DNA from: a bacterium
GTDB lineage: Bacteria > Patescibacteriota > Patescibacteriia > UBA1558 > UBA10009
NCBI GenBank assembly: GCA_018672055.1
Contig: JABHGM010000001.1
Span: 608,977 to 672,976, forward strand
Direction of reading: 5' to 3'
DNA length: 64,000 nucleotides
How positions within the stretch are numbered: position 1 is the first letter of the stretch; each line of letters begins with the position of its first letter. Shown here one piece after another: positions 1 through 64,000 of this stretch. The notes under the pieces were generated by a model. The model searched no databases. It worked only from the letters and a program-made list of their open reading frames with translations, and had not been told where the DNA came from. Made by a program: the position numbers and the translations under genes.

Positions 1-540
1 AAAAGATGTCCAATTGATTTTTTAGATTTAGAACTTCTTAAATTAAAGAAAATGGGTTTTAAGTATAAAGTGCTTAAAAAATATAAGGCACGTAATAAAA
101 AAACTAACTTAGTAGATATTAAAACATTTCCTTCAGATTTAGTAGCTTTACCTGATAAAATATATGGACGTCCTTATCCTGGACTTAACATTGATAATTT
201 ACCTTTCTTTGTACCAATAGCAACTCAAGCCAAAGGTAGAACTTTTATTCATGATTGGGCATATGAGAATAGATCAATCTATTTTACTGAATTTAATAAA
301 CTAGGCGCTTCAATACAATTAAATGATCAACATAGACTATTTGTAGAAGGACCTACTAAATTAACTGGCACAGAAATAATGTGTCCTTCAGCACTACGTC
401 CGGGAGCTATTTTAATTGTTGGCATGCTAGCAGCTCAAGGTGAGTCTGTTTTAAGGGATGTCTATCAAGTAGAAAGAGGCTATGAAGATTTACATAAACG
501 TTTACTTACTCTAGGAGCTAAAATAGTTAAGAAAGATTAG
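1..540 (+). CDS. murA: UDP-N-acetylglucosamine 1-carboxyvinyltransferase (MurA), C-terminal part. The ORF is open from base 1, so the 5' end lies outside the window.
   Basis: Frame is open from position 1. The C-terminal motif block (…RPGAILIVGMLAAQGESVLRDVYQVERGYEDLHKRLLTLGAKI) matches the MurA/EPSP-synthase fold C-terminus. Confidence 0.75.
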   Translation, partial: KRCPIDFLDLELLKLKKMGFKYKVLKKYKARNKKTNLVDIKTFPSDLVALPDKIYGRPYPGLNIDNLPFFVPIATQAKGRTFIHDWAYENRSIYFTEFNKLGASIQLNDQHRLFVEGPTKLTGTEIMCPSALRPGAILIVGMLAAQGESVLRDVYQVERGYEDLHKRLLTLGAKIVKKD

Positions 541-596
541 TTTTGACTAAATTGATATTTTCTGATAAAATATTGATATTATAATTTACAAAAAGC

Positions 597-1868
597 ATGG
601 AAAGTTACTCAAATTTACCAAGTGGTTACAATTTAAAAAACAAGAAAATAATACTAGGTGTTAGCCTTTTGATCCTCGCGATCATTATTTTTTTTATTGG
701 CTTAGTAGTTGGCTTAAATAAGCAATTAGATTTAGAAAAATCACCTAGTGGAATTCAAGATACAGGTAGAGTACTAAATACCGATGCTTTACCTGAATAT
801 TTAGCTAAAGATGTTAATTTTAAGCTCTTTTGGAAGGTTTGGGATATAATTAGATCTAAGTATATAGATCGTGATCAAATAACTGATGCTCAGCTATTTT
901 ATGGCTCTATGAAGGGTGTAGTAGCTGCTTTAGGCGATCCATATTCTGTATTTTTAGATCCTGTCATATCTGAGGAATTTACTGAGGAGTTATCTGGTAA
1001 GTTTCAAGGTATTGGCGCTGAAATTGGTATGAAACAAGAACGTTTAACTATTATTTCACCTTTACCTGAATCACCAGCAGAAAAAGCCGGTTTAAAGCCA
1101 GGTGATAAGGTAATGGCTATTGATGGTAATGAAACTACAGGTATATCCTTAGATGAAGCTGTTAAGCAGATTAGAGGTGAAAAAGGTACTGAAGTTATTT
1201 TAACTGTGGCTCGTGAAAATGCAGATTCATTTTTAGACATAACTATTACTAGAGATACTATTGATATTAAAAGTGTAGTTTTAGAAATGAAAGATAATAT
1301 TGGATATATTAAATTAACTCATTTTAATCAAGATACAGCGCAAGAGTTTGGTGAAATTGTTAATGAACTTTTAACTAAGTCTCCTAAAGGTGTAATTCTA
1401 GATCTTAGAAATAATGCTGGTGGCTATTTAGACGTAGCTATAGAAATAGCTGGTTATTGGGTAAAAAATGGTGATGTTGTAGTTAAAGAAAGCTTTGGTG
1501 ATGTTGAAATTGATAGAAACTATAATTCAACAGGTCAAGAGCAACTTGCTAGTTATAAGACAGTAGTAATTGTAAATGGCGGTAGTGCTTCAGCCTCAGA
1601 AATTGTAGCTGGTGCTTTACAAGATTTTGAATTAGCTAATGTAGTTGGTGAGGTTACATTTGGTAAAGGTTCTGTACAAGAACTTGAACAATTAAGTGAT
1701 GGTTCATCTGTAAAAATAACAATTGCTCGTTGGTTAACACCATTTGGTAGATCTATTGATAAAGAAGGTGTTGCACCTGATGAGATTGTTGAATTCACTG
1801 AAGAGAATTATGAAAATGAGGAAGATCCACAATTAGATAGAGCTTTAGAAATAATAAATAACGAATAA
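597..1868 (+). CDS. ctpA: Carboxy-terminal processing protease (S41 family) with PDZ domain and N-terminal membrane anchor
   Basis: PDZ-like segment GIGAEIGMKQERLTIISPLPESPAEKAGLKPGDKVMAIDG. S41 core motifs LDLRNNAGGYL and GSASASEIVAGALQD. Hydrophobic N-terminus. Confidence 0.85.
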   Translation: MESYSNLPSGYNLKNKKIILGVSLLILAIIIFFIGLVVGLNKQLDLEKSPSGIQDTGRVLNTDALPEYLAKDVNFKLFWKVWDIIRSKYIDRDQITDAQLFYGSMKGVVAALGDPYSVFLDPVISEEFTEELSGKFQGIGAEIGMKQERLTIISPLPESPAEKAGLKPGDKVMAIDGNETTGISLDEAVKQIRGEKGTEVILTVARENADSFLDITITRDTIDIKSVVLEMKDNIGYIKLTHFNQDTAQEFGEIVNELLTKSPKGVILDLRNNAGGYLDVAIEIAGYWVKNGDVVVKESFGDVEIDRNYNSTGQEQLASYKTVVIVNGGSASASEIVAGALQDFELANVVGEVTFGKGSVQELEQLSDGSSVKITIARWLTPFGRSIDKEGVAPDEIVEFTEENYENEEDPQLDRALEIINNE

Positions 1869-1870
1869 CT

Positions 1871-2314
1871 ATGAAAGTAATATTAATCGAAGATGTTAAA
1901 AGTTTAGGGGAAAAAGGCGATGTAAAGAATGTAGCTAATGGCTATGCTCGTAATTTTTTAATTCCACAAGGACAAGTTAAGAGAGCTACTAAAGAAAATA
2001 TAGCTGAATTAAATAAGCTAAAAGAGAAAAGTGAAGTAAAGGAAGCTAAAGTATTAAAAAATAAGGTAGAAGTTACTAAGAAGTTAAAAAAAGTAGCTTT
2101 AAATTTTAAAGCTAAGGCTTCAGAGACTGGTCATTTATTTGCAGCTATAAATTCAAAAGATATAGCTTCTGAACTTCTTAAAAAAGGTATTAAAGTTAAA
2201 GCTTCACAATTAGTAATTGATAAGCCTCTTAAAGAAGTAGGTAATAATGAGATAAAAGTTAAAATAAATAATGAAGAAGTGGTTTTAAATATAAAGATTG
2301 AAGCTATTAAATAA
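1871..2314 (+). CDS. rplI: 50S ribosomal protein L9
   Basis: N-terminus MKVILIEDVKSLGEKGDVKNVANGYARNFLIPQG is the canonical L9 signature. Size 147 aa. Confidence 0.9.
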   Translation: MKVILIEDVKSLGEKGDVKNVANGYARNFLIPQGQVKRATKENIAELNKLKEKSEVKEAKVLKNKVEVTKKLKKVALNFKAKASETGHLFAAINSKDIASELLKKGIKVKASQLVIDKPLKEVGNNEIKVKINNEEVVLNIKIEAIK

Positions 2315-2315
2315 T

Positions 2316-4007
2316 ATGGGTGATAAAAAAACAAAATACATATTTGTCTCAGGTGGTGTTTTATCAGGGCTTGGTAAAGGTGTTGTTGCTGCTTCACTTG
2401 GTACTCTTCTTCAAAATAGAGGATATAAGATAGGTGTTATTAAATGTGAGAACTATATTAACATAGATTCTGGTACTATTAATCCTATTGAACATGGAGA
2501 TCCTTTTTTATGTGAAGATGGCTTAGAAGCAGATATGGATCTTGGTACTTATGAAAGATTTTTAAATCAAGAAATGGGTCAAAGGAACTTTACTACCATG
2601 GGTCAGATATATAAGACAGTAATTGATAGAGAAAGATCATTTGGTTATAAAGGTGAAGATGTAGAAGCTATACCTCACGTTTCTGATGAAATAATTACTC
2701 GTATTAAAAACGCTGGTGAAGGTAAAGATATTATTATAATAGAACTGGGTGGTACAGCAGGTGAGTATCAAAATATGCTTTACTATGAAGCTTGTCGTAT
2801 TATGAAAGCTAAAATGCCAGGTAGAGTATTAAATATACATGTAAGTTATGTACCAATACCAAATCATATTGGTGAACCCAAAACAATGCCTACTCAATTA
2901 TCTATTAGAACTGTAATGAGTATGGGTATTTTACCTGAATTCTTAGTATTAAGATCAGAAGCTTTAATTGATAAGAGAAGAAAGTATTTATTAGGTTTAA
3001 AAACTAGTGTTGAGGGAGATAATGTAATAATGGCTCAAGATCTAGGCACTATCTATGAATTACCTGTAGTATTTGCTAAACAAGAATTTGATAGAAAAGT
3101 ACTTAAATATTTTAATTTACCACTTAGAACACCTAAACTTGGTGAATGGAATAAGATGGTTAAAAAGATTAAATCAGAAAAAAAGAGAAAGATTAATATA
3201 GTAATTGCTGGTAAATATATTAGTACAGGGGATTATGAATTACTTGATTCATATGCTTCCTTAATTGAGGCTATTCAACATGCTTGTTGGCATTTAAATA
3301 CAGAACTTAATTTAAGATTTGTAAATACTGAAGATATTGAAAAAGAAGGTGTTAAATTAATTAAAAAACCAGATGGTATTATTGTGCCAATTGGTTGGGG
3401 TAATAGGGGAGCTGAAGGTAAAATATCTGCTATTAAATACGCTCGTGAGAAAAAAATACCTTATTTAGGTTTGTGTTATGGTATGCAACTAGCTTGTGTT
3501 GAATTTGCTCGTAACGTAGTTGGTTTAAAAGATGCAAATTCAGTAGAAATGAATCCTGATACTCCGGACCCAATAATTCATGATATTCCTATGAATAGTA
3601 AGTATCAAGTTATAAAAGGTAAAGGAACTTCAATGAGACTTGGTTCATTTGATTGCTATTTAAAAAATAATACATTAGCTTCTTCAGTATATTTAAAGCA
3701 TAATCAAGCTGAAGAATTAAGTGATAATCAAAAAGCTAAAGAAAAAGTAACAGCAGCTGGCAATATTAAAATATCTGAAAGACATAGACATAGATTTGAA
3801 TTTAATAATGAGTATAGAGAAAAGCTAGAAGAAAAAGGTCTAATTATATCTGGTACTTCTCCTGATAACTTCTTTGTTGAAGTAATTGAATTACCTAAAT
3901 CTATGCATCCTTTCTTTATTGCTACACAAGGACATCCAGAGTATAAGTCATCACCACTTAAACCACATCCAATATTTGTTGAATTCCTTCGTGCTGGACT
4001 TAAATAA
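2316..4007 (+). CDS. pyrG: CTP synthase. The ORF track starts at 2298; the start at 2316 gives the canonical N-terminus.
   Basis: TKYIFVSGGVLSGLGKG P-loop-like N-terminus. C-terminal glutamine amidotransferase motifs (LGLCYGMQLA, GHPEYKS). ATG at 2316 follows the rplI stop. Confidence 0.9.
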   Translation: MGDKKTKYIFVSGGVLSGLGKGVVAASLGTLLQNRGYKIGVIKCENYINIDSGTINPIEHGDPFLCEDGLEADMDLGTYERFLNQEMGQRNFTTMGQIYKTVIDRERSFGYKGEDVEAIPHVSDEIITRIKNAGEGKDIIIIELGGTAGEYQNMLYYEACRIMKAKMPGRVLNIHVSYVPIPNHIGEPKTMPTQLSIRTVMSMGILPEFLVLRSEALIDKRRKYLLGLKTSVEGDNVIMAQDLGTIYELPVVFAKQEFDRKVLKYFNLPLRTPKLGEWNKMVKKIKSEKKRKINIVIAGKYISTGDYELLDSYASLIEAIQHACWHLNTELNLRFVNTEDIEKEGVKLIKKPDGIIVPIGWGNRGAEGKISAIKYAREKKIPYLGLCYGMQLACVEFARNVVGLKDANSVEMNPDTPDPIIHDIPMNSKYQVIKGKGTSMRLGSFDCYLKNNTLASSVYLKHNQAEELSDNQKAKEKVTAAGNIKISERHRHRFEFNNEYREKLEEKGLIISGTSPDNFFVEVIELPKSMHPFFIATQGHPEYKSSPLKPHPIFVEFLRAGLK

Positions 4008-4016
4008 TATATTACT
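3973..4016 (+). repeat. Copy 1 of a 44-bp direct repeat: last 29 nt of pyrG plus 15 nt downstream
   Basis: TATTTGTTGAATTCCTTCGTGCTGGACTTAAATAATATATTACT recurs at 5917-5960 with a single mismatch. Confidence 0.85.
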
Positions 4017-4042
4017 AATATATAATAATTTAGTTAAAAAAT

Positions 4043-5149
4043 ATGGGTAGTGAGCAACCAAAAATTGAGACAATAGAGGGTCAATCAGATAGTAATATAT
4101 CTGAGGAAGATATTAAAAATTTTAAAAAGCCAGAATCACCTGAGCTTGTAGACGAAATGATGGAGAGTGTAACTGAAGATGAGAAAAAAGCACTAATAAA
4201 TATTAACGAACAGCTTCCTAGTAGTGTAAAAGCACAAATTCTTGCAGGAGTTAAAAATAACATTCAAATTTTAAAAGAGTTTGGAAACAATATAGGTGAA
4301 AAGATTGATTGGGACAAAGTAGATAAAAAGAAATTAATTGCTTTAGGCATATATGGAGCTGGTGCATTAATGGGTGGTGTTGCAGATAATGTTGAAGCTG
4401 AAGATTCCAATGATGGACTTGATTCTGATTTTATTAAAGGTACTTTATCATCTTCAATTAGCAATTTTGAACAGATTGATGGATTATCACAGGAAGAGGG
4501 TAGTCTATTTATAAGAAAAGCAATAGCTTTAGCTGAAGTAAATGATATGGATAGATTGAATTATGGATTTGCCGTGAATGAAATGGAATCATGGGTAAAA
4601 TATTCTCATGAAAATAATGTTTCGATGCAACAGTTTGAGTATGGCTTAGATGAGATTGTTGCTAAGTTTTCTGAACCTGAGAATAAAGAAGGTAGTGATG
4701 ATCAAGAATCTGCAGAATTTAATAAATACGAAGACATGACAGCTGATTTACCAGAGACAGGAGAATTAGAGTTTAATGATAATTTTTCTGAATATGAAAA
4801 GATGCAAATACAGGAATACTATGATGTTAATGTAGGGACAGTTAATGAATTGACTAAACTGTTGACAGAATGGGAAGCTAAATATGGATATAAATCTAAT
4901 TTTGCTTCATTTGAAAATAATGTAAAAGATAGGGTAGATTCAATTATTAGTGAATTAAATGATATAAAAGATGGAGTACAGAGATCTGATTATAAAATAG
5001 AAGTAAGTATTAGTAGTGTAGGTGGTAATCCTTCTAGATTGAAAGCTGAAGGAATAATGAATATAGTTGAGGCTAAGAGTCATTTATTAAGTGATAGTGA
5101 AATAATTGAAAAACTTTTTGATGATATGAAAAAAGAGACAGGAAGGTAA
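4043..5149 (+). CDS. Hypothetical acidic protein (368 aa) inside the repeat-bounded insert
   Basis: Long ORF rich in D/E with no recognisable catalytic motif. Own terminator downstream. Confidence 0.5.
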   Translation: MGSEQPKIETIEGQSDSNISEEDIKNFKKPESPELVDEMMESVTEDEKKALININEQLPSSVKAQILAGVKNNIQILKEFGNNIGEKIDWDKVDKKKLIALGIYGAGALMGGVADNVEAEDSNDGLDSDFIKGTLSSSISNFEQIDGLSQEEGSLFIRKAIALAEVNDMDRLNYGFAVNEMESWVKYSHENNVSMQQFEYGLDEIVAKFSEPENKEGSDDQESAEFNKYEDMTADLPETGELEFNDNFSEYEKMQIQEYYDVNVGTVNELTKLLTEWEAKYGYKSNFASFENNVKDRVDSIISELNDIKDGVQRSDYKIEVSISSVGGNPSRLKAEGIMNIVEAKSHLLSDSEIIEKLFDDMKKETGR

Positions 5150-5170
5150 TAGTATAAAGATATTTTTTAA

Positions 5171-5200
5171 AAGCTTTATCGCTAATGATAAGGCTTTTTT
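5171..5200 (+). terminator. Rho-independent terminator after the 4043-5149 gene
   Basis: Hairpin AAGCTTTATCGC…GATAAGGCTT followed by TTTTTT. Confidence 0.5.
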
Positions 5201-5264
5201 GAATATTTTATGCGATTGGTAATTTAATAGCCATAAACTATATTTTCTTTAGTTATTTGTATAT

Positions 5265-5293
5265 TTGACAAAATAATGTAAATATGGTAGTAT
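5265..5293 (+). promoter_or_regulatory. Putative sigma-70-type promoter for the 5352 gene
   Basis: TTGACA, 17-bp spacer, TAGTAT. Followed by an AAGGAA RBS ahead of the ATG at 5352. Confidence 0.4.
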
Positions 5294-5351
5294 ACAGTAT
5301 TAGGGTAATGCACTTTAATAAATAAACATAGTAAATCAAAAAAGGAAAATA

Positions 5352-5756
5352 ATGAAATATTTTATTTCTATTCTAATAGTTATGGTTAACTTATCTACCA
5401 TAAATGCGCAGAAAGAAACCATGACATGCAATGAGATTCTTAGCTTCACTACAATAATTAACAGGACTATTGAGATTGAAAATAATGAATATAAAATGTA
5501 TGCAATCTTGCAAGTTCCTGTTTCTGAAAACGAGTGGCTTCTTGAGCATGGATATGCTTTAGACGAAATTGTTTATGTAAAAGGGTTTGGTAAAAGTGAT
5601 AATTTAACACTAACAAGAGAAATCGCTACAATGGACGCAAGAGGAAATGCAGCTTGTCTCGGATATGAGGAAATAAGAATCAATCAAACCGTGAAAAAGG
5701 ATTCTTGGCAAAAAAATAAAAGAATGATAGATAAATTATTATTTTGGAGAAAATAA
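5352..5756 (+). CDS. Small secreted protein (134 aa) with predicted signal peptide; hypothetical
   Basis: N-terminus MKYFISILIVMVNLSTINAQ resembles a Sec signal peptide. RBS present. Strong terminator immediately downstream. Confidence 0.5.
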   Translation: MKYFISILIVMVNLSTINAQKETMTCNEILSFTTIINRTIEIENNEYKMYAILQVPVSENEWLLEHGYALDEIVYVKGFGKSDNLTLTREIATMDARGNAACLGYEEIRINQTVKKDSWQKNKRMIDKLLFWRK

Positions 5757-5783
5757 TACGTCATTATTTCAATAATTGTTAAT

Positions 5784-5815
5784 CCGGCTAATAAATTTAT
5801 TAGCCGGGTTTTTTC
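5784..5815 (+). terminator. Rho-independent terminator
   Basis: Perfect hairpin CCGGCTAATAAATTTATTAGCCGG followed by GTTTTTTCT. Confidence 0.75.
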
Positions 5816-5916
5816 TATTAAAAACTGATAAATCTAATTATTATTATGTATTGATATTATATTCATATTATTGTAATATATGTTCATATATAACAAATAA
5901 AATATCTGAAAGACTA

Positions 5917-5960
5917 TATTTGTTGAATTCCTACGTGCTGGACTTAAATAATATATTACT
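5917..5960 (+). repeat. Copy 2 of the 44-bp direct repeat of the pyrG 3' end
   Basis: 43/44 identity to 3973-4016. Lies in non-coding DNA upstream of the 6059 gene. Confidence 0.85.
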
Positions 5961-5974
5961 TATATTGAATAATA

Positions 5975-6003
5975 TTGACATTTCACAAAGCTTAAGTTAG
6001 TAT
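5975..6003 (+). promoter_or_regulatory. Putative promoter for the repeat-protein gene
   Basis: TTGACA, 17 bp, TAGTAT, with TATATA just downstream. About 55 nt before the ATG at 6059. Confidence 0.35.
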
Positions 6004-6058
6004 ATAACTTAAGTTTTCTTACTTATTGATTGTTTAATTATTGTTAAGTTAGTCAAAT

Positions 6059-7861
6059 ATGGAAAATAGTGGTGAAAAATTTTTACACCAAAAAGATCCT
6101 AAATTACACGTTAGTGATTTTGTTGAACACGAGCAATCTAGAAAGAAGAGATCAAGTCAAGAAACATCACAAAAGCCTGTTGATAAGATTTCTGATTGGT
6201 TAGAAGTTATTGAAAAAACTCATATGGGTCATGAAGATGACCCTCGTGTTTTAGAACGTCTTAAAGATTATTATCATAACCAGCATGTTATTAAACCAGA
6301 TGATGTTCCAGAAAGCTATTTTGAAAATCAGAGAAGATTAGCTAGAGAACAAGGGCATGGTGATGTTGAAGTTTCAGATATAGATAAACAACAATTAACT
6401 GAAGCAATTATTTCAGATCAACGTTCTACTCTTGATAATTGGATAAATTATTACACTTCTTCACATTCAGAAAGTTTTCCTACTTGGTCTAAGCATTGGT
6501 CATTTAATGGCATGTTGAAATTATCAAATTATGATAAGGAAAAACATAAATTTAATAAAAGAAGTAAAGATACTGTAGCTCCTTTTCCAGATTTAAATCG
6601 TGAAGCTTTAGCTCATGTAGTTAATGCAATAGTGAAACAAGTTAAAGATGTAAAAGTGAAAGAAGCTAAAGATAAACAAGTTAAAGATGAAGATACACTA
6701 GATATACAGAAGGATCCAGAATTTGAAAAATTACTTCAAGATGCTAATTTTGCTAAACTATATGCTTATGCAATTGAAAAGGTAACTCCTGCTAAGGAAA
6801 GTGAATTATTAAGCACTAAAGGTGAATGGATTAAATATGATAAAGATTCAGATCATATGCCATTAGTTAATTCAATTCAAGGTCATGGTACTGGTTGGTG
6901 TACAGCTGGAGAATCAACAGCTGAAAGTCAGCTAAAAAATGGTGACTTTTTTGTTTATTATTCTCAAGATAAAAAAGGTGATTTTAAGACTCCTAGAGCA
7001 GCTATTAGAATGAATGGTAATGATATAGCTGAAGTTAGAGGTATAGCTCATGAACAAAATTTAGATCCATATATTAATGATACAGTAGACGAAAAATTAA
7101 AAGATTTTCCAAATGGTGAAGCGTATAAAAAGAAAACAGCTGATATGAAAAGATTAACTGAAATTGAAAATATTTTAAAAAAGGGACGAGAATTAGATAA
7201 AAATGATTTGAGATTTTTATATCAAGTTGATGATACAATAGAAGGATTTGGCTATCGTGATGATCCTAGAATAGAAGAAATTATAGAAGAAAGAGATAAA
7301 AAAAGTGATTTATCTCAAATTTTTAATATTGAAAAAAATAAGATTAGTATAACTAAAAATGAAGCGATTAATAACGAAGATATTGTTTATCATTATGGTG
7401 GTCTTTATCTAACCGGCTTAACTTCACTAGAAGGTTTAAAATTACCGGAAACTGTTAATGGTGATTTAGATCTAAGAGGTTTAACTTCAGCAGAAGGTTT
7501 AAGATTGCCAGAAACTGTCAATGGTAATTTAAATCTAAGCGGCTTAACTTCAGCAGAAGGCTTAAAACTACCAGAAACTGTCAATGGTAATTTAAGTCTA
7601 ATCAGCCTAACCTCAGCAGAAGGCTTAAAATTTCCAGAAACTGTCAATGGTAATTTAAATCTAATCAGCTTAACTTCAGCAGATGGTTTAAATCTCCCAG
7701 AAACTGTCAATGGTGGTCTTCATCTAACCGGCTTAACTTCACTAGAAGGCTTAAAACTGCCAGAAACTGTCAATGGTTTTATTTATATAGGAGGCTTAGT
7801 AGAGGCAGAAATATCAGATTTAAAAAAAAGTGATAAAGTTTTCATGGTTAAAGAAGGTTGA
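6059..7861 (+). CDS. Large hypothetical protein (600 aa) with six C-terminal 20-aa leucine-rich (LRR-like) tandem repeats
   Basis: Repeats LTSxEGLKLPETVNGxLxLxG occur six times. The N-terminal ~440 aa are non-repetitive. Confidence 0.6.
   Translation: MENSGEKFLHQKDPKLHVSDFVEHEQSRKKRSSQETSQKPVDKISDWLEVIEKTHMGHEDDPRVLERLKDYYHNQHVIKPDDVPESYFENQRRLAREQGHGDVEVSDIDKQQLTEAIISDQRSTLDNWINYYTSSHSESFPTWSKHWSFNGMLKLSNYDKEKHKFNKRSKDTVAPFPDLNREALAHVVNAIVKQVKDVKVKEAKDKQVKDEDTLDIQKDPEFEKLLQDANFAKLYAYAIEKVTPAKESELLSTKGEWIKYDKDSDHMPLVNSIQGHGTGWCTAGESTAESQLKNGDFFVYYSQDKKGDFKTPRAAIRMNGNDIAEVRGIAHEQNLDPYINDTVDEKLKDFPNGEAYKKKTADMKRLTEIENILKKGRELDKNDLRFLYQVDDTIEGFGYRDDPRIEEIIEERDKKSDLSQIFNIEKNKISITKNEAINNEDIVYHYGGLYLTGLTSLEGLKLPETVNGDLDLRGLTSAEGLRLPETVNGNLNLSGLTSAEGLKLPETVNGNLSLISLTSAEGLKFPETVNGNLNLISLTSADGLNLPETVNGGLHLTGLTSLEGLKLPETVNGFIYIGGLVEAEISDLKKSDKVFMVKEG
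7396..7790 (+). repeat. Six in-frame 60-bp tandem coding repeats with a duplicated lead-in
   Basis: Units start at 7418. The first and sixth units, and the GGTGGTCTT(T/C)ATCTAACCGGC lead-in before them, are near-identical. The antisense ORF 7405..7710 is a repeat shadow. Confidence 0.85.
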
Positions 7862-7870
7862 CATTTTATT

Positions 7871-7904
7871 AAAACTGAGTTAATATATTACTCAGTTTTA
7901 TTGT
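7871..7904 (+). terminator. Rho-independent terminator of the repeat-protein gene, abutting the tRNA
   Basis: Perfect inverted repeat AAAACTGAGT(taatatatta)ACTCAGTTTT followed by ATTGTT. Confidence 0.6.
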
Positions 7905-7978
7905 TCGGAGGTCGTCTAACGGTAGGACACCTGGTTTTGGTCCAGGCAATAGGGGTTCGATTCCCTTCCTCCGAGCCA
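7905..7978 (+). tRNA. tRNA-Gln (anticodon UUG), CCA encoded
   Basis: Folded by hand. The 7-bp acceptor stem TCGGAGG/CCTCCGA pairs. D-arm GTCT-AACGGTA-GGAC carries the GG. Anticodon stem CCTGG/CCAGG encloses loop TTTTGGT, giving anticodon TTG. T-arm AGGGG-TTCGATT-CCCTT is followed by discriminator G and CCA. Confidence 0.8.
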
Positions 7979-8170
7979 AATAATTTATGCTATAATACTA
8001 GTATATTAATCCACTAATCATTTTTATATGGCTAAAGGAAATAACTCACACAAAAAAGAGAAAAAGAAACCTAAGAAAAAGGATAAGAAATAGATTATAT
8101 TCTCTTTTTGAGTCAAATAAAAGATCATCTATTAAATTAGGTGATTTTTTGATTTATATTTGAATAATGA

Positions 8171-8199
8171 TTGACTTAGTAGTAATAAGATGATATATT
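8171..8199 (+). promoter_or_regulatory. Strong sigma-70-like promoter with extended -10
   Basis: TTGACT, 17 bp, TGaTATATT. About 50 nt upstream of the 8250 ATG, which has an AGGAG RBS. Confidence 0.55.
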
Positions 8200-8249
8200 C
8201 ATTTATTGTTCATTTTATTAATCAGTCACAAATTATTTAGGAGACCATA

Positions 8250-8495
8250 ATGAGTGAAAAAAGAGATATGATAGATGGTAAATGGTATAAACTTACACCA
8301 CCATCGGTTATAGGTGGAAAAAGTTATTCTCTTGTTTGCTGTGAGTATAAAGATCTAAATCCAAAGTATCCAAATGATTATATTGTAAAAGGTATATCAG
8401 AAGGTGGAACTGAACTTGAAAGTTTTATCTTACGCTTTGGAGATAAAGGTGTATGTGTAGAACTAGCAGAACCACCAACTCAAGAATCAAATTAA
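8250..8495 (+). CDS. Hypothetical small protein (81 aa)
   Basis: Good RBS (AGGAGACCATA-ATG), dedicated promoter and terminator. No recognisable domain. Confidence 0.5.
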   Translation: MSEKRDMIDGKWYKLTPPSVIGGKSYSLVCCEYKDLNPKYPNDYIVKGISEGGTELESFILRFGDKGVCVELAEPPTQESN

Positions 8496-8521
8496 GAGTA
8501 GCTGAATAAGCTTATTACTTA

Positions 8522-8547
8522 AGACTTCCTTCGGGAGGTCTTTTTTT
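8522..8547 (+). terminator. Rho-independent terminator
   Basis: Hairpin AGACTTCC-TTCG-GGAGGTCT followed by TTTTTTT. Confidence 0.6.
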
Positions 8548-8562
8548 AACCTAAATAAAAAA

Positions 8563-8589
8563 AACCGTCTTTAATTATCTGACGGTTTT
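8563..8589 (-). terminator. Conserved terminator module T1 of paralog A. An A-tract precedes it and a T-rich run follows.
   Basis: AACCGTCTTTAATTATCTGACGGTT hairpin. Nearly identical to 9749-9775 and related to 16062-16081. Confidence 0.6.
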
Positions 8590-8615
8590 GATATAAATGA
8601 TATTTGATTAAAGTG

Positions 8616-9011
8616 TTACTTTATTACAAATTCAATATTTATCTGGTCCGTAAATTTACCTTTGCTTTCATATAATATTCCAACAGAAATTATTACATTT
8701 TCATTCCAAGCTTTTTCTAAACCTTTAAAAGCTTTATCTGTTATTACAGTATTTGAAAATCCATAATATTCTCTTTGTTCAGTAGTTAGATGAATAGTTA
8801 CATGTCCTTTGTCTATTAACTTGTATACTATATCTAAGTCTATAATAAACTTTTTTAGCATACGAGGTGTAATAACATTTAACATGGTATTGATAGCGTC
8901 TGATTTATCTTTATCTACATCCGTGATTATTTCGCTAATTTTACCAAGCTTTTTTGATCTTTTTTGAATAACATTCATTAAATAATTATTTTGTAATTTA
9001 TCGGTCTCCAT
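8616..9011 (-). CDS. Small-protein family member A (131 aa); function unknown
   Basis: Homologous to the 9786..10196 and 16096..16461 products (shared YY/…LEKAWNENVII block). RBS AAAGAGG present. Confidence 0.6.
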   Translation of the reverse strand: METDKLQNNYLMNVIQKRSKKLGKISEIITDVDKDKSDAINTMLNVITPRMLKKFIIDLDIVYKLIDKGHVTIHLTTEQREYYGFSNTVITDKAFKGLEKAWNENVIISVGILYESKGKFTDQINIEFVIK

Positions 9012-9032
9012 GATTATTCCTCTTTATTGTTT

Positions 9033-9093
9033 TATATGTGCAGTTTTTATACCTTATTACGCATTTATTATTTTGTCAATAATATATGTTATA
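9033..9093 (-). promoter_or_regulatory. Conserved ~75-bp upstream module P1 with TTGACAAAATAAT and TATAAAA elements
   Basis: Near-identical to 10222-10283 (upstream of paralog B). Contains TTGACA and TATAAA hexamers and the AAAGAGG RBS. Confidence 0.5.
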
Positions 9094-9117
9094 TTTTTTG
9101 TTTTATATAATAAAAAA

Positions 9118-9141
9118 GCTCAGCAGAAATCTCTGCTGAGC
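9118..9141 (-). terminator. Rho-independent terminator of the 9158-9571 gene
   Basis: Hairpin GCTCAGCAG(aaatct)CTGCTGAGC. On the minus strand it is followed by TTTTTTATT. Confidence 0.6.
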
Positions 9142-9157
9142 ACTTAGGATATATTGT

Positions 9158-9571
9158 TTAGCCTCTTAACAATGAGCTAAATTCAATTTCACCATAACGT
9201 GAGTTTGTTTCGTATCGAAGCTTTGCTTCAACATGTGTGTCCAATGAATTTTTATCACGTTTTTTACCTGTTGAAATATTGCCATGCACTAAGATGTACC
9301 ATACACCTTTGCCCATGTTTGTTAACGTGATTACGGATTTAACTATGAGAAAGTACTTTTTATGTAAATCTACAATACCAAGTTTTTCCATCTCCACCCC
9401 AGGTCCAAAATTTTCTGTATATGTGGTAACTGGATCACCGGGAGTGAATTTAAACCATAATGGATCTACAAATATGATTTTATTTTGATGAATAAAGGCT
9501 GCGCAGATCTCAGATCTACGTGGGCCATTATCAATTTTTGGCATAACATGTGGTGTTCTTGGTGTTGTCAT
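9158..9571 (-). CDS. Hypothetical protein (137 aa) with visibly higher GC than its surroundings. The track ORF extends to 9610, but the RBS supports a start at 9571.
   Basis: AAAGGAG lies 8 nt before the ATG giving MTTPRTPHV…; the upstream MCPYKR extension has no RBS. Codons are richer in G/C than neighbouring genes. No domain recognised. Confidence 0.5.
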   Translation of the reverse strand: MTTPRTPHVMPKIDNGPRRSEICAAFIHQNKIIFVDPLWFKFTPGDPVTTYTENFGPGVEMEKLGIVDLHKKYFLIVKSVITLTNMGKGVWYILVHGNISTGKKRDKNSLDTHVEAKLRYETNSRYGEIEFSSLLRG

Positions 9572-9692
9572 ACAACAACTCCTTTCTTTTTTGCGCTTAT
9601 AAGGGCACATTCCTTGTTGCTTTGTTCTTAATGAGCCACCTACCCATACAGGCAGGGATTTTGTTAACCAATACCTTATCGATTAACAGGTT

Positions 9693-9728
9693 ACTATATA
9701 CTAGCATTTATAAATTGTCAATGCTAGT
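9693..9728 (-). promoter_or_regulatory. Putative promoter with -35 inside a 7-bp inverted repeat, followed by a ~115-nt leader
   Basis: Minus strand reads TTGACA, 17 bp, TATAGT. The plus strand shows CTAGCAT(…13 nt incl. -35…)ATGCTAG. The leader up to 9572 contains GC-rich hairpin-capable segments. Confidence 0.4.
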
Positions 9729-9748
9729 TTTTAAATTTTAATAAAAAA

Positions 9749-9775
9749 GAACCGTCTTAAATTATCTGACGGTTC
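9749..9775 (-). terminator. Conserved terminator module T2 of paralog B
   Basis: GAACCGTCTTAAATTATCTGACGGTTC, flanked by an A-tract and T-rich run. About 90% identical to 8563-8589. Confidence 0.6.
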
Positions 9776-9785
9776 TGATGAAATA

Positions 9786-10196
9786 TTATTCCTTGATTTC
9801 TAGAAATACTAATTCGAATTTAATTTCTAACTTTTTCTCGTCTCTAGAAAGGTTTATGGGGAAGAATGTAAGATTAATTATTACGTTTCCATTCCATTTT
9901 TTTTCTAATAATTCAAATTTATTTTGAGTAAGGAATTTATCTTCAAAATAATATTTTCCTATATCATTACCTTCTAATACTATAGAAATTTTTTCTTTAT
10001 ATAGTAACTTCTCTAGTATACTATAGTCTTGAATAAAATCTTTTAGGTTATCTGGTGTCTTATGCAGAAAAGTTCTAATTACGTTAGATTCATATTCATC
10101 TCCCATTTTAATCATTTTTTTAACACTTTCAAGTATTTCTGATCTGGCTAGAATGGCTTCTAACAAATGTTTTTCTTTTACATCACCTATAGCCAT
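9786..10196 (-). CDS. Small-protein family member B (136 aa)
   Basis: Homologous to 8616..9011 and 16096..16461. RBS AAAGGAG present. Confidence 0.6.
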   Translation of the reverse strand: MAIGDVKEKHLLEAILARSEILESVKKMIKMGDEYESNVIRTFLHKTPDNLKDFIQDYSILEKLLYKEKISIVLEGNDIGKYYFEDKFLTQNKFELLEKKWNGNVIINLTFFPINLSRDEKKLEIKFELVFLEIKE

Positions 10197-10221
10197 GATT
10201 ACTCCTTTTTGGCTTATTTTT

Positions 10222-10283
10222 TTATATGTTCAGTTTTTATACCTTATTACTCATTTATCATTTTGTCAATAATATATATATAA
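10222..10283 (-). promoter_or_regulatory. Conserved upstream module P2, paralogous to 9033-9093
   Basis: The TTATATGT(G/T)CAGTTTTTATACCTTATTAC(G/T)CATTTAT(T/C)ATTTTGTCAATAATATAT block is shared with P1. Confidence 0.5.
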
Positions 10284-10295
10284 ATAACTAAAACA

Positions 10296-10324
10296 TTGAC
10301 AAAATAAGAGAAAAATGATAGACT
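10296..10324 (+). promoter_or_regulatory. Putative promoter of the DEAD-box helicase gene, extended -10
   Basis: TTGACA, 17 bp, TGaTAGACT. The ATG at 10332 lies ~8 nt downstream, giving a near-leaderless transcript. Confidence 0.4.
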
Positions 10325-10331
10325 CAGCATT

Positions 10332-12050
10332 ATGATTTCAAAAGACAAAATTAAAACGTTTAAAGAACTAGGTTTAAAGGAAGATATAATGAAAAGTTTG
10401 GATGATTTAGGTTTTGAAAAGCCTACACCTATTCAAGCTGAAACTATTCCTTTCATTTTAAATTCTAAAAATGATTTAGTTGCTTTAGCACAAACTGGTA
10501 CTGGTAAAACAGCTGCTTTTAGTTTACCTATTTTAAACCAAATAAGTACTAATAAAAGAAGCTTAGATGCTTTTATACTATGTCCTACTCGTGAACTAGC
10601 TATACAAATATCAAGGGATATTGAATCATATACTAAACATACTAAAGGTATTAGTGTTACTGCTGTATATGGTGGTACTAGAATAGATTTACAGATTAGA
10701 ACACTAAGAAGAGGTGTAAATATTGTAGTTGGTACACCAGGTAGAGTACATGATTTAATTAGAAGAAATGTACTTAAATTAAACAGTGTTAAATGGTTAG
10801 TTTTAGATGAAGCTGATGAGATGCTAGATATGGGGTTTAAAGACGATCTAGACGCCATTTTAGAGCAAACACCGGATACTAGGCAGACATTACTGTTCTC
10901 AGCTACTATGTCTCGTGGTGTAAGTAATATTGCTAAGAATTATATGAAAAAGGCTAAAGAGATAAGTGTTGGTAGTAGAAATACTGGTGCTGAAAATGTT
11001 ACTCATGAATATTATGTAGTTCAAGCTAGAGATAGATTTGAAACACTAAAACGTATTTTAGATTGTATTCCTGATGTTTATGGTATATTATTTTGTAGAA
11101 CTAGACGTGAAACACAAGATGTTGCTGATAAGTTAAGGCAAGCTAAGTATCAAGCAGAAGCAATACACGGAGATGTTTCTCAGAGTAATAGGACTAAGAT
11201 AATGGATAGGTTTAAGAATAAGCATATTAAATTACTAGTTGCTACTGATGTAGCTGCTCGTGGTATTGATGTTAAAGATTTAACACATATTATTAATTAT
11301 AATCTACCTGATCAAAATACTTCATATACTCATAGAAGTGGTAGAACAGGTAGAGCAGATAAGAGTGGTATAGCTATATCCATAGTTGGACCAAGAGATA
11401 TTAGAAAGATTAAAGAATTAGAAAAGGCTTTAAATAAGCCATTTGAGTATAAACAAGTACCAAGCGGTAAAGATATACATGAAAGACAAATTGATAATTT
11501 TATTGATTCAATTAAAGTATCTGATTCTGAAAAAATTGATGCCAAGTTTCTTGAAGATATTACTCATAAATTAAAAGGAGTTAAGAAAGAAGATTTAATA
11601 AAACATTTTGTTTCTAAAGAATTAAGTCATTTATTTAATGATAATCAAGGAACTCGTGATTTAAATAGTACTTTTAAAGCTAATGCTGAAAAGAGCAGAA
11701 CTTTAAATAATGCTACTTATTTAAAGATTAATTTAGGTAGAAAACATAGATTTAATATCAAAACATTATTTGCTATGATCAATTCTAGTAATAAGTTACG
11801 TGGCATGCATATTGGACAAATAGATTTACATCCAGAGTATTCTACATTTGCTGTTGAAAAAAAGTATGTATCAGAAGTAATCAATTCTTTAAATAAGAAT
11901 AAGTTTAGTAAAATGCCAGTTGAGGTTAGTGTAAGTAATGATCAAATTACTGAAGCTACAGATAATTTTTCAAGAAAAAGAAATAGAAGAAAGAATAAGA
12001 GTCCTAGAAGAAATAAAGGTAATAGAGGTGATTACAGAAGACGTAGATAA
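10332..12050 (+). CDS. DEAD-box ATP-dependent RNA helicase with C-terminal DbpA-like RNA-binding domain and basic RG/RR tail
   Basis: Motifs AQTGTGKT, PTRELA, DEAD (LVLDEADEML), SAT, HRSGRTGR. Tail NRRKNKSPRRNKGNRGDYRRRR. Confidence 0.9.
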   Translation: MISKDKIKTFKELGLKEDIMKSLDDLGFEKPTPIQAETIPFILNSKNDLVALAQTGTGKTAAFSLPILNQISTNKRSLDAFILCPTRELAIQISRDIESYTKHTKGISVTAVYGGTRIDLQIRTLRRGVNIVVGTPGRVHDLIRRNVLKLNSVKWLVLDEADEMLDMGFKDDLDAILEQTPDTRQTLLFSATMSRGVSNIAKNYMKKAKEISVGSRNTGAENVTHEYYVVQARDRFETLKRILDCIPDVYGILFCRTRRETQDVADKLRQAKYQAEAIHGDVSQSNRTKIMDRFKNKHIKLLVATDVAARGIDVKDLTHIINYNLPDQNTSYTHRSGRTGRADKSGIAISIVGPRDIRKIKELEKALNKPFEYKQVPSGKDIHERQIDNFIDSIKVSDSEKIDAKFLEDITHKLKGVKKEDLIKHFVSKELSHLFNDNQGTRDLNSTFKANAEKSRTLNNATYLKINLGRKHRFNIKTLFAMINSSNKLRGMHIGQIDLHPEYSTFAVEKKYVSEVINSLNKNKFSKMPVEVSVSNDQITEATDNFSRKRNRRKNKSPRRNKGNRGDYRRRR

Positions 12051-12074
12051 TATTAATTTAAATATATATTAAAA

Positions 12075-12099
12075 ACATTCCCATATTGGGAATGTTTTA
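12075..12099 (+). terminator. Rho-independent terminator
   Basis: ACATTCCCA-TAT-TGGGAATGT 9-bp stem followed by TTTT. Confidence 0.7.
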
Positions 12100-12162
12100 G
12101 TTTAAACTAGAATTATTAATATATTTTTGATATAGTATATCTATAATTTATATATATTAAAT

Positions 12163-12777
12163 ATGAATAGTGGAAAAGAATTAGTAACTGAATTAATAAA
12201 ACTTCAGACTAAATATACTAAAACAGATAGAGCAATTACTACACGTGAAAAGTATGAAGCTTTTTATTTAAATAAATTTGTTAAAGAATTAGATTTTAAT
12301 AATAAATTATTAAGAGAATCATTAATTGAACATGTAGGGCATTTACCAATTATTGCTACTTTTTTATACCCTCATATTGAGAATAGAGATAAAATAGATT
12401 TAGGTAAAACATTATTAATGTTAGCTATACATGATATTGGTGAAACTGAAGTAGGTGATGTTATAACATATAAGAAAACAAAAGAGCATCAAAATTTAGA
12501 AATAGCTGCTGCTAAAAATATACTTGATGAGTCATATATTGATATTTTTCAAGAGTTTGAAGATGTAGAAAGCTTAGAAGCTAAATTTGCTAAAGCTATT
12601 GATTCATTAGCTCCACTTTTACATGAGGTAGATTTACCAGATGTAACTGCAAAGAGATTTAAATATTTTGGTTTTAATGAAGAAACTATTATAAAAAAGA
12701 AAAGACCCCTTTTTATTTGGGATAGTGTGTTGCTAGGTATATTTGATTATTGTATTGAAGAATATAAAAAGATTTAA
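12163..12777 (+). CDS. HD-domain phosphohydrolase (YfbR-like 5'-deoxynucleotidase family)
   Basis: H…HD signature: HVGHLP … LAIHDIGETEVGD. Confidence 0.6.
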   Translation: MNSGKELVTELIKLQTKYTKTDRAITTREKYEAFYLNKFVKELDFNNKLLRESLIEHVGHLPIIATFLYPHIENRDKIDLGKTLLMLAIHDIGETEVGDVITYKKTKEHQNLEIAAAKNILDESYIDIFQEFEDVESLEAKFAKAIDSLAPLLHEVDLPDVTAKRFKYFGFNEETIIKKKRPLFIWDSVLLGIFDYCIEEYKKI

Positions 12778-12852
12778 AATTAATTAGAATATATATAATA
12801 TATCACTAATTAGCGATATTTATATATATTTTTTTAATAAAGTATACATACT

Positions 12853-12888
12853 TGACAATATTCTATAAATATGCTATTATAGTATAAT
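12853..12888 (+). promoter_or_regulatory. Strong promoter driving the GC-rich module
   Basis: TTGACA, 17 bp, TATTAT, with a second TATAAT 2 bp later. The ~120-nt leader carries hairpin TTACTGTAA-TGTT-TACAGTAA at 12923-12946. Confidence 0.55.
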
Positions 12889-12986
12889 GTTTTTTGAAAA
12901 TTAAATAATTTAGAAATCAATGGTTACTGTAATGTTTACAGTAAAATAAGTAGTTTATTAGAAAGTAAGAAACACGTAAAACGTTT

Positions 12987-13039
12987 ATCCAAAGGAGATA
13001 AAGATGAGTAAATATCCAAAGGAGATAAAGATGAGTAAA
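12987..13039 (+). repeat. 27-bp tandem duplication spanning the RBS and start codon
   Basis: ATCCAAAGGAGATAAAGATGAGTAAA occurs twice (12987-13012 and 13014-13039), separated by one T. It creates two in-frame ATGs 27 nt apart. Confidence 0.85.
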
Positions 13040-13432
13040 AAAAATGAATACCGTGATGGTGCAACAATAGTAGCTAAAGAGTCAGCTTGGACTTTTTGGA
13101 GATTTTTACCACTATTACTTCTTGTTATTGTAGTAGTACTTCTGGTCGTTTGGAGTCTGAAAAGTACTGGTATCATCGGAAAGGATATTGAACGTGAAGT
13201 CGTTCAACACAGCCAGCAGTATGTTGAGTCAAAACAGGCTAAATTGCAGAATCTGTATACCAAGTATGTTGAATTACAAACAAAGGCAACAGAGGCTGAA
13301 TTTGCCGGTGTAACAGAACTGGTTGATGTATATTATGCACAGCAGAAAGCAATTTTGGTTCAGATGCGCCGAGAGGTAACAAACATTCCCTCTCATCAGG
13401 TTCCACCAGAAGTTCAGAAGCTCTTACAATAA
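13031..13432 (+). CDS. Membrane-anchored coiled-coil protein, hypothetical. The alternative start at 13004 is created by the duplication.
   Basis: Single TM helix (FLPLLLLVIVVVLLVVW) then a helical, Q/E-rich region. Noticeably higher GC than the flanking genes. Confidence 0.55.
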   Translation: MSKKNEYRDGATIVAKESAWTFWRFLPLLLLVIVVVLLVVWSLKSTGIIGKDIEREVVQHSQQYVESKQAKLQNLYTKYVELQTKATEAEFAGVTELVDVYYAQQKAILVQMRREVTNIPSHQVPPEVQKLLQ

Positions 13433-13459
13433 AAAACTCAAATGATAAGGAGAAATGAA

Positions 13460-14083
13460 ATGAAGAAATGTAGATTATACTTTATGGGTTTACTGATTTT
13501 TGCAGTAATGATACTAACAGGCTGTAATGCATGTGCAAATAACAGTTCTGAGGCAAAAGATCAGGCAACGGTTGCTAAACAGCAGGGGATTTATCAAGAT
13601 GTGCAACCAGTGCATATCTATGATTATTCTATTCCCAGAGATATATATCAGCAGATATATGATGTTACAACGACTCAAGTTGTTGCAACATATTCCGTGA
13701 TTGAATCAATTACTGGATTAACTCGGTACGAATGTCCTTCTATGGGTTATGCTATTCCAGCTGATGTTAGTTTAACGAATCCTCTCCAGGGTACTTATAA
13801 CTTTGATAGTGTTGGAGTAGATGAGTTTTCTCAGGTAATTGAACAGGCAGAGCCTAATGGTCTATTCAGTTCAAAGAATACTGATGCCACATGGGTAATG
13901 TGTGTAGAGTTGGGAAGCGGAGAGGTGTATCCTATTTATGTAGAACATAAAGTAATGACATTTCCATTTATTATGGAAAAAAATAAGAAAGATCAATGGG
14001 TTCGAGCTGATAATAAACCAATCGCTTTCAAAATCGAAATCAAAAATGGTAATCAAGGAGGCAAACCTCCTAAGGTAAATTAA
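13460..14083 (+). CDS. Predicted lipoprotein, hypothetical. The track ORF starts at 13442.
   Basis: AAGGAGA sits 6 nt before the ATG at 13460. Signal plus lipobox MKKCRLYFMGLLIFAVMILTGC. GC-richer composition. Confidence 0.6.
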   Translation: MKKCRLYFMGLLIFAVMILTGCNACANNSSEAKDQATVAKQQGIYQDVQPVHIYDYSIPRDIYQQIYDVTTTQVVATYSVIESITGLTRYECPSMGYAIPADVSLTNPLQGTYNFDSVGVDEFSQVIEQAEPNGLFSSKNTDATWVMCVELGSGEVYPIYVEHKVMTFPFIMEKNKKDQWVRADNKPIAFKIEIKNGNQGGKPPKVN

Positions 14084-14105
14084 ATTTACTGACCATAAAT
14101 AATAA

Positions 14106-14146
14106 AACCCGGCATGTATTCTGTATGTGTCGGGTTATTTTTTTAA
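14106..14146 (+). terminator. Rho-independent terminator between the convergent 13460-14083 gene and typA
   Basis: AACCCGGCAT…GTGTCGGGTT hairpin followed by ATTTTTTTT. Confidence 0.6.
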
Positions 14147-14160
14147 TCTAAAAATATTTT

Positions 14161-15951
14161 TTATTTAGCTCTATGTACTCTAACTCTTTCGCTTTCAGTT
14201 AAAGCTTGTTTTCTTAAACGTATATTATGTGGGGTAACTTCTAAGTATTCATCTTCGCTCATTATGCTCATACCACGTTCTAGGGTTAAATCAATAGGTG
14301 GTGTTAAGTTTATTGCTTCATCAGCACCTGAGGCTCTCATATTACTTAGTTGTTTACCTTTAATTGGGTTAACTGTCATATCATCGCCTTTAGCTGCATT
14401 ACCGATTACCATACCCTCATATACTTCTGTATTAGCTGGTATATATAGTTCGCCTCTATTTTGTAAGTTATATAGTGAAAAGCCTAAGGCTTTACCTGTA
14501 GCCATTGAAATCATAGAACCTAGTTCTGTTTTTTTAATTTCACCAGCATATGGTTTAAAACCAATTACGTGAGTATATAATATGCCTTCACCCTTAGTAT
14601 CAACTACAAATTCATTCTTATAACCTAGTAATCCACGTGTTGGTATTTCAAAGATAAGTCTTGTATTACCATGTTCTGGTCCCATTTCTAAAAGGTTACC
14701 TTTTCTTTTAGCTAGTTTTTTAATAACTGCACCTGTCATATCATCTGGTACATTAATAGTTACTTCTTCAAAAGGTTCTGATTTTTTACCATCTATATCT
14801 TTAATAATAACGTGAGGTTGAGAAATTTGTAATTCATAACCTTCACGTCTCATATTTTCTAAAAGAATTGCAATATGCATTTCACCTCTACCATGTACTT
14901 TGTAATATTCTGAAACAGAGAAATCTATTTTAAGTCCTACATTAACTTCTAATTCTTTTTCTAATCTTTCTTTAATTTGAGTATTTGTAACAAACTTACC
15001 ATCTTGTCCAGCATACGGAGAGTTATTTACGTAAAAATTTAAGGAAATTGTTGGTTCATCAATACTAATTGCTGGTAGTGGTTCTTGCTTTTCATCATCA
15101 CATATTGTTTCACCAATATATATATCAGGAAGTCCAGCAATCATAACAATGTCACCGGCACTAGCAACTTTTACTTCTTCTCTGGCTACTCCTTTAAAAG
15201 TAAATAGTTTTGTAATCTTGCCTTTTCTTATAGTACCATCTACATTTTTTATAAAAATATTATCTGCTTGTTTTATAGTTCCTTGATAGATTCTACCGAT
15301 AGCTAAACGTCCTAAGTAATCATCATAAGCTAAATTAAAAGGTTGAACAGTTAAAGGTTTTTTTAAAGCCTCTTCAAGTGAAGCAACTGGTACATGTTCT
15401 AAAATAGCGTCTAATAGGGGAGTTAAATCTTTTTTTTCATCATCATAATTTGTTATAGCAACACCTTGTTTAGCTATAGCATAAAGAGTAGTAAAATCTA
15501 ATTGTTCATCAGTTGCTCCTAGATCTAAAAATAGTTCATATACTTGTTCTTGTGCTATATCAGGTTGAGCTGCTGGTTTATCAATTTTATTTATTACGAC
15601 AATTGGTTTTAAACCTAAATCAAGAGACTTCTTTAAAACAAACTTAGTTTGAGGCATTGGTCCTTCTTGAGCATCAACAACTAAAATAACACTATCAATT
15701 GATCTTAAAACACGTTCTACCTCGGAACCGAAATCAGCATGTCCTGGAGTATCAACTATATTAATCTTAGATTCTTTGTAGTAGACAGAAGTATTTTTTG
15801 AATAAATAGTAATACCACGCTCTTGTTCTAGAGCGTCGTTATCCATACTAGTATCACTGGTAGACATACCTGTTTGTTGCATTAGAGCATCAGTTAAGGT
15901 TGTTTTACCATGATCTACATGGGCTATAATTGCTATATTTCTAATAGTCAT
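14161..15951 (-). CDS. typA: Translational GTPase TypA/BipA
   Basis: AIIAHVDHGKTTL, DTPGHADF, NKID G-domain motifs. Length 596 aa. Confidence 0.9.
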   Translation of the reverse strand: MTIRNIAIIAHVDHGKTTLTDALMQQTGMSTSDTSMDNDALEQERGITIYSKNTSVYYKESKINIVDTPGHADFGSEVERVLRSIDSVILVVDAQEGPMPQTKFVLKKSLDLGLKPIVVINKIDKPAAQPDIAQEQVYELFLDLGATDEQLDFTTLYAIAKQGVAITNYDDEKKDLTPLLDAILEHVPVASLEEALKKPLTVQPFNLAYDDYLGRLAIGRIYQGTIKQADNIFIKNVDGTIRKGKITKLFTFKGVAREEVKVASAGDIVMIAGLPDIYIGETICDDEKQEPLPAISIDEPTISLNFYVNNSPYAGQDGKFVTNTQIKERLEKELEVNVGLKIDFSVSEYYKVHGRGEMHIAILLENMRREGYELQISQPHVIIKDIDGKKSEPFEEVTINVPDDMTGAVIKKLAKRKGNLLEMGPEHGNTRLIFEIPTRGLLGYKNEFVVDTKGEGILYTHVIGFKPYAGEIKKTELGSMISMATGKALGFSLYNLQNRGELYIPANTEVYEGMVIGNAAKGDDMTVNPIKGKQLSNMRASGADEAINLTPPIDLTLERGMSIMSEDEYLEVTPHNIRLRKQALTESERVRVHRAK

Positions 15952-15962
15952 AATTTAAGGGT

Positions 15963-15988
15963 TTAAATAAAACCGCCTCAACAGGCGG
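15963..15988 (-). promoter_or_regulatory. Terminator-like hairpin plus U-tract inside the typA 5' leader (possible attenuator)
   Basis: Minus strand reads CCGCCT-GTTG-AGGCGG then TTTTATTTAA. It lies between the putative typA promoter and its ATG. Confidence 0.4.
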
Positions 15989-16007
15989 AACCTTTAATAA
16001 CTCAGGA

Positions 16008-16036
16008 ATAATACTATATCTTTAAATAAAAGTCAA
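16008..16036 (-). promoter_or_regulatory. Putative typA promoter
   Basis: Minus strand TTGACT, 17 bp, TATTAT. Confidence 0.4.
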
Positions 16037-16061
16037 GTGTAATAGGCGTTTGTATTAAAAA

Positions 16062-16081
16062 AACCGTCATTATTGACGGTT
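16062..16081 (-). terminator. Conserved terminator module T3 of paralog C
   Basis: AACCGTCATTATTGACGGTT followed by TGATTTGAT. Same stem sequence as T1 and T2. Confidence 0.55.
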
Positions 16082-16095
16082 TGATTTGATAGTAT

Positions 16096-16461
16096 TTAAA
16101 CTAAGGCAACTTTGATACTTATAACTATCCATTCATATGGCACTTGCGTAAAAGTAAATGAAATATTGTTATCCCAAGCTTTTGTTAGTTTTTCAAAACT
16201 GGCTTTTGTTGTCCGATGATCCTTAAAGACAGAATTTCTATTTTTTTCCTTAAGAATGATAGATAACTCTATTTTGCCTTTTTTTATTAAAGCCTCTATT
16301 AAGCCTGATGCTTTAATATAGTGGTGGAGCTCTTTGGGCGCAGCTTCAATTAACTTACGTATAACATCATTTTCTTTTTCTTTAAGGTCTTGAAACTTTT
16401 TTTCATATTCAGTTTCTAACTCCAACTTGGCAGTTATTAGATTAGATAACAGATTTGCCAT
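16096..16461 (-). CDS. Small-protein family member C (121 aa)
   Basis: Shares the LIxKGKIxLSIIL…FEKLTKAWDNN block with members A and B. Upstream TTGACAAAATA element. Confidence 0.55.
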   Translation of the reverse strand: MANLLSNLITAKLELETEYEKKFQDLKEKENDVIRKLIEAAPKELHHYIKASGLIEALIKKGKIELSIILKEKNRNSVFKDHRTTKASFEKLTKAWDNNISFTFTQVPYEWIVISIKVALV

Positions 16462-16559
16462 TATTACCTCGTTTTAGATTTTTGTATTATTTACTAATAT
16501 CTTTTTGTACAAGATAGGTCAGCTTACTCTTGTTATTCTATTTTGTCAAGGTTTTGGTC

Positions 16560-16874
16560 TTATTCTTCTTCAGGTTTTTCAATTTCTATTTTTTTAAATG
16601 GGTCTGTTATTTCTGAAACATCAATAATTGGGGAGTAATTGTTATTTAATTTTTCTATAACATTTTCAGTTAAATTTATATCAATTTTATTAAGTGATAC
16701 TTTATCAATATATTGTAGAATTAATTTACTATTATCTTGAATTACGTGATATTGTCTAAATATTAAAAAGAGCGAGGAAGAAATAATTAAAAGCGTTACT
16801 ATTAGTATTACTAAAGTAATGTTAATTTTAGGTAATTTAATTTTTAAATTTATTTTTTTCATATAGTTAACCAA
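16560..16874 (-). CDS. Small single-pass membrane protein at the distal end of the pilMNO operon (PilP-position)
   Basis: N-terminal TM helix VILIVTLLIISSSLFLIF. Overlaps the pilO stop. No lipobox. Confidence 0.4.
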   Translation of the reverse strand: MVNYMKKINLKIKLPKINITLVILIVTLLIISSSLFLIFRQYHVIQDNSKLILQYIDKVSLNKIDINLTENVIEKLNNNYSPIIDVSEITDPFKKIEIEKPEEE

Positions 16875-17383
16875 TATGTGTAACCTAGAATATCAGCTGA
16901 AAGTGAAGTATTATTTTGCCTTATATTAATATTTTGAATTGTTAAATTATAGTTTATGCTAGATATTTCGGATAAATATTTAAGTAAATCATCAAAATCA
17001 CCATCTATTTTAAAGTTAAAAGGAATTCTTATTATATTAGGTCTAAATTCATCTTTTTGTAAATCTAGAGTTAAAGTTTGCTCTAAATTATATTTTTCAG
17101 CTATTGTTTCTAATTGTTCAATTAATTCTAATTCTTGACCTTCAGATAATAGTATTTCTTCTAACGTTGGAATTTTTTCATTTAATTCATCATATTGCAT
17201 AGCTAATTGATTAAAGTCTTCACCTGTTTTAAATTTAATTTCAAGTTGACTAGCTTCTGATTTAAATTGATTATGTACAGTGTTTAGATTACTTGAATAA
17301 GGGAAAATAAAGAATAATAAGACAATAGTTAGAATAACTAGTTGAATCAAATATTTAGTAATTTGTCCTGTATTTAATTTCAT
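16859..17383 (-). CDS. pilO: Type IV pilus assembly protein PilO-like
   Basis: Position after pilN. N-terminal TM followed by coiled-coil and a C-terminal beta region typical of PilO. Confidence 0.55.
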   Translation of the reverse strand: MKLNTGQITKYLIQLVILTIVLLFFIFPYSSNLNTVHNQFKSEASQLEIKFKTGEDFNQLAMQYDELNEKIPTLEEILLSEGQELELIEQLETIAEKYNLEQTLTLDLQKDEFRPNIIRIPFNFKIDGDFDDLLKYLSEISSINYNLTIQNINIRQNNTSLSADILGYTYWLTI

Positions 17384-17907
17384 AGTCTGTTAAAAAATCC
17401 ACTTATTTCAAAAGTAATATTTTCTCTTTGTAATATATCTGTAATAGGTGTATTTAGATCAAAGAATATTTCAGAATTTTCTAAGTTATCTTTAAATAAT
17501 AAATATTCTTCTCTAGATTCTGCGTGACCCTGCATAGTAAACTGATTTGTTTTAAGCTGAGCATTTATTTGAATAATTAAAACATTATTTGGCACTAAGC
17601 TAGCTAGCTCTTTTAAAAAGCCAGGCCAATCATTAAATGATTTTTGAATACTGTCTATTGTAGTAATTTCTTCATTTAAATAATTTATCTTATCAGTTAA
17701 TAATTTATTACTTGCAGCTACAGCACCTTTTTTTTGTTCTACGGTTCTACTTAAATTAGCTATGGTTTGATTAATTGGAATTAAACTAATAGCAATTAAA
17801 ATACTAGCAATAATTAAAAGGTTTAAGAAATTTTCTATATATAAATATACATTCCTTACTTTAAGTAATTTTTGTTGTTTAGGTGATATTAAATTTAAAT
17901 GGATCAT
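17380..17907 (-). CDS. pilN: Type IV pilus assembly protein PilN-like
   Basis: Short cytoplasmic N-terminus, single TM, periplasmic coiled-coil. Translationally coupled to pilM and pilO. Confidence 0.55.
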   Translation of the reverse strand: MIHLNLISPKQQKLLKVRNVYLYIENFLNLLIIASILIAISLIPINQTIANLSRTVEQKKGAVAASNKLLTDKINYLNEEITTIDSIQKSFNDWPGFLKELASLVPNNVLIIQINAQLKTNQFTMQGHAESREEYLLFKDNLENSEIFFDLNTPITDILQRENITFEISGFFNRL

Positions 17908-17910
17908 ATT

Positions 17911-18978
17911 TTAAGTATTTAAATTCCTAAGTGCTAAACCTATAGCTGTAGCGTAAGAAGCAACTTGATTTTCTGGTAACTTAACTTTATCTAAAGATAC
18001 ATTAGTTAAAGGATTTGTTAAATGTACTTTCATTTTAGTTTCTTTTGTTAAAAATGTATCTAAGTTTGGCATTTGTGATCCACCGCCAGTTAAGTATAGT
18101 TTTTTAATAGATTTTTGTGTTTTAAAATGCTCTTGATAGAAATAATTAGCTTCCCTTATTTTTTTAGCTATTTTTTTAATTTCAGGAGCTATTAATTTTT
18201 CTGAATAACCTTCTGCTTTAGATGAGTTTAAACCTAGGCTACGTTTTACTTTTTCTGCTTCTTTTGAAGTAATCTTTAATTGTTTTCTAATTATCTCAGT
18301 TAAACCATCACTAGAAAATGATAGTGATATAGTAAATGGAATAACATTATGAGCATAGATAAATAGACCGGTTCTTCTAGCACCAAGATCTAAAACCATA
18401 ACAGGTTCGGTTAATTTTTCTTTAAAAGAAAATATACTTCTAGCTAGTGTTACTGCTTCAATTTCTAATGAGCAGGGGACAAGATCAGAATTAGTTAGTA
18501 CTTCTTGATAATTATCAACTATTTCTTTAGGGCAAACACCGATTAAAACTTGTGTTTTATCTCTAGGATCTATATATTGCCAGTCTAGATATACTTCATT
18601 AATAGAATAGGGAATATGTTTTTTAGCTTCTTGAACTATTTCTTCTAATATATTTTTACCTTCAGGGTAATCTAAATTAATTAATTTTATAAATGTTTTT
18701 TGTTCTGGTAAACAAACGTTTGTTACTTTGCTAATTAATTTTTGTCCTGTTACATTATTAATTAACTTATCAATTATAACTTCTGCTTTTTTAGAATCTA
18801 CAATTTTTCCTTCTTTTAAAACACCTTTAGGTACTGCTTGATAACTAAAACTAACAAGTTTAATTTTCTTGTTTATTTTTTTTAATTGGACCAATCTAAA
18901 GGCTCTTTCACTAATATCTAATCCAAATGAATTATTTTTCATGCAAAGTGGTATCATATTTAATATTCTTCTTCCCAA
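17911..18978 (-). CDS. pilM: Type IV pilus assembly ATPase-fold protein PilM
   Basis: Actin-like/FtsA-like fold motifs (GLDISERAFRLV…, LDLGARRTGL, YLTGGGSQMP). Confidence 0.8.
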   Translation of the reverse strand: MGRRILNMIPLCMKNNSFGLDISERAFRLVQLKKINKKIKLVSFSYQAVPKGVLKEGKIVDSKKAEVIIDKLINNVTGQKLISKVTNVCLPEQKTFIKLINLDYPEGKNILEEIVQEAKKHIPYSINEVYLDWQYIDPRDKTQVLIGVCPKEIVDNYQEVLTNSDLVPCSLEIEAVTLARSIFSFKEKLTEPVMVLDLGARRTGLFIYAHNVIPFTISLSFSSDGLTEIIRKQLKITSKEAEKVKRSLGLNSSKAEGYSEKLIAPEIKKIAKKIREANYFYQEHFKTQKSIKKLYLTGGGSQMPNLDTFLTKETKMKVHLTNPLTNVSLDKVKLPENQVASYATAIGLALRNLNT

Positions 18979-20165
18979 TGTTCAATATTAATTATTGGAG
19001 ATGTTTCTGGGGTACCTAATCCTCTACTTATTATAGCTTGATCATAGTTAATATTCAATGGTGCCCAGAAGTCATAAACACTTAAATTTCTTGTATAAAG
19101 TCCTCCATTTAATCCATAGCCAGTAAATATTGAAGATATTATTATTTCATCTGCTGCGTAAACTAAACCATCAATTTGAATGTCGTCAGAGAAGAAACCA
19201 AAAACTATTTTTCTCTTTGTTATGATCCCTGAAGGATCACTACCATTTGAATTAACAAATAAATCAGGATTACTCACCCAGAATGGCCAGAAACTAGTTC
19301 CTAGATTTATATTACCATCAGCTACTAACATACCATTTACAGTTAAATTATGTCCTTTTTTAATATCAATATTACCAGTAACATAGGTTATTCCGTCGAT
19401 TATCAAATTTGATGTTCCATCAAGTAAGTCATCAAATTCAGAACTTGTATATATATTGTCTGCTAAATTTTTATATGAATTTGGATCAGCTGAATCAAAA
19501 TCAATTCCAGGCATAGCAATAGTTTCTGGAGCAGGTGGATAATTATCAGCATTAAGGGTAGCTGCCTCTAAACTTGACGTCCAAGATACATTAATTTGAT
19601 CAACGGCAGAAGCATCACCAGCAATATCTAAAATGCTATAGAAGTTTGCTTCAATATCATTATTTGTAAATATACTTCCAGTTTGGACTTCTAGATTAGC
19701 TCCAAAGTAAGTCATAGAATCATCAGTATACATAACAACATCATCTATTGCTGATTCACTAGTTGCTTGAAACACTTTTGTTTTTACGATTCTTTGAGTA
19801 CTGGCTCTGTCTGTAGTAATTACAGCGACAGAGCTAATTTCTGCTTCTGCTAAACCTGTATTATCTATACTTACTAAGTAATATGAGTTAGGGATAAATG
19901 GATTATTTCTTAAAAGAGATTCTGACCAAGTTGGATTTGTTTTAAAACTTGTTTGCCATGTAGGATCATTTTTTATTTTCCATAATGCTTCATTAATTCC
20001 TGCTTCTGCTAAATAATATGTTTCAGTTGCTAAGTTTTGACTATGAGCTAATTTTGAATCAGTGACTATGAATGAAAGAAAATAAAAAACCATTAAAAAA
20101 AGTATAGCTATTATTATGGTAATAGTTGCTAAAACATAGCCTGATTGTTTTTTCATTTTATTCAT
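18960..20165 (-). CDS. PilX-N-terminal-domain-like pilus protein (401 aa)
   Basis: N-terminus KKQSGYVLATITIIIAILFLMV matches the QxG(F/Y/V)xL + hydrophobic pattern of PilX_N proteins. Sits between the prepilins and pilM. Confidence 0.5.
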   Translation of the reverse strand: MNKMKKQSGYVLATITIIIAILFLMVFYFLSFIVTDSKLAHSQNLATETYYLAEAGINEALWKIKNDPTWQTSFKTNPTWSESLLRNNPFIPNSYYLVSIDNTGLAEAEISSVAVITTDRASTQRIVKTKVFQATSESAIDDVVMYTDDSMTYFGANLEVQTGSIFTNNDIEANFYSILDIAGDASAVDQINVSWTSSLEAATLNADNYPPAPETIAMPGIDFDSADPNSYKNLADNIYTSSEFDDLLDGTSNLIIDGITYVTGNIDIKKGHNLTVNGMLVADGNINLGTSFWPFWVSNPDLFVNSNGSDPSGIITKRKIVFGFFSDDIQIDGLVYAADEIIISSIFTGYGLNGGLYTRNLSVYDFWAPLNINYDQAIISRGLGTPETSPIINIEHWEEEY

Positions 20166-20167
20166 AA

Positions 20168-20749
20168 CTATTCTCTTGAATTTCTACCCCAAACACTACT
20201 ATATATATGTTCATTAATATTATTTTTAGTAAGCCATACTTCAATATTAGTAAAGTCTTCACCATAGAAAGCTATATTTGAAATATATTCTGCAATTATT
20301 TTATTATCAGTAACAATAGATTCTGGTGGCTCTAAAAATTGATCAACAGCGTCCCAGTAAACAAATGTACCAGGTTCCTCAGAAAAATAATAAGTTATCC
20401 GTTGTCTATATAGATCAGTGCCACTTAAATAATATCTTAAGTATTGTATATCAGGTACACCATGGCCATCTTGGAATTGAAATTCCGTTGGCGGATCAAA
20501 ACCTTCAACTCCTTTACTTTCAGGTAGGGGTGTTACAATATCTTGAGATTGCCTTATTTCACGAGTAATTCTATCTATTATTATCCTGCCATTTTGCAAA
20601 AGCTCCATTTTTGTATTACTGGTATTAAATGATTTTTGTGAGAGTAAATACAGATCATAGACTATGAAAAATATAACAATACTTAAAGAAACAGTTAACA
20701 TGACTTCAATTAAAGTAAATCCTATATTTTTCTTAGACTTTTTTATCAT
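20168..20749 (-). CDS. Prepilin-type (type IV) minor pilin
   Basis: Class III signal KKNIGFTLIEVMLTVSLSIVIF (G-F-T-L-I-E). Confidence 0.7.
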   Translation of the reverse strand: MIKKSKKNIGFTLIEVMLTVSLSIVIFFIVYDLYLLSQKSFNTSNTKMELLQNGRIIIDRITREIRQSQDIVTPLPESKGVEGFDPPTEFQFQDGHGVPDIQYLRYYLSGTDLYRQRITYYFSEEPGTFVYWDAVDQFLEPPESIVTDNKIIAEYISNIAFYGEDFTNIEVWLTKNNINEHIYSSVWGRNSRE

Positions 20750-21165
20750 AAATGCGAATTAAGTGTTCTTATAGTTAAGGTAGTATTTTCACCAGTCATT
20801 ATATTTATCCAAACAATATCTGTTTCAATTAGTTTTAAACCAAGGTCTGTTTGAGTTTCATTTAAGCTACTATCTAAGTATTTTACTCTGGTAATTCTTT
20901 TAAATTCACTAAAATCATTATCAATAGTTGATAATGATTCCTCTATAACTGTACCTACATTAATTTGTTCATATCCTTGGCTAATTAACTCTTCTATCTT
21001 TGCTTGAGCAAAGTTAACAGCTAGTGTTTTTTGTTCTGATTGTTTGGTAGCATTCATACCAAAAGGAAATAACCTAACAATACTAAAAACAGCTACAGAT
21101 AATATACTGAGAGCTACTAAAACTTCTAATAAAGAAAATCCCTTATTGTTCTTGCCAATTAACAT
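20746..21165 (-). CDS. Prepilin-type minor pilin
   Basis: NNKGFSLLEVLVALSILSVAVF N-terminus. Confidence 0.7.
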   Translation of the reverse strand: MLIGKNNKGFSLLEVLVALSILSVAVFSIVRLFPFGMNATKQSEQKTLAVNFAQAKIEELISQGYEQINVGTVIEESLSTIDNDFSEFKRITRVKYLDSSLNETQTDLGLKLIETDIVWINIMTGENTTLTIRTLNSHL

Positions 21166-21589
21166 AGCCTGATGGTTTTATATCTACTAAAGTTGTTATT
21201 TCTGCATGTAAGTGAGTTATGAAAACTTGTCCTGCGTAATCTACTCCTCCGCCAAAGTTAAATGAAACTTCATTATCTTGGATACCAGTGTTACTAGCAA
21301 AGTAAACTGTTTCATCTAATGCATATGTTTCTATAGTTACGTCAGGATCTCCAATTTTTACTAAAGAGTAAGAATTATTTAGCGGTGTAATTATAATCGC
21401 ATATTTAATTTGTTCAGTTACTGTATATTGTTGAGCTATTTTTAAATGAGAAATAAACTGTTTAGTACTACTTTTTATTTCTAAATTCTGAGTATAGTTT
21501 TTAAATGTAGGAAATGAAATTAAAGAAACCGTTGCTATAACAATTATAACGGCGATTATCTCAGCTAAAGTGAAGCCTTTTTTATTCAT
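21143..21589 (-). CDS. Prepilin-type pilin (GspH/FimT-like)
   Basis: MNKKGFTLAEIIAVIIVIATVSLISF N-terminus. Confidence 0.7.
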   Translation of the reverse strand: MNKKGFTLAEIIAVIIVIATVSLISFPTFKNYTQNLEIKSSTKQFISHLKIAQQYTVTEQIKYAIIITPLNNSYSLVKIGDPDVTIETYALDETVYFASNTGIQDNEVSFNFGGGVDYAGQVFITHLHAEITTLVDIKPSGYVNWQEQ

Positions 21590-21590
21590 A

Positions 21591-22727
21591 TTATTGAAAT
21601 TGTTCAGTCAAATTATACATTGGCATTATAATAGCAAGAGCCATAAAGGCTACAGCACCACCTAGAAGTAACATTAAAATTGGTTCAATTATAGAAGGTA
21701 GAGATTTCATAATGCGATCTATTTCATCTTCATAGAATGAAGCAAGTTCACCCAATATTTCATCTATTTTTCCTGTTTGTTCACCTGTTGATATCATTTG
21801 AATAATAACTGGTGGAAATAGTATTTCATATTCTGATAAAGCATCTGATATATTAACTCCTTCTTTAAGCTTTATAGCTGATTCCTGCATAGCTTTCTTA
21901 TAATGATAATTAGAGAGTGTTTCTGAGGTAATTTCAAATGTTTTAACAATTGGAATATCTGTTTTAATTAAAGAGCTAAGAGTTCTAGTAAATTTAGCTA
22001 GATTAATTTTTTTTATAATAGCTCCAAAGACAGGTATTCTAAGTAAAACGTAATGAAATATTTTTTTACCTTTTTTAGATTTAATAAATGATATAAATAA
22101 GCTAATGAAACCAATAAAGCCTAGAGCTGTTATTAAACCATTATTTACAATAGCGTCAGAAAAGTTTATTAAAAACCTTGTAGCAAAAGGAAGTTCAGCG
22201 TTCATTTGGTCAAAAATGGCAGTAATTTTAGGAATAACAAAAACTAGCATACCAATACCAATTCCAGTCATGGCAATAATAACAATTATTGGATAAGTCA
22301 TTGCTGATCTAATCCTACTTTTTAATTCATTTGAAGTTTTTATTTGAATATATATTTGATCTAAGACTTCATCTAAGTGCCCTGAAATTTCTCCAGATTC
22401 AATCATACTGACAATTAGGTTATTGAAGATGCCTTTATTTTTTTTTAAACTTTCTGTCAAAGAAACGCCTTTTTCTGTATCTTTGTAAAGATTAAATAAT
22501 AATTTTTTAAATTTTTTATTTTTAGTTTGTTGAGATAGTGTTTTTAATGCTTTATCTAAAGGTAAGCCACTTTTAACCATTACTTTAAGATTTTGCATGA
22601 AAAATTGCTTATCTTTATTTGAGATAGTTGATATTTCTGATAATGAGTTATATAGCTTTTTTAGAAAAGGTGTTTTTTTACCAGTTTTCTTTTCTTTTTT
22701 TTCAACTTGTTGTAAATCTATTGCCAT
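21591..22727 (-). CDS. pilC: Type IV pilus inner-membrane platform protein PilC (GspF family)
   Basis: Duplicated GspF-type domains, three TM segments, and position after pilB. Confidence 0.85.
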   Translation of the reverse strand: MAIDLQQVEKKEKKTGKKTPFLKKLYNSLSEISTISNKDKQFFMQNLKVMVKSGLPLDKALKTLSQQTKNKKFKKLLFNLYKDTEKGVSLTESLKKNKGIFNNLIVSMIESGEISGHLDEVLDQIYIQIKTSNELKSRIRSAMTYPIIVIIAMTGIGIGMLVFVIPKITAIFDQMNAELPFATRFLINFSDAIVNNGLITALGFIGFISLFISFIKSKKGKKIFHYVLLRIPVFGAIIKKINLAKFTRTLSSLIKTDIPIVKTFEITSETLSNYHYKKAMQESAIKLKEGVNISDALSEYEILFPPVIIQMISTGEQTGKIDEILGELASFYEDEIDRIMKSLPSIIEPILMLLLGGAVAFMALAIIMPMYNLTEQFQ

Positions 22728-24452
22728 TTATTCTTGAGTTACTCTTAAGACTTCTTCAATAGCTGTAATGCCTTGAAGGGCTTTCATGAAGCCGTCTTGA
22801 GTTAGAGTTAAATTATTTTCTTTAAGATGTTGTTTTTCAATTTCTTCAGCTGTTGCTTTATGAGCAATTAAATCTGAAATAGCTAATGTATTTTCCATTA
22901 CTTCATATATTCCTGTTCTACCTTTGTAACCTGAATCATTACATTGCTTACAACCTTTTCCTTTATAGAATAATACTTTTTCAAATGAATTATTCTTTTT
23001 AGATAGCAGACCTTGTTCAGTTAAAAATACTTGCATTGATTCTAAATCGAAATGTCTTTTTAACTGTTCAACTACTTTTTTATCTAAGTTATAGCTAATA
23101 ATACAATTTTTACATATTTTTCTAACTAGTCTTTGAGCTAAAACACAATTTAGAGTAGTACTTACTAAAAATGGTTGAATACCCATATTTAACATTCTTT
23201 GAGGTGTCGAAGCTACGTCATTAGTATGTAAGGTAGATAATACTAAATGACCTGTCATCGATGCATTAATGGCAATTTCTGCTGTTTCTTTATCTCTAAT
23301 TTCACCAACCATAATAATATCTGGATCTTGTCTTAAAAGAGATCTGAGCCCTGCTGCAAAAGTAAAATCAATCTTAGGATTTACTTGACTTTGATTAATT
23401 CTTGGCATTCTGTATTCAATGGGGTCTTCAACAGAAGAAATATTTACTTCAGGCTTATTCAAAACATTCATAATGGTATAGAGAGTAGTAGTCTTACCAG
23501 AACCAGTAGGACCAGTTACTAGTATCATGCCATGAGGCTTTTCAATATTAGTTTTTAAAATTTTAAATGGTTTTTCTTGGAGTCCAAGTTGTTCTAAATT
23601 TAAAGCTTTAACTGATTCATTAAGCAATCTCATAACAACTTTTTCACCATCAAATACTGGAATTATTGAAACTCTAAAAGCAACTTTATATTGTTGATTA
23701 GCTATTTTAAACCTACCGTCTTGAGGTAATCTATGTTCATCAAGTTTTAAGTTAGATAGTACTTTAATTCTAGCTACAATACCTGATCTAACAGATTTAG
23801 GTAAATTCATAACGTCTCTTAACATACCATCAACTCTATATCTAACAACAACATCTTTTTCAGTTGGTTCAATATGAATATCTGAAGCTTCTTCAAAAAT
23901 TGCATATTCTAGTAAAGTATCAACAATTCTAATAACAGGTAAGTCTTGAGCCAACTCTTTTAAATTCTTTTTACCTTTTTCTGATTCTTTTTCATCAGTA
24001 ATATTTTTAAATTCAGCTTCTATACTTTGATGATATTGTTTTATACCTTCTTTAAATGATTTAGGAGTTGTTAAGTGTAATTTTAAATTTGTTTCCAATT
24101 TCTTTTTAAGAAACTCAATTGTTTGTAAATCAGTGGGATCAGTAGTAGCAATACTAATACCCATAGCGTCTTTATTAAATGCTAATATTTCATGGGTTTG
24201 AGCAATTGGTTCGGGTATTAAAAATAAGACATCTTTTCTAATAGTCTCATTCTTTAGTTTAATTAGTGGAAGTTTATAGAAAGCAGCTAATTGTGAATAC
24301 AAGCTATCTATATTTACTAAATCTTTTTCAATAATATAATCAAAAAGTTTTTCTTTTTCTTTCTTAGCTTCATTCTTAGCTTTTTCTAAAGCTTCTTTTT
24401 CAATTAAATCATTTTTTAGTAAAATGTTTTCTAATTTTTTATCTTCTATCAT
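22728..24452 (-). CDS. pilB: Type IV pilus assembly ATPase PilB (GspE family)
   Basis: Walker A GPTGSGKTTT, Asp box, His box, and C-terminal tetracysteine CKNC…CKQC. Confidence 0.9.
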   Translation of the reverse strand: MIEDKKLENILLKNDLIEKEALEKAKNEAKKEKEKLFDYIIEKDLVNIDSLYSQLAAFYKLPLIKLKNETIRKDVLFLIPEPIAQTHEILAFNKDAMGISIATTDPTDLQTIEFLKKKLETNLKLHLTTPKSFKEGIKQYHQSIEAEFKNITDEKESEKGKKNLKELAQDLPVIRIVDTLLEYAIFEEASDIHIEPTEKDVVVRYRVDGMLRDVMNLPKSVRSGIVARIKVLSNLKLDEHRLPQDGRFKIANQQYKVAFRVSIIPVFDGEKVVMRLLNESVKALNLEQLGLQEKPFKILKTNIEKPHGMILVTGPTGSGKTTTLYTIMNVLNKPEVNISSVEDPIEYRMPRINQSQVNPKIDFTFAAGLRSLLRQDPDIIMVGEIRDKETAEIAINASMTGHLVLSTLHTNDVASTPQRMLNMGIQPFLVSTTLNCVLAQRLVRKICKNCIISYNLDKKVVEQLKRHFDLESMQVFLTEQGLLSKKNNSFEKVLFYKGKGCKQCNDSGYKGRTGIYEVMENTLAISDLIAHKATAEEIEKQHLKENNLTLTQDGFMKALQGITAIEEVLRVTQE

Positions 24453-24475
24453 AATGTTGACAATAATTAATATAA

Positions 24476-24484
24476 ATTATACCA
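24476..24484 (-). promoter_or_regulatory. Extended -10 element (TGgTATAAT) of the pilB operon promoter
   Basis: Reverse complement of ATTATACCA. Located ~25 nt upstream of the pilB ATG. Confidence 0.4.
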
Positions 24485-24534
24485 TAATATTTCAGATTTC
24501 GCTACAGCTATCTCTTAATAAATTTGTGAATATC

Positions 24535-24543
24535 TGTTATAAT
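24535..24543 (+). promoter_or_regulatory. Extended -10 element (TGtTATAAT) of the divergent promoter for the membrane-protein/mraY operon
   Basis: TTAATA lies 17 bp upstream. The ATG at 24553 is ~10 nt downstream. Confidence 0.45.
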
Positions 24544-24552
24544 ATACATATC

Positions 24553-24921
24553 ATGAAAGATACATTTTTAGACACTTTATTTAATTTTTTTTCTAAACCA
24601 ATACTTTATTGGCCTTTTTTAATTTCTTTGATTTTAAATATATTAATTTGGATAATCCTATTAATTAAAGTTCCTGTATCAGGAAGTGGTATTCCATTAC
24701 ATTATAATATATATTTTGGTATTGATTGGTTTGGTTCCTGGGTAATGGTATTTACTTATCCTTTTGTTGGTATTTTAATTATAATAATTAACTTTTTAAT
24801 ATCATTAAAATTACAACTTAAAGAAGTTTTTTTAACTAAGCTGATTGGATTCTTTAATATATTAATACAACTAATTTTATTACTTGGTATAGCTACTCTT
24901 TTACTAAATTATTTTAAATAA
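24553..24921 (+). CDS. Small polytopic membrane protein, hypothetical, first gene of the mraY operon. The track ORF begins at 24424 and overlaps the pilB start.
   Basis: Placing the start at ATG 24553 puts it just after the promoter. Three or four hydrophobic helices. Confidence 0.45.
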   Translation: MKDTFLDTLFNFFSKPILYWPFLISLILNILIWIILLIKVPVSGSGIPLHYNIYFGIDWFGSWVMVFTYPFVGILIIIINFLISLKLQLKEVFLTKLIGFFNILIQLILLLGIATLLLNYFK

Positions 24922-24923
24922 AT

Positions 24924-25976
24924 ATGATTGAAAACTTTGAAGTTATAAAAATATTTATTCTGTCTATTATCTCATTTGTAGTAGCTATTTTATTTACACC
25001 TATTTTAACTCACTATTTGTATAAGTATAAGATAGGTAAGAGAATTAGAAATTCTAAGAAAGCACCAATTTTTTTAAAACTTCATAAGAAAAAAGAAGGC
25101 ACACCAACAATGGGTGGTATTATTATTTGGTTAACAGTTTTAATTTTAGCTTTAACTTTTTATTATCTACCAAAGATATTTCAATTTGAATTTCTTCAAA
25201 ATTTTAACTTTCTAACTAGAAGTGAAACATTATTACCACTTGGTGCTTTAATTGCTACAGCTATTATTGGTTTAATTGATGATTTACTTGGTGTAAAAGG
25301 CATTGGTGTTCATGGCGGAGGTTTGTCAGTAAAGATTAAATTATTAATCTATACTTTAATTGCTAGTTTTGGAGCTTACTGGTTTTACTTTAAATTAGAC
25401 TGGGATGTTTTACATGTACCATTTTTCGGTTCTTTTGAAATTGGCTTATGGTATATCCCTATATTTATTTTTATTATCGCCGCTACATCTTTTTCAGTTA
25501 ATGAAACTGATGGTTTAGACGGCTTAGCAGGTGGTGTTTTGTTAACATCATTTGCTTCATACGGAACTATTGCATTTTTGCAAGGTAAATTTGAACTAGC
25601 TGCATTTTGTGCAGTGATTATAGGGGCCTTAACTGCATTTCTCTGGTTTAATATAAATCCAGCTCGTTTTATTATGGGGGATACTGGTTCAATGTCTCTG
25701 GGTATTACTCTAGGTATTGTAGCTATGCTTACTAATATGGTTCTATTATTACCAGTTATTGGCTTTATCTTCGTTATAGAATCATTATCAGTAATAATTC
25801 AATTAACTCATAAAAGATTATTTAAAGGTAAAAAATTATTTAAATCTACACCTATTCATCATCATTTTGAAGCGATTGGTTGGTCTGAACCTAAAATAGT
25901 AATGAGATTTTGGTTAATCTCTGGCTTTACTTCTGTAATTGGTTTAATAATATTTTTACTTGATAATGTTTGGTAA
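24924..25976 (+). CDS. mraY: Phospho-N-acetylmuramoyl-pentapeptide transferase MraY
   Basis: Ten-TM GT4-like transferase with conserved PIHHHFE and DD…D motifs. Confidence 0.9.
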   Translation: MIENFEVIKIFILSIISFVVAILFTPILTHYLYKYKIGKRIRNSKKAPIFLKLHKKKEGTPTMGGIIIWLTVLILALTFYYLPKIFQFEFLQNFNFLTRSETLLPLGALIATAIIGLIDDLLGVKGIGVHGGGLSVKIKLLIYTLIASFGAYWFYFKLDWDVLHVPFFGSFEIGLWYIPIFIFIIAATSFSVNETDGLDGLAGGVLLTSFASYGTIAFLQGKFELAAFCAVIIGALTAFLWFNINPARFIMGDTGSMSLGITLGIVAMLTNMVLLLPVIGFIFVIESLSVIIQLTHKRLFKGKKLFKSTPIHHHFEAIGWSEPKIVMRFWLISGFTSVIGLIIFLLDNVW

Positions 25977-25982
25977 TAAGTT

Positions 25983-27326
25983 ATGTTTCAAGATTTAAAA
26001 GATAAAAATATTCACATAGTAGGTATTTCAGGAACAGAGGGTAGTAGCCTTGCTCTTTTTTTTATAAATCAAAATTTTAAGAATTTAACAGGTCATGATT
26101 TTAGCACTAAAGCAAATTTTAGAAAAAATTACATAAATTATCATAAAGAAGTTAGTTTAAAAAAAATAAAGAGTGATTTAAAAAAGTTAAATGGTATTAA
26201 AATAAATTATAATAAAAATTATTTAAAAGATTTAAATGAAGCTGATTTTATCTTAGTACCATCTTCTTGGTTTAGATATAAATGTAATAATAAGTTGAAA
26301 AAGTATAGTAAGAAGAAATATTTTTGGAATTGGTATAATTTATTACTTCATTATTACCAAGGTACATTTATAGGAATAACTGGCACAGCTGGTAAAGGTA
26401 CTACAACTAATTTAATATTTAAGATATTAAAAAAATCTAAAAAGAATGTTATCCAAGTGGGGGAGAGTTGGCAAGAAATTGATTTTAATAAAATATTTAA
26501 AGCAGATAGTAAATCATATTTAGTTGCTGAGTTATCAAATAGAACTTTAACCTTTGCTTCTAAAGTAAAAAGAAGTCCAGACTTAGCAGTTATTACAAAT
26601 ATTACTAAGAATCATTTAGATGATCATCAAGGTTCATTTAATAAGTATTACAAAACTAAATTAGATATTTCAAAATATCAAACTAAGGATAATATATTAT
26701 TTTTAAATAATAAATTAAAAGGAATTAAAACAAAAGCTAAAAAAATATATTTTTCATTTAATAATGTAGTAGTTAAGAATAAGAATTTAATCGGAGAACA
26801 TTTATTATCTGATGTAGCTGCTGCTGAATTAGTAGCTAAAGCATTAAAAATTAGTAAACAGAATATAAATAAAGGTTTAAACAGTTTTAAAGCAAGAAGC
26901 GGCCGTTTAGAATATATTGGAAGTAAAAATGGAGTAAATTTGATTAATGATGCAGCTTCAACTAGACCTGAAGCTACAATATTTGCTGTTAAATCATTTC
27001 CAAAAGGAAAAGTTAATTTAATTTTAGAAGGTTCAAGATATAAGTTAGATGTAAAACAATACTTACTATTAATTGATACAGTTAAAAGATATAAGGTGAG
27101 AAATGTAGCGCTTAGTGGACAAATTACTAGATTATTATATTCAATGCTAAAAAAAGAATCTATTAATGTAGTTAAAACAAAAAGTTTATTAGATTCAATT
27201 AAACAATTATATAAGCTATCAGAAAAAGGTGATTATCTATTATTATCACCAAGTGCTGAGAGTTTTGGAGAATTTAAAGATTATAGAGGTAGAATTGAGC
27301 TATTTAATAAATATTTTAAAAAATGA
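25983..27326 (+). CDS. murD: Mur ligase, probably UDP-N-acetylmuramoylalanine--D-glutamate ligase MurD
   Basis: GITGTAGKGTTTNL ATP-binding motif. Position between mraY and ftsW. Divergent and lysine-rich. Confidence 0.6.
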   Translation: MFQDLKDKNIHIVGISGTEGSSLALFFINQNFKNLTGHDFSTKANFRKNYINYHKEVSLKKIKSDLKKLNGIKINYNKNYLKDLNEADFILVPSSWFRYKCNNKLKKYSKKKYFWNWYNLLLHYYQGTFIGITGTAGKGTTTNLIFKILKKSKKNVIQVGESWQEIDFNKIFKADSKSYLVAELSNRTLTFASKVKRSPDLAVITNITKNHLDDHQGSFNKYYKTKLDISKYQTKDNILFLNNKLKGIKTKAKKIYFSFNNVVVKNKNLIGEHLLSDVAAAELVAKALKISKQNINKGLNSFKARSGRLEYIGSKNGVNLINDAASTRPEATIFAVKSFPKGKVNLILEGSRYKLDVKQYLLLIDTVKRYKVRNVALSGQITRLLYSMLKKESINVVKTKSLLDSIKQLYKLSEKGDYLLLSPSAESFGEFKDYRGRIELFNKYFKK

Positions 27327-28483
27327 AAAAAAAGCTAAAAAAGAAACTTAAAAGTTTATTAATGTATCCATTCGCTCATTCATCATTTGAGCATAAACCT
27401 GATTTTGTTTTAATAATAACTTTAGGCGTTTTAACTTTTGTCGGGCTACTTCTGTTATCATCTGCTAGTTCTGTTCAAGCATTTCAAAAATTTAATGATA
27501 GTTATTACTTTTTAAAGAATCAGGTTATAAGAGGCTTAATACCAGGTATTATTGCTTTTTTTATTGTCTCACGTATTGATTTTAGAAAATGGAAAGGTTT
27601 AGCTTTTTGGATGTTAATTGGCTCTATTGCCTTACTTATTTTAGTTTTCATACCAGGCATTGGCGTTTCCTATGGTAAAGCGCAAAGTTGGATAAGTGTC
27701 TTTGGTTTTTCATTTCAACCAACTGAGATTGTTAAATTAACTTTTTTAATATATTTAGCTACTTGGCTAGCTAAAAAAGATGAACATCAAATAAAAGATT
27801 TTGAATATAGTTTTTTACCTTTTCTTTTTGTTTTAGGTGTTATAGTATTTTTAATTTTAGCTCAACCTGATCTTGGAACTTTAATTGTAATTTTAGCTAT
27901 TTCATTTATGGTTTACTTTGCGGCAGGGGCGCCTTGGAAACATATCTTAGCCTTAGTTGGTGGTGGAGTAATTATATTATTTATTGCTATTCAAATTGCG
28001 CCATATAGATTAGATAGAATTACAGCATTTTTTAATCCTGGAATTGACCCGCAAGGTTCTAGTTATCATATTACACAGGCAAAACTTGCTATTGGTTCTG
28101 GCGGTATGTTTGGTATGGGTATGGGTAAATCAAGACAGAAATTTAATTATTTACCTGAAGTATCAGGCGATTCAATATTTGCAGTTATTGCCGAAGAAAT
28201 GGGCTTTTTCTTTGCTGTAGCTATACTACTTTCCTTTTTAACTATAATGATACGTGGTTTTAAAATCGCGAGGGGTTCACCTGACAATTTTGGTAAGCTT
28301 TTAGCTATTGGTATTACCAGCTGGATTTCTTTTCAAGCATTTGTTAATATTGCAGCAATGGTAGGACTTTTGCCTTTAACAGGCATTCCTTTGCCTTTTA
28401 TTAGCTACGGTGGTACAGCTTTGACCATATTATTACTAGCTTCTGGAATACTAGTAAATATTTCCAAACAAACAAAAAATTAA
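27323..28483 (+). CDS. ftsW: SEDS-family peptidoglycan glycosyltransferase FtsW/RodA
   Basis: Ten-TM protein with conserved PEVSGDSIFAVIAEE and PLPFISYGGT motifs. Confidence 0.85.
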   Translation: MKKKLKKKLKSLLMYPFAHSSFEHKPDFVLIITLGVLTFVGLLLLSSASSVQAFQKFNDSYYFLKNQVIRGLIPGIIAFFIVSRIDFRKWKGLAFWMLIGSIALLILVFIPGIGVSYGKAQSWISVFGFSFQPTEIVKLTFLIYLATWLAKKDEHQIKDFEYSFLPFLFVLGVIVFLILAQPDLGTLIVILAISFMVYFAAGAPWKHILALVGGGVIILFIAIQIAPYRLDRITAFFNPGIDPQGSSYHITQAKLAIGSGGMFGMGMGKSRQKFNYLPEVSGDSIFAVIAEEMGFFFAVAILLSFLTIMIRGFKIARGSPDNFGKLLAIGITSWISFQAFVNIAAMVGLLPLTGIPLPFISYGGTALTILLLASGILVNISKQTKN

Positions 28484-28485
28484 TT

Positions 28486-29493
28486 ATGAAAGTTATTTTA
28501 ACAGGTGGTGGTACATTAGGTTCTGTTAGTCCTTTAATAGGTATTTGGCAGAAACTTAAAATTCAAGACAAAAATCTTGAAACTATTTTTATTGGTACAA
28601 AACATGGACCTGAAAAAGAGTTTGTTAGAAAATATAATATATTATTTAAAAGTATAGCAGCTACTCGATTTAGAAGATATTTTAGCTTATTTAATTTATT
28701 AATACCTTTTTTAATTTTAATATCATTTATTCAATCACTAATTATATTATTAAAATACAAACCAGATTGGATAATTTCAGCAGGTGGTTATGTGCAAGTA
28801 CCTTTGATTTGGGCTAGTAAATTTTTTAAAACTAAAGTTGTACTATATCAATCTGATTTAAAAGTAGGACTAGCTAATAAATTAAATACTTCACAAGCAG
28901 ATTTAATATTTACTACTTTTTCTGAATCAAAAGAATATTTTAAAGATAAAAGTAAAGTACAAGTAGTGGGCACTGTTTTAAGAGATGAAATAAATAATGT
29001 AGCTAGTGAAATAGATAATAGTATTTTAGTTTTAGGTGGTGGTACTGGAGCAAGTAGTATAAATAGTTTAATAAAAGATTCACTAGATGAATTAACTATA
29101 AATTACAAAGTTATTCAAGTTACGGGCAAAGGTAAGCAGATTGATATGAAACATGATAATTATGAACAACATGAAATATTACTAGATGATTATTATGAAA
29201 AGATAAGTAAAGCTAAGCTTGTTATTTCAAGAGCTGGTTTATCATCTATTATGGAACTTGCATATCTTTCTAAAAATACTATTTTAATTCCTTTACCTAA
29301 TTCTCCTCAGGAAAGTAATGCAGAATATATTTGTGAAAGAAATGGAGCAATTTGCTTAAATCAAGAGGGCTTAACTAAAGATAGATTTTTAAAAGAAGTA
29401 AAAAAAGAAATTAATTTAGGAAGTAATTTTAATGAAATATTTAAGCTTCATGGTGAAGAGATAATAGCTAAAATAATATATGGATTTAAGTAG
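28486..29493 (+). CDS. murG: Undecaprenyl-PP-MurNAc-pentapeptide UDP-GlcNAc transferase MurG
   Basis: GGGTLGSVSP N-terminal G-loop. Dcw cluster position. Confidence 0.85.
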   Translation: MKVILTGGGTLGSVSPLIGIWQKLKIQDKNLETIFIGTKHGPEKEFVRKYNILFKSIAATRFRRYFSLFNLLIPFLILISFIQSLIILLKYKPDWIISAGGYVQVPLIWASKFFKTKVVLYQSDLKVGLANKLNTSQADLIFTTFSESKEYFKDKSKVQVVGTVLRDEINNVASEIDNSILVLGGGTGASSINSLIKDSLDELTINYKVIQVTGKGKQIDMKHDNYEQHEILLDDYYEKISKAKLVISRAGLSSIMELAYLSKNTILIPLPNSPQESNAEYICERNGAICLNQEGLTKDRFLKEVKKEINLGSNFNEIFKLHGEEIIAKIIYGFK

Positions 29494-30847
29494 TATAAAA
29501 AAAGTACATCTAATTGGTATTGGTGGTATAGGCATTTCAGCTATTGCTAAGTTTTTATTTGAGAATGGAAAACAAGTAACTGGTTCTGATGTAGAAAAAT
29601 CAATAGTAATAGACCGGTTAAATGATTCAGGAATTAAAGTAGTTATTGGTCATAATGAATCAAATATTTCAGAGGATATTGATTTAGTAATATATTCAGT
29701 AGCTGTCCCAGAAGATAATATAGAGCGACTTAAAGTACGAGAGTTTGGTATAAAAGAAATCACATATGGTGAGTTTTTAGGCGAGCTTAGTCTTAAATAC
29801 AAAACTATTGCTGTAACTGGTACTAATGGTAAAACTACAACTTCTTCTTTACTAGGTAGTACTTATGTTGACCTTTATTTAGATCCTACAGTTATAATAG
29901 GTAGTTTACTAAATAAATTTAAGGGTAATCTGCATTTAGGTAGTTCTGAGTATTTAATTGTTGAAGCTGATGAGTATAAAGCAAATATGCTTAAAGTAGA
30001 CCCAACTCATATATTACTTACATCTATTGAAGAAGATCATTTAGATTTTTATAAAGATATCGATGATATAATTCAACATTTTCAAAAGTTTGTTGATAAA
30101 TTACCTGAAGATGGATATTTAATATATAACGGTGATGATGTAAATATTAAAAAACTTTACTTACCTGATAATTCAATAAGTTGCGGTAAGGATGATAATT
30201 CAGATTATTATTATCAAGATTTAGTTATTAAAGATGGTCAACAAAAATTTAAAGTATATTATAAGAGTAAATTGCTTGATGATTTTAATTTAACTATACC
30301 TGGAGAATATAATGTATTAAATTCTTTAATGGTTATTGCTTTGTCACATAAATTAAAATTAAATTTAAAAGATGTGAAAGAGTCACTCATTAAATTTAAT
30401 GGTTTATGGCGAAGATATGAAACAGTTGGCATGCTAGAGGATAATGTCCTGCTTATTTCTGATTATACTCATCATCCAGATGCTATTATTAAAACATTGA
30501 AAGCTTCTAAAGATTTTTATCCAGACAGAAGACTATTTTTAGTCTATCAGCCTCATCAACACGATAGAACAAAGAAATTATTTAAAGATTTTGTTAAAGC
30601 ATTTGATCTAGCTGATTTTACTATACTTCATGAAATATATGATGTAGCAGGTAGAAAGTATAGTGGTGATGAAAAAGTAAGTTCTAATGATATAGTTAAG
30701 GAAATAAATAAAGATAATGTAATATATTCTGATAGTTTTGAAAAAACAAAAGAATTGATAAATAGTAATTTAAAGCCAAATGACTTACTTCTTGTGATGG
30801 GTGCTGGGGAAATTGATAAAATAGCCAGAGAACTATATGCTAGATAA
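29480..30847 (+). CDS. murC: UDP-N-acetylmuramate--L-alanine ligase MurC
   Basis: HLIGIGGIGISAIA and VTGTNGKTTT motifs. Confidence 0.85.
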   Translation: MDLSSIKKVHLIGIGGIGISAIAKFLFENGKQVTGSDVEKSIVIDRLNDSGIKVVIGHNESNISEDIDLVIYSVAVPEDNIERLKVREFGIKEITYGEFLGELSLKYKTIAVTGTNGKTTTSSLLGSTYVDLYLDPTVIIGSLLNKFKGNLHLGSSEYLIVEADEYKANMLKVDPTHILLTSIEEDHLDFYKDIDDIIQHFQKFVDKLPEDGYLIYNGDDVNIKKLYLPDNSISCGKDDNSDYYYQDLVIKDGQQKFKVYYKSKLLDDFNLTIPGEYNVLNSLMVIALSHKLKLNLKDVKESLIKFNGLWRRYETVGMLEDNVLLISDYTHHPDAIIKTLKASKDFYPDRRLFLVYQPHQHDRTKKLFKDFVKAFDLADFTILHEIYDVAGRKYSGDEKVSSNDIVKEINKDNVIYSDSFEKTKELINSNLKPNDLLLVMGAGEIDKIARELYAR

Positions 30848-31790
30848 ATTTAAAAAAATAGATCCAGACATTAAAGAAAACTTTTCATTAAAAGAGTTTA
30901 CTACTTTTAAAATAGGTGGAAATTGTAAATACTTTTCTTTAGTTAAAGATGTTAAGCAATTAGTAGAACTAATTAAATTAGCTCGTAGTAATAATGTTCC
31001 AATTCAATTAATAGGTGGTGGTAGTAATATATTAATTTCAGATAATGGATTTTCTGGGTTAGTAATTAAATTACAGTTTAATACTTTAGAAATTAAAGAT
31101 ACTAATGTAGAGGTAAGCGCTGATATAGAATTATCTGATCTTATCAATCAAACTGTTAATTCAGGGCTAATAAGTTTAGCTGTTATGATGGGCATTCCTG
31201 GGACCATTGGTGGAGCTGTAGTTGGTAATGCTGGTGCTTATGGTATTCAAATAAGTAATTTTTTTGAAAAAGCTACTGTTTTAGATAATAACTTAGAAGT
31301 TAAAGAGTTGAGTTGTGATGATTTAGATTTTAAATATAGGCATAGTATTTTAAAAGAAAATGATTGGATTGTTTTAAATATTAATTTAAAGTTAGAAAAA
31401 GGGGATAGAGATGAAGCTTTAAAGAAAATGTCTGAAATAGTTGATGACAGAGAATCCAAGCATCCAGGTTTTCCTTCTGCTGGTAGTACTTTTAAGAATA
31501 TTGAAATAAATGATGAAGTAATTAGTATCTTAAAAGATAAGAATATTGAAATACCAAATAAGTTTATTGAATATAAAAAGATACCAGCGGCATTTTTAAT
31601 TGATCACTTAGGTTTAAAAGGAAAAATTATTGGTGGAGCTCAAATATCAGATGAACATGCAAATCATATTATAAATGCTAAAGATGCTAAAGCAGATCAC
31701 GTTGTTCAATTAATTAGCTTTGTAAAGATGAAAGTACGTGATGAAATAGGTATTCAACTTAAAGAAGAAGTACGATATATTGGATTTTAG
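30837..31790 (+). CDS. murB: UDP-N-acetylenolpyruvoylglucosamine reductase MurB
   Basis: FAD-binding GGGSN motif and C-terminal GSTFKN…; follows murC. Confidence 0.85.
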   Translation: MLDKFKKIDPDIKENFSLKEFTTFKIGGNCKYFSLVKDVKQLVELIKLARSNNVPIQLIGGGSNILISDNGFSGLVIKLQFNTLEIKDTNVEVSADIELSDLINQTVNSGLISLAVMMGIPGTIGGAVVGNAGAYGIQISNFFEKATVLDNNLEVKELSCDDLDFKYRHSILKENDWIVLNINLKLEKGDRDEALKKMSEIVDDRESKHPGFPSAGSTFKNIEINDEVISILKDKNIEIPNKFIEYKKIPAAFLIDHLGLKGKIIGGAQISDEHANHIINAKDAKADHVVQLISFVKMKVRDEIGIQLKEEVRYIGF

Positions 31791-31799
31791 ATAAACAAA

Positions 31800-31828
31800 A
31801 AACATAATGAGATTATATTATGTTTTTT
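31800..31828 (+). terminator. Bidirectional rho-independent terminator between murB (+) and the prs-like gene (-)
   Basis: AAACATAAT(gagattat)ATTATGTTT 9-bp stem, A-tract before and T-tract after. Confidence 0.65.
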
Positions 31829-31836
31829 CATTTACT

Positions 31837-32847
31837 TTATAAATCGAAGAATTTTTTAGCTGTTGATCTTTCATCAATTATATCTTTAACTAAATGAGAA
31901 ATATCCTCTGACACATCAACTACATTAATAGCTAGTTCGCCTTTAGAATTTTTAATCTTTAAAAATTCTGGGTTAATTGGAGTTGTATTTGTTATATGTA
32001 ATTTATCTAACCAACCTCTTGAAAATGCTTCTGAAATGTTAGAAAATGTTGTATCTTCTGTTGGATCAAAATGGACAGCAAAAGCGTGTATTTCTGGTGC
32101 TTTAAATTCTTCTTTTAAATTTTTTAAAGTTTTAAGCATTGTACCAAAGCTTAATACCATATCATCAAATATACCTATTTTATTACCAACTAATTTACCA
32201 TAAGTTTTTGAATCTTTAAGAGGTATGTTTTTTAAACCAATAGTTTGTTTTTCATCATGAGCTTTTGAAGTAATAAAAATTGGATTATTAGTAACAAGTT
32301 TTTCATCAACTTTATAAGCTCTTTTTAATGATCCTTCATCAGTACAAGCTATTTGATCAATACCTGTTTCTTTAGCTAATTCAATTAACTTGGAAATCAA
32401 GTAAAATCTACGTCTTCTAACTGGATAAAAGTATCCGAGATGAGTGGAATGATGAGGATCAAATACATTTATTGAATTAGGTTTAAGTCTAACAATACGT
32501 CTAGCTAGATAAGGTAGATTAGGAATATGACCAGCTGTATGCTCAATATCATCTTTACCACAGAACCAAGGGAAGATAAAATGTAATTCTTTAGCTCCGC
32601 CACAAGCATCTGCCATTAGTTCTAATTCTTCAATAGGTGAACCTATTCCTCTATAGATTAGAGGAGTAATAATAATTATTTTTTTACCAGCTACACTTTT
32701 TTCATCTGGTCTATCAGCTCTTGGATAACCATTTCCCCAGGTACCTGTATCAATAAAAAGAGGATCACATTTTAAATGAGAAGCTATTTTATTTAATAAG
32801 TCAGGATGTGTTTTACCTGAAACTATTATAAAATTATTATTTTTCAT
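31837..32847 (-). CDS. Divergent ribose-phosphate pyrophosphokinase-family (PRTase) protein
   Basis: Prs-like N-domain (FIIVSGKTHPDLLNKIASHL), DPHH…GYF resembling DLHA…GFF, and PRPP-loop IGIFDDMVLSFGTM. Confidence 0.55.
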   Translation of the reverse strand: MKNNNFIIVSGKTHPDLLNKIASHLKCDPLFIDTGTWGNGYPRADRPDEKSVAGKKIIIITPLIYRGIGSPIEELELMADACGGAKELHFIFPWFCGKDDIEHTAGHIPNLPYLARRIVRLKPNSINVFDPHHSTHLGYFYPVRRRRFYLISKLIELAKETGIDQIACTDEGSLKRAYKVDEKLVTNNPIFITSKAHDEKQTIGLKNIPLKDSKTYGKLVGNKIGIFDDMVLSFGTMLKTLKNLKEEFKAPEIHAFAVHFDPTEDTTFSNISEAFSRGWLDKLHITNTTPINPEFLKIKNSKGELAINVVDVSEDISHLVKDIIDERSTAKKFFDL

Positions 32848-32894
32848 ATATTTATATTTCTATTTTATTCTTTATTAACAAAATGTCAAATAAA

Positions 32895-32921
32895 AAAGCT
32901 GGTTTTAGTAACCAGCTTTTT
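32895..32921 (-). terminator. Terminator separating the two prs-family genes
   Basis: AAAGCTGGTT-TTAGT-AACCAGCTTT hairpin. On the minus strand it is followed by TTTTTTATTT. Confidence 0.6.
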
Positions 32922-32923
32922 GT

Positions 32924-33856
32924 CTATTTTGGAAATAGACTACTAATTGATTCTTCGTTGTGGATATTTGAGATTGCTTTTCCAAAAAGGCTTGATACAG
33001 ATACTACTTTTATTTTTTTATGAGTCTTCTTAAGCTTTATTGTATCTGCTATCCAGATTTTTGTTACTTTGGATTCTGAGATTCTTTCAAGTGCTGAACC
33101 AGAGAGTACTGCGTGTGGTATCATTACATGTACTTCCTTAGCTCCTTCAGATAATAGTTCTGCAACAGCACTACATATTGTACCTGCAGTATCAATTAAA
33201 TCATCAATAATCACACAGATTCCATCTACAACACTACAATGGAGAATGGCCTTATCTACTTTGTTATCTTCAGGTCTGTTTTTGTCAATTATTCTGAGAG
33301 GCCAATTATATCTCTTTGCTATACCGCCTACTGTCTTAGCAGCACCATGGTCAGGTGCTACTGCAATTATCCTTCCGGATAATGTTGGTATCATAGATTC
33401 AAGTATAGTGTCGGCAGCCCATAATGGATCAACTGGTATTTCAAAGAAACCTTCAATAGCTGGTGCATGTAGATCCATAGTTAATATTAGATGAGCACCA
33501 ACTTTTTCAGTAAATATGGCCACCATCTTTGCTGTTATTGGTACCCTTGGTTCAGATTTACGTTCCTGTCTTGCATAACCGTAATATGGAATTACTGCTG
33601 TGATGCGTCTTGCTTTTGCTCTTTTTGCTGCATCTATAGCTATCCAAAGCTGAAACCAGTGATCTATAGGTGGTTGAGTGCTAGCGATTATAAATACATC
33701 CATTCCACGTATATTTTGTTGAAATTGACAATGCCATTCACCATCAGAGAAGTCTTTAAATGTCAGTTTTCCTAAGTCGATTTTTAATGACTTACATACA
33801 TCAGAAGCAAATTGTTTACTGTCTGGTATTGCAAATATTCCAAATTTTCCGTTCAT
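32924..33856 (-). CDS. prs: Ribose-phosphate pyrophosphokinase (PRPP synthetase). The track ORF extends to 33904.
   Basis: GGAG-AAAA-ATG precedes the start MNGKFGIFA. Motifs ITAVIPYYGYARQERK, DLHAPAIEGFF, VIIDDLIDTAGT, NEESISSLF. Confidence 0.85.
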   Translation of the reverse strand: MNGKFGIFAIPDSKQFASDVCKSLKIDLGKLTFKDFSDGEWHCQFQQNIRGMDVFIIASTQPPIDHWFQLWIAIDAAKRAKARRITAVIPYYGYARQERKSEPRVPITAKMVAIFTEKVGAHLILTMDLHAPAIEGFFEIPVDPLWAADTILESMIPTLSGRIIAVAPDHGAAKTVGGIAKRYNWPLRIIDKNRPEDNKVDKAILHCSVVDGICVIIDDLIDTAGTICSAVAELLSEGAKEVHVMIPHAVLSGSALERISESKVTKIWIADTIKLKKTHKKIKVVSVSSLFGKAISNIHNEESISSLFPK

Positions 33857-33981
33857 TTTTTCTCCAAATTTATGATTGTTGCTATTATTAGTATGTACGA
33901 GCACCTAAATCTTAATGAAAAATCAAAGGATTGTCAAATTAGTAGATATTTGTTAAAATAACCCCGTTTATTATATAAATT

Positions 33982-36651
33982 ATGAATATATTAGAAAAAT
34001 TTTTTGGTGATGCTAACGATAAGTATTTAAAGAGTTTAGACCCTTTAGTTTCTGAGATAAATGGATTAGAAAAGGATATCAAGCCTTTAAGTCAAGCTGA
34101 ACTAAAAAAAGAACTAAAAGCAGGTAAATCTTTAGAAGATATCTTACCTGTTGCTTTTGCTATGGTTAGAGAAGCAGCTTGGAGAACTTTAGAACAAAGA
34201 CATTACGATGTTCAATTAATAGGTGGTATTGTCTTGCATAAAGGACAAATTGCTGAAATGAGAACTGGTGAAGGTAAAACTTTAACAGCAACACTAGCTG
34301 TTTATTTAAATGCTTTAGAAGAAAAAGGTGTTCATGTTATAACAGTAAACGATTATCTATCACGTCGTGATGCTGTTTGGATGGGTCAGATATATAATTA
34401 TTTAGGTTTAAGTGTTTCATGTTTACAACATGATAGTGCTTTTCTTTACGACGAAACATTAGACGCTACTGATTCTTTAGATACTGAAAGAGATTTAGGA
34501 ATAAAAGTATCTGATAAATTTTTAAAGCCTGTTTCTAGAAATGAAGCCTACGCAGCAGATATTACATATGGTACTAATAATGAATTTGGTTTTGATTACT
34601 TAAGAGATAATATGGTACCTGAGCTTGGTAAAAAAGTACAAAGACCTCTTAATTTTACTATTATTGATGAAGTTGATTCAGTTTTAATTGATGAAGCTCG
34701 TACTCCACTAATTATTTCAGCTCCTGCTGAAGAATCTAATGATAAGTATTATCAATTTGCTAAGCTAGTTAGGATTCTATCTGAAAACGAAGATTACAAT
34801 ATAGATGAAAAGATGAGAAGTTGTACTTTAACTGAAGATGGAGTAAGTAAAATTGAAAAAGCTTTGAATGTAGATAATATTTACGAGACTCACGGTATTA
34901 ATACTTTGCATCATTTAGAAGAAGCTTTAAAAGCTGAATACATATTTAAAAAAGATAAAGATTACGTTGTTAAGCAAGGTGAAGTTATTATAGTAGATGA
35001 ATTTACTGGAAGGCTTATGCAAGGTAGAAGATATTCAGGTGGTTTGCATCAAGCAATTGAAGCTAAAGAAGCAGTTACTATACAAAGAGAGAGTGTTACT
35101 ATGGCAACGGTTACATTCCAAAACTATTTTAGAATGTACAATAAAATTGCAGGTATGACTGGTACTGCTGCTACTGAAGGTGAAGAATTTAGTAAAATAT
35201 ATAGTTTAGATGTAACTATTATACCTACTAATAAGCCAACTGTTAGAAAAGATAATAATGACAAGATATATGTTAATGAGTTGGCTAAGTACCACGCTGT
35301 AGTTAAAGAAATAAAAGAGCGTAATAAAAATGGACAACCTGTTTTAATTGGTACTATATCAATTGAAAAAAATGAAGTATTGTCTCAGTTACTTACGCAT
35401 GCTGGTGTAGAGCACGAAGTACTTAATGCTAAGAATCATGCCAGAGAAGCTGAAATTTTAGCTCAGGCAGGACGTTTTGGAGCAGTTACTGTAGCTACTA
35501 ATATGGCTGGTCGTGGTGTTGATATTATACTTGGAGGTAATCCTAAAGTAGAAACTGATTATGATAAAGTAATTGATTTAGGTGGTTTACATGTTATTGG
35601 TACTGAACGTCATGAATCTAGAAGAATTGATAATCAGTTAAGAGGTAGAGGTGGCCGGCAAGGTGATCCAGGCTCTTCTCAGTTTTTTGTATCAATGGAA
35701 GATGATTTAATGAGAATCTTTGGTAGTGATAGGATGAAGAATATTATGACTACTCTTAAAGTACCTGAAGATATGCCAATTGAAAATAAGTTATTGTCTA
35801 GATCTATTGAATCAGCTCAACGTAAAGTTGAAGGTAATAATTTTGATATACGTAAACACTTAGTTGAATATGATGATGTTTTAAGTAAACAGAGAAATTT
35901 AATTTATGATAAACGTGATGAGATATTAGAATTGCATGAGAAAAAAGAAGAAGCTAGTACTAAAGATTTAGTAATAAACATGGTTTCACAAGAATTTACA
36001 CAAATTATTTCATTTCATTTGCCAGAAGATAATAAGAAAGAAATTATTGAAAACGTTTCTACTATATTTCCTTTAAGTAATGATGAAAAGAAAGAAATAG
36101 AAAATAACTTAGTAGATGAGTTAAAAGCTAATGAATATTTAAATAATTTAGCTCTCGATAAGTATAGTAAGATGGAAGAGCAATTAAAAGGCATGCCTCA
36201 ATTTAAAGAAACTCAGGAACCTTTAAGAGAAATTGAAAAGTTTGTTATGATTAGAACTATAGATAATTTATGGGTTGAACATTTAGAAGCAATTGAACAT
36301 TTAAGAACTGGCATTGGTTTACGAGGTTATGGACAAAGAGATCCATTAATTGAGTATAAGAAAGAATCATTTAATTTATTTGAACAATTATTATCAGAAA
36401 TTCAGAATCAAGTTGTTCATGCTATATTTAAATACGGTGGTGTAAGTGCTTTACCTCAAGGTCAAAATAAACAGGCTACAACTGAAGTAAAGAGTAGTGT
36501 TAATGCTTTTCAAGCAACTCAGAATAAGAAGAGCCAAGTTAAACAAGAAGTAGCTAGTAAGATTAAAGATGATAGTGGTAAAAAAGTAGGACGTAATGAT
36601 CCATGTCCTTGTGGCAGTGGTAAAAAATATAAGAAATGTTGTGGTAAATAA
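33982..36651 (+). CDS. secA: Preprotein translocase ATPase SecA
   Basis: DEAD-like motor motifs ([20 protein letters not shown]). C-terminal zinc-binding [14 protein letters not shown]. Confidence 0.95.
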
Positions 36652-36656
36652 AATAC

Positions 36657-37211
36657 ATGAAACTTAATGAAGAAGAATTAATAAAAATAGCAAAGCCTTA
36701 TTTTGAATTAGCTAGAGATGGTGATTGGAATCATGCACTTAGAGTTGTTGATTGGGTCAAAAAATTATCTTTTGATAGAGATGATTTAGATTTATTAATT
36801 ACAGCTGCATATATTCATGATATTGGCTGGTCTGGAGTTGCTCCAAAAGGTAAAATTGATCTTGACGAAATGTTGATATTAGAATCAAAAGCAAATGAAA
36901 ATTCATCTAGATTAATTACAGAAGTGTTAACTAAGTTAAATTTTACTGATTCAGATATTTTTAATGTAATAAGATTAGTAACTGCGGCAGATACTAGAAA
37001 AGGAGATAAAGATGATGAATCTATAATTATTGATGCAGATAATTTAAGTAAGCTGTGTATAGAGCATTTACAAGAGAAATATCAACCTAAGAGTTTTATG
37101 AAATTAATAAATATTTGGAAAGAATTGGGTTGGACAATTAAAACTGAAAAAGGTAAAGAATTGTACCCTAAGCTTTTAGCTGATATTGAAAAAGTAGTTA
37201 ATAATAAATAA
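36657..37211 (+). CDS. HD-domain phosphohydrolase
   Basis: H…HD: NHALRVVDW … AAYIHDIGW. Confidence 0.65.
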
Positions 37212-37250
37212 CTTGCCAAATCATTTAAATGTGCTAGAATATTGTAAATT

Positions 37251-38954
37251 ATGTCAAAAATTCATAAAGTTATAACTCGTCAAAAAATATGGCTCACCTT
37301 AGTGGGCATTTTGATTTTGGTCATATTTTCTGGGTTAATTAGTTATCCTCAATTACCACTTAGTATTCCAGGTGAATCATTTTTTTCTCAGTTTAAGCCT
37401 CATTTAGGCCTTGATTTACAAGGTGGAGCTCATTTAGTGTATCAAGCTGATGTTTCAGAATTACCTGCTCCTGATCAAGATTCTGCACTTGAAGGCGTTA
37501 GAGATGTTATTGAACGTAGAGTTAATGCTTTTGGTGTATCTGAACCTATTGTTCAAACTGGTTCAAATCATAGGTTAATTATTGAACTTGCTGGTATACA
37601 TGATGTAAATGATGCTATACAACAAATAGGGGAAACTCCACTTTTAGAATTTAAAACTCAATTACCATCTCCACCACCTGTTGCCTTAACTGAAACTGAA
37701 AAACAAGAAGCTATTCAATTTAATTTAGATATATATAATAAAGCTAAAGGTATAATTTCAGAATTAGAAGCAGGTGCTGATTTTTCTGAGTTAGCAGGTC
37801 TTAACTCTGAAGATACTAGTAATAAAGATTTAGGTGGAGAACTTGGCTTTGCTGGCATAGGTATGTTTGTACCTGAATTTGAAAAAGCAATTTTTGAAGA
37901 TTTACATATTGGTGAAATAACAAGTGAACCAATTAAAACTGATTTTGGATATCATATTATTAAAAAAATAGCAGAACAAGGTGAAGGTGATGAAAAAGAA
38001 GTAAATAGTGCACATATTTTACTTTCAACTAAGGATGAAGAATATAAGCAAGCACAAATTTTAAATAGTGATCAGTGGCAGAATACACAGTTATCTGGAA
38101 AACATTTACAGAAAGCAATTGTTCAATTTGATCCAAATACAAATGCACCAAATATTGGTTTAGAGTTTAATTCTGAAGGTAGAGATTTATTTGCAGAGAT
38201 TACTAAAGGTAATATTGGTAAACCAGTTGCTATATTTTTAGATGGTTATGCAATTTCAATACCAACTGTTCAAGAAGAAATAACTGGTGGTAGTGCTGTT
38301 ATATCAGGTAATTTTAATTTAGTTGAAGCTAAAGAACTTGCTCAACGTTTAAATGCTGGTGCTCTACCAATACCTATTCATTTAATCTCTCAACAAACCG
38401 TAGGACCTTCACTTGGTAAGATATCACTTGAAAAAAGTTTAATAGCTGGATTACTTGGTTTAATTATAGTTGCTTTATTTATGATAATTTATTATAGATT
38501 ACCAGGTATTATTTCAGTTATTGCATTACTTATGTATGGTATATTTGCTTTAGCAGTATTTGAGGTATTTACAATTACTTTAACTTTAGCTGGTATTGCT
38601 GGTTTTATATTGTCTGTTGGTATGGCGGTTGATGCAAATATTTTAATATTTGAAAGAACTAAAGAAGAATTAAGATCTGGTAAACCTATTGGTAATAGTA
38701 TAGAAGAAGGTTTTTCTAGAGCTTGGTTATCAATTAGAGATTCAAATATATCAAGTATAATTACTTGTATAATTCTTGCTTGGTTTGGTTCTAGTTTAAT
38801 TAAAGGATTTGCAATTACACTTGGTATTGGTATTTTAATATCTATGTTTAGTGCATTTGTCGTAACTAAGACTTTGCTTAGATTATTTGCTACTAAGTTT
38901 TTTGCAAAGCATCCATTTTTATTTGGTGTTAAAAAGAAAAAAGAAAATGTTTAA
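37251..38954 (+). CDS. secD: Protein-export membrane protein SecD with a parvulin-type PPIase domain inserted in the periplasmic P1 domain
   Basis: SecD N-terminal TM plus LDLQGGAHLVYQAD, then P1-base GKPVAIFLDGYAISIPTVQEEITGG, then six C-terminal TMs. Between the N-terminal and P1-base elements: GADFSELAGL…DLGGELGFAGIGMFVPEFEKAIF…SEPIKTDFGYHIIKK (PpiC/parvulin signature). Confidence 0.85.
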   Translation: MSKIHKVITRQKIWLTLVGILILVIFSGLISYPQLPLSIPGESFFSQFKPHLGLDLQGGAHLVYQADVSELPAPDQDSALEGVRDVIERRVNAFGVSEPIVQTGSNHRLIIELAGIHDVNDAIQQIGETPLLEFKTQLPSPPPVALTETEKQEAIQFNLDIYNKAKGIISELEAGADFSELAGLNSEDTSNKDLGGELGFAGIGMFVPEFEKAIFEDLHIGEITSEPIKTDFGYHIIKKIAEQGEGDEKEVNSAHILLSTKDEEYKQAQILNSDQWQNTQLSGKHLQKAIVQFDPNTNAPNIGLEFNSEGRDLFAEITKGNIGKPVAIFLDGYAISIPTVQEEITGGSAVISGNFNLVEAKELAQRLNAGALPIPIHLISQQTVGPSLGKISLEKSLIAGLLGLIIVALFMIIYYRLPGIISVIALLMYGIFALAVFEVFTITLTLAGIAGFILSVGMAVDANILIFERTKEELRSGKPIGNSIEEGFSRAWLSIRDSNISSIITCIILAWFGSSLIKGFAITLGIGILISMFSAFVVTKTLLRLFATKFFAKHPFLFGVKKKKENV

Positions 38955-39987
38955 AATAATTCAAAATAGAAAATATTGGTTTAGTCTATCAGGTATCCTG
39001 GTTGTACTTAGTATTGTGTTTATATTAATCTGGGGATTAAAGTTAGGTATTGATTTTACTGGAGGTAGTTTACTTGAAATTGAATTTAGTAATACAAGAC
39101 CTAGCAATGAAGAAATAGATACTAAGTTAAGTGATTTAGAATTAACTACACTTAATTTACAACCATCTAATGAATTAGGTTTAATAATTAGAACTGAGTC
39201 AGTTACTGAAGAAAAACATCAAGCTATTTTAAATAAATTAAATGAGTTATTCATAGATTCTGATTTAAATGAAAATAATGAAGAAGGTATTTCTGATAAT
39301 TTAGAGATTGAAGGTGATAATATAGAAAGTTTAACGATTACTCCGGTTGGTGGAGATCAAGAAGTATCATTTGATGCTGAGGTTATTGGTACATCAGTAG
39401 GGGATAATTTAACTGAACTTAGATTTGATTCTATTGGACCTACTATTGGTAATGAATTAAAACAAAGAGCACTTTATGCAATTATAATTGTTTTAATAGC
39501 TATTATTTTCTATATAGCTTATGCTTTCCGTAAGATTTCAGAACCTGTTGAATCTTGGAAATATGGCTTAGCAGCAATTGTTGCTTTAGCTCATGATATT
39601 ATAATCATTACTGGTGCTTACTCTTTACTTGGTTATTTATATGGTTTTCAAGCTGATGCTCTTTTTGTAACAGCACTTTTAACTATACTTGGTTTTTCTG
39701 TTCATGATTCAATTGTTACCTTTGATAGAGTAAGAGAGAATTTACATCGTCATCAAGATGAAACCTTTGAAGTAGTAGTTAATAGATCTGTTAATGAAAC
39801 TATTGTTAGATCATTAAATACCTCACTTACTACTTTATTTGTACTTTTAGCTATTTACTTATTTGGTGGCGAAACTATTCATAATTTTGTATTAACTTTA
39901 ATGCTTGGTGTTATAATTGGTACATATTCCTCAATATTTGTAGCTTCACCTTTACTAGTTGTTTGGTACAAATTAAAGAAATATTAA
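38947..39987 (+). CDS. secF: Protein-export membrane protein SecF. The start overlaps the secD stop; the track ORF begins at 38887.
   Basis: MFKIIQNRKYWFSLSGILV… LGIDFTGGSLLE. Six C-terminal TMs. Confidence 0.85.
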   Translation: MFKIIQNRKYWFSLSGILVVLSIVFILIWGLKLGIDFTGGSLLEIEFSNTRPSNEEIDTKLSDLELTTLNLQPSNELGLIIRTESVTEEKHQAILNKLNELFIDSDLNENNEEGISDNLEIEGDNIESLTITPVGGDQEVSFDAEVIGTSVGDNLTELRFDSIGPTIGNELKQRALYAIIIVLIAIIFYIAYAFRKISEPVESWKYGLAAIVALAHDIIIITGAYSLLGYLYGFQADALFVTALLTILGFSVHDSIVTFDRVRENLHRHQDETFEVVVNRSVNETIVRSLNTSLTTLFVLLAIYLFGGETIHNFVLTLMLGVIIGTYSSIFVASPLLVVWYKLKKY

Positions 39988-40038
39988 TATAATATATATA
40001 GTAATAAGTCTAGTTAAAAGCTGGGCTTTTATAATTAC

Positions 40039-40067
40039 TTGACGATATTAATGATTTATGCTATACT
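40039..40067 (+). promoter_or_regulatory. Putative promoter of the sigma-r4/HARE-HTH gene
   Basis: TTGACG, 17 bp, TATACT. The leader contains palindromic TAGCTA…TAGCTA hexamers. Confidence 0.45.
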
Positions 40068-40127
40068 TAGCGCATAATCTAAATATTTAGCTATTTTTAG
40101 CTAATATTAGAGCATAAATATAACAAT

Positions 40128-41237
40128 ATGGAAACACAAGATTCAATACTAGATACAATTATTTCAACTAAGCAGGCAACTGTTTTAAATGAATTTAGTC
40201 CAAAGAAATTGGTTAATTTATTTTTGCAACTCCTTTCTACACGTGAGAAGGAGATTATTATTTTACGTCATGGTTTAGATGGTAATAGTAAAAGAACTTT
40301 AGAAAAAATTGGTAATAAATTTAATGTTACTCGTGAGAGAATTAGACAAATTGAGAACTCTGCTTTAAAGAAAATTAAAAAAAGTTCTGAATTTATTGAT
40401 GCATTAGAAGGTATTGAGTCTATTTTTAATCAAACATTAGAGGAACATGGTGGTATAATGCCGGAGTTTCTATTAATTGAAAGATCATTATCAACTGTTA
40501 ATGATACTACTGAAAATAAAGCATATGCTAGTTTTCTATTAAATTATTTAGTTAAAGAAAGTTTTAGTTTTGCACCTAATGATAGTAATTATGAATCAAT
40601 TTGGAAACTATCTTCAAGTTCAATGGATGATTTTGATAGTTTAAGAAATAAAGTTTTACAAGTGTTAGAAGGATATAATAAGCCAGTAACTATAGAAAAT
40701 ATTTATAAAAATCTATTAGATGATGATAAATTTCCAACTGATGATTTATCTGAAAGTATTTTAGATTCATTACTTCATTTAGCTAAGAAAATAGATTCAA
40801 ATCCATTTGATGAATGGGGTCTTAGTGATTGGAATACAATTACTTTAAAGAAAATTAGTGATAAGGTTTATTTAATTCTTAAAAAAGAAGGTAAACCATT
40901 ACATTTTAATAAAATTGCTAAGAAAATAGATTCAGTAACTCCTAGTAAAAAGAATGCAAATCCAGCAACTATACATAATGAATTAATTTTGGATGAAAAA
41001 TATGTTTTAGTTGGTCGTGGTATGTATGGACTTAAAGAGTGGGGTTATAAACCAGGTACTGTTGGTGATGTAATAACTGAAATTTTAAAGAACAACGATA
41101 AGCCATTAAGTAGAGATGAAATAATTGAACAAGTTTTAGATAAAAGATTTGTTAAAAAAAGTACAATTATTTTAGCTTTAATGGATAAATCAAAATTTAC
41201 CAGAGATGAAGAAGGTAAATATCTTTTGAAAAACTAA
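40128..41237 (+). CDS. Protein with N-terminal sigma-70 region-4-like HTH and C-terminal HARE-HTH-like domain (369 aa)
   Basis: Residues ~25-80 LSTREKEIIILRHGLDGNSKRTLEKIGNKFNVTRERIRQIENSALKKIKK are a classic region 4.2. No region 2 is present. C-terminus …KPLHFNKIAKKIDS…YVLVGRGMYGLKEWGY resembles HARE-HTH (RpoE-delta-like). Confidence 0.55.
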   Translation: METQDSILDTIISTKQATVLNEFSPKKLVNLFLQLLSTREKEIIILRHGLDGNSKRTLEKIGNKFNVTRERIRQIENSALKKIKKSSEFIDALEGIESIFNQTLEEHGGIMPEFLLIERSLSTVNDTTENKAYASFLLNYLVKESFSFAPNDSNYESIWKLSSSSMDDFDSLRNKVLQVLEGYNKPVTIENIYKNLLDDDKFPTDDLSESILDSLLHLAKKIDSNPFDEWGLSDWNTITLKKISDKVYLILKKEGKPLHFNKIAKKIDSVTPSKKNANPATIHNELILDEKYVLVGRGMYGLKEWGYKPGTVGDVITEILKNNDKPLSRDEIIEQVLDKRFVKKSTIILALMDKSKFTRDEEGKYLLKN

Positions 41238-41260
41238 AATATTAAAATAAAAAAAATAAA

Positions 41261-42835
41261 ATGGAGATTACTATTGACTTAAGTCTACTTACTTTTCTTG
41301 CCAATAACAGCTTAGGCAGTATTATTTGGAATATTTTTAGCCACGGTGGGTGGCTTGTTTTAGTTATATTAATATTTGTCACAGCATATTATATATACTT
41401 TGAGCGTAAAAAACAGAAGTTTATTAATAGTATAGAACATACAATGTTAGCTATTGATATACCTAAAGATAATGAACAAAGCTTAGTTGCAGTTGAACAA
41501 ATATTTGCTCATTTAACTGGAATAGGTAAACGTCTAAATTTAATTGAGAAGTATATTAAAGGTGAAACACCTTTAACTATAAGTTTAGAAATTATTTCCT
41601 TAGAGGGGTATATTCAATTTTTAATAAGAACTCCTGTAAAGTATAAAGATTTAGTTGAAGCTTCTATTTATGCTCAATATCCTGAAGCAGAAATTACTGA
41701 AGTTGAAGATTATATAAGCATGATGCCTGATGATGTTCATGATAAAGAATCTGATTTTAATATTTGGGGAACTGAATTTAGATTAGCTAAAGAAGACTGT
41801 TATCCAATTAAGACATATAGAAACTTTGAACATCCTTTAACTCAAATTTTTGTAGATCCTATGGCAGCTTTACTTGAAGTTATGAGTAAGTTGTCAAAAG
41901 GAGAACAATTAGGTATACAACTTGTAATACAACCAATATCTGATAATTGGAAAGAAAAAGGTTATCATTTAGTTAAAAAGTTAATTGGTGAAAAATCAGA
42001 GACTAAAGATCATATAGGTGATAAATTTGTAAAAAGTTCTCTAAAAACTTTAGAGGCTTTTTCTGAAGGTGTTATAAAAATATGGGGTGATATTGAAGAA
42101 AAGGATCCTGATAGAGATATGAAAAATCTTATACAAAATCTAACCCCTGGTGAAAAAAACGTAGTTGAAGCTATTCAACATAAATTATCACAACTTACTT
42201 TTGCTACTAAGTTAAGAGTATATTATTTAGCGCATAATGAAGTATTCCATAAAGGTAGAGGTGTTAGTTCTGTAGTTGGAGCAATTAATCAATTTAGTAC
42301 TTCTAATTTAAATTCATTTAAGAAAGATAAAAATGTTCAGACTAAGGTAGAATACTTTTTCAAAAAAAGAAGAGTTTCTGGTAGGCAAAAGAAATTCGTA
42401 TCAAATTACAAAGCTAGATCATTTACTAGAGGCTCAACTCCATTTATGTTATCAATTGAAGAGTTAGCTACTATATATCATTTCCCTATAATAACAGTTA
42501 AAGCACCAATGCTTAAAAAAGTTGAAGCTAAAAAGAGTGGTCCACCAACTACTTTACCTGCTGAAATGATTAAGTCTAAAGAATATTTTAAACAAATCTC
42601 TGAAACTGAAAAAGAAGATGTTGATGAAATTGATAATGAATTTAGTGGTGATGAGGAAGTTAAAGAGCCTGATCATGTAATTTCTGAGACTTTACCAGGA
42701 TATGATTTTGATAATGATTATTATGAAAAAAAGTTTGCAAAAGATAATTCAAAAATACGTAATGAAACTATTACTAAAGAAATAGTAAGAGAAAATGCTA
42801 CTCCACCTGATAATTTACCTTTTATAAATAATTAA
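41261..42835 (+). CDS. Membrane-anchored hypothetical protein (524 aa), first gene of a tightly packed trio
   Basis: One N-terminal TM (GGWLVLVILIFVTAYYIY) then a large soluble domain with no recognisable domain. Its stop is 1 nt from the next start. Confidence 0.5.
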   Translation: MEITIDLSLLTFLANNSLGSIIWNIFSHGGWLVLVILIFVTAYYIYFERKKQKFINSIEHTMLAIDIPKDNEQSLVAVEQIFAHLTGIGKRLNLIEKYIKGETPLTISLEIISLEGYIQFLIRTPVKYKDLVEASIYAQYPEAEITEVEDYISMMPDDVHDKESDFNIWGTEFRLAKEDCYPIKTYRNFEHPLTQIFVDPMAALLEVMSKLSKGEQLGIQLVIQPISDNWKEKGYHLVKKLIGEKSETKDHIGDKFVKSSLKTLEAFSEGVIKIWGDIEEKDPDRDMKNLIQNLTPGEKNVVEAIQHKLSQLTFATKLRVYYLAHNEVFHKGRGVSSVVGAINQFSTSNLNSFKKDKNVQTKVEYFFKKRRVSGRQKKFVSNYKARSFTRGSTPFMLSIEELATIYHFPIITVKAPMLKKVEAKKSGPPTTLPAEMIKSKEYFKQISETEKEDVDEIDNEFSGDEEVKEPDHVISETLPGYDFDNDYYEKKFAKDNSKIRNETITKEIVRENATPPDNLPFINN

Positions 42836-42836
42836 T

Positions 42837-44504
42837 ATGGCAGATCAAGATATAACATTACTAGCTCAAACAAATTTCAGAAATGATTCTGTAAAGTTTG
42901 GCATGAAAGAAGATGATAGAAGACGTCATACTTATGTTTTGGGTAAAACAGGTATGGGTAAAACAAATCTTTTAGAAAGTATGATTATTCAAGATATTCA
43001 AGCTGGACGTGGTGTTGCTGTAGTTGATCCTCATGGAGAATTAGTTGAAGGTATTTTAAAATATATTCCTAACGACAGAATAAATGATGTAATCTATTTT
43101 AATCCAGCTGATTATGATTTTCCTATTGCTTTTAATGTATTAGAGCAAGTTAGTGCTGAATATAGGCATTTAGTTGCTTCAGGTTTACTAGGTGTATTTC
43201 AAAAGATTTGGGCTGATTCATGGGGACCTAGACTTGAATATGTTTTAAATAATGCAATTTTAGCTTTACTTGAATACCCAGGTAGTACTTTACTTGGAGT
43301 TATGAAAATGTTAGTAGACAAGGAATATAGAAAAAAAGTAGTAGCTAAAATAACAGATCCTGTTGTTAAATCATTTTGGATTGATGAATATTCTAAATAT
43401 CCTGACAGATTTCAAACTGAAGCTATTGCTCCAATTCAGAATAAAGTTGGTAGATTTCTTTCATCATCTATGATGAGAAATATTGTTGGTCAAGTTAAAT
43501 CTGCAATTGATATTCGTGAAATAATGGATGGTAAGAAAATACTTTTACTTAATTTAAGTAAGGGTAGAATTGGTGAAGACAATTCAGCTTTACTTGGAGC
43601 TATGATGGTTACTAAGATGCAACTTGCTGCTATGAGTAGAGTAGATATACCAGAAGAAGAACGTAATGACTTTTATCTCTATGTTGATGAATTTCAAAAT
43701 TTTGCTACTGATTCCTTTGCAAATATTTTATCTGAAGCTCGTAAATATCGTTTAAATATTATTATTGCTCATCAATATATAGAACAGTTAGGTGATATAG
43801 TAAGAGCAGCTGTATTTGGTAATGTAGGTACTATTATAACTTTTAGGATTGGCGCTGAAGATGCTGATTTCTTAGTAAAAGAATTTACACCTAGATTTGA
43901 TGAAACAGATTTAGTAAATTTACCTAAGTTTAATATTTATCTAAAATTAATGATTGATGGAGTTTCTTCAGAACCATTTTCAGCTAGCACTTTTAAAGCT
44001 AGTGATATTTCAAATCAACCAGAAGACTTAGATACAGATGTTCTAATTGATAAAATAATTAAAGTTACTCGAGAAAGGTATGCAACTCAAAGAACTGTAA
44101 TTGAAGAAAAGATTATTAGATGGAGTGGAGTTAATGATGAAAAACCAGAGCCTAAAAAGGATAATAAGTTCAGAAAACCGAATAATTTTAAGAATAATAA
44201 TGATAGTAGACAAAATAATTTAAATAAGGTAAATTGTAGTTCCTGTGCTAAAGAGACCTTTGTTTCTTTTGTACCTGATGGTAAACGTCCTGTATATTGT
44301 AAGGATTGTTTAAATAAGGTTAAAGAGCAAAAAAATACGCCTCCACCTAGAATTGATATAAGTGATAAGGTAAATAATATGAAAAGTATTTCTTTAAAGG
44401 ATGCTTTAAATGATGATGAAACAGTTGATTTTAAGAATAATAAGAAAGTAGTCAAAGAAGACCCAAAAACACTAGACTCAGGGAATATAGTTAACTTTAA
44501 GTAA
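42837..44504 (+). CDS. FtsK/HerA-superfamily P-loop ATPase of the TraD/VirD4 coupling-protein type, soluble, with C-terminal Cys4 zinc ribbon
   Basis: Walker A VLGKTGMGKTN, Walker B LYVDEFQNF, and TraD-like ARKYRLNIIIAHQYIEQL. C-terminal CSSCAKE…YCKDCLNK. Confidence 0.6.
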   Translation: MADQDITLLAQTNFRNDSVKFGMKEDDRRRHTYVLGKTGMGKTNLLESMIIQDIQAGRGVAVVDPHGELVEGILKYIPNDRINDVIYFNPADYDFPIAFNVLEQVSAEYRHLVASGLLGVFQKIWADSWGPRLEYVLNNAILALLEYPGSTLLGVMKMLVDKEYRKKVVAKITDPVVKSFWIDEYSKYPDRFQTEAIAPIQNKVGRFLSSSMMRNIVGQVKSAIDIREIMDGKKILLLNLSKGRIGEDNSALLGAMMVTKMQLAAMSRVDIPEEERNDFYLYVDEFQNFATDSFANILSEARKYRLNIIIAHQYIEQLGDIVRAAVFGNVGTIITFRIGAEDADFLVKEFTPRFDETDLVNLPKFNIYLKLMIDGVSSEPFSASTFKASDISNQPEDLDTDVLIDKIIKVTRERYATQRTVIEEKIIRWSGVNDEKPEPKKDNKFRKPNNFKNNNDSRQNNLNKVNCSSCAKETFVSFVPDGKRPVYCKDCLNKVKEQKNTPPPRIDISDKVNNMKSISLKDALNDDETVDFKNNKKVVKEDPKTLDSGNIVNFK

Positions 44505-45989
44505 ATGAATGATTATAGAAAATTAAGATTTTTTGAAATGATTCCAGGCATATTAGTCTGGATTACTTTAATTTTGGCAGTTGTTGGTTCTATATTTGCT
44601 CCACTTATTACCATTTATTTTATAATTCTCTTTGATCTATTTTGGTTAATGAGAATTATTTATTTAGTTATTCATCTATTAATTTCATGGAAAAGATTTA
44701 AACTTGATTCTAAGATTAATTGGTTAGAAAAGCTATATGAAGTTAAAGATAAGGATTATAGAGATTATTATCATTTAATATTCTTACCTACTTTTGGTGA
44801 GCCATATGAAGTGGTTGATAAAACATTTAGTTCTTTGATTAAAGTAAATTATCAAACTAAAAAATTTATTATTGTTTTAGCTGGTGAAGAAGGGGATAAA
44901 GAAAATTTCTTAAAGATATCAAGCAAGATTAAAGAAAAATATGCTGATAAATTTTATAAACTTTTAATAACAATCCATCCTAAGAATTTACCAGGCGAAG
45001 TACCTGGCAAGGGTTCTAATACAAATTATGCTGGGCATAAATCACAAGAATTAATTGATGAATTAAAAATTCCTTATAGTAAAGTTATAGTATCATCATT
45101 TGATATTGATACTTGTGTTTATCCTGATTATTTTGCTTATTTAACATACAAATATTTAACTCATCCAAAACCTGAACACTCTAGTTTTCAACCTCTTGCT
45201 TTCTATCATAATAATATTTGGGAAAGTGATATTATAACTCGTGTAGTAGCTAATTCAACTACATTTTGGTTAATGACTGATTTAGCTAGATCTGAAAGAT
45301 TATTTACATTTTCTTCGCATAGTATGAGTTTTAATACTTTGGTTAAAGTTGGTTTTTGGCAAAAAGATATTGTTACTGAAGATTCAAGAATATTTTTACA
45401 ATGCTTACTTCATTATGATGGTGATTATGCAGTAACTCCAATGTATATTCCTGTTTCTATGAATACTGTATATATGGGTAATTTTTGGACTAGTGTTAAG
45501 AATCAATATAAGCAAATGAGAAGATGGGCTTGGGGCGTTGAACATATACCATATTTAATGATGAATCTAAAAAAACATCCTAAGATGCCTTTTAAAAAGA
45601 AGTTTTATTATTTTAATAATCAATTAGAAGGTGTCTACTCATGGGCTACTGCACCACTAATTATTTTTATTCTTGGTCGCTTACCTCTACTTGTAGCTGA
45701 TAAGTCCGTCCAGGGCACTGTATTGGCTCAGAACGCACCTATAATACTTCAATGGTTAATGAATATTGCTTTAATTGGCCTTATTTTAACAGCAGTATTT
45801 AGTACTAGAATATTACCTCAAAAACCACATAGTAAGAGTTTATTATATTATCCTTTAATGTTAATTCAGTGGATACTTTTTCCAATAACTATGGTTATAT
45901 TCGGTTCGTTTCCAGCAATTGATGCTCAAACTAGATTAATGCTTGGTGGTAAGTATAGATTAGGATTTTGGGTTACAGAGAAAAAGTAA
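44505..45989 (+). CDS. Processive family-2 glycosyltransferase (cellulose/chitin-synthase-like) with flanking TM helices
   Basis: N- and C-terminal TM bundles. Cytoplasmic GT2 core with the Q(Q)MRRWAWG (QxxRW) motif. Confidence 0.65.
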   Translation: MNDYRKLRFFEMIPGILVWITLILAVVGSIFAPLITIYFIILFDLFWLMRIIYLVIHLLISWKRFKLDSKINWLEKLYEVKDKDYRDYYHLIFLPTFGEPYEVVDKTFSSLIKVNYQTKKFIIVLAGEEGDKENFLKISSKIKEKYADKFYKLLITIHPKNLPGEVPGKGSNTNYAGHKSQELIDELKIPYSKVIVSSFDIDTCVYPDYFAYLTYKYLTHPKPEHSSFQPLAFYHNNIWESDIITRVVANSTTFWLMTDLARSERLFTFSSHSMSFNTLVKVGFWQKDIVTEDSRIFLQCLLHYDGDYAVTPMYIPVSMNTVYMGNFWTSVKNQYKQMRRWAWGVEHIPYLMMNLKKHPKMPFKKKFYYFNNQLEGVYSWATAPLIIFILGRLPLLVADKSVQGTVLAQNAPIILQWLMNIALIGLILTAVFSTRILPQKPHSKSLLYYPLMLIQWILFPITMVIFGSFPAIDAQTRLMLGGKYRLGFWVTEKK

Positions 45990-46907
45990 TTATTTTAAAT
46001 AGCCATTTATATATTCTTTAGCTGACATTATATTTTTACCCTCTATTTGAAGAGAATTAATACTTATTGATTTATCTTTTGTTTGGACAATTAATTGTCC
46101 ATTTTTATTTACTAATTTACCAATCTCAGAATCAAAGTTTTTACTTAATGAAGCACTATGTATTTTAATATTCTTTTCTTGATTATTGATTATAGTTTTA
46201 AAATAGGTTCCAGGCCATGGGTAATAAGCTCTTATCATTCTTTCAATTTCTTCTGCTGTTTGTTGCCAATTAATTAATCCATCTTCTCTCTTTAATATTT
46301 TTGAAAATGTAGCTTTACTATGATCTTGCTCTTTAACTTTAATATTATTTTTTAAATACTTTGGTAATATTTTAATTAGAATTTCTGCGCCTTTAATTGA
46401 TAATTTATCATGTAAGCTATCTGCTGTTTCATATTTTTCTAGTTTTACTTTTTTTTGCTTTACTATTGGTCCGTGATCCATGTCTTTATCCAGTTTAATA
46501 ATTGTAACAGAAGTTTTTTTATCACCATTTAGAATAGTTGTTTGAATAGGTGAGGGACCTCTGTATTTAGGCAAAGCTGAAGGATGTAGATTAAGGCAAC
46601 CTACTTTAAATTGTTTAAGTATTTTTTCTGAAAGAAAATCTCCATAAGCTACTACAATACCCAAATCAGGTTTTTCTTTAACTAAAAAATTAGCTAATTT
46701 ATTTAAATCATGAATTACTTCTAGATTATATGATTTAGCTAATTGTTTTATCTTAGTTTCTTGTAATGTTTGAGCTCTGCCAATCTTTTTATCACTTTGA
46801 GTTACTACAGCTATTATATTATATTTATTATCAACTAGTTTTTTAAGTGTTGGCATACTAAATTCAGGAGTACCAAAAAAAACTATTTTTTTTTCTTTAT
46901 AATTCAT
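45990..46907 (-). CDS. fmt: Methionyl-tRNA formyltransferase
   Basis: KIVFFGTPEFSMPTLKKL N-terminus, HPSALPKYRGPSPIQ motif. Confidence 0.9.
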   Translation of the reverse strand: MNYKEKKIVFFGTPEFSMPTLKKLVDNKYNIIAVVTQSDKKIGRAQTLQETKIKQLAKSYNLEVIHDLNKLANFLVKEKPDLGIVVAYGDFLSEKILKQFKVGCLNLHPSALPKYRGPSPIQTTILNGDKKTSVTIIKLDKDMDHGPIVKQKKVKLEKYETADSLHDKLSIKGAEILIKILPKYLKNNIKVKEQDHSKATFSKILKREDGLINWQQTAEEIERMIRAYYPWPGTYFKTIINNQEKNIKIHSASLSKNFDSEIGKLVNKNGQLIVQTKDKSISINSLQIEGKNIMSAKEYINGYLK

Positions 46908-47400
46908 TTATCTTGGCTAACTTTTTTAATTCTTTAATCTTATTCTTTCCTTTATTATACTTAAATATTTTATCAATAAATAAGATACCATTTAAATGAT
47001 CAATCTCATGTTGAATTACAGTAGCAAGTAATCCAGAAGCTCTTAGCCATTTACGCTTTCCATTTTTATCTTGATATCTAATATATACTTTTTTTGGTCT
47101 TTTAACTAAGCCAAAAATATTTGGAAATGACAAACAACCTTCTTCATATGTTGATTTTCTGAAAATGTTCTTCCAAATTATATTAGGGTTGATAATTGCT
47201 TTTGGACCATCATGAAAATTAATGATACAAATTCTAAGATCACTGTTTACTTGGTTAGCAGCTAAGCCTAAACCATCCTTTTTAAGCATTGTTTCGGACA
47301 TCTCTTTAATGAATAACTGAAATTCTTTACTTAGAATGTCCTTTACTTTTTTGGTTTTTTTCCTTAAAATCTTATTAGGATAATAGATTACATCTAACAT
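46897..47400 (-). CDS. def: Peptide deformylase
   Basis: GLGLAANQV, EGCLSFP, HEIDHLNG motifs. Confidence 0.9.
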   Translation of the reverse strand: MLDVIYYPNKILRKKTKKVKDILSKEFQLFIKEMSETMLKKDGLGLAANQVNSDLRICIINFHDGPKAIINPNIIWKNIFRKSTYEEGCLSFPNIFGLVKRPKKVYIRYQDKNGKRKWLRASGLLATVIQHEIDHLNGILFIDKIFKYNKGKNKIKELKKLAKINEL

Positions 47401-47419
47401 AGTTTAATATTACAATAAA

Positions 47420-47677
47420 ATGAATAATTTTAATAGTTTCAAAGATATTATCACATCTAAGCAAGATGTAAAGCCACCTGCATATAAGTGGCAGCAATTT
47501 GCTTTAGATATAATACGTGAGCTTGATATACCTAATATGAAGAAAAGCTCTGTATTTAAGATATGTAAAGATATGCCTCAGCAACGAGTTCAACAAGCTT
47601 TAACTGATACTAAAGAATTATGTGATAAAGGAGAGAAGTGGAAATACTTTTTTAAAGTAATTAATGAGAATAAATAA
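47420..47677 (+). CDS. Hypothetical small protein (85 aa)
   Basis: ORF ends exactly at a strong bidirectional terminator. No domain recognised. Confidence 0.4.
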   Translation: MNNFNSFKDIITSKQDVKPPAYKWQQFALDIIRELDIPNMKKSSVFKICKDMPQQRVQQALTDTKELCDKGEKWKYFFKVINENK

Positions 47678-47703
47678 AAAACATACCTTTAAAGGTATGT
47701 TTT
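47677..47703 (+). terminator. Bidirectional rho-independent terminator
   Basis: AAAACATACC-TTTA-AAGGTATGTTTT. Confidence 0.7.
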
Positions 47704-47707
47704 AAGT

Positions 47708-48520
47708 TTATCTTAAATTTAAATCCATTGTTAAATAACCAACACCAAATGGATATTCATAACTTAGTGTTTCTGATTTATATTTAGTTTCACCTAAAAC
47801 ACCCAGAAGTAATAATATGGAGCTATATAAGCATTCTTCAACTTCATTCAGTAAATTAGTATCAAAGTTTAATATATCTTGATTCTTATTTTTTTCAAGT
47901 AATTCAATAACTAGTTTGTCATACTCTAAACCTTTCTTTGAATAACCTCCGGGAGCATCTTCTGTTAAATTATGTGATAATTCTCCAGTAGCTATTACTG
48001 CAATATGTTTATTTGAATTATTTATTACTTTTCTAATTGCTTTACCGAAGTTATAATGTTCTTTATTTGAAAGTGATGAGTAAGATATTGGTACTATTGA
48101 TATTTCTTGTCCTTGATTTGTTAAATTACTAAGCGGTACAGTAAAATTATATTTTAAATCTTCATCAGTTGATAGAATAACCGGAAATTTAGTTTCCGTT
48201 GCTTCTCTTATTTTATAACCTAATTCTAAGTCATTTTTAAATTCAAATTTAGTTTCCATATCACCAAATTTTTCAAACTGACCTATTAATTTAGGTGAAT
48301 GATTAATAACAAAAGTAGGCTCAATATCTTCATGAGGTGAAGAAAAAATAATAATTGTATCTACATTCCTGTGATATAAATCATTTTTAATTTCTTGGAA
48401 TGCTTTTTGAGTTTTTTTAAGTTTTTCAAAATTATCTTGTCCAATAGTTTTAAGTAAAAGAGGGGAATGTGGCGTAATTGCTGCGCTAACTAATGACATA
48501 TTATTGTAAGTCTTCTTCAA
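47708..48520 (-). CDS. LigB/MEMO1-superfamily (class III extradiol dioxygenase-like) protein
   Basis: AAITPHSP… and ATGELSHNL resemble the conserved His-containing motifs of this fold. Weak call. Confidence 0.4.
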   Translation of the reverse strand: MKKTYNNMSLVSAAITPHSPLLLKTIGQDNFEKLKKTQKAFQEIKNDLYHRNVDTIIIFSSPHEDIEPTFVINHSPKLIGQFEKFGDMETKFEFKNDLELGYKIREATETKFPVILSTDEDLKYNFTVPLSNLTNQGQEISIVPISYSSLSNKEHYNFGKAIRKVINNSNKHIAVIATGELSHNLTEDAPGGYSKKGLEYDKLVIELLEKNKNQDILNFDTNLLNEVEECLYSSILLLLGVLGETKYKSETLSYEYPFGVGYLTMDLNLR

Positions 48521-49979
48521 TTAACTCAAGTTCTGAAGAACTTCCATTACTTATTGCATCTAAAGTTAAACTTGTAGGATGAATACTAAGTGCTTCAGTT
48601 GATGTTTCAACGATGTAATCCCAGTTATAACCTCTAGAAGTAAATGAATCTCCGTCTTTAATATGATATTTTTTACCTTCAGAAACTACATACACTTTAT
48701 CTTCATCTTTATCTTTAATTAAAGTGTTATCTTTAAATTTAACTGGTGCACCTTTTGGATATTTAGCCAGTTCTTCTGTATGACCTTTCATAACTGTTTG
48801 ATCTGGATAGTTTTCATTTAATATTTCTATAGAAACAATGGGGTATTTAATTCCATTTTTAACATAATAAATACCATTAGTAGTTGCATCTTGTATTAAA
48901 GCACCTGTTGGATAAACACTTTCCAAAGTTAAATCTAAACCTGAATCAAATGAATTTAAATCAGCATATGTTATATCAATAACTTCTTCAGGATTGTATC
49001 CTAGAGTTCTAAAAACTTCAGTTGAAACAATATGTCTTAACTTATCATCAACTAAAAGATATATATTTTGATCAGGGTCAGCTAGTATTGAATATTGAGA
49101 AAATTTAATTTCATTACCTAAGACAAATTCATCAAGCTCTTCTGGAGATACAATAATTATATCTTTAGGATCATATCTAGTAATTAAGGCTGAGAATGAG
49201 GCAAATGGTCTTTTTTCATTATTTTTTATTAAATATACTTTGTCACTATTACTTGCTTTTAAAAGAGTACCATTTGGTCTAAAAGTAGTTACTTCAAACC
49301 AATTATTCCATATCTTCCAAAAATTATAGTTTGCTCCAATCCTATATCCATCCATTACTGTATTTCCTTGATATGGATTATATGTATAAAGAGCTGCAGT
49401 AGCTTTTGTTTGAGGAGTTATGTCTTGCAAATCTTGAGATGTTTTTGGTAAACCAACACACCATTTAGTAAAGGTACAATTATAATTTGCTTTATGCATA
49501 CCTTTAACATTTAGATCATCAAAGTAATTTCTAAATCTTCTAGCTGCTGCATTAACTTGTTGAGAAAATCCCTTATACTTATCTAAACAAACTCCACCAT
49601 AACAACTATATCCTGTTGCCCAGTTTAATTGATTATCTGAAGGATCATTTTCGGTTACTAAACTTTGTTCTTTTTGTAAAAGGGCTAGTATAAATTTAGG
49701 ATTAATTTGATTTACTTGAGCCGCTTGCCAAATAACATAATAGGCGGATAACCTAGTTGTAGGATCAACATAAGTATCTAAAACACCACCCTTATCTTCA
49801 GTAAAGTCTCTTACTTCTTCAATAGACATTGAAGTGTAATCAATCATTTCATCATCAGATATAAGGTAGTTTTTATTAAAATCAGGATTGTCTTCATATG
49901 AAGTAACAATCCCTACTAATGTATTAAAAGGCATTAAGCCAATTAGTAGTGCAATTACTATTATTTGTTTATATTTCAT
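48501..49979 (-). CDS. Secreted hypothetical protein. The track ORF extends to 50036 through an AT-rich promoter region.
   Basis: A start at MKYKQIIVIALLIGL… gives a signal/anchor N-terminus. Cys-containing mid-region (YSCYGGVCLDKY). No confident domain. Confidence 0.45.
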   Translation of the reverse strand: MKYKQIIVIALLIGLMPFNTLVGIVTSYEDNPDFNKNYLISDDEMIDYTSMSIEEVRDFTEDKGGVLDTYVDPTTRLSAYYVIWQAAQVNQINPKFILALLQKEQSLVTENDPSDNQLNWATGYSCYGGVCLDKYKGFSQQVNAAARRFRNYFDDLNVKGMHKANYNCTFTKWCVGLPKTSQDLQDITPQTKATAALYTYNPYQGNTVMDGYRIGANYNFWKIWNNWFEVTTFRPNGTLLKASNSDKVYLIKNNEKRPFASFSALITRYDPKDIIIVSPEELDEFVLGNEIKFSQYSILADPDQNIYLLVDDKLRHIVSTEVFRTLGYNPEEVIDITYADLNSFDSGLDLTLESVYPTGALIQDATTNGIYYVKNGIKYPIVSIEILNENYPDQTVMKGHTEELAKYPKGAPVKFKDNTLIKDKDEDKVYVVSEGKKYHIKDGDSFTSRGYNWDYIVETSTEALSIHPTSLTLDAISNGSSSELELIEEDLQ

Positions 49980-50114
49980 ATATATTATTATATCAATTAT
50001 TATATATATTTCATAGCTATTTATATCCACATTCACTATTTATTATGACGATTCTAATATATCAATATTTCAATTTATATAGATAGTATAAATAACTACT
50101 AGTAAATTATATCA

Positions 50115-50143
50115 TTGATAATCTAGTCTAAAAATGTTAAAAT
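50115..50143 (+). promoter_or_regulatory. Putative promoter (TTGATA, 17 bp, TGtTAAAAT) for the tagA-gltX-M23 operon
   Basis: Read directly from the sequence ~10 nt upstream of the ATG at 50153. Confidence 0.4.
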
Positions 50144-50152
50144 GAGCATAAT

Positions 50153-50953
50153 ATGTTAGTAGATATATTAGGAGTGAAAGTTAATAATATGTCATATAGT
50201 AACACCTTAAATGAAATAAGGAGTTATTTTAGTTTAAATAATAAAGAATATATAGTAACAGCTAATCCTGAGATAATTTTACATGCTTTAAATGATGTTA
50301 AGTATCAAGAAATAGTAAATAAAGCATCATTAGTTACAGCTGATGGAATAGGTATACTATGGGCTGCTAAGTTTTTAAAACTTAAAAGTAATTCATATAT
50401 TAAATCAATTTTTCAGATAATTTACACTGGCGTATTATTAATTATCAATCCTAAATATTTTACTAATATTTTTCCTGAAAGAATAACTGGTGTTGATTTA
50501 ATGCAAAAGATTTGCAAGGAGGCAAATAAAAATTCTTGGAAAATATATTTACTTGGCGGAGAAGAGGGAGTTGCTAAAAAAACTGCTAGTAAATTACAAA
50601 GAAGGTATAAAGATTTAAAAATAGTTGGTTTTGAACAAGAACCAGATAATAAAACTATTAATAGAATAAATGAATCTAAAGTAGATATATTATTTGTAGC
50701 TTTCGGCGCTCCTAAACAAGAATTTTGGATTGATAAGAATTTAAATGATTTAAATATTAAATTAGCTATGGGAGTAGGTGGCGCTTTTGATTTCATATCA
50801 GGTAAAGCTAAAAGAGCTCCTCAAATATATTTAGATTTAAATATCGAATGGCTATTTCGTTTAATAAATGAGCCATGGAGATTTATACGAATATTTAATG
50901 CTACCTTTCGATTTATATATATAATTACAAAATTTAAACATCAAATGAAATAA
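50153..50953 (+). CDS. tagA: WecB/TagA/CpsF-family glycosyltransferase
   Basis: Family-typical ANPEIILHA…, GVDLM…, KIYLLGGEEGVAKK…, FVAFGAPKQEFWI motifs. Confidence 0.8.
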   Translation: MLVDILGVKVNNMSYSNTLNEIRSYFSLNNKEYIVTANPEIILHALNDVKYQEIVNKASLVTADGIGILWAAKFLKLKSNSYIKSIFQIIYTGVLLIINPKYFTNIFPERITGVDLMQKICKEANKNSWKIYLLGGEEGVAKKTASKLQRRYKDLKIVGFEQEPDNKTINRINESKVDILFVAFGAPKQEFWIDKNLNDLNIKLAMGVGGAFDFISGKAKRAPQIYLDLNIEWLFRLINEPWRFIRIFNATFRFIYIITKFKHQMK

Positions 50954-52414
50954 ATGTTAAGAAAAAAAGTTAAAACTAGATTTGCTCCTTCACCAACTGG
51001 TTATTTACACATTGGTGGTCTTCGTAGTGCTCTCTACGCATATCTTTTTGCAAAACAAAATAAAGGTAAATTTATCTTAAGAATAGAAGATACTGACAGA
51101 TCTAGATATGTAGAAGGTGCTGAGATTCAGATAATGAACTCATTATCAAAAATAGGTTTAAAATGGGATGAAGGCCCTTACCTTAATAATGACAGCAAAA
51201 TCAAAGAAAAAGGTCAAAATGGGCCATATTTTCAGTCTAAAAGGCTTAAAATATATGGTAAATATGTTGATATGTTACTTAAATCAGATAATGCCTATCA
51301 TTGTTTTTGTTCTGAAGAAAGACTTAAGAAATTAAGAGAAGAACAAAAGAATAATAATCAGCCAACTAAGTATGATGGTAGTTGTAGAAGCTTACCAAAA
51401 AAAGAAGTTGCTAAGAAATTAAGTAATAATGAAGAGTATGTTATACGTTTGAAAGTACCAGATAAAGGAGAAATTAAATTTAAAGATATAATTAGAGGTC
51501 AAGTAAAATTTCAAATGGAAGACATTGATGATCAAGTTATTTTAAAATCAGATGGTTTTCCTACGTATCACTTAGCAGTAGTTGTAGATGATAATTTAAT
51601 GGACATTACTCATGTTATACGTGGTGAAGAATGGATATCTTCAACACCAAAACATATCTTGATATATAAGGCACTTGGTTGGGAAATACCAGAATTCGCT
51701 CATTTGCCATTACTTTTAAATAAAGATAGATCTAAGCTCTCTAAAAGACAAGGAGATGTTGCAGTAGAAGATTATTTTAATAAAGGATATTTAGTTGAAG
51801 CATTATTAAACTATATTGCTTTACTTGGTTGGCATCCTAGTGATGATAAGGAAATATTTAGTTTAAAAGAATTAATTAAGAATTTTGAATTAAAACGTGT
51901 TCAAAAAGCTGGTGCTATCTTTGATGTAAATAAATTAAATTGGTTTAATTGTCATTATATCTCAAATAAGAGTGAAAAAGAGATAATTAAATTAGCAGAT
52001 AAATATTTACCTGACATTGATCACAAATTATTAATTAAAATATTGAGATTAGAAAAAAAACGTTTAGAAACTCTAGATCAAATAGGGGATATATGTAGTA
52101 TATTTCTAGGTATAGTTGATTATGATCCAGAAATATTAATATTTAAAAAGAGTAATAAGGAAGATACTTTTAAAGCTTTAAATTTAGTAAATGATGAATT
52201 AGTAAAGTATAAGAAATGGAAACAGGATAAATTACTTAAAGTATTAACTAGTTTAGTAAAAGATAATAACTTAAAAAATGGCGATCTATTTTGGCCACTA
52301 CGCGTAAGTTTAAGTGGTCAAGAAAAAAGTCCACCACCTGAAGAAATAATGGAAATAATTGGCAAAGAAGAATCATTGAATAGAATAAATAAAGCTCTAG
52401 CTAAATTAAAATGA
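50954..52414 (+). CDS. gltX: Glutamyl-tRNA synthetase
   Basis: RFAPSPTGYLHIGGLRSALY (HIGH) and KLSKR (KMSKS) class I motifs. Confidence 0.9.
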   Translation: MLRKKVKTRFAPSPTGYLHIGGLRSALYAYLFAKQNKGKFILRIEDTDRSRYVEGAEIQIMNSLSKIGLKWDEGPYLNNDSKIKEKGQNGPYFQSKRLKIYGKYVDMLLKSDNAYHCFCSEERLKKLREEQKNNNQPTKYDGSCRSLPKKEVAKKLSNNEEYVIRLKVPDKGEIKFKDIIRGQVKFQMEDIDDQVILKSDGFPTYHLAVVVDDNLMDITHVIRGEEWISSTPKHILIYKALGWEIPEFAHLPLLLNKDRSKLSKRQGDVAVEDYFNKGYLVEALLNYIALLGWHPSDDKEIFSLKELIKNFELKRVQKAGAIFDVNKLNWFNCHYISNKSEKEIIKLADKYLPDIDHKLLIKILRLEKKRLETLDQIGDICSIFLGIVDYDPEILIFKKSNKEDTFKALNLVNDELVKYKKWKQDKLLKVLTSLVKDNNLKNGDLFWPLRVSLSGQEKSPPPEEIMEIIGKEESLNRINKALAKLK

Positions 52415-53643
52415 ATAAATTAATCTATACATTACTATTATTAAGTTTAATACCTTTAACTTTACTAGCTCAAAATAGTGAAGAAGGAGGTAATCTTATT
52501 GAAGCTTTTGATCCTGAAATTCAAAGGATAAAAGATAGTATCCAAACAAGCCAAGATCAAATTAATGAGCTACAAAAGCAACGAAAAACATATGAGGAGA
52601 ATTTAAAGATTAAAAGGCAACAAATTAATACTTTAAAGAATCAAATAGGTATTTTAGATGATTCAATTGCTAAGCTTGTTTTAGAAGTTCAAACTACTGA
52701 ATTACAAATAGAACAAAGTAATTTAGAGATTCAAAATATTGAACTACAAATAGGTCATAAAGAAGATGAAATAGATAATCAACAAAGTAAAATATCAAAA
52801 GTACTAAATACCATAAATAAGAATAGTAGAAAAAAGAATAATTTAGAAATACTAATTTTAGAAGGTAATTTAGGTAACTTTTTTAATGAAATTAATCAAT
52901 TACAGTCATTAGAAAATACTTTAAGTGTAGAACTTACAGGTTTAAATGACTTAAAAGATGATTTAATAAATAAAGGCAAAGCTTTAAATACAAGAAAAGA
53001 ACAACTAAGTAATTTACATGATAAATTATTAAGTAACCAAGAAAGAAAATTAGCTGATCAATATGTTAAAGGCAATTTACTAGATCAGACTCAAGGCCAA
53101 GAAGAATCTTTTCAAAGCTTATTATCTCAAGTTAAAGCAGAACAAGCTGGTATAGAAGCAGAAATTCAAAATTTAGAGATAGCTGCAAGACGTAGGTTAT
53201 TAGAAACAGAAGGCATTCTACCAAATGATGATGAATTTATTTGGCCAGTACCTTCAAGAAAAGTTACTGCATATTTTCATGATCCAGATTACCCATATAG
53301 ATATATTTTTGAACATCCAGCAATTGATGTAGGGGATACACCACAAGGTACACCAATTAGAGCATCTAGATCTGGATATGTTGCAACAGTTAGATTTACG
53401 CCCGGATCAAGTGCTTATGGCTATATATTATTAGTTCATCCAGGTGGCTTATCTACGGTCTATGGACATATTAGTAAACCTTATGTTGAAGAAGATAATT
53501 TTGTAGTTCAAGGTGAAGTTATTGCTTTATCTGGTGGAGGACCAGGTACATCAGGAGCTGGTAGGCTAACTACTGCACCCCATCTACATTTTGAAACTAG
53601 ATTAAATGGTATACCAGTTAACCCATTAAATTATTTACCTTAA
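52411..53643 (+). CDS. M23-family metallopeptidase with N-terminal signal and long coiled-coil (EnvC-like)
   Basis: C-terminal HPAIDVGD…GYILLVHPGGLSTVYGH…HLHFE M23 motifs. Q/E/L-rich heptad region. Confidence 0.8.
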   Translation: MNKLIYTLLLLSLIPLTLLAQNSEEGGNLIEAFDPEIQRIKDSIQTSQDQINELQKQRKTYEENLKIKRQQINTLKNQIGILDDSIAKLVLEVQTTELQIEQSNLEIQNIELQIGHKEDEIDNQQSKISKVLNTINKNSRKKNNLEILILEGNLGNFFNEINQLQSLENTLSVELTGLNDLKDDLINKGKALNTRKEQLSNLHDKLLSNQERKLADQYVKGNLLDQTQGQEESFQSLLSQVKAEQAGIEAEIQNLEIAARRRLLETEGILPNDDEFIWPVPSRKVTAYFHDPDYPYRYIFEHPAIDVGDTPQGTPIRASRSGYVATVRFTPGSSAYGYILLVHPGGLSTVYGHISKPYVEEDNFVVQGEVIALSGGGPGTSGAGRLTTAPHLHFETRLNGIPVNPLNYLP

Positions 53644-53664
53644 TTAATAATTAAATATAAATTT

Positions 53665-53874
53665 ATGGAAGACACAAATCAACCAGCAGTAGAAAAAAAG
53701 AGTATGTGCGGAAAGATGAGTTTTTGCTGTTGTAAAGCATTTTTAGCTGCTTTAATTATTGTATTTGTCTGGTGGTGGACACCATCATGGGCAAATATTG
53801 CTATTACTGTTCTAGCTGCTTTAATAATAATTGGTTCAGGTACTTGCGGCTGTAAGAAGAATAAGAATTGCTAA
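53665..53874 (+). CDS. Cysteine-rich small membrane protein (69 aa)
   Basis: MCGKMSFCCCKAF…, one TM, C-terminal GTCGCKKNKNC. Nine Cys in 69 aa. Confidence 0.4.
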   Translation: MEDTNQPAVEKKSMCGKMSFCCCKAFLAALIIVFVWWWTPSWANIAITVLAALIIIGSGTCGCKKNKNC

Positions 53875-53887
53875 TAGTAATTTAAAA

Positions 53888-53917
53888 AAGAGTTAAGTAA
53901 AAATTAGCTCTTTTTTT
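53888..53917 (+). terminator. Putative terminator after the Cys-rich gene
   Basis: GAGTTAA-gtaaaaa-TTAGCTC (one mismatch) followed by TTTTTTTATT. Confidence 0.4.
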
Positions 53918-53920
53918 ATT

Positions 53921-53963
53921 ATCTATTATATTGCTTGACTTAAATTGAATAATTCATTAAAGT
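53921..53963 (+). promoter_or_regulatory. Cassette promoter module copy A (ATCTATTATATTGCTTGACTTAAA, then 17 bp, then TAAAGT)
   Basis: The first 24 bp recur at 54500-54523 and 55021-55044 with 1-3 mismatches. Confidence 0.5.
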
Positions 53964-53992
53964 AGTTGTAATAATTAAAAAAGGAGTAAGTC

Positions 53993-54433
53993 TTGAATAT
54001 AAAAGAAGTAATTGAAATAGCTAAATCAATTAAGCTAGGGGAGGAACGTACTTTTAATCTAGATAATGATTTAGATGTAATGGGAAGAGAAAAAATATTT
54101 TTTCAGCTTTCAAAAAATGGTACAGCAAAAACTTATTATGTTGGCGGAACTGGAAAAGAGTTGACTTTAAAATGTATTTCTCTAGATATTAAAATCGGTG
54201 ATTATTGGCTATTAGATTGTAATTCTCTTGTTTTCGTAATTGAGATCCTTCAATTCAATTCAGGATATAAATGCAATATAATAAGTGGAGTAAAATTTGA
54301 AGAGCAATATATTTGTTTGAAAGAAGCCTATGTGTCAGAAAATCATTTTATAGAAAAACTTAGTACTTACAAAGCTAGAGAAATTTTAAATAGTAAACAG
54401 GAACAAATAAAAAAAGATTTATTTGAACTATAA
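53993..54433 (+). CDS. Hypothetical soluble protein (146 aa), cassette 1, TTG start
   Basis: AAGGAG RBS 7 nt before TTG. Own promoter module and terminator. Confidence 0.45.
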   Translation: MNIKEVIEIAKSIKLGEERTFNLDNDLDVMGREKIFFQLSKNGTAKTYYVGGTGKELTLKCISLDIKIGDYWLLDCNSLVFVIEILQFNSGYKCNIISGVKFEEQYICLKEAYVSENHFIEKLSTYKAREILNSKQEQIKKDLFEL

Positions 54434-54447
54434 AAAAGTTTAAGTAT

Positions 54448-54482
54448 AAGGATTCCGTGTAAAAACAGGATCCTTATTTTAT
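54448..54482 (+). terminator. Rho-independent terminator of cassette 1
   Basis: TAAGGATTCC-gtgtaaaaaca-GGATCCTTA followed by TTTTATT. Confidence 0.6.
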
Positions 54483-54499
54483 TAAATAAAGTATTATAT

Positions 54500-54564
54500 A
54501 TCTATTATATTGCTTGACATTAACTATCAGTATGGTAAGTTGTAAAGTCAGTAAATTTACTGAT
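54500..54564 (+). promoter_or_regulatory. Cassette promoter module copy B plus 16-bp perfect palindrome TCAGTAAATTTACTGA (54548-54563)
   Basis: TTGACA at 54514-54519. A further TATCAGTA copy sits in the spacer. The palindrome lies at the predicted transcription start. Confidence 0.5.
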
Positions 54565-54590
54565 AAACGAACTTTAAAAGGGGGATTGAA

Positions 54591-54977
54591 ATGAGAAATT
54601 ATTTAAAGATTGCAATATTTCCGTTTGCACTTATTCTTTCAATATTTTTTATAAATATTACTTTAAAGGGTAATTATTTTGTAGCAGTATTGAGTATTTT
54701 ATTAGGCGTAGTAGCTTTTAATAGATTTAAAATCTATATTTCAAAGCCTTCATTTCTAATAGATTATATAGTTGTTATCTTAATAGCATTTGCTGCTCAA
54801 GTAAGTCATAATCCAACAGTAAGTATGTTTTCTACATTTTTTGCCATCGGTTTTACAACTTTTGGAACATATCTAATGTTTAATCTAAAATATCCAACTG
54901 AGCAATTTAAACATATTTTCCTATTGATGATATCGGCTACACTAACATTAATGGTAGTATTATTTAAAACTTTCTAG
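54591..54977 (+). CDS. Small 4-TM membrane protein (128 aa), cassette 2, paralog of 55114..55506
   Basis: AAAAGGGGGA RBS. Four hydrophobic helices. Same architecture and N-terminal pattern (M+NxxxLxxFPxxLILxxFxxNIxLK) as cassette 3. Confidence 0.55.
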   Translation: MRNYLKIAIFPFALILSIFFINITLKGNYFVAVLSILLGVVAFNRFKIYISKPSFLIDYIVVILIAFAAQVSHNPTVSMFSTFFAIGFTTFGTYLMFNLKYPTEQFKHIFLLMISATLTLMVVLFKTF

Positions 54978-54986
54978 TTACTACTT

Positions 54987-55016
54987 AAAGAGTGGACTTA
55001 ACCTTCACTCTTTTTT
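54987..55016 (+). terminator. Terminator of cassette 2
   Basis: AAGAGTG-gacttaacctt-CACTCTT followed by TTTTTAATT. Confidence 0.55.
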
Positions 55017-55020
55017 AATT

Positions 55021-55085
55021 ATCCATTATATTACTTGACTTAAACTATCAGTATGGTATATTGTAACGTCAGTAAAATTACTGAT
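55021..55085 (+). promoter_or_regulatory. Cassette promoter module copy C (TTGACT, 16 bp, TATATT) plus palindrome TCAGTAAAATTACTGA (55069-55084)
   Basis: Same arrangement as copy B. The palindrome starts ~6 nt after the -10. Confidence 0.55.
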
Positions 55086-55113
55086 AAATGAACTTTCTAA
55101 TAAGGAGAGAGAG

Positions 55114-55506
55114 ATGAAAAATATAATTAGACTTACAGTGTTTCCAACTGTCTTAATATTAGCAGTATTTATTCTAAATATCGTTTTAAAGAGTAACCTG
55201 ACAGTGGGAATTATTAGCGCTGTAGTAGTATGTGCGTTGTTTATTCTATTTTACTTACATGAACCTCTTGGTATAGTTGCATTACATTGTGTAGCAGTTA
55301 TTTTCGCAGTAGCCGCAGCTCAATCAATTGATGATACTATTGCAAGGGCAGTTACTGCGGTATTGGCTTCAGTTTTAGTAACTTGCGGATCTTATCTAGT
55401 TTTAGTTGATGACTATACAATGCCAATAAAAAATTATTACATATCTCTAACTATACAATTTGTAGTAACATTATTACCAATGTTATTTATAATATTATGG
55501 CTATAG
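55114..55506 (+). CDS. Small 4-TM membrane protein (130 aa), cassette 3
   Basis: TAAGGAGAGAGAG RBS. Paralogous to cassette 2. Confidence 0.55.
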   Translation: MKNIIRLTVFPTVLILAVFILNIVLKSNLTVGIISAVVVCALFILFYLHEPLGIVALHCVAVIFAVAAAQSIDDTIARAVTAVLASVLVTCGSYLVLVDDYTMPIKNYYISLTIQFVVTLLPMLFIILWL

Positions 55507-55523
55507 GAGTAATAAAATTATTA

Positions 55524-55557
55524 AAAGGGCGGAGTTTATTCTTCACCCTTTTTTTTA
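55524..55557 (+). terminator. Bidirectional terminator between cassette 3 and the recombinase gene
   Basis: AAAGGGCGGAG…CTTCACCCTTT followed by TTTTTTTATT. Confidence 0.5.
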
Positions 55558-56517
55558 TTCATTTAAATCTTTTCCGCTATGGAATTTACTATGTATGTCT
55601 TTTAATTTTTTTGAAACTACGTGAGTATATATTTGAGTTGTAGCAATACTTTTATGGCCTAAGAATTCTTGTACTGTTCTAATATCTACGCCTTTTTCTA
55701 ATAGATCAGTAGCAAAGCTGTGTCTAAGAGTATGGGGGACAGTATGAGCTGGTATACCAGTTTTTAAAGCATGTTTTTTTACTATACTTTCTATGGATCT
55801 TGTTGTTAAACGTAGGGGAGAGTCCTTTGGTCCGCTGTAACGTATAAATAGCGCTTTATCTGAATCATTTCTCGTGTTTAAATATTTTTTTATACATTCA
55901 ACAGCTCTTGCTGAAATATAGACAGTTCTAGGGACACTTCCCTTGCCAATTACAGAAATTTCTAAACTATCATTTATTTTAGGAATTTTTATTTGTTCTC
56001 GATTTAACGCTGTTAGTTCTGCAACACGAAGTCCTGTTGAAAATAATATTTCTAAAATAGATCTATCTCTTAAACCTACAGTAGTCTTAGTATTAGGGGA
56101 GAGGAGTAATTTTTCTACTTGGTCTAATGACAAGAAGTTAATATTTTTTTCTGTTTTTTGTTTACTTAACTTTATTTTTTCAGCTGGTATTGATTGTATA
56201 TCACGATCTGCAAAAAAATTAAGTATATTACGTAGAGCAATGAGGTAGTGGTTCTGTGTATTTTTAGTTAAAAGCTTATTAGTAGTTTTATTTACTTGTT
56301 TTGATAGATACACCCTATATTGCCAAATATCATTGCTAGTTAGCTCATGAGGCTTTATCTTGTCTTTTTTAACTAGTCTTAACCAAGTAAAGAACTTATT
56401 TAATTGCCTAGTATATGTTTCTTGGCTTCTATTACTAAGACCTTTCTCAATTTCTAAGTATTCTAAGAAATCAGTTAAATACTTAATGATTGGTTTTTTA
56501 CCTTTCTTTAGTGACAT
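55555..56517 (-). CDS. xerC: Tyrosine site-specific recombinase of the XerC/XerD type
   Basis: N-terminal SAM-like core-binding domain. Catalytic motifs …GLRVAELTALN…, HTLRHSFATDLLEKGVDIRTVQEFLGHKSIATTQIYTHV (R…HxxR…Y). Confidence 0.85.
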   Translation of the reverse strand: MSLKKGKKPIIKYLTDFLEYLEIEKGLSNRSQETYTRQLNKFFTWLRLVKKDKIKPHELTSNDIWQYRVYLSKQVNKTTNKLLTKNTQNHYLIALRNILNFFADRDIQSIPAEKIKLSKQKTEKNINFLSLDQVEKLLLSPNTKTTVGLRDRSILEILFSTGLRVAELTALNREQIKIPKINDSLEISVIGKGSVPRTVYISARAVECIKKYLNTRNDSDKALFIRYSGPKDSPLRLTTRSIESIVKKHALKTGIPAHTVPHTLRHSFATDLLEKGVDIRTVQEFLGHKSIATTQIYTHVVSKKLKDIHSKFHSGKDLNE

Positions 56518-56622
56518 AGTACTTTAGACTTCGATAAACTATTATTATACGAAGTGTTATTATACCTATATAATATAGTATATTTCTAATTTAATCAAGC
56601 TTCTCTCCTTATTCGAAGGTAA

Positions 56623-57486
56623 TTACTTATATATTACTTGATTTTCTATTCTTAAATTAATGTATTCTATTTGATTTAATCTATCTACATCAATTTTTCT
56701 ATCCTCAATAGATCTTTTTAACTTATGTAATTGATTGTTTAAACTTAATATACTGTTTAGATGTATCTCAAAACCTTGTTTAGTAATAACTTTTAAGTAG
56801 TTAGCTTTAGGACCTGGTATCTTAAATGATTCAATTTCAACTAAAGGTACCTGATATGACTCAAAGTTGTAAAATAATTCAATAATAAGGTCTATTATGT
56901 CCAAATTTATCACTTTTTGACCTATCTCTATATCTGAACTAGATTCATCTTCTAAAACAGGTAAACTTGAATTAACTATGTCTTGAACTTGGATTTCTCT
57001 ATAGATCTCCCCCTCTGCGTTAAATAAAAAATATCTTCCATTGGATAACCAGAAAAAATTTCCACGTCTTTCATTTATTTCAATAAATAATGTATTTGGT
57101 TGGTACTTAGTTATAACTAACTCATCTAATGCATATTTTTCTTGAAAATCATCTTGTAGCCTACTCTTGCTTAAAAAGAAATAATTATTTTGCGGGAAAA
57201 CAAACCAACTATTTTTTTCTATTGATTCATATATTAATTCTTGTAATTCATCCTGTGAAACTTCACTATTACCTGAGAGTATAAAATTATCTATTTTAAA
57301 ATGATTTGAATAGAATAAAAAGTATACTAAGTATAATATGATAACTACGCCTAAATAAAATAAGACTTTACGTCTAAGTCTTGATGACTCTTCGTTTTCA
57401 AAGACATGAGCTCTTTTACTACGTGGCTTATTAAAGTCATGTTTTGATTTTTTTGAGTAACCTGATTTAATATATGTTTTAGACAT
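56623..57486 (-). CDS. ftsQ: Cell division protein FtsQ/DivIB-like
   Basis: Basic cytoplasmic N-terminus, single TM, POTRA-like region. Located immediately after ddl. Confidence 0.6.
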   Translation of the reverse strand: MSKTYIKSGYSKKSKHDFNKPRSKRAHVFENEESSRLRRKVLFYLGVVIILYLVYFLFYSNHFKIDNFILSGNSEVSQDELQELIYESIEKNSWFVFPQNNYFFLSKSRLQDDFQEKYALDELVITKYQPNTLFIEINERRGNFFWLSNGRYFLFNAEGEIYREIQVQDIVNSSLPVLEDESSSDIEIGQKVINLDIIDLIIELFYNFESYQVPLVEIESFKIPGPKANYLKVITKQGFEIHLNSILSLNNQLHKLKRSIEDRKIDVDRLNQIEYINLRIENQVIYK

Positions 57487-57488
57487 AT

Positions 57489-58601
57489 TTATTTATACCA
57501 ATCTGTTTTTGGTTTATATGATGTATTTAACTCATTTTTAGCTTTATTTCTATCAATTGCTAGAGTAATTAACTCATCTAATAAATCACTATACTCCAAG
57601 CCTGATGCCTGCCATAGCTTTGAATACATACTAATCTTTGTAAATCCAGGAATTGTATTTACTTCATTTAAGATTACTTTATTATCTTTAGTTAAAAAGA
57701 AATCAACTCTAGCCATACCAGAAAGATCAAGAGCTTTAAATGTTTTAATTGCTATACCTTGAATCTCTTTAATTACTTTTTCGTCTAATTTAGCTGGTAT
57801 TTCATTTTTTGACTTTCCATCAATGTATTTATCTTGATAACTATAGAACTCATCTCCTGGTATTATTTCACCTGGGAGTGATGCTCGAGGTTCATCATTG
57901 CCAAGTACAGCACATTCAATTTCTTTAATATCTTCTAAGCCTTGTTCTATTATAATCTTCCTATCAAATTCAAAGGCAATATCAATAGCTTTAGCTAACT
58001 CATCTTTACTCTTTACTTTATTTATACCTACTGAAGAACCTAAATTAGCAGGCTTTACAAATACAGGGTAAGTTAATTCTTTTTCAATTTGTTTAATATT
58101 TGATTCTTTATCATTTAACCATTCATTTTTTAGCAAGCTTTTAAATGCAACTTGTTCAATGCCATGCCAAATAACTACTTTTTTCATAGTTACTTTATCC
58201 ATAGCAACAGAACTACCCAAAACTCCAGAACCAACATATGGAATATTGGCTAGCTCAAATAGACCTTGAATTGCTCCATCTTCACCATATGTACCATGTA
58301 ACACTGGAAATACTACATCTAAACCTAAATTAGCCATATTTTGGTCATCCAGGGCTACTAATTCATGATTTGTAGGATCAGGAGTAAGTATTTTTTCTAC
58401 AAGCTCTTTATTATTACCAGATTTGAGTTCATTCAAAACATTATCTGCTATCCACTTACCAGATTTAGTAATACCAATTGGAATTACTTCATACTTATTT
58501 TTGTCTAGTGATTCAATTACACTTTCTCCTGAAATTATTGAAACTTCATGTTCACCAGATCTACCACCCATTATCACCCCTACTCTTAATTTATGACTCA
58601 T
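57489..58601 (-). CDS. ddl: D-alanine--D-alanine ligase
   Basis: ATP-grasp fold with the conserved motifs of Ddl (…HGTYGEDGAIQGL…, …NEVNTIPGFT…). Confidence 0.9.
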   Translation of the reverse strand: MSHKLRVGVIMGGRSGEHEVSIISGESVIESLDKNKYEVIPIGITKSGKWIADNVLNELKSGNNKELVEKILTPDPTNHELVALDDQNMANLGLDVVFPVLHGTYGEDGAIQGLFELANIPYVGSGVLGSSVAMDKVTMKKVVIWHGIEQVAFKSLLKNEWLNDKESNIKQIEKELTYPVFVKPANLGSSVGINKVKSKDELAKAIDIAFEFDRKIIIEQGLEDIKEIECAVLGNDEPRASLPGEIIPGDEFYSYQDKYIDGKSKNEIPAKLDEKVIKEIQGIAIKTFKALDLSGMARVDFFLTKDNKVILNEVNTIPGFTKISMYSKLWQASGLEYSDLLDELITLAIDRNKAKNELNTSYKPKTDWYK

Positions 58602-58621
58602 ATATTTAGTGTCGTAAAATA

Positions 58622-59740
58622 TTATTTAATTATTCTTTTTAATAAAGGATTAATTCTAGTTACAACTTCGTAATTAATTGTTTTTAAATTTTTAGCTATT
58701 TGATCTGCACTTATTATATTCTTGCCTTGCTTTCCTATTAAAATTACTTCGTCCCCTACCTTAACACGCTTACCAGTTATATCAACCATAATTAAGTTCA
58801 TACATACTCTGCCAACTAGTTTACATTTTTTACCTTTAATTAAAACAAAACTATTATTTGATAATTTCCTATCATATCCATCGTTATAGCCTACTCTTAG
58901 GATAGCTATTTCTTTATTACTTTTTACTTTAAAGGTTCTGCCATAACCAATAGTACTTCCCTTTTTTAATGATTTAACCTGAATTACTTTTGTTTTCCAA
59001 GAAAGTATTGGTTTTAATTTAAATTTATTTTTTAAATTATTATTTTCAATTGAATACAAACCATAAAGTGATATGCCAAGTCTAATTAGATTTAAATGAT
59101 ACTTTTTATTAATTAAAGTAGCAGCACTACAAGCTGCATGAATTAAGGGTACTTTAATATTTAATTTAGATACTAACTCATTTAATAGTTTGGTTTGCTT
59201 TAAAGTAAAACTTTGGTTTGTTTCTTCAGCTGATGCATAATGAGTAAATATACCTTCAAGTTTTAAATAATTTGAAATAGTAATTAATTTTGCTAGTTTA
59301 ATGATTTCTTTTTCAAATACGCCTAGTCTAGATATTCCTGAATCGAATTTAAGATGTAGATTTGCATTCTTTTTAAGCTTTTTACTTATACTACTAATAT
59401 ATTTTATTTGTTTTGAATTATAGGCTACTAAACTGATATTATTTTTAATAGCTAGAGTAATTTGTTTCTTGTCTAAATCGTAATAGCTTAATACTAAAAT
59501 TGGTTTACTTATTTTATTTTTTCTTAAATAAAGAGCTTCTTCTAAATTAACTACTCCAAACCAATCAACATTTTTATTTTTATTACAAATTTTTGATATT
59601 TCTAATAAGCCGTGACCATAAGCATTGCTCTTGACCACGGACATTAATTTTACATTACTTCCAATCAATTTTTTAAATTGTCTTAAGTTGTATTCTAAAT
59701 TAGCTTTACTAATTTCAACCCAAGAATTTGTATACTTCAT
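58622..59740 (-). CDS. alr: Alanine racemase
   Basis: PLP-lysine motif VVKSNAYGHG. Confidence 0.85.
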   Translation of the reverse strand: MKYTNSWVEISKANLEYNLRQFKKLIGSNVKLMSVVKSNAYGHGLLEISKICNKNKNVDWFGVVNLEEALYLRKNKISKPILVLSYYDLDKKQITLAIKNNISLVAYNSKQIKYISSISKKLKKNANLHLKFDSGISRLGVFEKEIIKLAKLITISNYLKLEGIFTHYASAEETNQSFTLKQTKLLNELVSKLNIKVPLIHAACSAATLINKKYHLNLIRLGISLYGLYSIENNNLKNKFKLKPILSWKTKVIQVKSLKKGSTIGYGRTFKVKSNKEIAILRVGYNDGYDRKLSNNSFVLIKGKKCKLVGRVCMNLIMVDITGKRVKVGDEVILIGKQGKNIISADQIAKNLKTINYEVVTRINPLLKRIIK

Positions 59741-59741
59741 T

Positions 59742-60977
59742 TTATTTTATAACTTTTTTTCCTACAAATTTTCTTAAAGCTTTAGGAACTTTAATACTAC
59801 CATCTGCTTGTTGATTTTGTTCTACTATAGCCGGTATTAACCTACTTGTTGCTAAGCCTGAAGCATTTAAAGTATGTACGTATTCATTTTTGTCTGATTT
59901 ACTATCTTTATACTTGATATTACCACGTCTAGCTTGATAATCTAGAGCATTAGATATGCTTGATACTTCTTTGTATGTGTTCATGCTTGGTATCCAGACT
60001 TCTAAGTCAATTGTTTTTGCCATAGCAGCTGAGACATCTTTAGCTGCGAGCTTTACTGTATTAAAATGTAAATCTAAACCTTTTACTAAATCTTCTGCGT
60101 ATTTTAAGAGTTCATCAAATGCTTTCCATGATTCTTCAGGTTTTGTAAATTGAAACATTTCAATCTTATTGAATTGATGTCCTCTGATCATACCTCTTTC
60201 TTCTGTTCTATAACTGCCTGCTTCTCTTCTAAAGCAAGTTGAGTATGCAAAGTACTTTAAAGGTAAATCAGTTTCATTTAGTACTTCATTTTTATGATAG
60301 TTACCCAGCATCATTTCAGAGGTAGCATTTAAACATAATTTGTTTTCAGTCCAGAATAAGTCTTCTCTAAATTTAGGTAAGTGACCAGATGTAAAAGCAC
60401 TATCTTCATTAAGTAAATATGGCGGTATGATAAACTGATAATTATTTTTACGATGAAAATCAATAAAGTAATTAAGCAAGGCCCATTCTAAGAGTGCTCC
60501 ATCCCCTACATATGTCCAAAAACCTGAACCTGACATCTTAGCTGATCTTTTATAATCTATAATACCCAAGCTTTCTACTAGATCAACATGATTTTTAATT
60601 TCAAATTTAAATTTAGGCTGCTTACTGTATGTGTCAATGATTTCATTGTTCTCTTTATCCCCTGCTTTAACATCATCTGCAGGTATATTTGGTAAAGCTG
60701 ACATTAATTTTTTATATTCTGTTTCAACTTTATTTAACTCATCATCTAGTTTTTTTATTTCACCACCTAGCTTCTTCATTTTACTTATTGTTTCAGTATC
60801 AGGCTTTGTTTTAGAGAATTTATTACGTTCTGCTTTAAGTTTTTCTACATTAGATATTAGATGTTTTCTATCATCATCTAATTTAATTAATAAATCTAAA
60901 TCAACTTTATCTAATCTTTTTAGTAAAGCTTTATTTATTTCTTCTTTATTATTTCTAATGTTATTTATATCCAACAT
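59742..60977 (-). CDS. serS: Seryl-tRNA synthetase
   Basis: N-terminal coiled-coil arm followed by class II core motifs (…FRRE…, …GSGLAT…). Confidence 0.9.
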   Translation of the reverse strand: MLDINNIRNNKEEINKALLKRLDKVDLDLLIKLDDDRKHLISNVEKLKAERNKFSKTKPDTETISKMKKLGGEIKKLDDELNKVETEYKKLMSALPNIPADDVKAGDKENNEIIDTYSKQPKFKFEIKNHVDLVESLGIIDYKRSAKMSGSGFWTYVGDGALLEWALLNYFIDFHRKNNYQFIIPPYLLNEDSAFTSGHLPKFREDLFWTENKLCLNATSEMMLGNYHKNEVLNETDLPLKYFAYSTCFRREAGSYRTEERGMIRGHQFNKIEMFQFTKPEESWKAFDELLKYAEDLVKGLDLHFNTVKLAAKDVSAAMAKTIDLEVWIPSMNTYKEVSSISNALDYQARRGNIKYKDSKSDKNEYVHTLNASGLATSRLIPAIVEQNQQADGSIKVPKALRKFVGKKVIK

Positions 60978-60978
60978 A

Positions 60979-61560
60979 TTATTTTAAATATTTTAATATA
61001 TCATTAATATTTTTTTGTCTATGATTTACATTATTATATTCTTCTTCAGTTAGATCCATGAAATGTTTATTATACTTTTTTAGTTTAAAAAGTGCTCTAT
61101 AAGGAAAACCTTCAGGATAATTACTATTTAAGTCACTTGAGATATATCCAGCTATGCTATTTTCAAAAGTTTTAATTGAATCTTCGTTTACAAATGCAAG
61201 TACTGCTACAAATCTGGCATTATTATTATCTTTAAGTAATGGTAACTTACTTTTTAAACACTCTACTATTTCTTCATCACTTGCTTCATAACCTAGCCAT
61301 CTTCTAGATAATACGCCTGGTTCACCATTTAAAGCTTCAATTTCTATACCACCATCCTCTGATAAGGTAGGCATTTTAGTTAAATTGTAATAATACTTTG
61401 CTTTATCAATTGCATTCTCTTCAAATGTGTCTTTATTTTCTTCAAACTTATCTTCAATTTTTAATTCCTTTAATGAGGTTACTTCAATACCTTCATTTTT
61501 TAAACTATTACCATAGTCATCTACTTTGGCTGGATTATGACTAGCAATTAGTATTTTCAT
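60979..61560 (-). CDS. rdgB: Non-canonical purine NTP pyrophosphatase (RdgB/HAM1 family)
   Basis: ILIASHNPAKVDDY… and SEDGGIEIEALNGEPGVLSRRW motifs. Confidence 0.8.
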   Translation of the reverse strand: MKILIASHNPAKVDDYGNSLKNEGIEVTSLKELKIEDKFEENKDTFEENAIDKAKYYYNLTKMPTLSEDGGIEIEALNGEPGVLSRRWLGYEASDEEIVECLKSKLPLLKDNNNARFVAVLAFVNEDSIKTFENSIAGYISSDLNSNYPEGFPYRALFKLKKYNKHFMDLTEEEYNNVNHRQKNINDILKYLK

Positions 61561-63038
61561 TACTTTTTAGGTTTTAATGTTGGGAACAATATAACTTCTT
61601 TAATATTATGTGTTCCAGTTAAGACATTTACTAACCTATCAATACCCATGCCAAGTCCTGTTGTTGGTGGCATACCATATTTAAGAGCTTCAATAAATGC
61701 ATCATCTTTTTTCATGGCTTCTCTGTCACCTTTTTTATTTAAACTTTGTTGAAATTTAAATCTTTCTTCTTGATCAATGGGATCATTAAGCTCAGTAAAT
61801 GCATTCATTAGTTCAATACGTCCACCAATTATTAATTGAAATCTTTCAACGTAGTTTGGACGATCATCTAATTTCTTAGCTAGTGGTGATAATTCAATTG
61901 GATGATTAATAATATATGTAGGATTAATCATTTTAGGTCTAACAAATTCTTTAAATAACTCATCAGCTATTTTACCAACACCCCAACTCTTATCTACCTT
62001 TAACCCTTTTTTCTTAGCAACTTTTTGTAAAGATTTTTCATCTTCCTTATCTAAATCAATTTTCGTTTCTTTTAGTATTGCTTCCCTAAAATCAACTTTT
62101 TTATATGGTCCTTTAAAATCAATTTTTTGATTATCATATTCAACTGTTAGGTTACCAGTTACTTCTTTAACCATTTTTTCCATGAATTTTTCCATATACT
62201 CCATCAAGAAATTATATTCCTTATATGCCCAATAGAATTCAATTTGAGTAAACTCAGGGTTATGAGTATAATCTATACCTTCATTTCTAAAACATCTAGC
62301 AATTTCAAATACTTTTTCATATCCACCAATTATTAATTCTTTTAAAAATAGTTCAGGTGCAATACGTAAGTATAATTCTGTATCTAAAGCTTTGTGATAT
62401 GTTTTAAATGGTTCAGCAATAGCTCCAGAAGCAACAGTTTGAAGTATAGGTGTATCAACTTCTAAGAAACCTTCATCTAAAAAGTAATTACGTATAAATT
62501 GAATTACTTTACTACGAGTGTAGAAAATTTCTTTAACTTTAGGATTTGATAATAAGTCTAAGTACCTTTTTCTAAATCTAGTTTCTGTATCACTTAAACC
62601 ATGCCATTTTTCAGGAAGTGGTAATAAAGACTTAGTAAGTAGTTTCCATTTATTTACCATAATACTATTTTCACCCTTATGTGTAACAAAACAAGTACCA
62701 GAAATTTCAACAAAATCACCAACATCAATTAGCTTAGTAAATTGCTTATACTCAGTATCACCTATTTCTTTTTTTGATAAAGCTATTTGAATCTTACCAG
62801 ATTCATCCTCTATGTGAGCAAAAGTTAAATTACCGTGACTTCTTACCATTCTAAGTCTACCTACTAGAGTTAACTTTTTATTACCTTTTTCAAGCTTTTT
62901 AAAATCTTCAATTATCTCACTTATTTCATGAGTTCGCTCGCAATGCTTAGGATATGGTGATATATCCTCATTTTGGAGCATTTTTAGCTTCTCAAGACGT
63001 ATTTTTGCCTCATCTGAGGGGTTTATTTTATTATTCAT
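61560..63038 (-). CDS. lysS: Lysyl-tRNA synthetase (class II)
   Basis: OB-fold anticodon-binding domain followed by class II motifs 1-3 (…FRNEG…, …GGIDR…). Confidence 0.9.
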   Translation of the reverse strand: MNNKINPSDEAKIRLEKLKMLQNEDISPYPKHCERTHEISEIIEDFKKLEKGNKKLTLVGRLRMVRSHGNLTFAHIEDESGKIQIALSKKEIGDTEYKQFTKLIDVGDFVEISGTCFVTHKGENSIMVNKWKLLTKSLLPLPEKWHGLSDTETRFRKRYLDLLSNPKVKEIFYTRSKVIQFIRNYFLDEGFLEVDTPILQTVASGAIAEPFKTYHKALDTELYLRIAPELFLKELIIGGYEKVFEIARCFRNEGIDYTHNPEFTQIEFYWAYKEYNFLMEYMEKFMEKMVKEVTGNLTVEYDNQKIDFKGPYKKVDFREAILKETKIDLDKEDEKSLQKVAKKKGLKVDKSWGVGKIADELFKEFVRPKMINPTYIINHPIELSPLAKKLDDRPNYVERFQLIIGGRIELMNAFTELNDPIDQEERFKFQQSLNKKGDREAMKKDDAFIEALKYGMPPTTGLGMGIDRLVNVLTGTHNIKEVILFPTLKPKK

Positions 63039-63102
63039 ATAATGATAATTATAGCTAAATTAAGGTATTTTGACAAATAAAAAAGAGCTGTTGGCCAACT
63101 CT

Positions 63103-63366
63103 TTAATTAGCATTATCTAATTTAAAGTCAAATAATTTATATTTGTCTACAATATATTGTTCCATATCATAATAATGAGTTATATCCAATTCAATTAACT
63201 GAAAAGAAATTCCAAAATTAATTTGTATAATTATGGCTAGCTGAAGACCTTCTAAGGAGTTATCAAGATTAAATATCATCATATCATCATTAATTTTAGA
63301 TGGACTAATATTGTAATATGCAGAAATAATTTTTTTAAGTTCAGTTCTTATTTCACTCTTATTCAT
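63103..63366 (-). CDS. Hypothetical small protein (87 aa)
   Basis: ORF only. No RBS. No domain recognised. Confidence 0.3.
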   Translation of the reverse strand: MNKSEIRTELKKIISAYYNISPSKINDDMMIFNLDNSLEGLQLAIIIQINFGISFQLIELDITHYYDMEQYIVDKYKLFDFKLDNAN

Positions 63367-63376
63367 TAATCCTCCT

Positions 63377-64000
63377 TTAGGTTAATTTACCTTTGTATTT
63401 AAAATAGTATTTTAACCAACTTACTAAATGTACTCTTCCTGATTTTTTAAATAAACCAAATATACCTACTCCTTCAGCTGAATCTCTATGATGGTAATGA
63501 ATTACCTTAGCTTCAGCAATATACCATACTTCATAACCATTCTGCCAAAATCTACGTGACCAATCAAGATCTTCTACATACATAAAGAATCTATCATCTA
63601 ATAGGCCAACTTTATCTAAAATATTTTTTCTAACTAATATGCAAGCACCAAATAACCAATCTACTTTTTTATTACTTTCATGATCCCAGTCTTTCATAAA
63701 GTAATCATTATTCCATTCTTTACCTGCTACTGAATTTCTTAAAAATGATCTTCTAAAAAAAGGTAACTTCCAGTCAGGAAATCTAGAACAGCTATACTGT
63801 AGCGATCCGTCAGGATTTAAAAGTTTAGGTCCTGACATGCCAACATTTTCATTTTCATCCATATACTTAACTAAACTTATTAAAGCTTCATTATTTAAAA
63901 TAATATCAGGGTTAATTACTAAAGCATACTCGCCTACTGATACATTAATACCTAGATTATTACCACCCGAGAAACCTAGGTTTTTTCCTGATTCAATTAG
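63377..64000 (-). CDS. Family-2 glycosyltransferase, C-terminal ~200 codons; the gene continues beyond the window end
   Basis: The frame stays open to base 64000 (…FSGGNNLG…INPDIILNNEA…). The FMYVEDLDWSRRF motif is typical of GT2. Confidence 0.7.
   Translation of the reverse strand, partial: LIESGKNLGFSGGNNLGINVSVGEYALVINPDIILNNEALISLVKYMDENENVGMSGPKLLNPDGSLQYSCSRFPDWKLPFFRRSFLRNSVAGKEWNNDYFMKDWDHESNKKVDWLFGACILVRKNILDKVGLLDDRFFMYVEDLDWSRRFWQNGYEVWYIAEAKVIHYHHRDSAEGVGIFGLFKKSGRVHLVSWLKYYFKYKGKLT

Follow-up and report, generated by a model that had tools for sequence, protein, structure and literature searches.

The e14 element and phage 21 in icd bring with them a replacement for the 3′ end of the target gene and leave behind an icdC pseudogene, and the streptococcal CIMEs are integrase-less elements. 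Also known are variable islets linked to tRNA genes and small elements arrayed in tandem, the tycheposon-type islands of marine cyanobacteria being an example. For rhs loci and for the T6SS effector-immunity arrays of Vibrio cholerae, a displacement of the 3′ ('C-terminal') end by homology-facilitated illegitimate recombination was proposed (PMC5361080 and references therein). In Streptococcus pneumoniae, transformation generates merodiploids: the incoming DNA bridges two chromosome copies and a duplication flanks the recombination site, with no site-specific enzyme involved (PMC3784515). Lastly, T4 SegB, a free-standing GIY-YIG homing endonuclease of the T4 tRNA gene cluster, brings about segmental amplification as well as co-conversion (PMC2330249, PMC13096335).

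The locus analysed here lies in a window of 64,000 nucleotides (the whole stretch of DNA under study) from an ultra-small bacterium of the Patescibacteriota. In this genome pyrG is the last gene of a conserved murA-ctpA-rplI-pyrG block, whose upstream synteny is kept in relatives. The features between pyrG and tRNA-Gln are the following:

2316–4007, + strand: pyrG (CTP synthase), intact (Pfam CTP_synth_N 2.7e-87, GATase 1.8e-32)
3767–3783, + strand: source of a 17-nt pyrG fragment, pyrG −240 to −224
3972–4021, + strand: copy 1 of the direct repeat, made up of the functional 3′ end of pyrG (−35 to the stop) and 14 nt
4043–5149, + strand: p368, acidic (pI 4.3), predicted as all-helical, one hydrophobic helix at about residues 95–117; GC3 0.176
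5170–5201, + strand: terminator-like hairpin and U-run after p368 (fold −14.6 kcal/mol, z −5.9)
5265–5293, + strand: strong promoter-like site for p134, TTGACA-17-TAGTAT with TG
5352–5756, + strand: p134, a small protein whose N-terminus has a hydrophobic, signal-like segment (by inspection only)
5781–5820, + strand: intrinsic terminator after p134, with its hairpin and U-run at 5781–5810, z −5.7
5898–5914, + strand: pseudo-pyrG fragment a, an exact 17-nt match to pyrG −240 to −224, out of frame with fragment b
5916–5965, + strand: direct repeat copy 2, or pseudo-pyrG fragment b, pyrG −35 to +14; non-coding
5972–6030, + strand: tRNA-Gln promoter/spacer copy A, now upstream of p600; TTGACA 5975–5980 and TAGTAT 5998–6003 (promoter scan)
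6059–7861, + strand: p600, the second insert, with a conserved N-terminal domain and 21-aa (63-nt) tandem repeats; GC3 0.128
7846–7904, + strand: tRNA-Gln promoter/spacer copy B, immediately upstream of the tRNA; TTGACA 7858–7863
7905–7978, + strand: tRNA-Gln(UUG) (ARAGORN; Rfam 60 bits), the ancestral downstream neighbour of pyrG

A preliminary description of this DNA had reported a 1.9-kb segment after pyrG, bounded by a direct repeat with one mismatch. This repeat is confirmed: positions 3972–4016 and 5916–5960 are identical at 44 of 45 nucleotides (two matches, none in any of 100 shuffles). Over 50 nt (3972–4021 against 5916–5965, pyrG −35 to +14) the identity is 48/50 or 96%, and a nominal extension to 58 nt at 93% ends in 8–13 nt of pure A/T which may match by chance. 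The proposed composition of 29 nt of pyrG and 15 nt of downstream sequence has to be corrected: pyrG ends at 4007, and the repeat holds its last 35–36 nt, stop included, followed by 9–14 nt. The left junction of the insert falls at about 4021/4022, while copy 2 runs directly into the ancestral downstream spacer, as found after pyrG in the relative L055. The duplication, of 50 nt up to 254 nt or more, leaves pyrG intact, in agreement with the earlier statement that the repeat duplicates the 3′ end of a conserved gene.

A single nucleotide separates fragment a from copy 2 downstream of it; the two are collinear and lie on the same strand. Since pyrG and the 64-kb window (both strands) have just one other exact 17-mer in common, the probability that fragment and copy are adjacent by chance is below about 1e-3. 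A collinear piece from −240 beside copy 2 indicates that the original duplication was longer, at least 254 nt, and was trimmed later; by this 17-nt fragment, the displaced piece derives from a longer pyrG stretch than a short recombinase core. The duplicated sequence comes from the lineage's own pyrG, because the two copies in the window are 96–98% identical whereas, at the pyrG ends found in relatives, about 10 of 36 positions are different.

The relatives indicate what the junction looked like before. An empty site, for which the preliminary description had suggested a comparison of related genomes, is present in L055 and L065, the closest relatives at hand (pyrG 88% identical): the pyrG stop is followed by a 66-nt promoter spacer and then by tRNA-Gln, so the 1.9-kb segment is a lineage-specific insertion. 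In L055, L065, L073 and L005 the tRNA starts 46–75 nt after pyrG. Across relatives this distance ranges from +46 to +1726 nt, compared with +3898 in the window, and the content differs in each lineage. The pyrG/tRNA-Gln junction is a recurrent insertion hotspot. Sister lineages have other small inserts there, each between duplicates of its own target: a 46-nt repeat of the promoter and the 5′ part of the tRNA in L068, duplicated pieces of the tRNA 5′ end both in L030 and in L075, and, in L077, the tRNA 3′ end three times over. Such duplications, differing in sequence and length (tRNA promoter, 5′ end, 3′ end), argue against one site-specific core. Furthermore, homologues of p368 and p600 in the unrelated genomes L153, L151 and L147 are flanked by direct repeats, which in L153 lie on both sides of the p368 homologue.

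The comparison gives good support to an ancestor, a Komeilibacteria-like Patescibacterium, in which only about 60 nt of spacer, with the tRNA-Gln promoter in it, separated pyrG from tRNA-Gln, and to two separate insertions since then. The p600 gene shows the geometry of the first insert, with one copy of the tRNA-Gln promoter on each side. Copy A, which contains the inverted repeat CTTAAGTTA/TAACTTAAG, is about 86% identical to the pyrG-tRNA-Gln spacer of L055 (score 71, shuffle maximum 32). Copy B is about 85% identical to the same spacer (score 75), and its TTGACA includes the p600 stop TGA at 7859–7861. Between themselves the two diverged copies reach a score of 33, with a shuffle maximum of 29. 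The predicted promoter which drives p600 is a duplicated tRNA promoter. p600 is absent from the L055/L065 spacer, its codon composition is native (GC3 0.128), and more than 2000 homologues occur in Patescibacteria and DPANN in unrelated contexts. That p600 represents a separate insert, older than the one with p368 and p134, is well supported by these comparisons. An equally well supported reading of the younger insert 1 is that it comprises p368 with its terminator and p134 with its own putative promoter and terminator, between the intact pyrG end and a dead, displaced copy.

The two genes of insert 1, an acidic 368-aa protein and a signal-bearing 134-aa protein, had been recognized before, each with its own promoter-like element and terminator. 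Genes and terminators stand, and so does the strong p134 site; the promoter of p368 is reduced to a weak 9/12 match within the repeat. As p368 starts 36 nt past the pyrG stop with no terminator in between, it is now probably co-transcribed with pyrG. Neither protein has a Pfam, PHROG or NCBIfam match. The p368 family is rare and fast-evolving: a word-indexed search returned p368 alone, and 19 remote homologues, alignable over the full length, share 26–39% identity. The best of them, at 39%, never adjoins pyrG. The AF2 model of p368 is all-helical at low confidence. The GC3 of p134 (0.267, window median 0.143) lies 2.6 SD above the window genes and is consistent with a foreign origin. A p134 homologue in L146 (55%) has its own terminator and a conserved, homologous promoter between different flanks. 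p134 is a putative autonomous unit. In other genomes the homologues of p368 and p134 lie apart from each other in unrelated contexts, and the two are best described as unrelated orphan modules, independent of each other.

Recombination-driven duplicative insertion at the hotspot, or '3′-end displacement', is our best reading, with a probability of roughly 0.5; its mechanism is deduced from the anatomy of the locus. The incoming DNA would have consisted of a 3′ portion of pyrG followed by p368 and p134. Its left side may have paired homologously within pyrG, and its right side would have been joined illegitimately inside pyrG near −240, so that the old pyrG tail was pushed downstream. The event would be a recombination that duplicates its target, either homology-facilitated-illegitimate or sister-chromatid-bridging in type and plausibly preceded by natural transformation, and would need no element-encoded integrase. 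The dead copy, originally at least 254 nt (−240 to +14), has since lost about 188 nt internally and is still fused to the ancestral spacer; this much is well supported. Selection may then explain the recurrent outcome: only insertions which regenerate both the pyrG end and the tRNA promoter would survive, and since the junction packs the end of an essential gene against a tRNA promoter, only duplicative events would be seen there. Displacement is supported by the place of the partial 3′ end, which follows the new DNA in unchanged orientation and runs on directly into ancestral downstream sequence. The window also encodes the type IV pilus genes pilB/C/M/N/O and pseudopilins. Within this group, Saccharibacteria alone have been shown to be naturally competent (PMC10633639). 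Searches of GTDB representatives, JGI metagenomes and protein collections gave no genome with the pyrG-p368-p134 arrangement expected of a donor. In addition, the foreign GC3 of p134 is hard to square with a donor whose pyrG end is 98% identical, unless p134 was a recent arrival in that donor, and this counts against displacement. No presence/absence polymorphism was seen in the sampled population: in each of three look-ups, all 24 contigs read had the same arrangement, so the insertion event itself was not observed.

The preliminary description had taken the repeat for the footprint of site-specific integration, and had suggested that the segment, which it found free of recombinases, may be a decayed or trans-mobilised element. 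The insertion and the duplicated pyrG end hold, and no recombinase lies in the segment. We nevertheless consider it unlikely that insert 1 is the remnant of an integrative element, mobilisable in cis or in trans and CIME-like in having lost its integrase, whose attP held the pyrG 3′ end and whose attL and attR are the repeats. This explanation accounts for direct repeats which include and regenerate the 3′ end of a conserved, intact gene, for the empty site in relatives and for the tRNA next to it. It can also point to the classic tandem tRNA-3′-end repeats of L077 at the same hotspot, to an integrase next to tRNA-Lys in L044, and to a chromosomal Xer-like tyrosine recombinase in the window. 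However, this XerC/D-like gene (55555–56517) is the only recombinase in 74 kb and lies 50 kb from the insert; no integrase, transposase, phage or plasmid function occurs in the insert or from −10 kb to +50 kb, and no recombinase in the 10 kb upstream. Among about 150 other related pyrG loci, a pyrG-3′ repeat is nowhere seen and no element with an integrase sits at pyrG, so that the same att site in integrase-bearing relatives is missing, and the L044 gene is the single tyrosine recombinase near pyrG, in a count obtained by phmmer with a single Xer query, by which divergent or serine recombinases could be missed. The P arm of an att site would not be expected to contain the −240 fragment that adjoins copy 2, and the neighbouring insert, p600, is flanked by a different duplicated sequence. 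The cargo consists of two unrelated modules which are separate elsewhere, the insert has no viral or plasmid matches, and neither the contigs nor the homologue contexts contained it as a recurring unit or in presence/absence forms. As regards a Xer-exploiting element (IMEX), which would have a 28-bp dif-like site at both junctions and lie at the replication terminus, a GC-skew switch is lacking around 4–6 kb, and by eye the repeat shows no convincing dif-like 11-6-11 motif. Nothing in the predicted content of the insert marks it as a classical integrase-driven mobile element; a single Xer-like recombinase, or an unsampled integrase, may have acted in trans.

Two other classes of element were rejected. 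A transposon or insertion sequence lacks its transposase (no such domain in Pfam), the only inverted repeat at the insert ends is 28 nt long, 71% complementary and AT-rich, and the duplication of 50 to at least 254 nt is not a short target-site duplication of fixed size. A homing-endonuclease cassette is dismissed for want of an endonuclease ORF in the insert: there is no GIY-YIG match among the six-frame ORFs of the window and 10 kb upstream, nor a Pfam match to HNH or LAGLIDADG.

Somewhat less likely than the integrative remnant is an endogenous origin, in which a spontaneous segmental or tandem duplication, or MMBIR-like template switching, of the pyrG 3′ end and spacer provided a landing pad, p368 and p134 were captured, and deletion then removed the bulk of the redundant copy. 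The row of three partial junction copies (pyrG end; pseudo-pyrG end and spacer; spacer and tRNA), the short, templated-looking 17-nt piece at the junction, the 12-nt tandem duplication of the pyrG terminus in L055, and the tandem paralogues with duplicated promoters which are common in the window (8541–10277, 54494–55119) all fit such a process. Against it, the arrival of two foreign genes calls for a further step that is left unexplained, which makes it less parsimonious than a single duplicative insertion; moreover, there is no duplicated tRNA-Gln or second full spacer beside copy 1.

Repair of an endonuclease break is a doubtful alternative. A tRNA-Gln-targeting GIY-YIG enzyme would have cut the junction, an ectopic or foreign template would have been copied in with duplication of the flanks, and the endonuclease gene would have been lost or was never resident. 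In L030 and L067/L068, GIY-YIG genes (Pfam E 2e-16 and 6e-13) do occupy precisely the pyrG/tRNA-Gln junction, a duplicated 5′ part of the tRNA flanks the gene in all eight loci tested, and T4 SegB is a precedent for co-conversion with segmental amplification (PMC2330249, PMC13096335). Yet the window and the 10 kb upstream hold no GIY-YIG ORF, insert 1 sits at the pyrG end and not in the tRNA, and the link is one of association alone. A chance match, or an assembly chimera of two pyrG-containing strains, conceivable in an AT-rich, metagenome-assembled sequence, is refuted by the shuffles and, on the question of an artefact raised in the preliminary description, by the same junctions in three independent assemblies (ENA ERZ27250245, identical structure; NCBI GCA_018651045.1, 99.993% over 14.3 kb; JGI 3300024258, 100% over 13.8 kb).

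A broader proposal is that Patescibacteria generally gain orphan genes at essential-gene/tRNA junctions by recombinase-independent, target-duplicating events, perhaps seeded by tRNA-targeting GIY-YIG cassettes which make these sites break-prone. We regard it as improbable in this general form. If true, the pyrG and tRNA-promoter duplications, the GIY-YIG cassettes regenerating a tRNA 5′ end and the repeat-flanked homologues of p368 and p600 in L153, L151 and L147 would be one process.

How does the locus compare with the systems described above? Pneumococcal merodiploids offer a comparable route without a site-specific enzyme, but their duplications are large and arise between existing repeats, unlike the duplication here, which measures tens to hundreds of nucleotides and brackets foreign genes. 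The small GIY-YIG genes which sister lineages have at the same tRNA-Gln junction recall SegB and support a break-prone, recombinogenic site; the window itself lacks such a gene, and the cassettes sit inside and regenerate the tRNA 5′ part, whereas our finding concerns the pyrG end. With tycheposon-type islands the locus shares a tRNA-adjacent hotspot, small lineage-specific cargo, partial target repeats and tandem accretion (in L077, three tRNA-Gln 3′ ends), but it duplicates the pyrG end and the tRNA promoter rather than a tRNA 3′ end and has no associated recombinase family. As in e14, phage 21 and the CIMEs, repeats of the target 3′ end surround the insert, the target is intact, the dead tail is distal and relatives have an empty site. 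In contrast to these elements, insert 1 lacks genes for an integrase, an excisionase, replication or transfer, and across about 150 loci no related element with an integrase uses pyrG. Its cargo modules are mutually unrelated, and an extra upstream pyrG fragment adjoins the distal copy. Finally, the rhs and T6SS arrays differ in that their target is a polymorphic toxin and not a housekeeping enzyme; here the tails are nearly identical, so that pyrG undergoes no functional exchange, the displaced tail is cut to 17 + 50 nt, and the mechanism is read from anatomy alone. The likeness to these arrays lies in the architecture: an intact upstream gene is followed by new genes, the old 3′ end lies downstream in the same orientation and joined to old DNA, no integrase is present, and successive events, here insert 1 and insert 2, build the array.

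The segment downstream of pyrG is bounded by a genuine direct repeat, as the preliminary description had stated. Positions 3972-4016 and 5916-5960 of the window are identical at 44 of 45 nucleotides, and none of 100 dinucleotide-preserving shuffles gave any repeat match; these shuffles and the counts of shared 17-mers rule out a chance repeat. The gapless extension covers 50 nt at 96% identity (pyrG -35 to +14, relative to the 3′ end of the gene) and nominally reaches 58 nt at 93%. The composition of the repeat, a pyrG end plus downstream nucleotides, had been correctly recognized; its division into 29 and 15 nt had not, since pyrG (2316-4007; Pfam CTP_synth_N, 2.7e-87) stops at 4007. The repeat therefore comprises the last 35-36 nt of the gene and 9-14 nt downstream. 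A structured RNA or a terminator was rejected as its identity: the fold is unstable (z about -0.4) and no Rfam family corresponds to it, tRNA being the only Rfam family matched over the window.

One nucleotide upstream of the second copy lies an exact 17-mer of pyrG (-240 to -224), on the same strand and collinear, and out of frame with the sequence which follows. Just one other exact 17-mer is common to pyrG and the whole window on both strands, so that this adjacency is very unlikely to be due to chance. In the simplest reading, the first event would have duplicated 254 nt or more of the 3′ end of pyrG, and the dead copy would later have lost ~188 nt; alternatively, a templated filler may have been inserted. 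Further decayed pyrG sequence was sought in 5757-5897, where similarity is absent apart from the 17-mer.

An assembly artefact, which the preliminary description had considered, is ruled out by identical junctions in three independent assemblies (ENA, NCBI, JGI), all of which contain the same 14 kb with insert and both repeat copies. The ENA assembly ERZ27250245 has the same arrangement, the NCBI MAG GCA_018651045.1 differs by one SNP in 14,346 nt, and 13,803 nt of the JGI metagenome 3300024258 are identical to the window. No empty-site allele was found in the population: in each exact-protein look-up (pyrG, p368, p600), all 24 contigs read carry the arrangement. Clonality is remarkable, with 0-1 differences in ~14 kb among the ENA, JGI and NCBI assemblies (window 59-15658 against L145, L156 and L001), and identical pyrG, p368 and p600 proteins occur in more than 100 collection blocks.

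The segment between the repeat copies (insert 1) holds the following features; proteins are named by their length in amino acids.

4043-5149, p368, pI 4.3
5170-5201, terminator hairpin, z -5.9
5265-5293, promoter-like site of p134, good match
5352-5756, p134
5781-5810, terminator hairpin, z -5.7

Each gene had been credited with its own promoter-like element and terminator. Both terminators and the p134 promoter stand, while the promoter match of p368 is weak. As p368 starts only 36 nt past the pyrG stop, with no intervening terminator, it is probably transcribed by read-through from pyrG.

Neither p368 nor p134 matched a Pfam, PHROG or NCBIfam family. Among 1.8 billion representatives, p368 has 19 remote homologues (26-39% identity), alignable end to end and with one hydrophobic helix; it belongs to a rare but real family. 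Its AF2 model is all-helical and of low confidence (mean pLDDT 57), too weak for a fold search which could have pointed to a function. Homologues follow ahpC (L147) or clpB (L153/L154), another lies on a 2-kb contig without any visible upstream gene (L155), and none of those looked up adjoins pyrG or a p134 homologue. The single p134 homologue (55%), from a short contig, likewise has a promoter and a terminator of its own but lies between different flanks. Since the homologues occur apart and in other contexts, the 1.9 kb is not a coherent element seen elsewhere but a pair of independent gene modules. GC3 is 0.176 for p368 and 0.267 for p134, the latter being the third highest of 62 window genes (2.6 SD above the mean). 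Orphan genes located from pyrG to the pilus cluster (4000-16500) account for all five top values: p142 at 13004, p150 at 9158, p134, p121 at 16096 and p213 at 13442.

Comparison with other genomes defines the ancestral state. Judged by its pyrG relatives, the window belongs to Parcubacteria/Komeilibacteria-like Patescibacteria. Upstream, the murA-ctpA-rplI-pyrG block is syntenic in ~20 relatives; the window genes 3′ of pyrG (p368, p134, p600 and onwards to a DEAD helicase) follow pyrG in none of them. In many relatives, tRNA-Gln is the next feature, at variable distance.

Distance from pyrG to tRNA-Gln in comparison loci (L-numbers) and the window
+46, L073
+66, L055 and L065
about +75, L005
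+405, L067/L068
+537, L030
+969, L075
+1630, L015
+44, L016, tRNA inverted
+920, L077, tRNA inverted
+1726, L004, tRNA inverted
+3898, window

In L015 and L077, bipA lies close behind tRNA-Gln, so the conserved backbone is pyrG, tRNA-Gln, bipA. In the window, pyrG and bipA are ~10 kb apart; the corresponding interval is 5 kb in L015 and only ~1 kb in L077.

The empty site for which the preliminary description proposed to compare related genomes is present in the closest relatives available, L055 (a GTDB representative) and L065 (JGI), with pyrG 88% identical in both. There, only 66 nt separate the pyrG stop from tRNA-Gln, a spacer which carries the consensus promoter TTGACA-17-TATTAT, its hexamers enclosing an inverted repeat. 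This spacer has two homologues in the window: 5972-6030, directly after the second repeat copy and upstream of p600 (score 71, shuffle maximum 32), and 7846-7904, directly upstream of tRNA-Gln (score 75). The two window sites also resemble each other (score 33, shuffle maximum 29). One ancestral junction is thus present in the window in three partial copies, in the order pyrG end, insert 1 (p368, p134), pseudo-pyrG end and spacer, insert 2 (p600), spacer and tRNA-Gln. The p600 stop codon (7859-7861) falls within the -35 hexamer of the promoter copy which drives the tRNA.

Insert 1 is therefore a lineage-specific insertion into the ancestral pyrG/tRNA-Gln junction. It is followed by a displaced, dead pyrG tail with the ancestral spacer still attached, and p600 represents a second insertion of the same geometry. 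The pyrG-end copies are 96-98% identical, compared with ~80% for the promoter copies, and the GC3 of p600 (0.128) is native; insert 1 is the younger of two nested duplicative insertions.

Several observations concern this junction and p600. Compensatory changes distinguish the two tRNA-Gln promoter copies in the inverted repeat that lies from -35 to -10 (CTTAAGT...ACTTAAG in one, ACTGAGT...ACTCAGT in the other), suggesting a conserved, putatively protein-binding palindrome. In L055 (8753-8782), the pyrG terminus carries a 12-nt tandem duplication (GGGATTAAATAA-CAA-GGGATTAAATAA) directly before the tRNA promoter; an ATT(A/G)AATAA-like motif 5′ of -35 in both window promoter copies resembles it, and may be a decayed, still older pyrG-tail remnant. 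Directly 3′ of tRNA-Gln, an extremely basic micro-ORF of 21 codons (MAKGNNSHKKEKKKPKKKDKK; window 8028-8093) is kept in this 88%-pyrG relative (8958-9020). At 7332-7835, p600 contains ~8 tandem 63-nt repeats encoding 21-aa leucine-rich-like units (LTSAEGLKLPETVNGNLNLSG). Its more than 2000 homologues in Patescibacteria and DPANN vary in length (~520-920 aa), probably because the number of repeats differs, and are found in housekeeping contexts. Tandem duplication of p368 was rejected as the origin of p600 (no similarity, E 0.33). The idea that p600 is a mobile nuclease gene was likewise rejected, since its homologues owe their precomputed HNH and Grx2_C labels to sub-threshold repeat artefacts.

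Duplicative inserts recur at the junction in relatives; the pyrG-end repeat itself was found in none of ~150 related loci. L067/L068 have a 46-nt repeat (3′ part of the promoter and tRNA nt 1-10, 98%) around a small GIY-YIG gene (Pfam 6e-13). The GIY-YIG gene of L030 (2e-16) separates a 5′ pseudo-tRNA-Gln from the intact tRNA; the pseudo-tRNA is split by a ~70-nt GC-rich palindrome (9860-9930) in an otherwise AT-rich spacer, which looks like a MITE-like element. L075 holds a secreted-protein gene between a promoter with tRNA 5′ stub and a second promoter and tRNA, and the inverted locus L077 two small inserts bracketed by three copies of the tRNA 3′ end. These arrangements mark the junction as a hotspot for several kinds of duplicative insert.

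GIY-YIG-only ORFs (~80-115 aa) downstream of pyrG (L017, L030, L034, L044, L049/L117, L067/L068, L091, L109-L111; for example L068 9827-10170 and L030 9824-10293) run into a tRNA gene (Gln, Ser or Lys) on the same strand and stop within its 5′ part. At eight of eight loci tested, the ORF is closely preceded by a 12-46 nt copy of the tRNA 5′ part, at 95-100% identity. They look like cassettes in tRNA genes, with an intact tRNA rebuilt at the cassette 3′ end; literature searches returned no description of such cassettes. The 2015 GenBank genome GW2011_GWF2_45_11 (L003/L069) lacks 37 nt of tRNA-Gln and 22 nt of the GIY-YIG gene relative to the near-identical JGI contigs L067/L068, through either assembly error or real deletion, and hence no tRNA is detected in it.

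In unrelated Patescibacteria genomes, direct repeats of local intergenic sequence surround a p368 homologue (L153, ~105 nt with 27 nt perfect, 4841-4950 and 6215-6335), a p600 homologue and the next gene (L151, 32 nt, 4915-4946 and 8357-8388), and ahpC with a p368 homologue (L147, 25 nt, 1105-1129 and 3240-3264). Inspection of the flanking repeats of the window, L068, L017, L153, L151 and L147 gave no shared motif, and their lengths differ.

No mobility gene accompanies insert 1, and the earlier statement that it lacks a recombinase holds. Annotation of the whole window otherwise gave housekeeping genes (mur/ftsW, secA/DF and those for aminoacyl-tRNA synthetases), a cluster of type IV pilus genes and a VirD4-like ATPase. 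Its sole tyrosine recombinase (55555-56517; XerC/XerD-like, 224 bits, under equivalog cut-offs) stands beside ftsQ-ddl-alr, 50 kb from the insert, and the 10 kb upstream of the window contain no recombinase. A phage or plasmid origin was rejected: IMG/VR lacks the 32-nt repeat core, phage and plasmid collections gave no blastn match to 3900-6100, a search for viral relatives of the p368 family was negative, and the PHROG search returned nothing meaningful.

Elsewhere in the window, three small tandem orphan genes (53993-55506) directly adjoin the recombinase and share a 105-nt upstream repeat (54494-54598 and 55015-55119, 79% identical). On the minus strand (8541-10277), the paralogues p131 and p136, with the GC3-atypical p150 between them, have kept their flanks while their coding sequences diverged: the proteins are 34.5% identical, the promoter/5′ regions 94% over 64 nt (9024-9087, 10214-10277) and the terminators 81%. 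The VirD4/TraD-like coupling ATPase (42837-44504), with a C-terminal CxxC-x17-CxxC zinc finger, adjoins a 524-aa protein without family match and may be part of a Patescibacteria type IV secretion/conjugation-like system.

We favour target-duplicating recombination over the site-specific integration first proposed. Incoming DNA would anchor homologously within pyrG and be joined illegitimately on the other side, which would shift the old pyrG tail downstream of the new genes. A model with matching geometry, 3′-end displacement, has been put forward for rhs and for arrays of T6SS effector-immunity genes (PMC5361080). The pilus genes make uptake of DNA plausible, and Saccharibacteria have been shown to be naturally competent (PMC10633639); duplications can also arise when transforming DNA bridges sister chromosomes (PMC3784515). 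Selection accounts for the exclusively duplicative events at this site: with only ~20 nt from the pyrG stop to the tRNA promoter, an insertion survives only when both are regenerated. Against this reading, no donor arrangement was found, the sampled, clonal population shows no polymorphism, and the foreign GC3 of p134 fits poorly with a donor related closely enough to have the same pyrG tail.

An integrase-less, CIME-like remnant mobilised in trans is a live rival, though less probable. A tyrosine recombinase occurs near pyrG at only one of ~150 loci, at tRNA-Lys. Several points favour recombination over the integrase model: no integrase lies nearby, the original duplication exceeded a typical att core, and the targets duplicated at the hotspot differ from one another. 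Moreover, pyrG ends of relatives differ at ~10 of 36 positions, so copies this alike both derive from the lineage's own pyrG. Endogenous duplication or template switching is a rather improbable origin. Endonuclease-triggered repair is very unlikely; the window has no GIY-YIG gene. A more novel, rather improbable reading is a general process of recombinase-independent duplicative gene capture in Patescibacteria, possibly seeded by tRNA-targeting GIY-YIG cassettes.

The locus offers a base-resolved case of a streamlined ultra-small genome which gains lineage-specific genes beside an essential gene without damage, the insertion sparing that gene by copying its end or a promoter. The pyrG/tRNA-Gln junction is naturally permissive and repeatedly used throughout a family, and hence a candidate neutral landing site for genetics in naturally competent Patescibacteria. 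The survey also revealed a recurrent arrangement in relatives, of GIY-YIG cassettes which apparently entered tRNA genes and restore the tRNA 5′ end.

Both tRNA-adjacent insertion hotspots and genomic islands bordered by duplicated gene ends are classical. Less usual are the setting in ultra-small Patescibacteria, the tiny, integrase-free cargo of orphan genes, and the nested succession of events, with a separate duplication for each of three parts of a single 100-nt junction.

Follow-up and report, generated by a model that had tools for sequence, protein, structure and literature searches.

Mycoplasma has gene families, vsp, vlp and vsa, that encode variable lipoproteins; their 5′ regions are nearly identical while their coding regions diverge. 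These lipoproteins carry signal peptides and internal repeats, the genes are switched by site-specific recombination or by homopolymer tracts, and the repertoire varies between strains. The three genes described here (A, B and C) are likewise paralogues in a small AT-rich genome with a promoter and 5′ UTR in common and coding sequences that differ. They lie in a window of 64 kb, the whole stretch of DNA that was analysed. Unlike the Mycoplasma families, their products are cytoplasmic, no recombinase or switch tract accompanies them and the population does not vary; the marks of a contingency or antigenic-variation system, namely strain variation of coding content and a switch element in the window, were both absent.

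Arrays of orphan immunity genes from polymorphic toxin systems, such as those of the PoNi type (PF08928), provide a second point of comparison, since A, B and C are also small, cytoplasmic, fast-evolving and clustered as paralogues. They differ from such arrays in that the match of A to the PoNi profile stays below the gathering score, PADLOC returned no hit and other members of the family are solitary. No cognate toxin of the PoNi type is adjacent: the genes are monocistronic and no toxin domain was found in their neighbours.

A third parallel is offered by phage morons, which in the account given in PMC3594210 are independent transcription units added between genes. As far as that account describes morons, the units of A, B and C resemble them in that a small ORF is found between its own predicted promoter and predicted factor-independent terminator, and in that the units are inserted between unrelated genes, are accessory and are absent from the same site in relatives. 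They depart from that description in lacking a phage context (no PHROG match for the genes or their neighbours, no IMG/VR or phage-genome match for the genes), in being duplicated within the chromosome, and in having, for A and B, a GC content that does not look clearly foreign.

The reading preferred here, with a probability of about 0.6, is that the whole expression unit was duplicated, that its regulatory parts have been under purifying selection and that the encoded accessory proteins have evolved fast. Each paralogue would be a self-contained transcription unit with a sigma-70-type promoter whose -35 box is consensus, a short A-rich leader in which the Shine-Dalgarno sequence is good, a small ORF and an intrinsic terminator. 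A and B would have arisen by duplication of an entire unit, with an unrelated gene (X) now between them, and C would be an older paralogue. After duplication, ordinary purifying selection would have held the regulatory parts, and the proteins would have kept the core residues of their family and diverged very fast elsewhere, in the manner of accessory orphan proteins. With these parts retained, similar expression of the copies and their insulation from adjacent genes are probable.

Organization of the three genes

The host belongs to the Patescibacteria (CPR) and has a reduced AT-rich genome of about 1 Mb. The features of the locus are as follows.

8553..8589, minus strand: putative terminator of A, found by pattern match; 9-bp stem AAAACCGUC/GACGGUUUU, 11-nt loop, U-tract
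8616..9011, minus strand: copy A, 131 aa, member of an uncharacterised family of ~120-aa proteins
9012..9087, minus strand: predicted promoter/leader of A, repeat family D1 (64 nt, 94% identical to B); AT-rich upstream element, -35 TTGACA at 9074-9079, 17-nt spacer, -10 TAAGGT at 9051-9056, leader of ~32 nt without structure, Shine-Dalgarno GAGG
9118..9141, minus strand: putative terminator of X, stem GCUCAGCAG, unrelated to AACCGTC
9158..9571, minus strand: gene X, a 137-aa orphan between A and B and unrelated to them, GC 35-38%
9693-9721, minus strand: X's own predicted promoter
9740..9776, minus strand: putative terminator of B, repeat family D2; stem AGAACCGUC/GACGGUUCU, 11-nt loop
9786..10196, minus strand: copy B, 136 aa, sister of A in the NJ tree
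10197..10277, minus strand: predicted promoter/leader of B, repeat family D1; -35 at 10264-10269, 17-nt spacer, -10 TAAGGT at 10241-10246, Shine-Dalgarno AGGAG
16054..16082, minus strand: putative terminator of C; stem AAACCGUCA/UGACGGUUU, 4-nt loop, U-tract
16096..16461, minus strand: copy C, 121 aa, the most family-typical paralogue
16462..16549, minus strand: predicted promoter/leader of C, with the architecture of A and B in common and not the sequence; -35 TTGACAAAAT at 16540-16549, 17-nt spacer, -10 TAAGCT at 16521-16526, leader of ~60 nt, Shine-Dalgarno GAGG

A first, sequence-only reading of this DNA had described three homologous genes with shared flanks, and that observation is confirmed; its interpretation of the flanks and the coding content is partly supported. 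The ORFs have the coordinates it gave and lengths within the range that it stated (121-136 aa), and their products are true paralogues, with pairwise BLASTP identities of 35% for A and B (E 1e-14), 33% for B and C (E 1e-10) and 21% for A and C (E 1e-5). A profile built from 35 family members from beyond the present genome gave full-length matches to C (88.9 bits), A (65.4) and B (57.6), and the next best of the 333 window ORFs scored 3.8 bits. The NJ tree places A and B as sisters and C apart from them.

All three copies lie within 8 kb, and no further copies or repeat tracts were found in the window. Their neighbours are a DEAD-helicase gene, typA, pil genes and a tRNA gene; C comes last, after the pilM-N-O cluster, and stands upstream of typA. 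Repeat families D1-D3 keep a constant spacing, which is 1187-1190 bp between the A and B repeats. The GC content of A and B (23-27%) compared with that of the window (28.5%) does not mark them as clearly foreign. No match to X was obtained in the family libraries (Pfam, NCBIfam, PADLOC, PHROG) or by structure.

Predicted terminators and promoters

The sequences right after the stop codons have the form of intrinsic terminators, with 9-bp stems followed by 6-8 U. The pattern AACCGTC-N4-14-GACGGTT has three matches in the 64 kb and none in 100 shuffles, and all three are found 11-28 nt downstream of the stop codons of A, B and C (28 nt in the case of A), as expected from the earlier claim of a common hairpin after each gene. 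Predicted folding energies are -10.2 kcal/mol for the A hairpin (z -3.1), -12.9 for that of B (z -4.9) and -11.2 for that of C (z -4.2), which has the same core as the other two. The TGAT that had been placed after the hairpin is present there on the plus strand; in the sense of the genes it is an ATCA preceding the hairpin, and this prefix is kept with the hairpin core in all three paralogues. Between the terminator blocks of A and B, identity is 81% over 52 nt (92% over a 36-nt core); the similarity starts a few nucleotides ahead of the stem and stops where the U-tract ends. The loops agree at 10 of 11 positions, and the B stem differs from the A stem by a compensatory change from A-U to G-C, which argues for selection on the stem structure. 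All three hairpins are probably active as terminators.

When compared with Rfam, neither leaders nor hairpins gave a match; only the tRNA-Gln reached the gathering score, and nothing credible was obtained between 8400 and 10400 at E≤1. The hairpin pattern has at least 118 chance matches in metagenome DNA, and among the matches listed none came from this organism or from DNA encoding a family member.

On the upstream side, A and B are 94% identical over 64 nt without gaps and agree at 75 of 84 positions with gaps, in keeping with the near-identity over ~75 bp that had been reported, and the similarity block extends from about 10 nt before the -35 box through the ATG. The elements read TTGACA-17-TAAGGT in A and B and TTGACA-17-TAAGCT in C, which is the form of a sigma-70-type promoter, and activity of all three is likely. 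They went unlisted in a consensus scan because the -10 box matches at only 3 of 6 positions. That every gene has the same upstream module is correct for A and B and not for C, which has in common with them only TTGACAAAAT, a -10 box (here TAAGCT) at the same distance of 17 nt and the Shine-Dalgarno sequence; when the flanks were compared by BLAST, only A and B matched each other significantly. RNA folding predicts unstructured leaders, and a structured leader RNA was ruled out on that ground. The promoter of B stands back-to-back with that of the DEAD-helicase gene at 10296.

Judged by these sequence features, the flanks are candidate promoter/leader modules and intrinsic terminators that are specific to these genes within the window. 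It is hardly credible that they are instead the organism's generic promoter and terminator consensus. A generic origin does fit the 10-mer TTGACAAAAT, which occurs at five promoters in the window (including those at 5265 and 10296) and also in a relative, and it fits the TTGACA-like -35 boxes that are used by all nearby promoter-like sites. However, a 27-mer from the A/B leader, downstream of the -35 box, occurs in the 64 kb at A and B only and is absent from shuffled sequence, and the AACCGTC stem is similarly confined to the three genes. About 10 other terminators between 5 and 20 kb use different stems, and the AACCGTC stem is not generic, given that the terminator of X has an unrelated one. 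The 10-mer is thus the one exception to flanks that are otherwise gene-specific across the 64-kb window.

Divergence of flanks and proteins

The coding sequences of the copies are merely 56-63% identical at the nucleotide level, and the differences between A and B are spread across the whole CDS without one variable segment. Targeted mutagenesis of the DGR type was rejected on the indirect grounds that these differences are CDS-wide and that the window has no extra coding-segment repeats. The proteins are exceptionally diverged, with 31-35% identity, whereas the flanks are not exceptionally conserved. Orthologous upstream regions in the closest relative are 77% identical at typA and about 81% identical at the DEAD-helicase promoter, and at third codon positions, counted where the residue is unchanged, identity is 71-74%; between A and B the corresponding value is 71% (27/38, from 38 codons, with a saturation plateau of 0.60). 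Since orthologous promoters keep 77-81% identity at similar synonymous divergence, the conservation of the A and B flanks is about normal for the lineage. The earlier remark that the proteins have diverged more than the flanks is therefore accurate as an observation, but the values for housekeeping promoters do not allow it to be taken as a sign of special flank conservation.

In A and B, conservation of the 17-nt spacer, the leader and the 11-nt loop nearly equals that of the hexamers and the stem. Such near-uniform conservation is not needed for simple promoter and terminator function, and it leaves room for gene conversion or for an additional binding site. Under concerted evolution, short-tract gene conversion between copies 1.2 kb apart would homogenize the A and B flanks and would either end at the already diverged CDS or be counter-selected there. 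This is a possible but distinctly less favoured explanation. Near-uniform conservation that includes a spacer, leader and loop with no obvious sequence-specific role is what conversion would produce, and it would also agree with A and B lying close together while the more distant C has much less in common with them. On the other hand, the similarity blocks end exactly at the limits of functional elements, the longest perfect run (~20 nt) is marginal for homologous recombination, orthologous promoters are similarly conserved without any conversion partner, and the compensatory stem change speaks for structural selection. Selection rather than gene conversion appears to keep the flanks alike.

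Understood as the duplication of a whole expression unit, the locus would be a clean small example of that process in a reduced, AT-rich CPR genome, and one in which regulatory DNA can outlast protein sequence. It would be largely a case of ordinary gene-family evolution, of value mainly for the annotation of the family and opening no major question alone.

The protein family and its predicted fold

The family is a rare, uncharacterised group of soluble cytoplasmic proteins of ~120 aa, represented at E<1e-3 by 38 clusters (50% identity, public metagenomes and genomes) among 1.84 billion representatives. No signal peptide was found in A, B or C. In the family alignment L97 and W101 are invariant and P48, L64 and G68 are at least 90% conserved; these core positions correspond to a Pro after helix 1, a Leu, a Gly before strand 1 and an L...W that ends the last helix. 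A and C contain all of them, and in B only the Gly is missing. The motif pattern AP..L..F, (Y)G, YGF, L.KAW..V.I is common to the family and to A, B and C, as is the predicted architecture, in which the N-terminal half is rich in helices and the C-terminal half is beta-alpha-beta-beta. The YY(G/F)F block that had been assigned to all three proteins is missing from C, in which NSVF is found instead.

An AlphaFold2 model with a pLDDT of 92.3 predicts that a long helix at the N terminus is followed by two short helices and, at the C terminus, by a beta-alpha-beta-beta unit (a first model, made from three sequences, had a pLDDT of 47 and was discarded). Scans of A, B, C and the 38 members against Pfam, NCBIfam, PADLOC and PHROG gave scattered sub-threshold matches only, in line with the earlier statement that no Pfam signature could be recognized. 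Profile and predicted-structure searches, which the sequence-only reading had recommended, returned nothing below E 0.48 from the PDB and no significant fold neighbour (best E 0.03, TM ≤0.33). Among the sub-threshold matches, that of A to PoNi_N is collinear and full-length at 13.3 bits, compared with a gathering cut-off of 22.4; of the three paralogues only A gives it, and of the 38 members one does. Membership in WXG100 was considered for the W-x-G of many members and was dropped, there being no Pfam hit and a Trp that, in the model, closes a helix ahead of a strand. The family is flagged here for its combination of a confident predicted structure with no annotation and no detectable structural relatives.

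Other members are single monocistronic genes with near-consensus TTGACA promoters and unrelated terminators of their own. They are single-copy in their loci, whereas the present locus has three copies, of which A and B are more derived than C. No conserved gene neighbour was seen across the members viewed in context; some have a tRNA, recombinase or PDDEXK gene nearby, and the distribution of the family is patchy.

Because the family conserves no polar residue and does conserve an aromatic-Gly loop (YGF) and a Lys-rich helix with KAW at its end, A, B and C could tentatively be regarded as non-enzymatic binding proteins. Their target might be another protein or a nucleic acid, and a conflict- or immunity-like function is conceivable. 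A further proposal is that the conserved promoter and hairpin are binding sites of the small proteins themselves, or of a common regulator, and serve auto- or co-regulation at the DNA or RNA level. This is improbable, although several observations are compatible with it: the hairpin core and ATCA prefix persist in all three units despite protein identities of 21-33%, A and B show conservation along the entire spacer and leader, the Lys-rich helix and aromatic loop are features of the whole family, and most of the weak fold resemblances are to alpha/beta domains that bind nucleic acid (Alba, KH, SpoVS). These resemblances, however, are insignificant by the values given above, members have pI values between 5.6 and 10.0, and homologues elsewhere carry unrelated hairpins and promoters. 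Nor does the conservation of the stem call for a special explanation, since orthologues retain GC-rich stems as well, the hairpin in the typA leader being one example.

A broader and equally speculative suggestion is that these proteins form a new fold class of fast-evolving small binders, either immunity- or inhibitor-like or autoregulators acting on hairpin and operator, which are carried on portable promoter-gene-terminator cassettes and expanded in this genome through an arms race or episymbiosis, with the hairpin and promoter as cognate sites. If they were conflict inhibitors or autoregulatory nucleic-acid binders, three diverged copies with matched expression signals would make a handy system for the study of specificity.

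Population variation and relatives

The active "diversifying coding content" that had been suggested earlier is unsupported. The exact proteins A, B and C occur in 164, 164 and 173 sample blocks, much as does a neighbouring 142-aa gene (160); a single variant cluster, of B, was found at 99% identity among 5.8 billion clusters. The metagenomic check that had been advised thus shows that the genes are not hypervariable in the population, and the arrangement is identical in 24 of 24 long contigs.

The same data bear on a cassette or contingency system in which the constant flanks would act as recombination handles for the swapping of coding cassettes. Constant flanks around divergent coding sequences are the architecture that such a system would have, and the islet of small orphan genes next to tRNA-Gln in which A, B and C are found, the patchiness of the family, the closeness of some members to a tRNA, recombinase or PDDEXK gene, and the PoNi_N match of A could be read in the same way. 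The idea is nonetheless very unlikely. Besides the lack of population variation, the window is free of recombinases, repeat tracts and silent cassettes, a signal peptide is absent from the proteins and no toxin gene is adjacent, and the PoNi_N match is well below its cut-off and is seen in only one of the 38 members.

Word-indexed protein searches recovered A, B and C from the same species only. Searches for related loci in genome, metagenome and viral collections yielded no relative, a weak negative, as the identical counts of 598/600 candidates suggest that chance matches to degenerate AT-rich patterns filled the candidate lists; no sister-species orthologues were found in those searches. 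IMG/VR and phage genomes gave no match, and tblastn against phages and plasmids gave nothing. The nearest sampled relatives, which were reached by following synteny from typA and have TypA identities of 88%, 85% and 84%, carry neither a family member nor the hairpin at the syntenic sites. Coincident contig breaks upstream of typA in the 88% relative were considered as a possible repeat signal from the paralogue flanks; the 3′ end of an IS-type transposase accounts for them.

Three paralogous transcription units

Three small ORFs, A, B and C, were located on the minus strand, with an unrelated gene, X, lying between A and B:

8616-9011, minus: gene A, ORF, 131 aa
9158-9571, minus: gene X, orphan, 137 aa, between B and A and unrelated to both
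9786-10196, minus: gene B, ORF, 136 aa
16096-16461, minus: gene C, ORF, 121 aa

The homology of A, B and C proposed in the sequence-only reading is borne out by BLASTP (A-B, 35% identity, E 1e-14; B-C, 33%, E 1e-10; A-C, 21%, E 1e-5). A and B are sisters in a distance tree, with C separate, and tblastn and a family HMM found no fourth copy within the 64-kb window.

Sequence features predict that each of A, B and C is a complete transcription unit. The A and B promoters consist of an AT-rich stretch, a -35 box (TTGACA), a 17-nt spacer and a -10 box (TAAGGT), followed by an unstructured leader of about 32 nt and, ahead of the ATG, a Shine-Dalgarno sequence (GAGG or AGGAG). C repeats this layout (TTGACAAAAT, 17 nt, TAAGCT), but its upstream sequence is otherwise unrelated and its leader is longer; the shared upstream module thus holds as sequence for A and B (64-nt promoter/leader block, 94% identical in a repeat search) and for C as layout. 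The hairpin noted earlier downstream of all three genes was confirmed: AACCGTC-N4-14-GACGGTT has three matches in the window versus none in 100 shuffles, all of them 11-28 nt 3′ of the A, B and C stop codons. Each hairpin has a 9-bp stem with the core CCGUC/GACGG, then a U-tract, and folds clearly more stably than shuffles (z -3.1 to -4.9). Between A and B (52-nt terminator block, 81% identical) one stem pair differs on both sides, A-U to G-C, a compensatory change pointing to selection on the hairpin structure itself. The last gene of the pilM-N-O cluster ends 98 bp upstream of C with no terminator between, and C may also be co-transcribed with that cluster; other family members have no linkage to pilus genes.

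Such flanks might be the organism's generic promoter and terminator consensus. This applies to TTGACAAAAT: the DEAD-box helicase (10296) and the gene at 5352 have promoters headed by it too, and a related genome contains it as well, which makes it a lineage-typical extended -35. For the remainder the generic explanation is refuted within the window: the A/B 27-mer after TTGACAAAAT does not occur elsewhere in it, BLAST with the flanks gives significant matches for A against B only, and the stems of other terminators within 5-20 kb all differ from the A/B/C hairpin. A collection scan gave only chance matches among the matches listed.

Divergence of flanks and proteins

An independent repeat search recovered three collinear A/B blocks at a constant spacing of 1187-1190 bp: the promoter/leader, the terminator and the most conserved coding segment, the last of them 42 nt long and 79% identical. 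Across the full coding region, A/B identity is only 56-63% in nucleotides and 31-35% in amino acids. Third codon positions at unchanged residues are 71% identical (27/38), against a saturation plateau of 0.60 derived from the codon usage of this genome; this is far below the value for a recent duplication at flank divergence (P = 0.002 for 89%). When this genome is compared with its closest relative, third positions are 71% identical in typA and 74% in the DEAD helicase, at protein identities of 88% and 76%. The typA promoter/leader is 77% identical between the two (86/111), the DEAD promoter from -35 to ATG about 81%, and the typA leader hairpin retains its GC-rich stem with a different loop. 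Set against these housekeeping promoters and stems, the A/B flanks are 89% and 85% identical, so that at comparable synonymous divergence housekeeping flanks are conserved almost as well. Flank conservation is therefore near the housekeeping level, and the unusual feature is the protein divergence.

Most likely, whole expression units were duplicated and their regulatory parts then held by purifying selection, so that the copies would retain the same strong, insulated (predicted) expression; the proteins would be accessory orphans that evolve fast and keep their fold. Alternatively, gene conversion limited to the flanks could conceivably keep those of A and B alike: conservation of the spacer, leader and loop nearly reaches that of the functional boxes. 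Against this, the ends of the similarity blocks coincide exactly with those of the functional elements, and no perfect run is long.

Distribution and population variation

A 947-kb contig of GCA_018663345.1 and an ENA contig both match the window at 100% identity, and named TypA relatives assign it to Patescibacteria. As exact sequences, A and B each occur in 164 sample blocks and C in 173, versus 160 for a neighbouring 142-aa gene, and among 5.8 billion clusters B has a single further one at 99% identity. A, B and C are not hypervariable in the population, and the "diversifying coding content" first suggested is not supported as an active process. With neither population variation nor any switch element in the window, a system of cassettes or contingency genes is disfavoured. 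The A/B/C pattern recalls the mycoplasma variable-lipoprotein families, in which 5′ regions stay constant and coding sequences diverge, but every testable defining feature of mycoplasma-type switching is absent. In architecture the units also resemble phage morons, which are autonomous promoter-gene-terminator units (PMC3594210), but they lack any phage context.

The nearest sampled relatives (TypA 88%, 85% and 84% identical) keep the typA-DEAD helicase neighbourhood, and no family member or A/B/C-type hairpin was found there in any of them; A, B and C are therefore accessory and lineage-specific. In the closest relative an IS-type transposase end occupies the site where C would be. This rve-like transposase (...YNTKRPHWSL...) lies directly upstream of typA, and four contigs from different samples (L016-L019) all break within its 3′ end (first ~110 nt).

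Gene X, which may be a later insertion, carries a promoter of its own and a different terminator, and its GC content (35-38%) exceeds that of A/B (23-27%); its leader of ~120 nt (9572-9692) is predicted to fold only slightly more stably than shuffled sequence (z -1.9). A tRNA-Gln (7905-7978, plus) is followed by an islet (8250-10200) of four independent small orphans (an 81-aa ORF, A, X and B), each with its own terminator. At this position beyond the DEAD-helicase gene the 84-85% TypA relatives carry different genes, and the contigs of the 88% relative end just past the helicase.

An unannotated protein family

Scans against Pfam, NCBIfam, PADLOC and PHROGs gave only scattered sub-threshold matches, the most suggestive being PoNi_N for A (13.3 bits, cut-off 22.4), in keeping with the earlier remark that no Pfam-like signature was recognisable. 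Profile searches, as proposed at that stage, place the proteins in an unannotated family. Searched exhaustively with a profile, 1.84 billion cluster representatives yielded 38 clusters at E<1e-3, all of 114-152 aa and with the same motif pattern. Against a profile built solely from the 35 outside members, C reaches 88.9 bits, A 65.4 and B 57.6. This makes all three members of the family, C a typical one and A and B derived ones. The other members lie on contigs of 34-60% GC and are single-copy within the stretches seen; each is monocistronic, with a promoter close to the TTGACA consensus and an unrelated terminator of its own. No conserved neighbour gene was found in those stretches; one member follows a tRNA, one is near a recombinase and one near a PDDEXK gene.

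An AlphaFold2 model from the 38-sequence alignment is confident (pLDDT 92.3, pTM 0.78), with predicted helices at 10-46, 49-57, 60-66 and 87-100, strands at 69-75, 105-112 and 122-129, and one short helix after the first strand. Foldseek against PDB and BFVD returned no significant neighbour (best matches E 0.003-0.03, TM <=0.43: H-NOX, Alba, SpoVS, a PilM subdomain and unnamed phage proteins), and a PDB sequence profile search was empty; the predicted fold is thus without a detectable neighbour in the libraries used, and the family deserves annotation. Conservation falls on structural residues (P, L, G, L, W), an aromatic-Gly loop and a Lys-rich helix; the family alignment contains no conserved acidic, His or Cys residue hinting at catalysis, and the pI of members spans 5.6 to 10. 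The proteins may be small binding proteins without enzymatic activity, for which an immunity-/inhibitor-like or a nucleic-acid-binding role is possible, neither backed by a significant match.

Other features of the locus

16008-16036, minus: typA promoter, with the ATG at 15951
15973-15988, minus: typA leader hairpin, between promoter and ATG, GC-rich and then a T-run: CCGCCTGTTGAGGCGG TTTTATTT
6059-7861, plus: 600-aa orphan protein
13442-14083, plus: 213-aa lipoprotein-like ORF, GC 36-40%

The typA leader hairpin resembles a terminator within a 5′ UTR, is also present upstream of typA in L016-L019, where its T-run is conserved with the stem, and may be a leader attenuator; it has no Rfam match. 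The 600-aa orphan, with no Pfam or PHROG match, carries C-terminal tandem 21-aa leucine-rich-type repeats LTSAEGLKLPETVNGNLNL (about 7405-7780, DNA period 63 bp). The lipoprotein-like ORF matches PHROG 24725 (function unknown, E 3e-12), the only clear phage-family match near A/B/C. The 85%-TypA relative has a pair of near-identical promoter modules, CCCTTGACAAAATGGGGGGGGGTAGTGATAA, whose spacer contains a G9 tract (locus L014, about 15290-15330 and 12290-12330, minus; likewise in L015). They precede a radical-SAM gene, and a 41-aa ORF that has a radical-SAM/SPASM gene after it; the locus resembles a RiPP-type cluster whose duplicated promoters may be prone to slippage.

What the first reader, a model, noticed from the sequence alone, without database searches (positions are those of the whole stretch)
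12853..14146. GC-richer two-gene module (membrane-anchored coiled-coil protein plus lipoprotein) with its own strong promoter and structured leader
From about 13040 to 14100 the sequence is noticeably richer in G/C. Examples are GTTCAACACAGCCAGCAGTATGTTGAG and CAGAGGCTGAATTTGCCGGTGTAACAGAACTGGTTGATG. The rest of the window is very AT-rich. The module encodes a single-pass membrane protein with a long helical ectodomain and a lipobox lipoprotein (LTGC). It is driven by a near-consensus promoter (TTGACA, 17 bp, TATTAT, then TATAAT). The leader contains a 9-bp stem hairpin (TTACTGTAA-TGTT-TACAGTAA). The module ends in a strong terminator. The compositional contrast suggests recent horizontal acquisition of an envelope-associated pair.
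Basis: seen in the sequence. Interest (0 to 1): 0.55.

Follow-up and report, generated by a model that had tools for sequence, protein, structure and literature searches.

The report
Phage-type membrane-protein/lipoprotein cassette in a bacterial chromosome
The GC-rich island is real: it is a horizontally acquired two-gene cassette (membrane-anchored helical protein plus lipoprotein) from a large uncharacterised family that is always inherited as a pair, is at home in very different phages, and has been picked up repeatedly by small-genome bacteria; it probably acts at the cell surface, perhaps against incoming phages.

Summary
Bases 13031-14083 are 37.0% GC against 28.5% for the window, the richest 1.1-kb stretch. 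The two ORFs rank 1st and 4th of 59 for atypical codon use (GC3 0.31 and 0.26 against 0.15). The promoter, hairpin, lipobox and terminator are all where stated. The leader as a whole folds no better than shuffled sequence. The terminator is shared with the convergent typA gene.

ORF A is a single-pass membrane protein with a helical hairpin. ORF B is a lipoprotein. Together they form a strictly conserved cassette: A lies directly upstream of B in 43 of 46 non-redundant loci, and no third gene is conserved. The B family has 694 clusters at 50% identity. It has no Pfam family, no functional name and no PDB match by fold or sequence.

The pair occurs in T5-like, N4-like and T4-like phages, jumbo phages and the temperate Clostridium phage phi3626 (Gp44/Gp45). 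There it sits among early or replication genes and matches local GC. In cellular genomes, mostly Patescibacteria, it is a GC-richer stand-alone unit. Horizontal acquisition is supported. "Recent" is not: the cassette is fixed in the population and only about 70% identical in DNA to its nearest relatives. Function is inferred: a surface complex on the cytoplasmic membrane, most plausibly superinfection exclusion.

The parts
12852..12880 (+). Sigma-70-type promoter: TTGACA, 17-nt spacer, TGC-TATTAT (extended -10)
   Evidence: 11 of 12 matches, TG present; sequence.
12883..12888 (+). Second -10-like hexamer, TATAAT
   Evidence: Read from the sequence. It is too far from the TTGACA to pair with it.
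12924..12944 (+). Perfect palindrome or hairpin in the 5' leader (9-bp stem, 3-nt loop)
   Evidence: Unique in the window. Not exceptional in number or energy.
12986..13039 (+). Perfect 27-bp tandem duplication (TATCCAAAGGAGATAAAGATGAGTAAA, two copies) that duplicates the Shine-Dalgarno sequence, the ATG and the first codons of ORF A
   Evidence: Present in all three population contigs checked. Homologues start at the position of the second ATG.
13004..13432 (+). ORF A, 142 aa (133 aa from the second ATG at 13031): bitopic membrane protein with a helical-hairpin domain after the membrane span
13103..13159 (+). Transmembrane segment of A (FLPLLLLVIVVVLLVVWSL)
   Evidence: Hydropathy scan.
13448..13453 (+). 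Shine-Dalgarno sequence (AAGGAG) of ORF B, 6 nt upstream of the ATG at 13460
   Evidence: Sequence.
13460..14083 (+). ORF B, 207 aa: lipoprotein of the phrog_24725 / phi3626 Gp45 family, with two helices and a beta-sheet core
13514..13525 (+). Lipobox L-T-G-C (Cys22 is the acylated residue)
   Evidence: Cys conserved in at least 90% of relatives.
14106..14146 (.). Intrinsic terminator hairpin plus T-run, lying between the convergent genes B and typA; probably bidirectional
   Evidence: flanking sequence.

Best explanation
The island is a horizontally acquired copy of a phage-type two-gene cassette, inserted between a housekeeping HD-domain gene and typA in a small (~0.95 Mb), AT-rich bacterium that makes peptidoglycan and type IV pili.

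Shown:
- A and B are compositional outliers in the window.
- A and B are always adjacent, in the order A then B, and are often translationally coupled.
- The pair moves as a unit among unrelated phages, prophages and cellular genomes.
- In phages it sits among early or replication genes. In cellular genomes it is typically a stand-alone unit followed by a terminator.
- In the window it has a near-consensus sigma-70 promoter.

Inferred:
- A inserts with its N-terminus in the cytoplasm and its helical hairpin outside.
- B is lipid-anchored, or in some relatives signal-peptide-secreted or pilin-type anchored, on the same outer face of the cytoplasmic membrane.
- The two form a complex there.
- The complex acts as a superinfection-exclusion-type barrier that interferes with genome entry of incoming phages at the cytoplasmic membrane. 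The host keeps it as a constitutively expressed immunity module.

My confidence by step: about 0.85 for a horizontally acquired phage-type cassette; about 0.6 for a surface complex on the cytoplasmic membrane; about 0.3 for exclusion of phage entry as the actual function.
For: Composition and codon use.

Strict pairing:
- A profile of A finds a hit directly upstream of B in 43 of 46 non-redundant loci, and no third gene is conserved.
- The gap between the A stop and the B start is at most 64 nt in 40 of 43 loci, and 14 loci have a 4-nt ATGA overlap.
- The pairwise distance matrices of A and B correlate (r = 0.70).

Phage residence:
- Vibrio phages PG11 (Schitoviridae) and Cody-like phages (Demerecviridae), cyanophage S-SRM01 and Clostridium phage phi3626 Gp44/Gp45.
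- 30 IMG/VR contigs of 13-470 kb.
- A Dethiobacter prophage, where the pair lies between a RecD2-like helicase and a DNA methylase.
- A phage contig where it lies between DnaB and SSB.
- A mobile element where it lies next to resolvase, D5 primase and integrase genes.

Cellular copies lie among housekeeping genes. They are GC-richer than their flanks and are followed by terminators in 10 of 15 loci, against 3 of 26 viral contigs.

Location outside the cytoplasmic membrane:
- The lipobox Cys is conserved in at least 90% of relatives.
- Some relatives instead carry a signal-peptidase-I signal or a prepilin-type leader.
- Hosts include monoderms, diderms and Patescibacteria.

The conserved residues of B are mostly Pro, Gly and Thr in low-confidence loops, which suggests a binding surface rather than a catalytic site.

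Background on early-expressed envelope exclusion proteins (T5 Llp; membrane-anchored blockers of DNA entry): PMC8829019.
Against: - There is no experimental or homology-based link to any known exclusion protein.
- PADLOC, Pfam and NCBIfam give nothing. The PHROG families that match are of unknown function.
- The topology of A rests on a weak positive-inside bias: 12 loci favour N-in, 4 are neutral and 3 favour the opposite.
- No A-B interface could be modelled. The fusion model has pTM 0.43.
- B is unusually well conserved (40% identity between a Vibrio phage and this bacterium). That is atypical for exclusion proteins, which usually track phage-specific targets.
- In temperate phage phi3626 the pair sits in the replication module, not the lysogeny module.
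- No sister genome without the cassette was found, so the insertion itself is inferred from composition and distribution only.
Confidence: 0.5

Rival explanations
1. The cassette carries out a different phage early function at the envelope, and the host retained it for that property. Candidates are a lysis-timing or superinfection sensor (as with T4 RI), masking or disabling of a surface structure such as type IV pili, membrane remodelling, or membrane anchoring of replication.
For: - The pair lies next to replication and recombination genes in several phages.
- A gives a weak hit to the phi29 p16.7-like replication-organiser PHROG (E = 0.028).
- One B relative, and one further representative, carry a prepilin-type leader.
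- The window has a type IV pilus cluster 2.7 kb away.
Against: - The p16.7 hit is not significant, and B is exported, which does not fit a cytoplasmic replication role.
- The pilin-type leader is seen in only 2 of about 160 sequences.
- Pilus genes are not neighbours in any other locus.
Confidence: 0.25
2. The pair is a neutral or decaying passenger left from an old phage or mobile-element insertion. It has no function in the present host.
For: - There are indel variants in the population: a 15-aa deletion between 17-nt direct repeats (P0122), a deletion inside the membrane span (P0123), and N-terminally shortened B calls in three assemblies (P0167).
- No mobility genes remain nearby.
Against: - Both ORFs are intact, with all family-invariant residues, in the great majority of contigs (85 and 87 contigs).
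- A near-consensus promoter, good Shine-Dalgarno sequences and a terminator are retained.
- The same stand-alone arrangement recurs in many Patescibacteria.
Confidence: 0.1
3. The genes are native and vertically inherited. Their higher GC reflects amino-acid composition or expression-linked codon bias, not transfer.
For: - GC1 of A (0.545) is the highest in the window, so part of the excess comes from amino-acid composition.
- Even in phages the cassette is slightly GC-richer than its flanks (+0.02).
- The module is fixed in the population.
Against: - GC3 and synonymous codon choice are also outliers.
- The family is scattered across phages and unrelated phyla, with no conserved chromosomal context.
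- Other cellular copies show the same or a larger GC excess.
Confidence: 0.08
4. The pair is a spanin-like lysis module (an Rz-type inner-membrane subunit plus an Rz1-type lipoprotein).
For: - The gene order and architecture look alike: a bitopic helical protein followed by a lipoprotein.
- There are faint PHROG and Pfam hits to spanin models (E = 0.17-0.25; O_Spanin_T7 at E = 0.0015 for one relative).
Against: - B is a conserved globular beta-rich domain of about 150 aa, not a short proline-rich peptide.
- No holin or endolysin is a conserved neighbour.
- The pair occurs in phages of monoderm hosts and in Patescibacteria, which have no outer membrane to span.
Confidence: 0.03

Closest known systems
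Clostridium phage phi3626 Gp44 / Gp45 (phrog_26268 / phrog_24725), and the equivalent pairs in Vibrio phages PG11 and Cody (gp163/gp164) and in cyanophage S-SRM01
   Same: Homologous two-gene cassette with the same order. A is a bitopic protein with the R..(V/F)..S.QY motif after the membrane span. B is an exported protein with the QA(E/D)PNG(L)F...T..TW motif.
   Different: These pairs are 25-44% identical to the window's B. They lie inside phage early or replication regions without their own terminator. Some have B with a signal-peptidase-I signal instead of a lipobox. All are annotated 'hypothetical' or 'unknown function'.
Phage superinfection-exclusion envelope proteins (T5 Llp lipoprotein, T4 Imm and Sp, streptococcal Ltp, lactococcal Sie2009)
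   Same: These are small phage-encoded lipoproteins or bitopic membrane proteins. They are expressed early or from a prophage and act at the envelope against incoming phages (PMC8829019; the named examples beyond Llp are from my own knowledge).
   Different: No sequence or fold similarity was detected. The known examples are single proteins tuned to one receptor or phage. Here an obligate pair is conserved across phages of diderm, monoderm and Patescibacteria hosts. Function was not tested.
Two-component spanins (Rz / Rz1)
   Same: Architecture and gene order: an N-terminal membrane span with a helical external domain, then a lipoprotein.
   Different: B is large, globular and conserved. The pair is not in lysis cassettes. 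It is present where no outer membrane exists.
Morons (autonomous promoter-gene-terminator units of deviant composition in prophages; concept recalled from my own knowledge)
   Same: The unit has a near-consensus promoter, is followed by a terminator, and has GC content unlike its surroundings.
   Different: It lies between chromosomal housekeeping genes with no prophage around it. The terminator is shared with typA.

Membership tests
phrog_24725 (phi3626 Gp45-type) plus its partner family phrog_26268 (Gp44-type) | Significant profile match of B to phrog_24725 | tested here: met
   E = 3.4e-12 for window B. phi3626 Gp45 gives 6.9e-135 and S-SRM01 B gives 4.6e-30 to the same PHROG.
phrog_24725 (phi3626 Gp45-type) plus its partner family phrog_26268 (Gp44-type) | An A-type bitopic helical protein encoded immediately upstream | tested here: met
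   43 of 46 non-redundant loci, including the window. Window A itself does not reach significance against phrog_26268. It is linked to the phage A proteins through my own A profile (L001 E = 1e-4, L002 E = 6e-6).
Two-component spanin (Rz/Rz1) | Inner-membrane subunit with an N-terminal membrane span and a helical external domain | tested here: met
Two-component spanin (Rz/Rz1) | Outer-membrane subunit is a short, proline-rich, largely unstructured lipoprotein | tested here: not met
   B is 207 aa, with a confidently predicted beta-sheet core (pLDDT 92-96) and conserved motifs.
Two-component spanin (Rz/Rz1) | Encoded in a lysis cassette with holin and endolysin; restricted to phages of hosts with an outer membrane | tested here: not met
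   No conserved neighbour of any kind. The pair lies in early or replication modules. It is present in Clostridium and Dethiobacter phages and in Patescibacteria.
Superinfection-exclusion system (a functional class) | Phage-encoded envelope protein or proteins, expressed early or from a resident element | tested here: inconclusive
   Phage residence and envelope location are supported. Early expression is inferred from gene position only. No expression data were available.
Superinfection-exclusion system (a functional class) | Expression blocks adsorption or genome entry of a second phage | not testable with these tools
   Needs plaque, adsorption and DNA-entry assays.
Moron-type autonomous unit | Own promoter and terminator, and nucleotide composition unlike the surroundings | tested here: met
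   The terminator is shared with the convergent typA.
Moron-type autonomous unit | Located between two genes of a prophage | tested here: not met
   The flanks are DEAD-box helicase, an HD_3 protein, typA and type IV pilus genes. There are no phage genes.
Known anti-phage defence systems (PADLOC-DB 2.0) | Match of either protein to a defence-system model | tested here: not met
   No hits at E <= 1.

The most novel reading that the evidence does not exclude
A-B is an unrecognised, ancient, two-component phage module built on a fold with no solved relative. It works at the outer face of the cytoplasmic membrane whatever the envelope type, for example by blocking genome entry of rival phages. Patescibacteria and other small-genome bacteria have repeatedly domesticated it as a stand-alone, constitutively expressed immunity cassette.
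Probability: 0.25. Interest if true: 0.7.

Novelty: new variant of a known kind. Interest (0 to 1): 0.5.

Why it matters
Most genes in phage early regions have no known role, and Patescibacteria have few recognised anti-phage systems. This pair is conserved from T5-like, N4-like and T4-like phages, jumbo phages and Clostridium phages through to Patescibacteria chromosomes, and it is always inherited as a unit. That points to a general, envelope-independent step of phage-host interaction that has not been described. The cassette is small (about 1 kb) and has cultivable phage representatives (phi3626, the Vibrio phage Cody group, PG11, S-SRM01), so the hypothesis can be tested directly. For the window itself, the result explains the compositional anomaly. 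It also shows a chromosomal gene pair of phage origin that has been kept, with a strong promoter, in a streamlined genome.

Tried and rejected
1. Family searches. Pfam, NCBIfam and PADLOC scans of A and B found nothing above threshold. The weak hits (TssO, DUF2140, HpsJ, Lysis_col) reflect membrane-span or coiled-coil composition. A Pfam scan of 114 diverse B relatives found no domain on the conserved core.

2. PDB by sequence profile. Nothing was found.

3. Structure.
- AlphaFold of B alone gave pLDDT 69.5.
- AlphaFold of the natural A-B fusion P0137 with 129 sequences gave pLDDT 77.8 and a confident B core.
- Foldseek against the PDB gave no hit below E = 0.4 for either model.
- BFVD gave one unnamed viral protein.

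4. Modelling the A-B interface. MAFFT misaligned A homologues onto the B region whenever more than about 6 B sequences were present. The fusion was therefore folded with no A homologues in the alignment, and the domain arrangement is not trustworthy (pTM 0.43).

5. Sister-genome presence/absence test.
- The metagenome scan with the HD protein found only the same population, plus relatives of at most 39% identity without HD-typA synteny.
- The species-representative genome collection did not return the window's own locus.

6. Hairpin as an operator of a regulon. The palindrome has no second copy in the window at up to 3 mismatches. Its resemblance to an SOS box (CTG-N9-CAG) was recalled from memory only, and I do not put it forward as a finding.

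7. Leader as a known RNA element. No Rfam match.

8. Plasmids. No B homologue in PLSDB.

9. Literature. No paper was found on phrog_24725, on phi3626 Gp44/45 function, or on such a cassette in Patescibacteria.

10. Flanking repeats as insertion scars. Only low-complexity AT-rich matches were found.
Full report
**1. The observation**

The window is 28.5% GC, and bases 13031-14083 are 37.0% GC. All of the highest-ranking 1.1-kb windows lie over this segment.

The excess is not only due to amino-acid composition:
- GC3 is 0.306 for ORF A and 0.260 for ORF B, against 0.150 +/- 0.042 for the other 57 long ORFs.
- Under the window's own synonymous codon usage, A is the most atypical ORF of 59 and B the fourth (z = -4.2 and -2.4).

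- Promoter: TTGACA, a 17-nt spacer, then TGC-TATTAT at 12852-12880, with 11 of 12 matches and an extended -10. A further TATAAT lies at 12883-12888.
- Hairpin: a perfect 9-bp stem at 12924-12944.
- Lipobox: L-T-G-C.
- Terminator: a 14-pair hairpin at 14106-14136 followed by a T-run.

Three qualifications apply:
- The leader as a whole folds no better than shuffled sequence (z = -0.62). It matches no Rfam family. Its hairpin is one of about 15 perfect 9-bp hairpins in the window.
- The terminator lies 25 nt past the stop of the convergent typA gene and is T-rich on both sides. It is probably a shared, bidirectional terminator.
- A perfect 27-bp tandem duplication at 12986-13039 duplicates the Shine-Dalgarno sequence, the ATG and the first codons of A. 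Homologues begin at the position of the second ATG. The duplication is therefore a young, lineage-specific event. It is present in all three population contigs examined.

**2. What the genes are**

ORF A (142 aa, or 133 aa from the second start) has a short N-terminal segment and one hydrophobic span. A conserved stretch follows directly (ER-VV-HSQQY-E), and the rest is helical.

ORF B (207 aa, starting at 13460 behind AAGGAG) is a lipoprotein. It carries strongly conserved motifs: QQxxY, SIPRD, DxSLTNP, EQAEPNGLFSSKNTDxTW and EHK.

Neither protein matches Pfam, NCBIfam or PADLOC. B matches phrog_24725, whose function is unknown (E = 3.4e-12).

The B family is large:
- A profile search found 2,766 clusters at 90% identity.
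- An exhaustive HMMER search of 1.84 billion representatives found 694 clusters at 50% identity. All are single-domain proteins of about 180-220 aa.
- None of 114 diverse members has a Pfam domain on the conserved core.

AlphaFold gave a confident beta-sheet core for B (pLDDT 92-96) preceded by two helices. The conserved loops had low confidence. The A part of a natural A-B fusion protein (P0137) was predicted as a membrane helix that continues into a long helix, followed by a return helix. Foldseek found no PDB relative at E < 0.4. Sequence profiles found none either.

**3. An obligate pair that travels as a unit**

I used profiles of A and B on every locus fetched: 16 species-representative genomes, 30 IMG/VR viral contigs, reference phages, and contigs from protein look-ups.
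- A lies immediately upstream of B in 43 of 46 non-redundant loci.
- Clustering of about 940 neighbouring ORFs found no third conserved gene.
- The A-B gap is at most 64 nt in 40 of 43 loci, and 14 loci have the ATGA overlap typical of translational coupling.
- The pairwise distances of A and B correlate (r = 0.70).

Variants of the arrangement exist: B-A-B (L004), A-B-B (L020, L047) and one A-B fusion (P0137).

**4. Where it lives**

In phages:
- Vibrio phage PG11 (Schitoviridae) carries the pair downstream of an RNA polymerase gene and upstream of a DNA polymerase gene, on the same strand.
- About 20 Cody-like Vibrio phages (Demerecviridae) carry it.
- The T4-like cyanophage S-SRM01 carries it.
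- The temperate Clostridium perfringens phage phi3626 carries it as Gp44/Gp45, downstream of the SSB gene and next to a recombinase gene.
- Among metagenomic viral contigs it occurs in genomes from 13 kb to 470 kb.
- It lies next to DnaB and SSB in one phage contig.
- In a Dethiobacter prophage it lies between a RecD2-like helicase and a DNA methylase.
- In one element it lies beside resolvase, D5-primase and integrase genes.

It is absent from the plasmid collection.

In cellular genomes it is found mostly in Patescibacteria: Moranii-, Buchanan-, Kuenen-, Shapiro-, Ryan-, Uhr- and Saccharibacteria. Single cases occur in Izemoplasma, Gammaproteobacteria and Planctomycetales MAGs. Where I examined the surroundings, the pair sits among housekeeping genes (GreA, UvrD, deoxynucleoside kinase, ClpB).

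Two quantitative contrasts separate the settings:
- The cassette is GC-richer than its 12-kb flanks by a median of 0.068 in 15 cellular loci (0.086 in the window). In 26 viral contigs the median is 0.022 (Mann-Whitney p = 0.002).
- A terminator-like hairpin follows B in 10 of 15 cellular loci but in only 3 of 26 viral contigs.

The cassette therefore looks at home in phages and imported in cells.

**5. The window's copy**

The flanks are a DEAD-box helicase, an HD_3 protein, typA, a type IV pilus cluster (PilB, C, M, N, O and pilins), peptidoglycan synthesis genes, SecA and SecDF. This is the repertoire of a small-genome, walled, piliated bacterium. Public records name it only '[bacterium]', with contigs of about 0.95 Mb. 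A Patescibacteria-like identity is my inference.

No mobility gene or credible insertion scar flanks the module.

The module is fixed. All 24 contigs read that carry the identical typA have the same arrangement. A and B were recorded on 85 and 87 contigs, against 63 for typA.

The nearest relatives are a 120-kb viral contig (L025), an uncultured bacterium (L005) and the mobile element L004.
- B is 65-70% identical to them in protein, and the cassette DNA is 69-71% identical.
- Their GC3 is 0.33-0.42.
- At conserved amino-acid sites, identical codons barely exceed what host codon usage predicts (74 against 62.7 for L025).

The window's GC3 is thus intermediate between these relatives and the host. 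That fits an import that is partly ameliorated. It is older than the sampled population but not old enough to have equilibrated.

I could not find a sister genome with an empty HD-typA junction. The insertion is therefore inferred, not observed.

**6. How it most likely works**

Shown: B carries an export signal in essentially all relatives. The signal is usually a lipobox. It is sometimes a signal-peptidase-I signal (Cody, PG11). In L037 and one further representative it is a prepilin-type leader (KG|VTLIEVM). The anchor is interchangeable, but the location outside the cytoplasmic membrane is constant.

The hosts include diderms, monoderms and Patescibacteria. The common site of action must therefore be the cytoplasmic membrane or the space just outside it, not an outer membrane.

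Inferred:
- A is oriented N-in, C-out. The positive-inside bias favours this in 12 loci, is neutral in 4 and is opposed in 3.
- The hairpin of A pairs with B.
- The residues of B conserved across 114 diverse members are mainly Pro, Gly and Thr in flexible loops, with no obvious catalytic set. This points to a binding surface.

Phages place the pair among early genes. Cells keep it as a stand-alone unit, and in the window that unit has a near-consensus promoter. The best-fitting role is therefore a superinfection-exclusion-type block on incoming phages at the cytoplasmic membrane. This is analogous to early-expressed envelope proteins such as T5 Llp and to membrane-anchored blockers of DNA entry (PMC8829019).

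I rate this functional step at about 0.3. Other envelope-directed early functions are a serious rival at 0.25. A spanin role is contradicted by three tested features: B's size and fold, the absence of a lysis-gene context, and the monoderm hosts.

**7. Comparison with what is known, and novelty**

By homology, the pair belongs to the phi3626 Gp44/Gp45 group (phrog_26268 and phrog_24725). That group has been catalogued but never characterised. No paper on it was found.

By architecture it resembles spanins. By setting it resembles morons and exclusion genes. It meets some but not all defining features of each (see the membership table).

I rate it a new variant of a known kind: a phage-derived accessory envelope cassette. 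The added value is threefold: the island is one copy of a widespread, strictly paired, phage-borne module of unknown function; cells acquire it repeatedly; and it can be tested in cultivable phages.

Interest is 0.5. The cassette is not ordinary, but nothing here yet overturns an expectation or settles an open question.

Noticed in passing
window 12986-13039: Perfect 27-bp tandem duplication of the ribosome-binding site, the ATG and the first three codons of ORF A. It gives two in-frame starts, each with its own Shine-Dalgarno sequence. It is present in all three population contigs checked. Homologues start at the second ATG.
   Followed up: partly
window 13218-13279; proteins P0122, P0123, P0167: Population variants of the cassette. 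P0122 has a 15-aa deletion in A, exactly between two 17-nt direct repeats 45 nt apart. P0123 has a 15-aa deletion inside the membrane span of A. P0167 is an N-terminally shortened B call in three assemblies. These are either real indel polymorphism or assembly and gene-calling artefacts.
   Followed up: partly
L037 4548-5201: In one 66%-GC viral contig the B homologue has a canonical prepilin-type (class III) leader, MSPFHNRKG|VTLIEVMIVV, in place of the lipobox. One further family representative hits Pfam N_methyl (E = 1.1e-5).
   Followed up: partly
L053 6909-8294: A 461-aa ORF fuses a VWA/metallopeptidase-like protein to the C-terminal half of B. A MoxR-like AAA ATPase gene lies just upstream. 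In Vibrio phage PG11 an AAA ATPase and a 'metallopeptidase domain protein' lie about 1 kb downstream of the A-B pair.
   Followed up: no
protein P0137; L004 10001-11699; L020 5538-7224; L047 7597-9236: Rearranged forms of the cassette: a natural A-B fusion protein (371 aa), a B-A-B arrangement next to resolvase, D5-primase and integrase genes, and two A-B-B arrangements.
   Followed up: partly
window 8616-9011, 9786-10196, 16096-16461 (all minus strand): Three paralogous small ORFs (131, 136 and 121 aa; BLASTP E = 1e-14 and 1e-5) with no Pfam family. One lies directly beyond typA, next to the pilus cluster. The 121-aa copy has raised GC3 (0.26).
   Followed up: partly
window 9158-9610 (minus) and 5352-5756 (plus): Two further small ORFs without Pfam matches and with GC3 well above the window mean (0.285 and 0.267). 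By codon atypicality the first ranks 2nd of 59 and the second 7th. The first lies in a block of unknown genes just downstream of tRNA-Gln (7905-7978), possibly another imported patch.
   Followed up: no
window 6059-7861: A 600-aa protein whose C-terminal third consists of tandem ~19-aa units (LTSAEGLKLPETVNGNLNL). It is leucine-rich-repeat-like and has no Pfam hit at E <= 0.01.
   Followed up: no
window 16859-24452 (minus strand): Type IV pilus gene cluster: PilO, PilN, PilM, an unassigned 401-aa protein, at least two pilin-like proteins with G|FTLIE-type leaders, PilC (T2SSF) and PilB (T2SSE). It starts 2.7 kb from the cassette. No link to the cassette was found in other loci.
   Followed up: partly
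window 37251-38954 and 42837-44504: A SecD with an inserted PPIC-type rotamase domain, and a TrwB/HerA-like (coupling-protein-type) ATPase with a treble-clef zinc finger. Both are unusual domain combinations seen while mapping the host context.
   Followed up: no
window 12800-12819: A 20-bp near-perfect palindrome (ATATCACTAATTAGCGATAT) in the AT-rich spacer between the HD gene and the cassette promoter. It could be a protein-binding site or the end of the upstream transcription unit.
   Followed up: no
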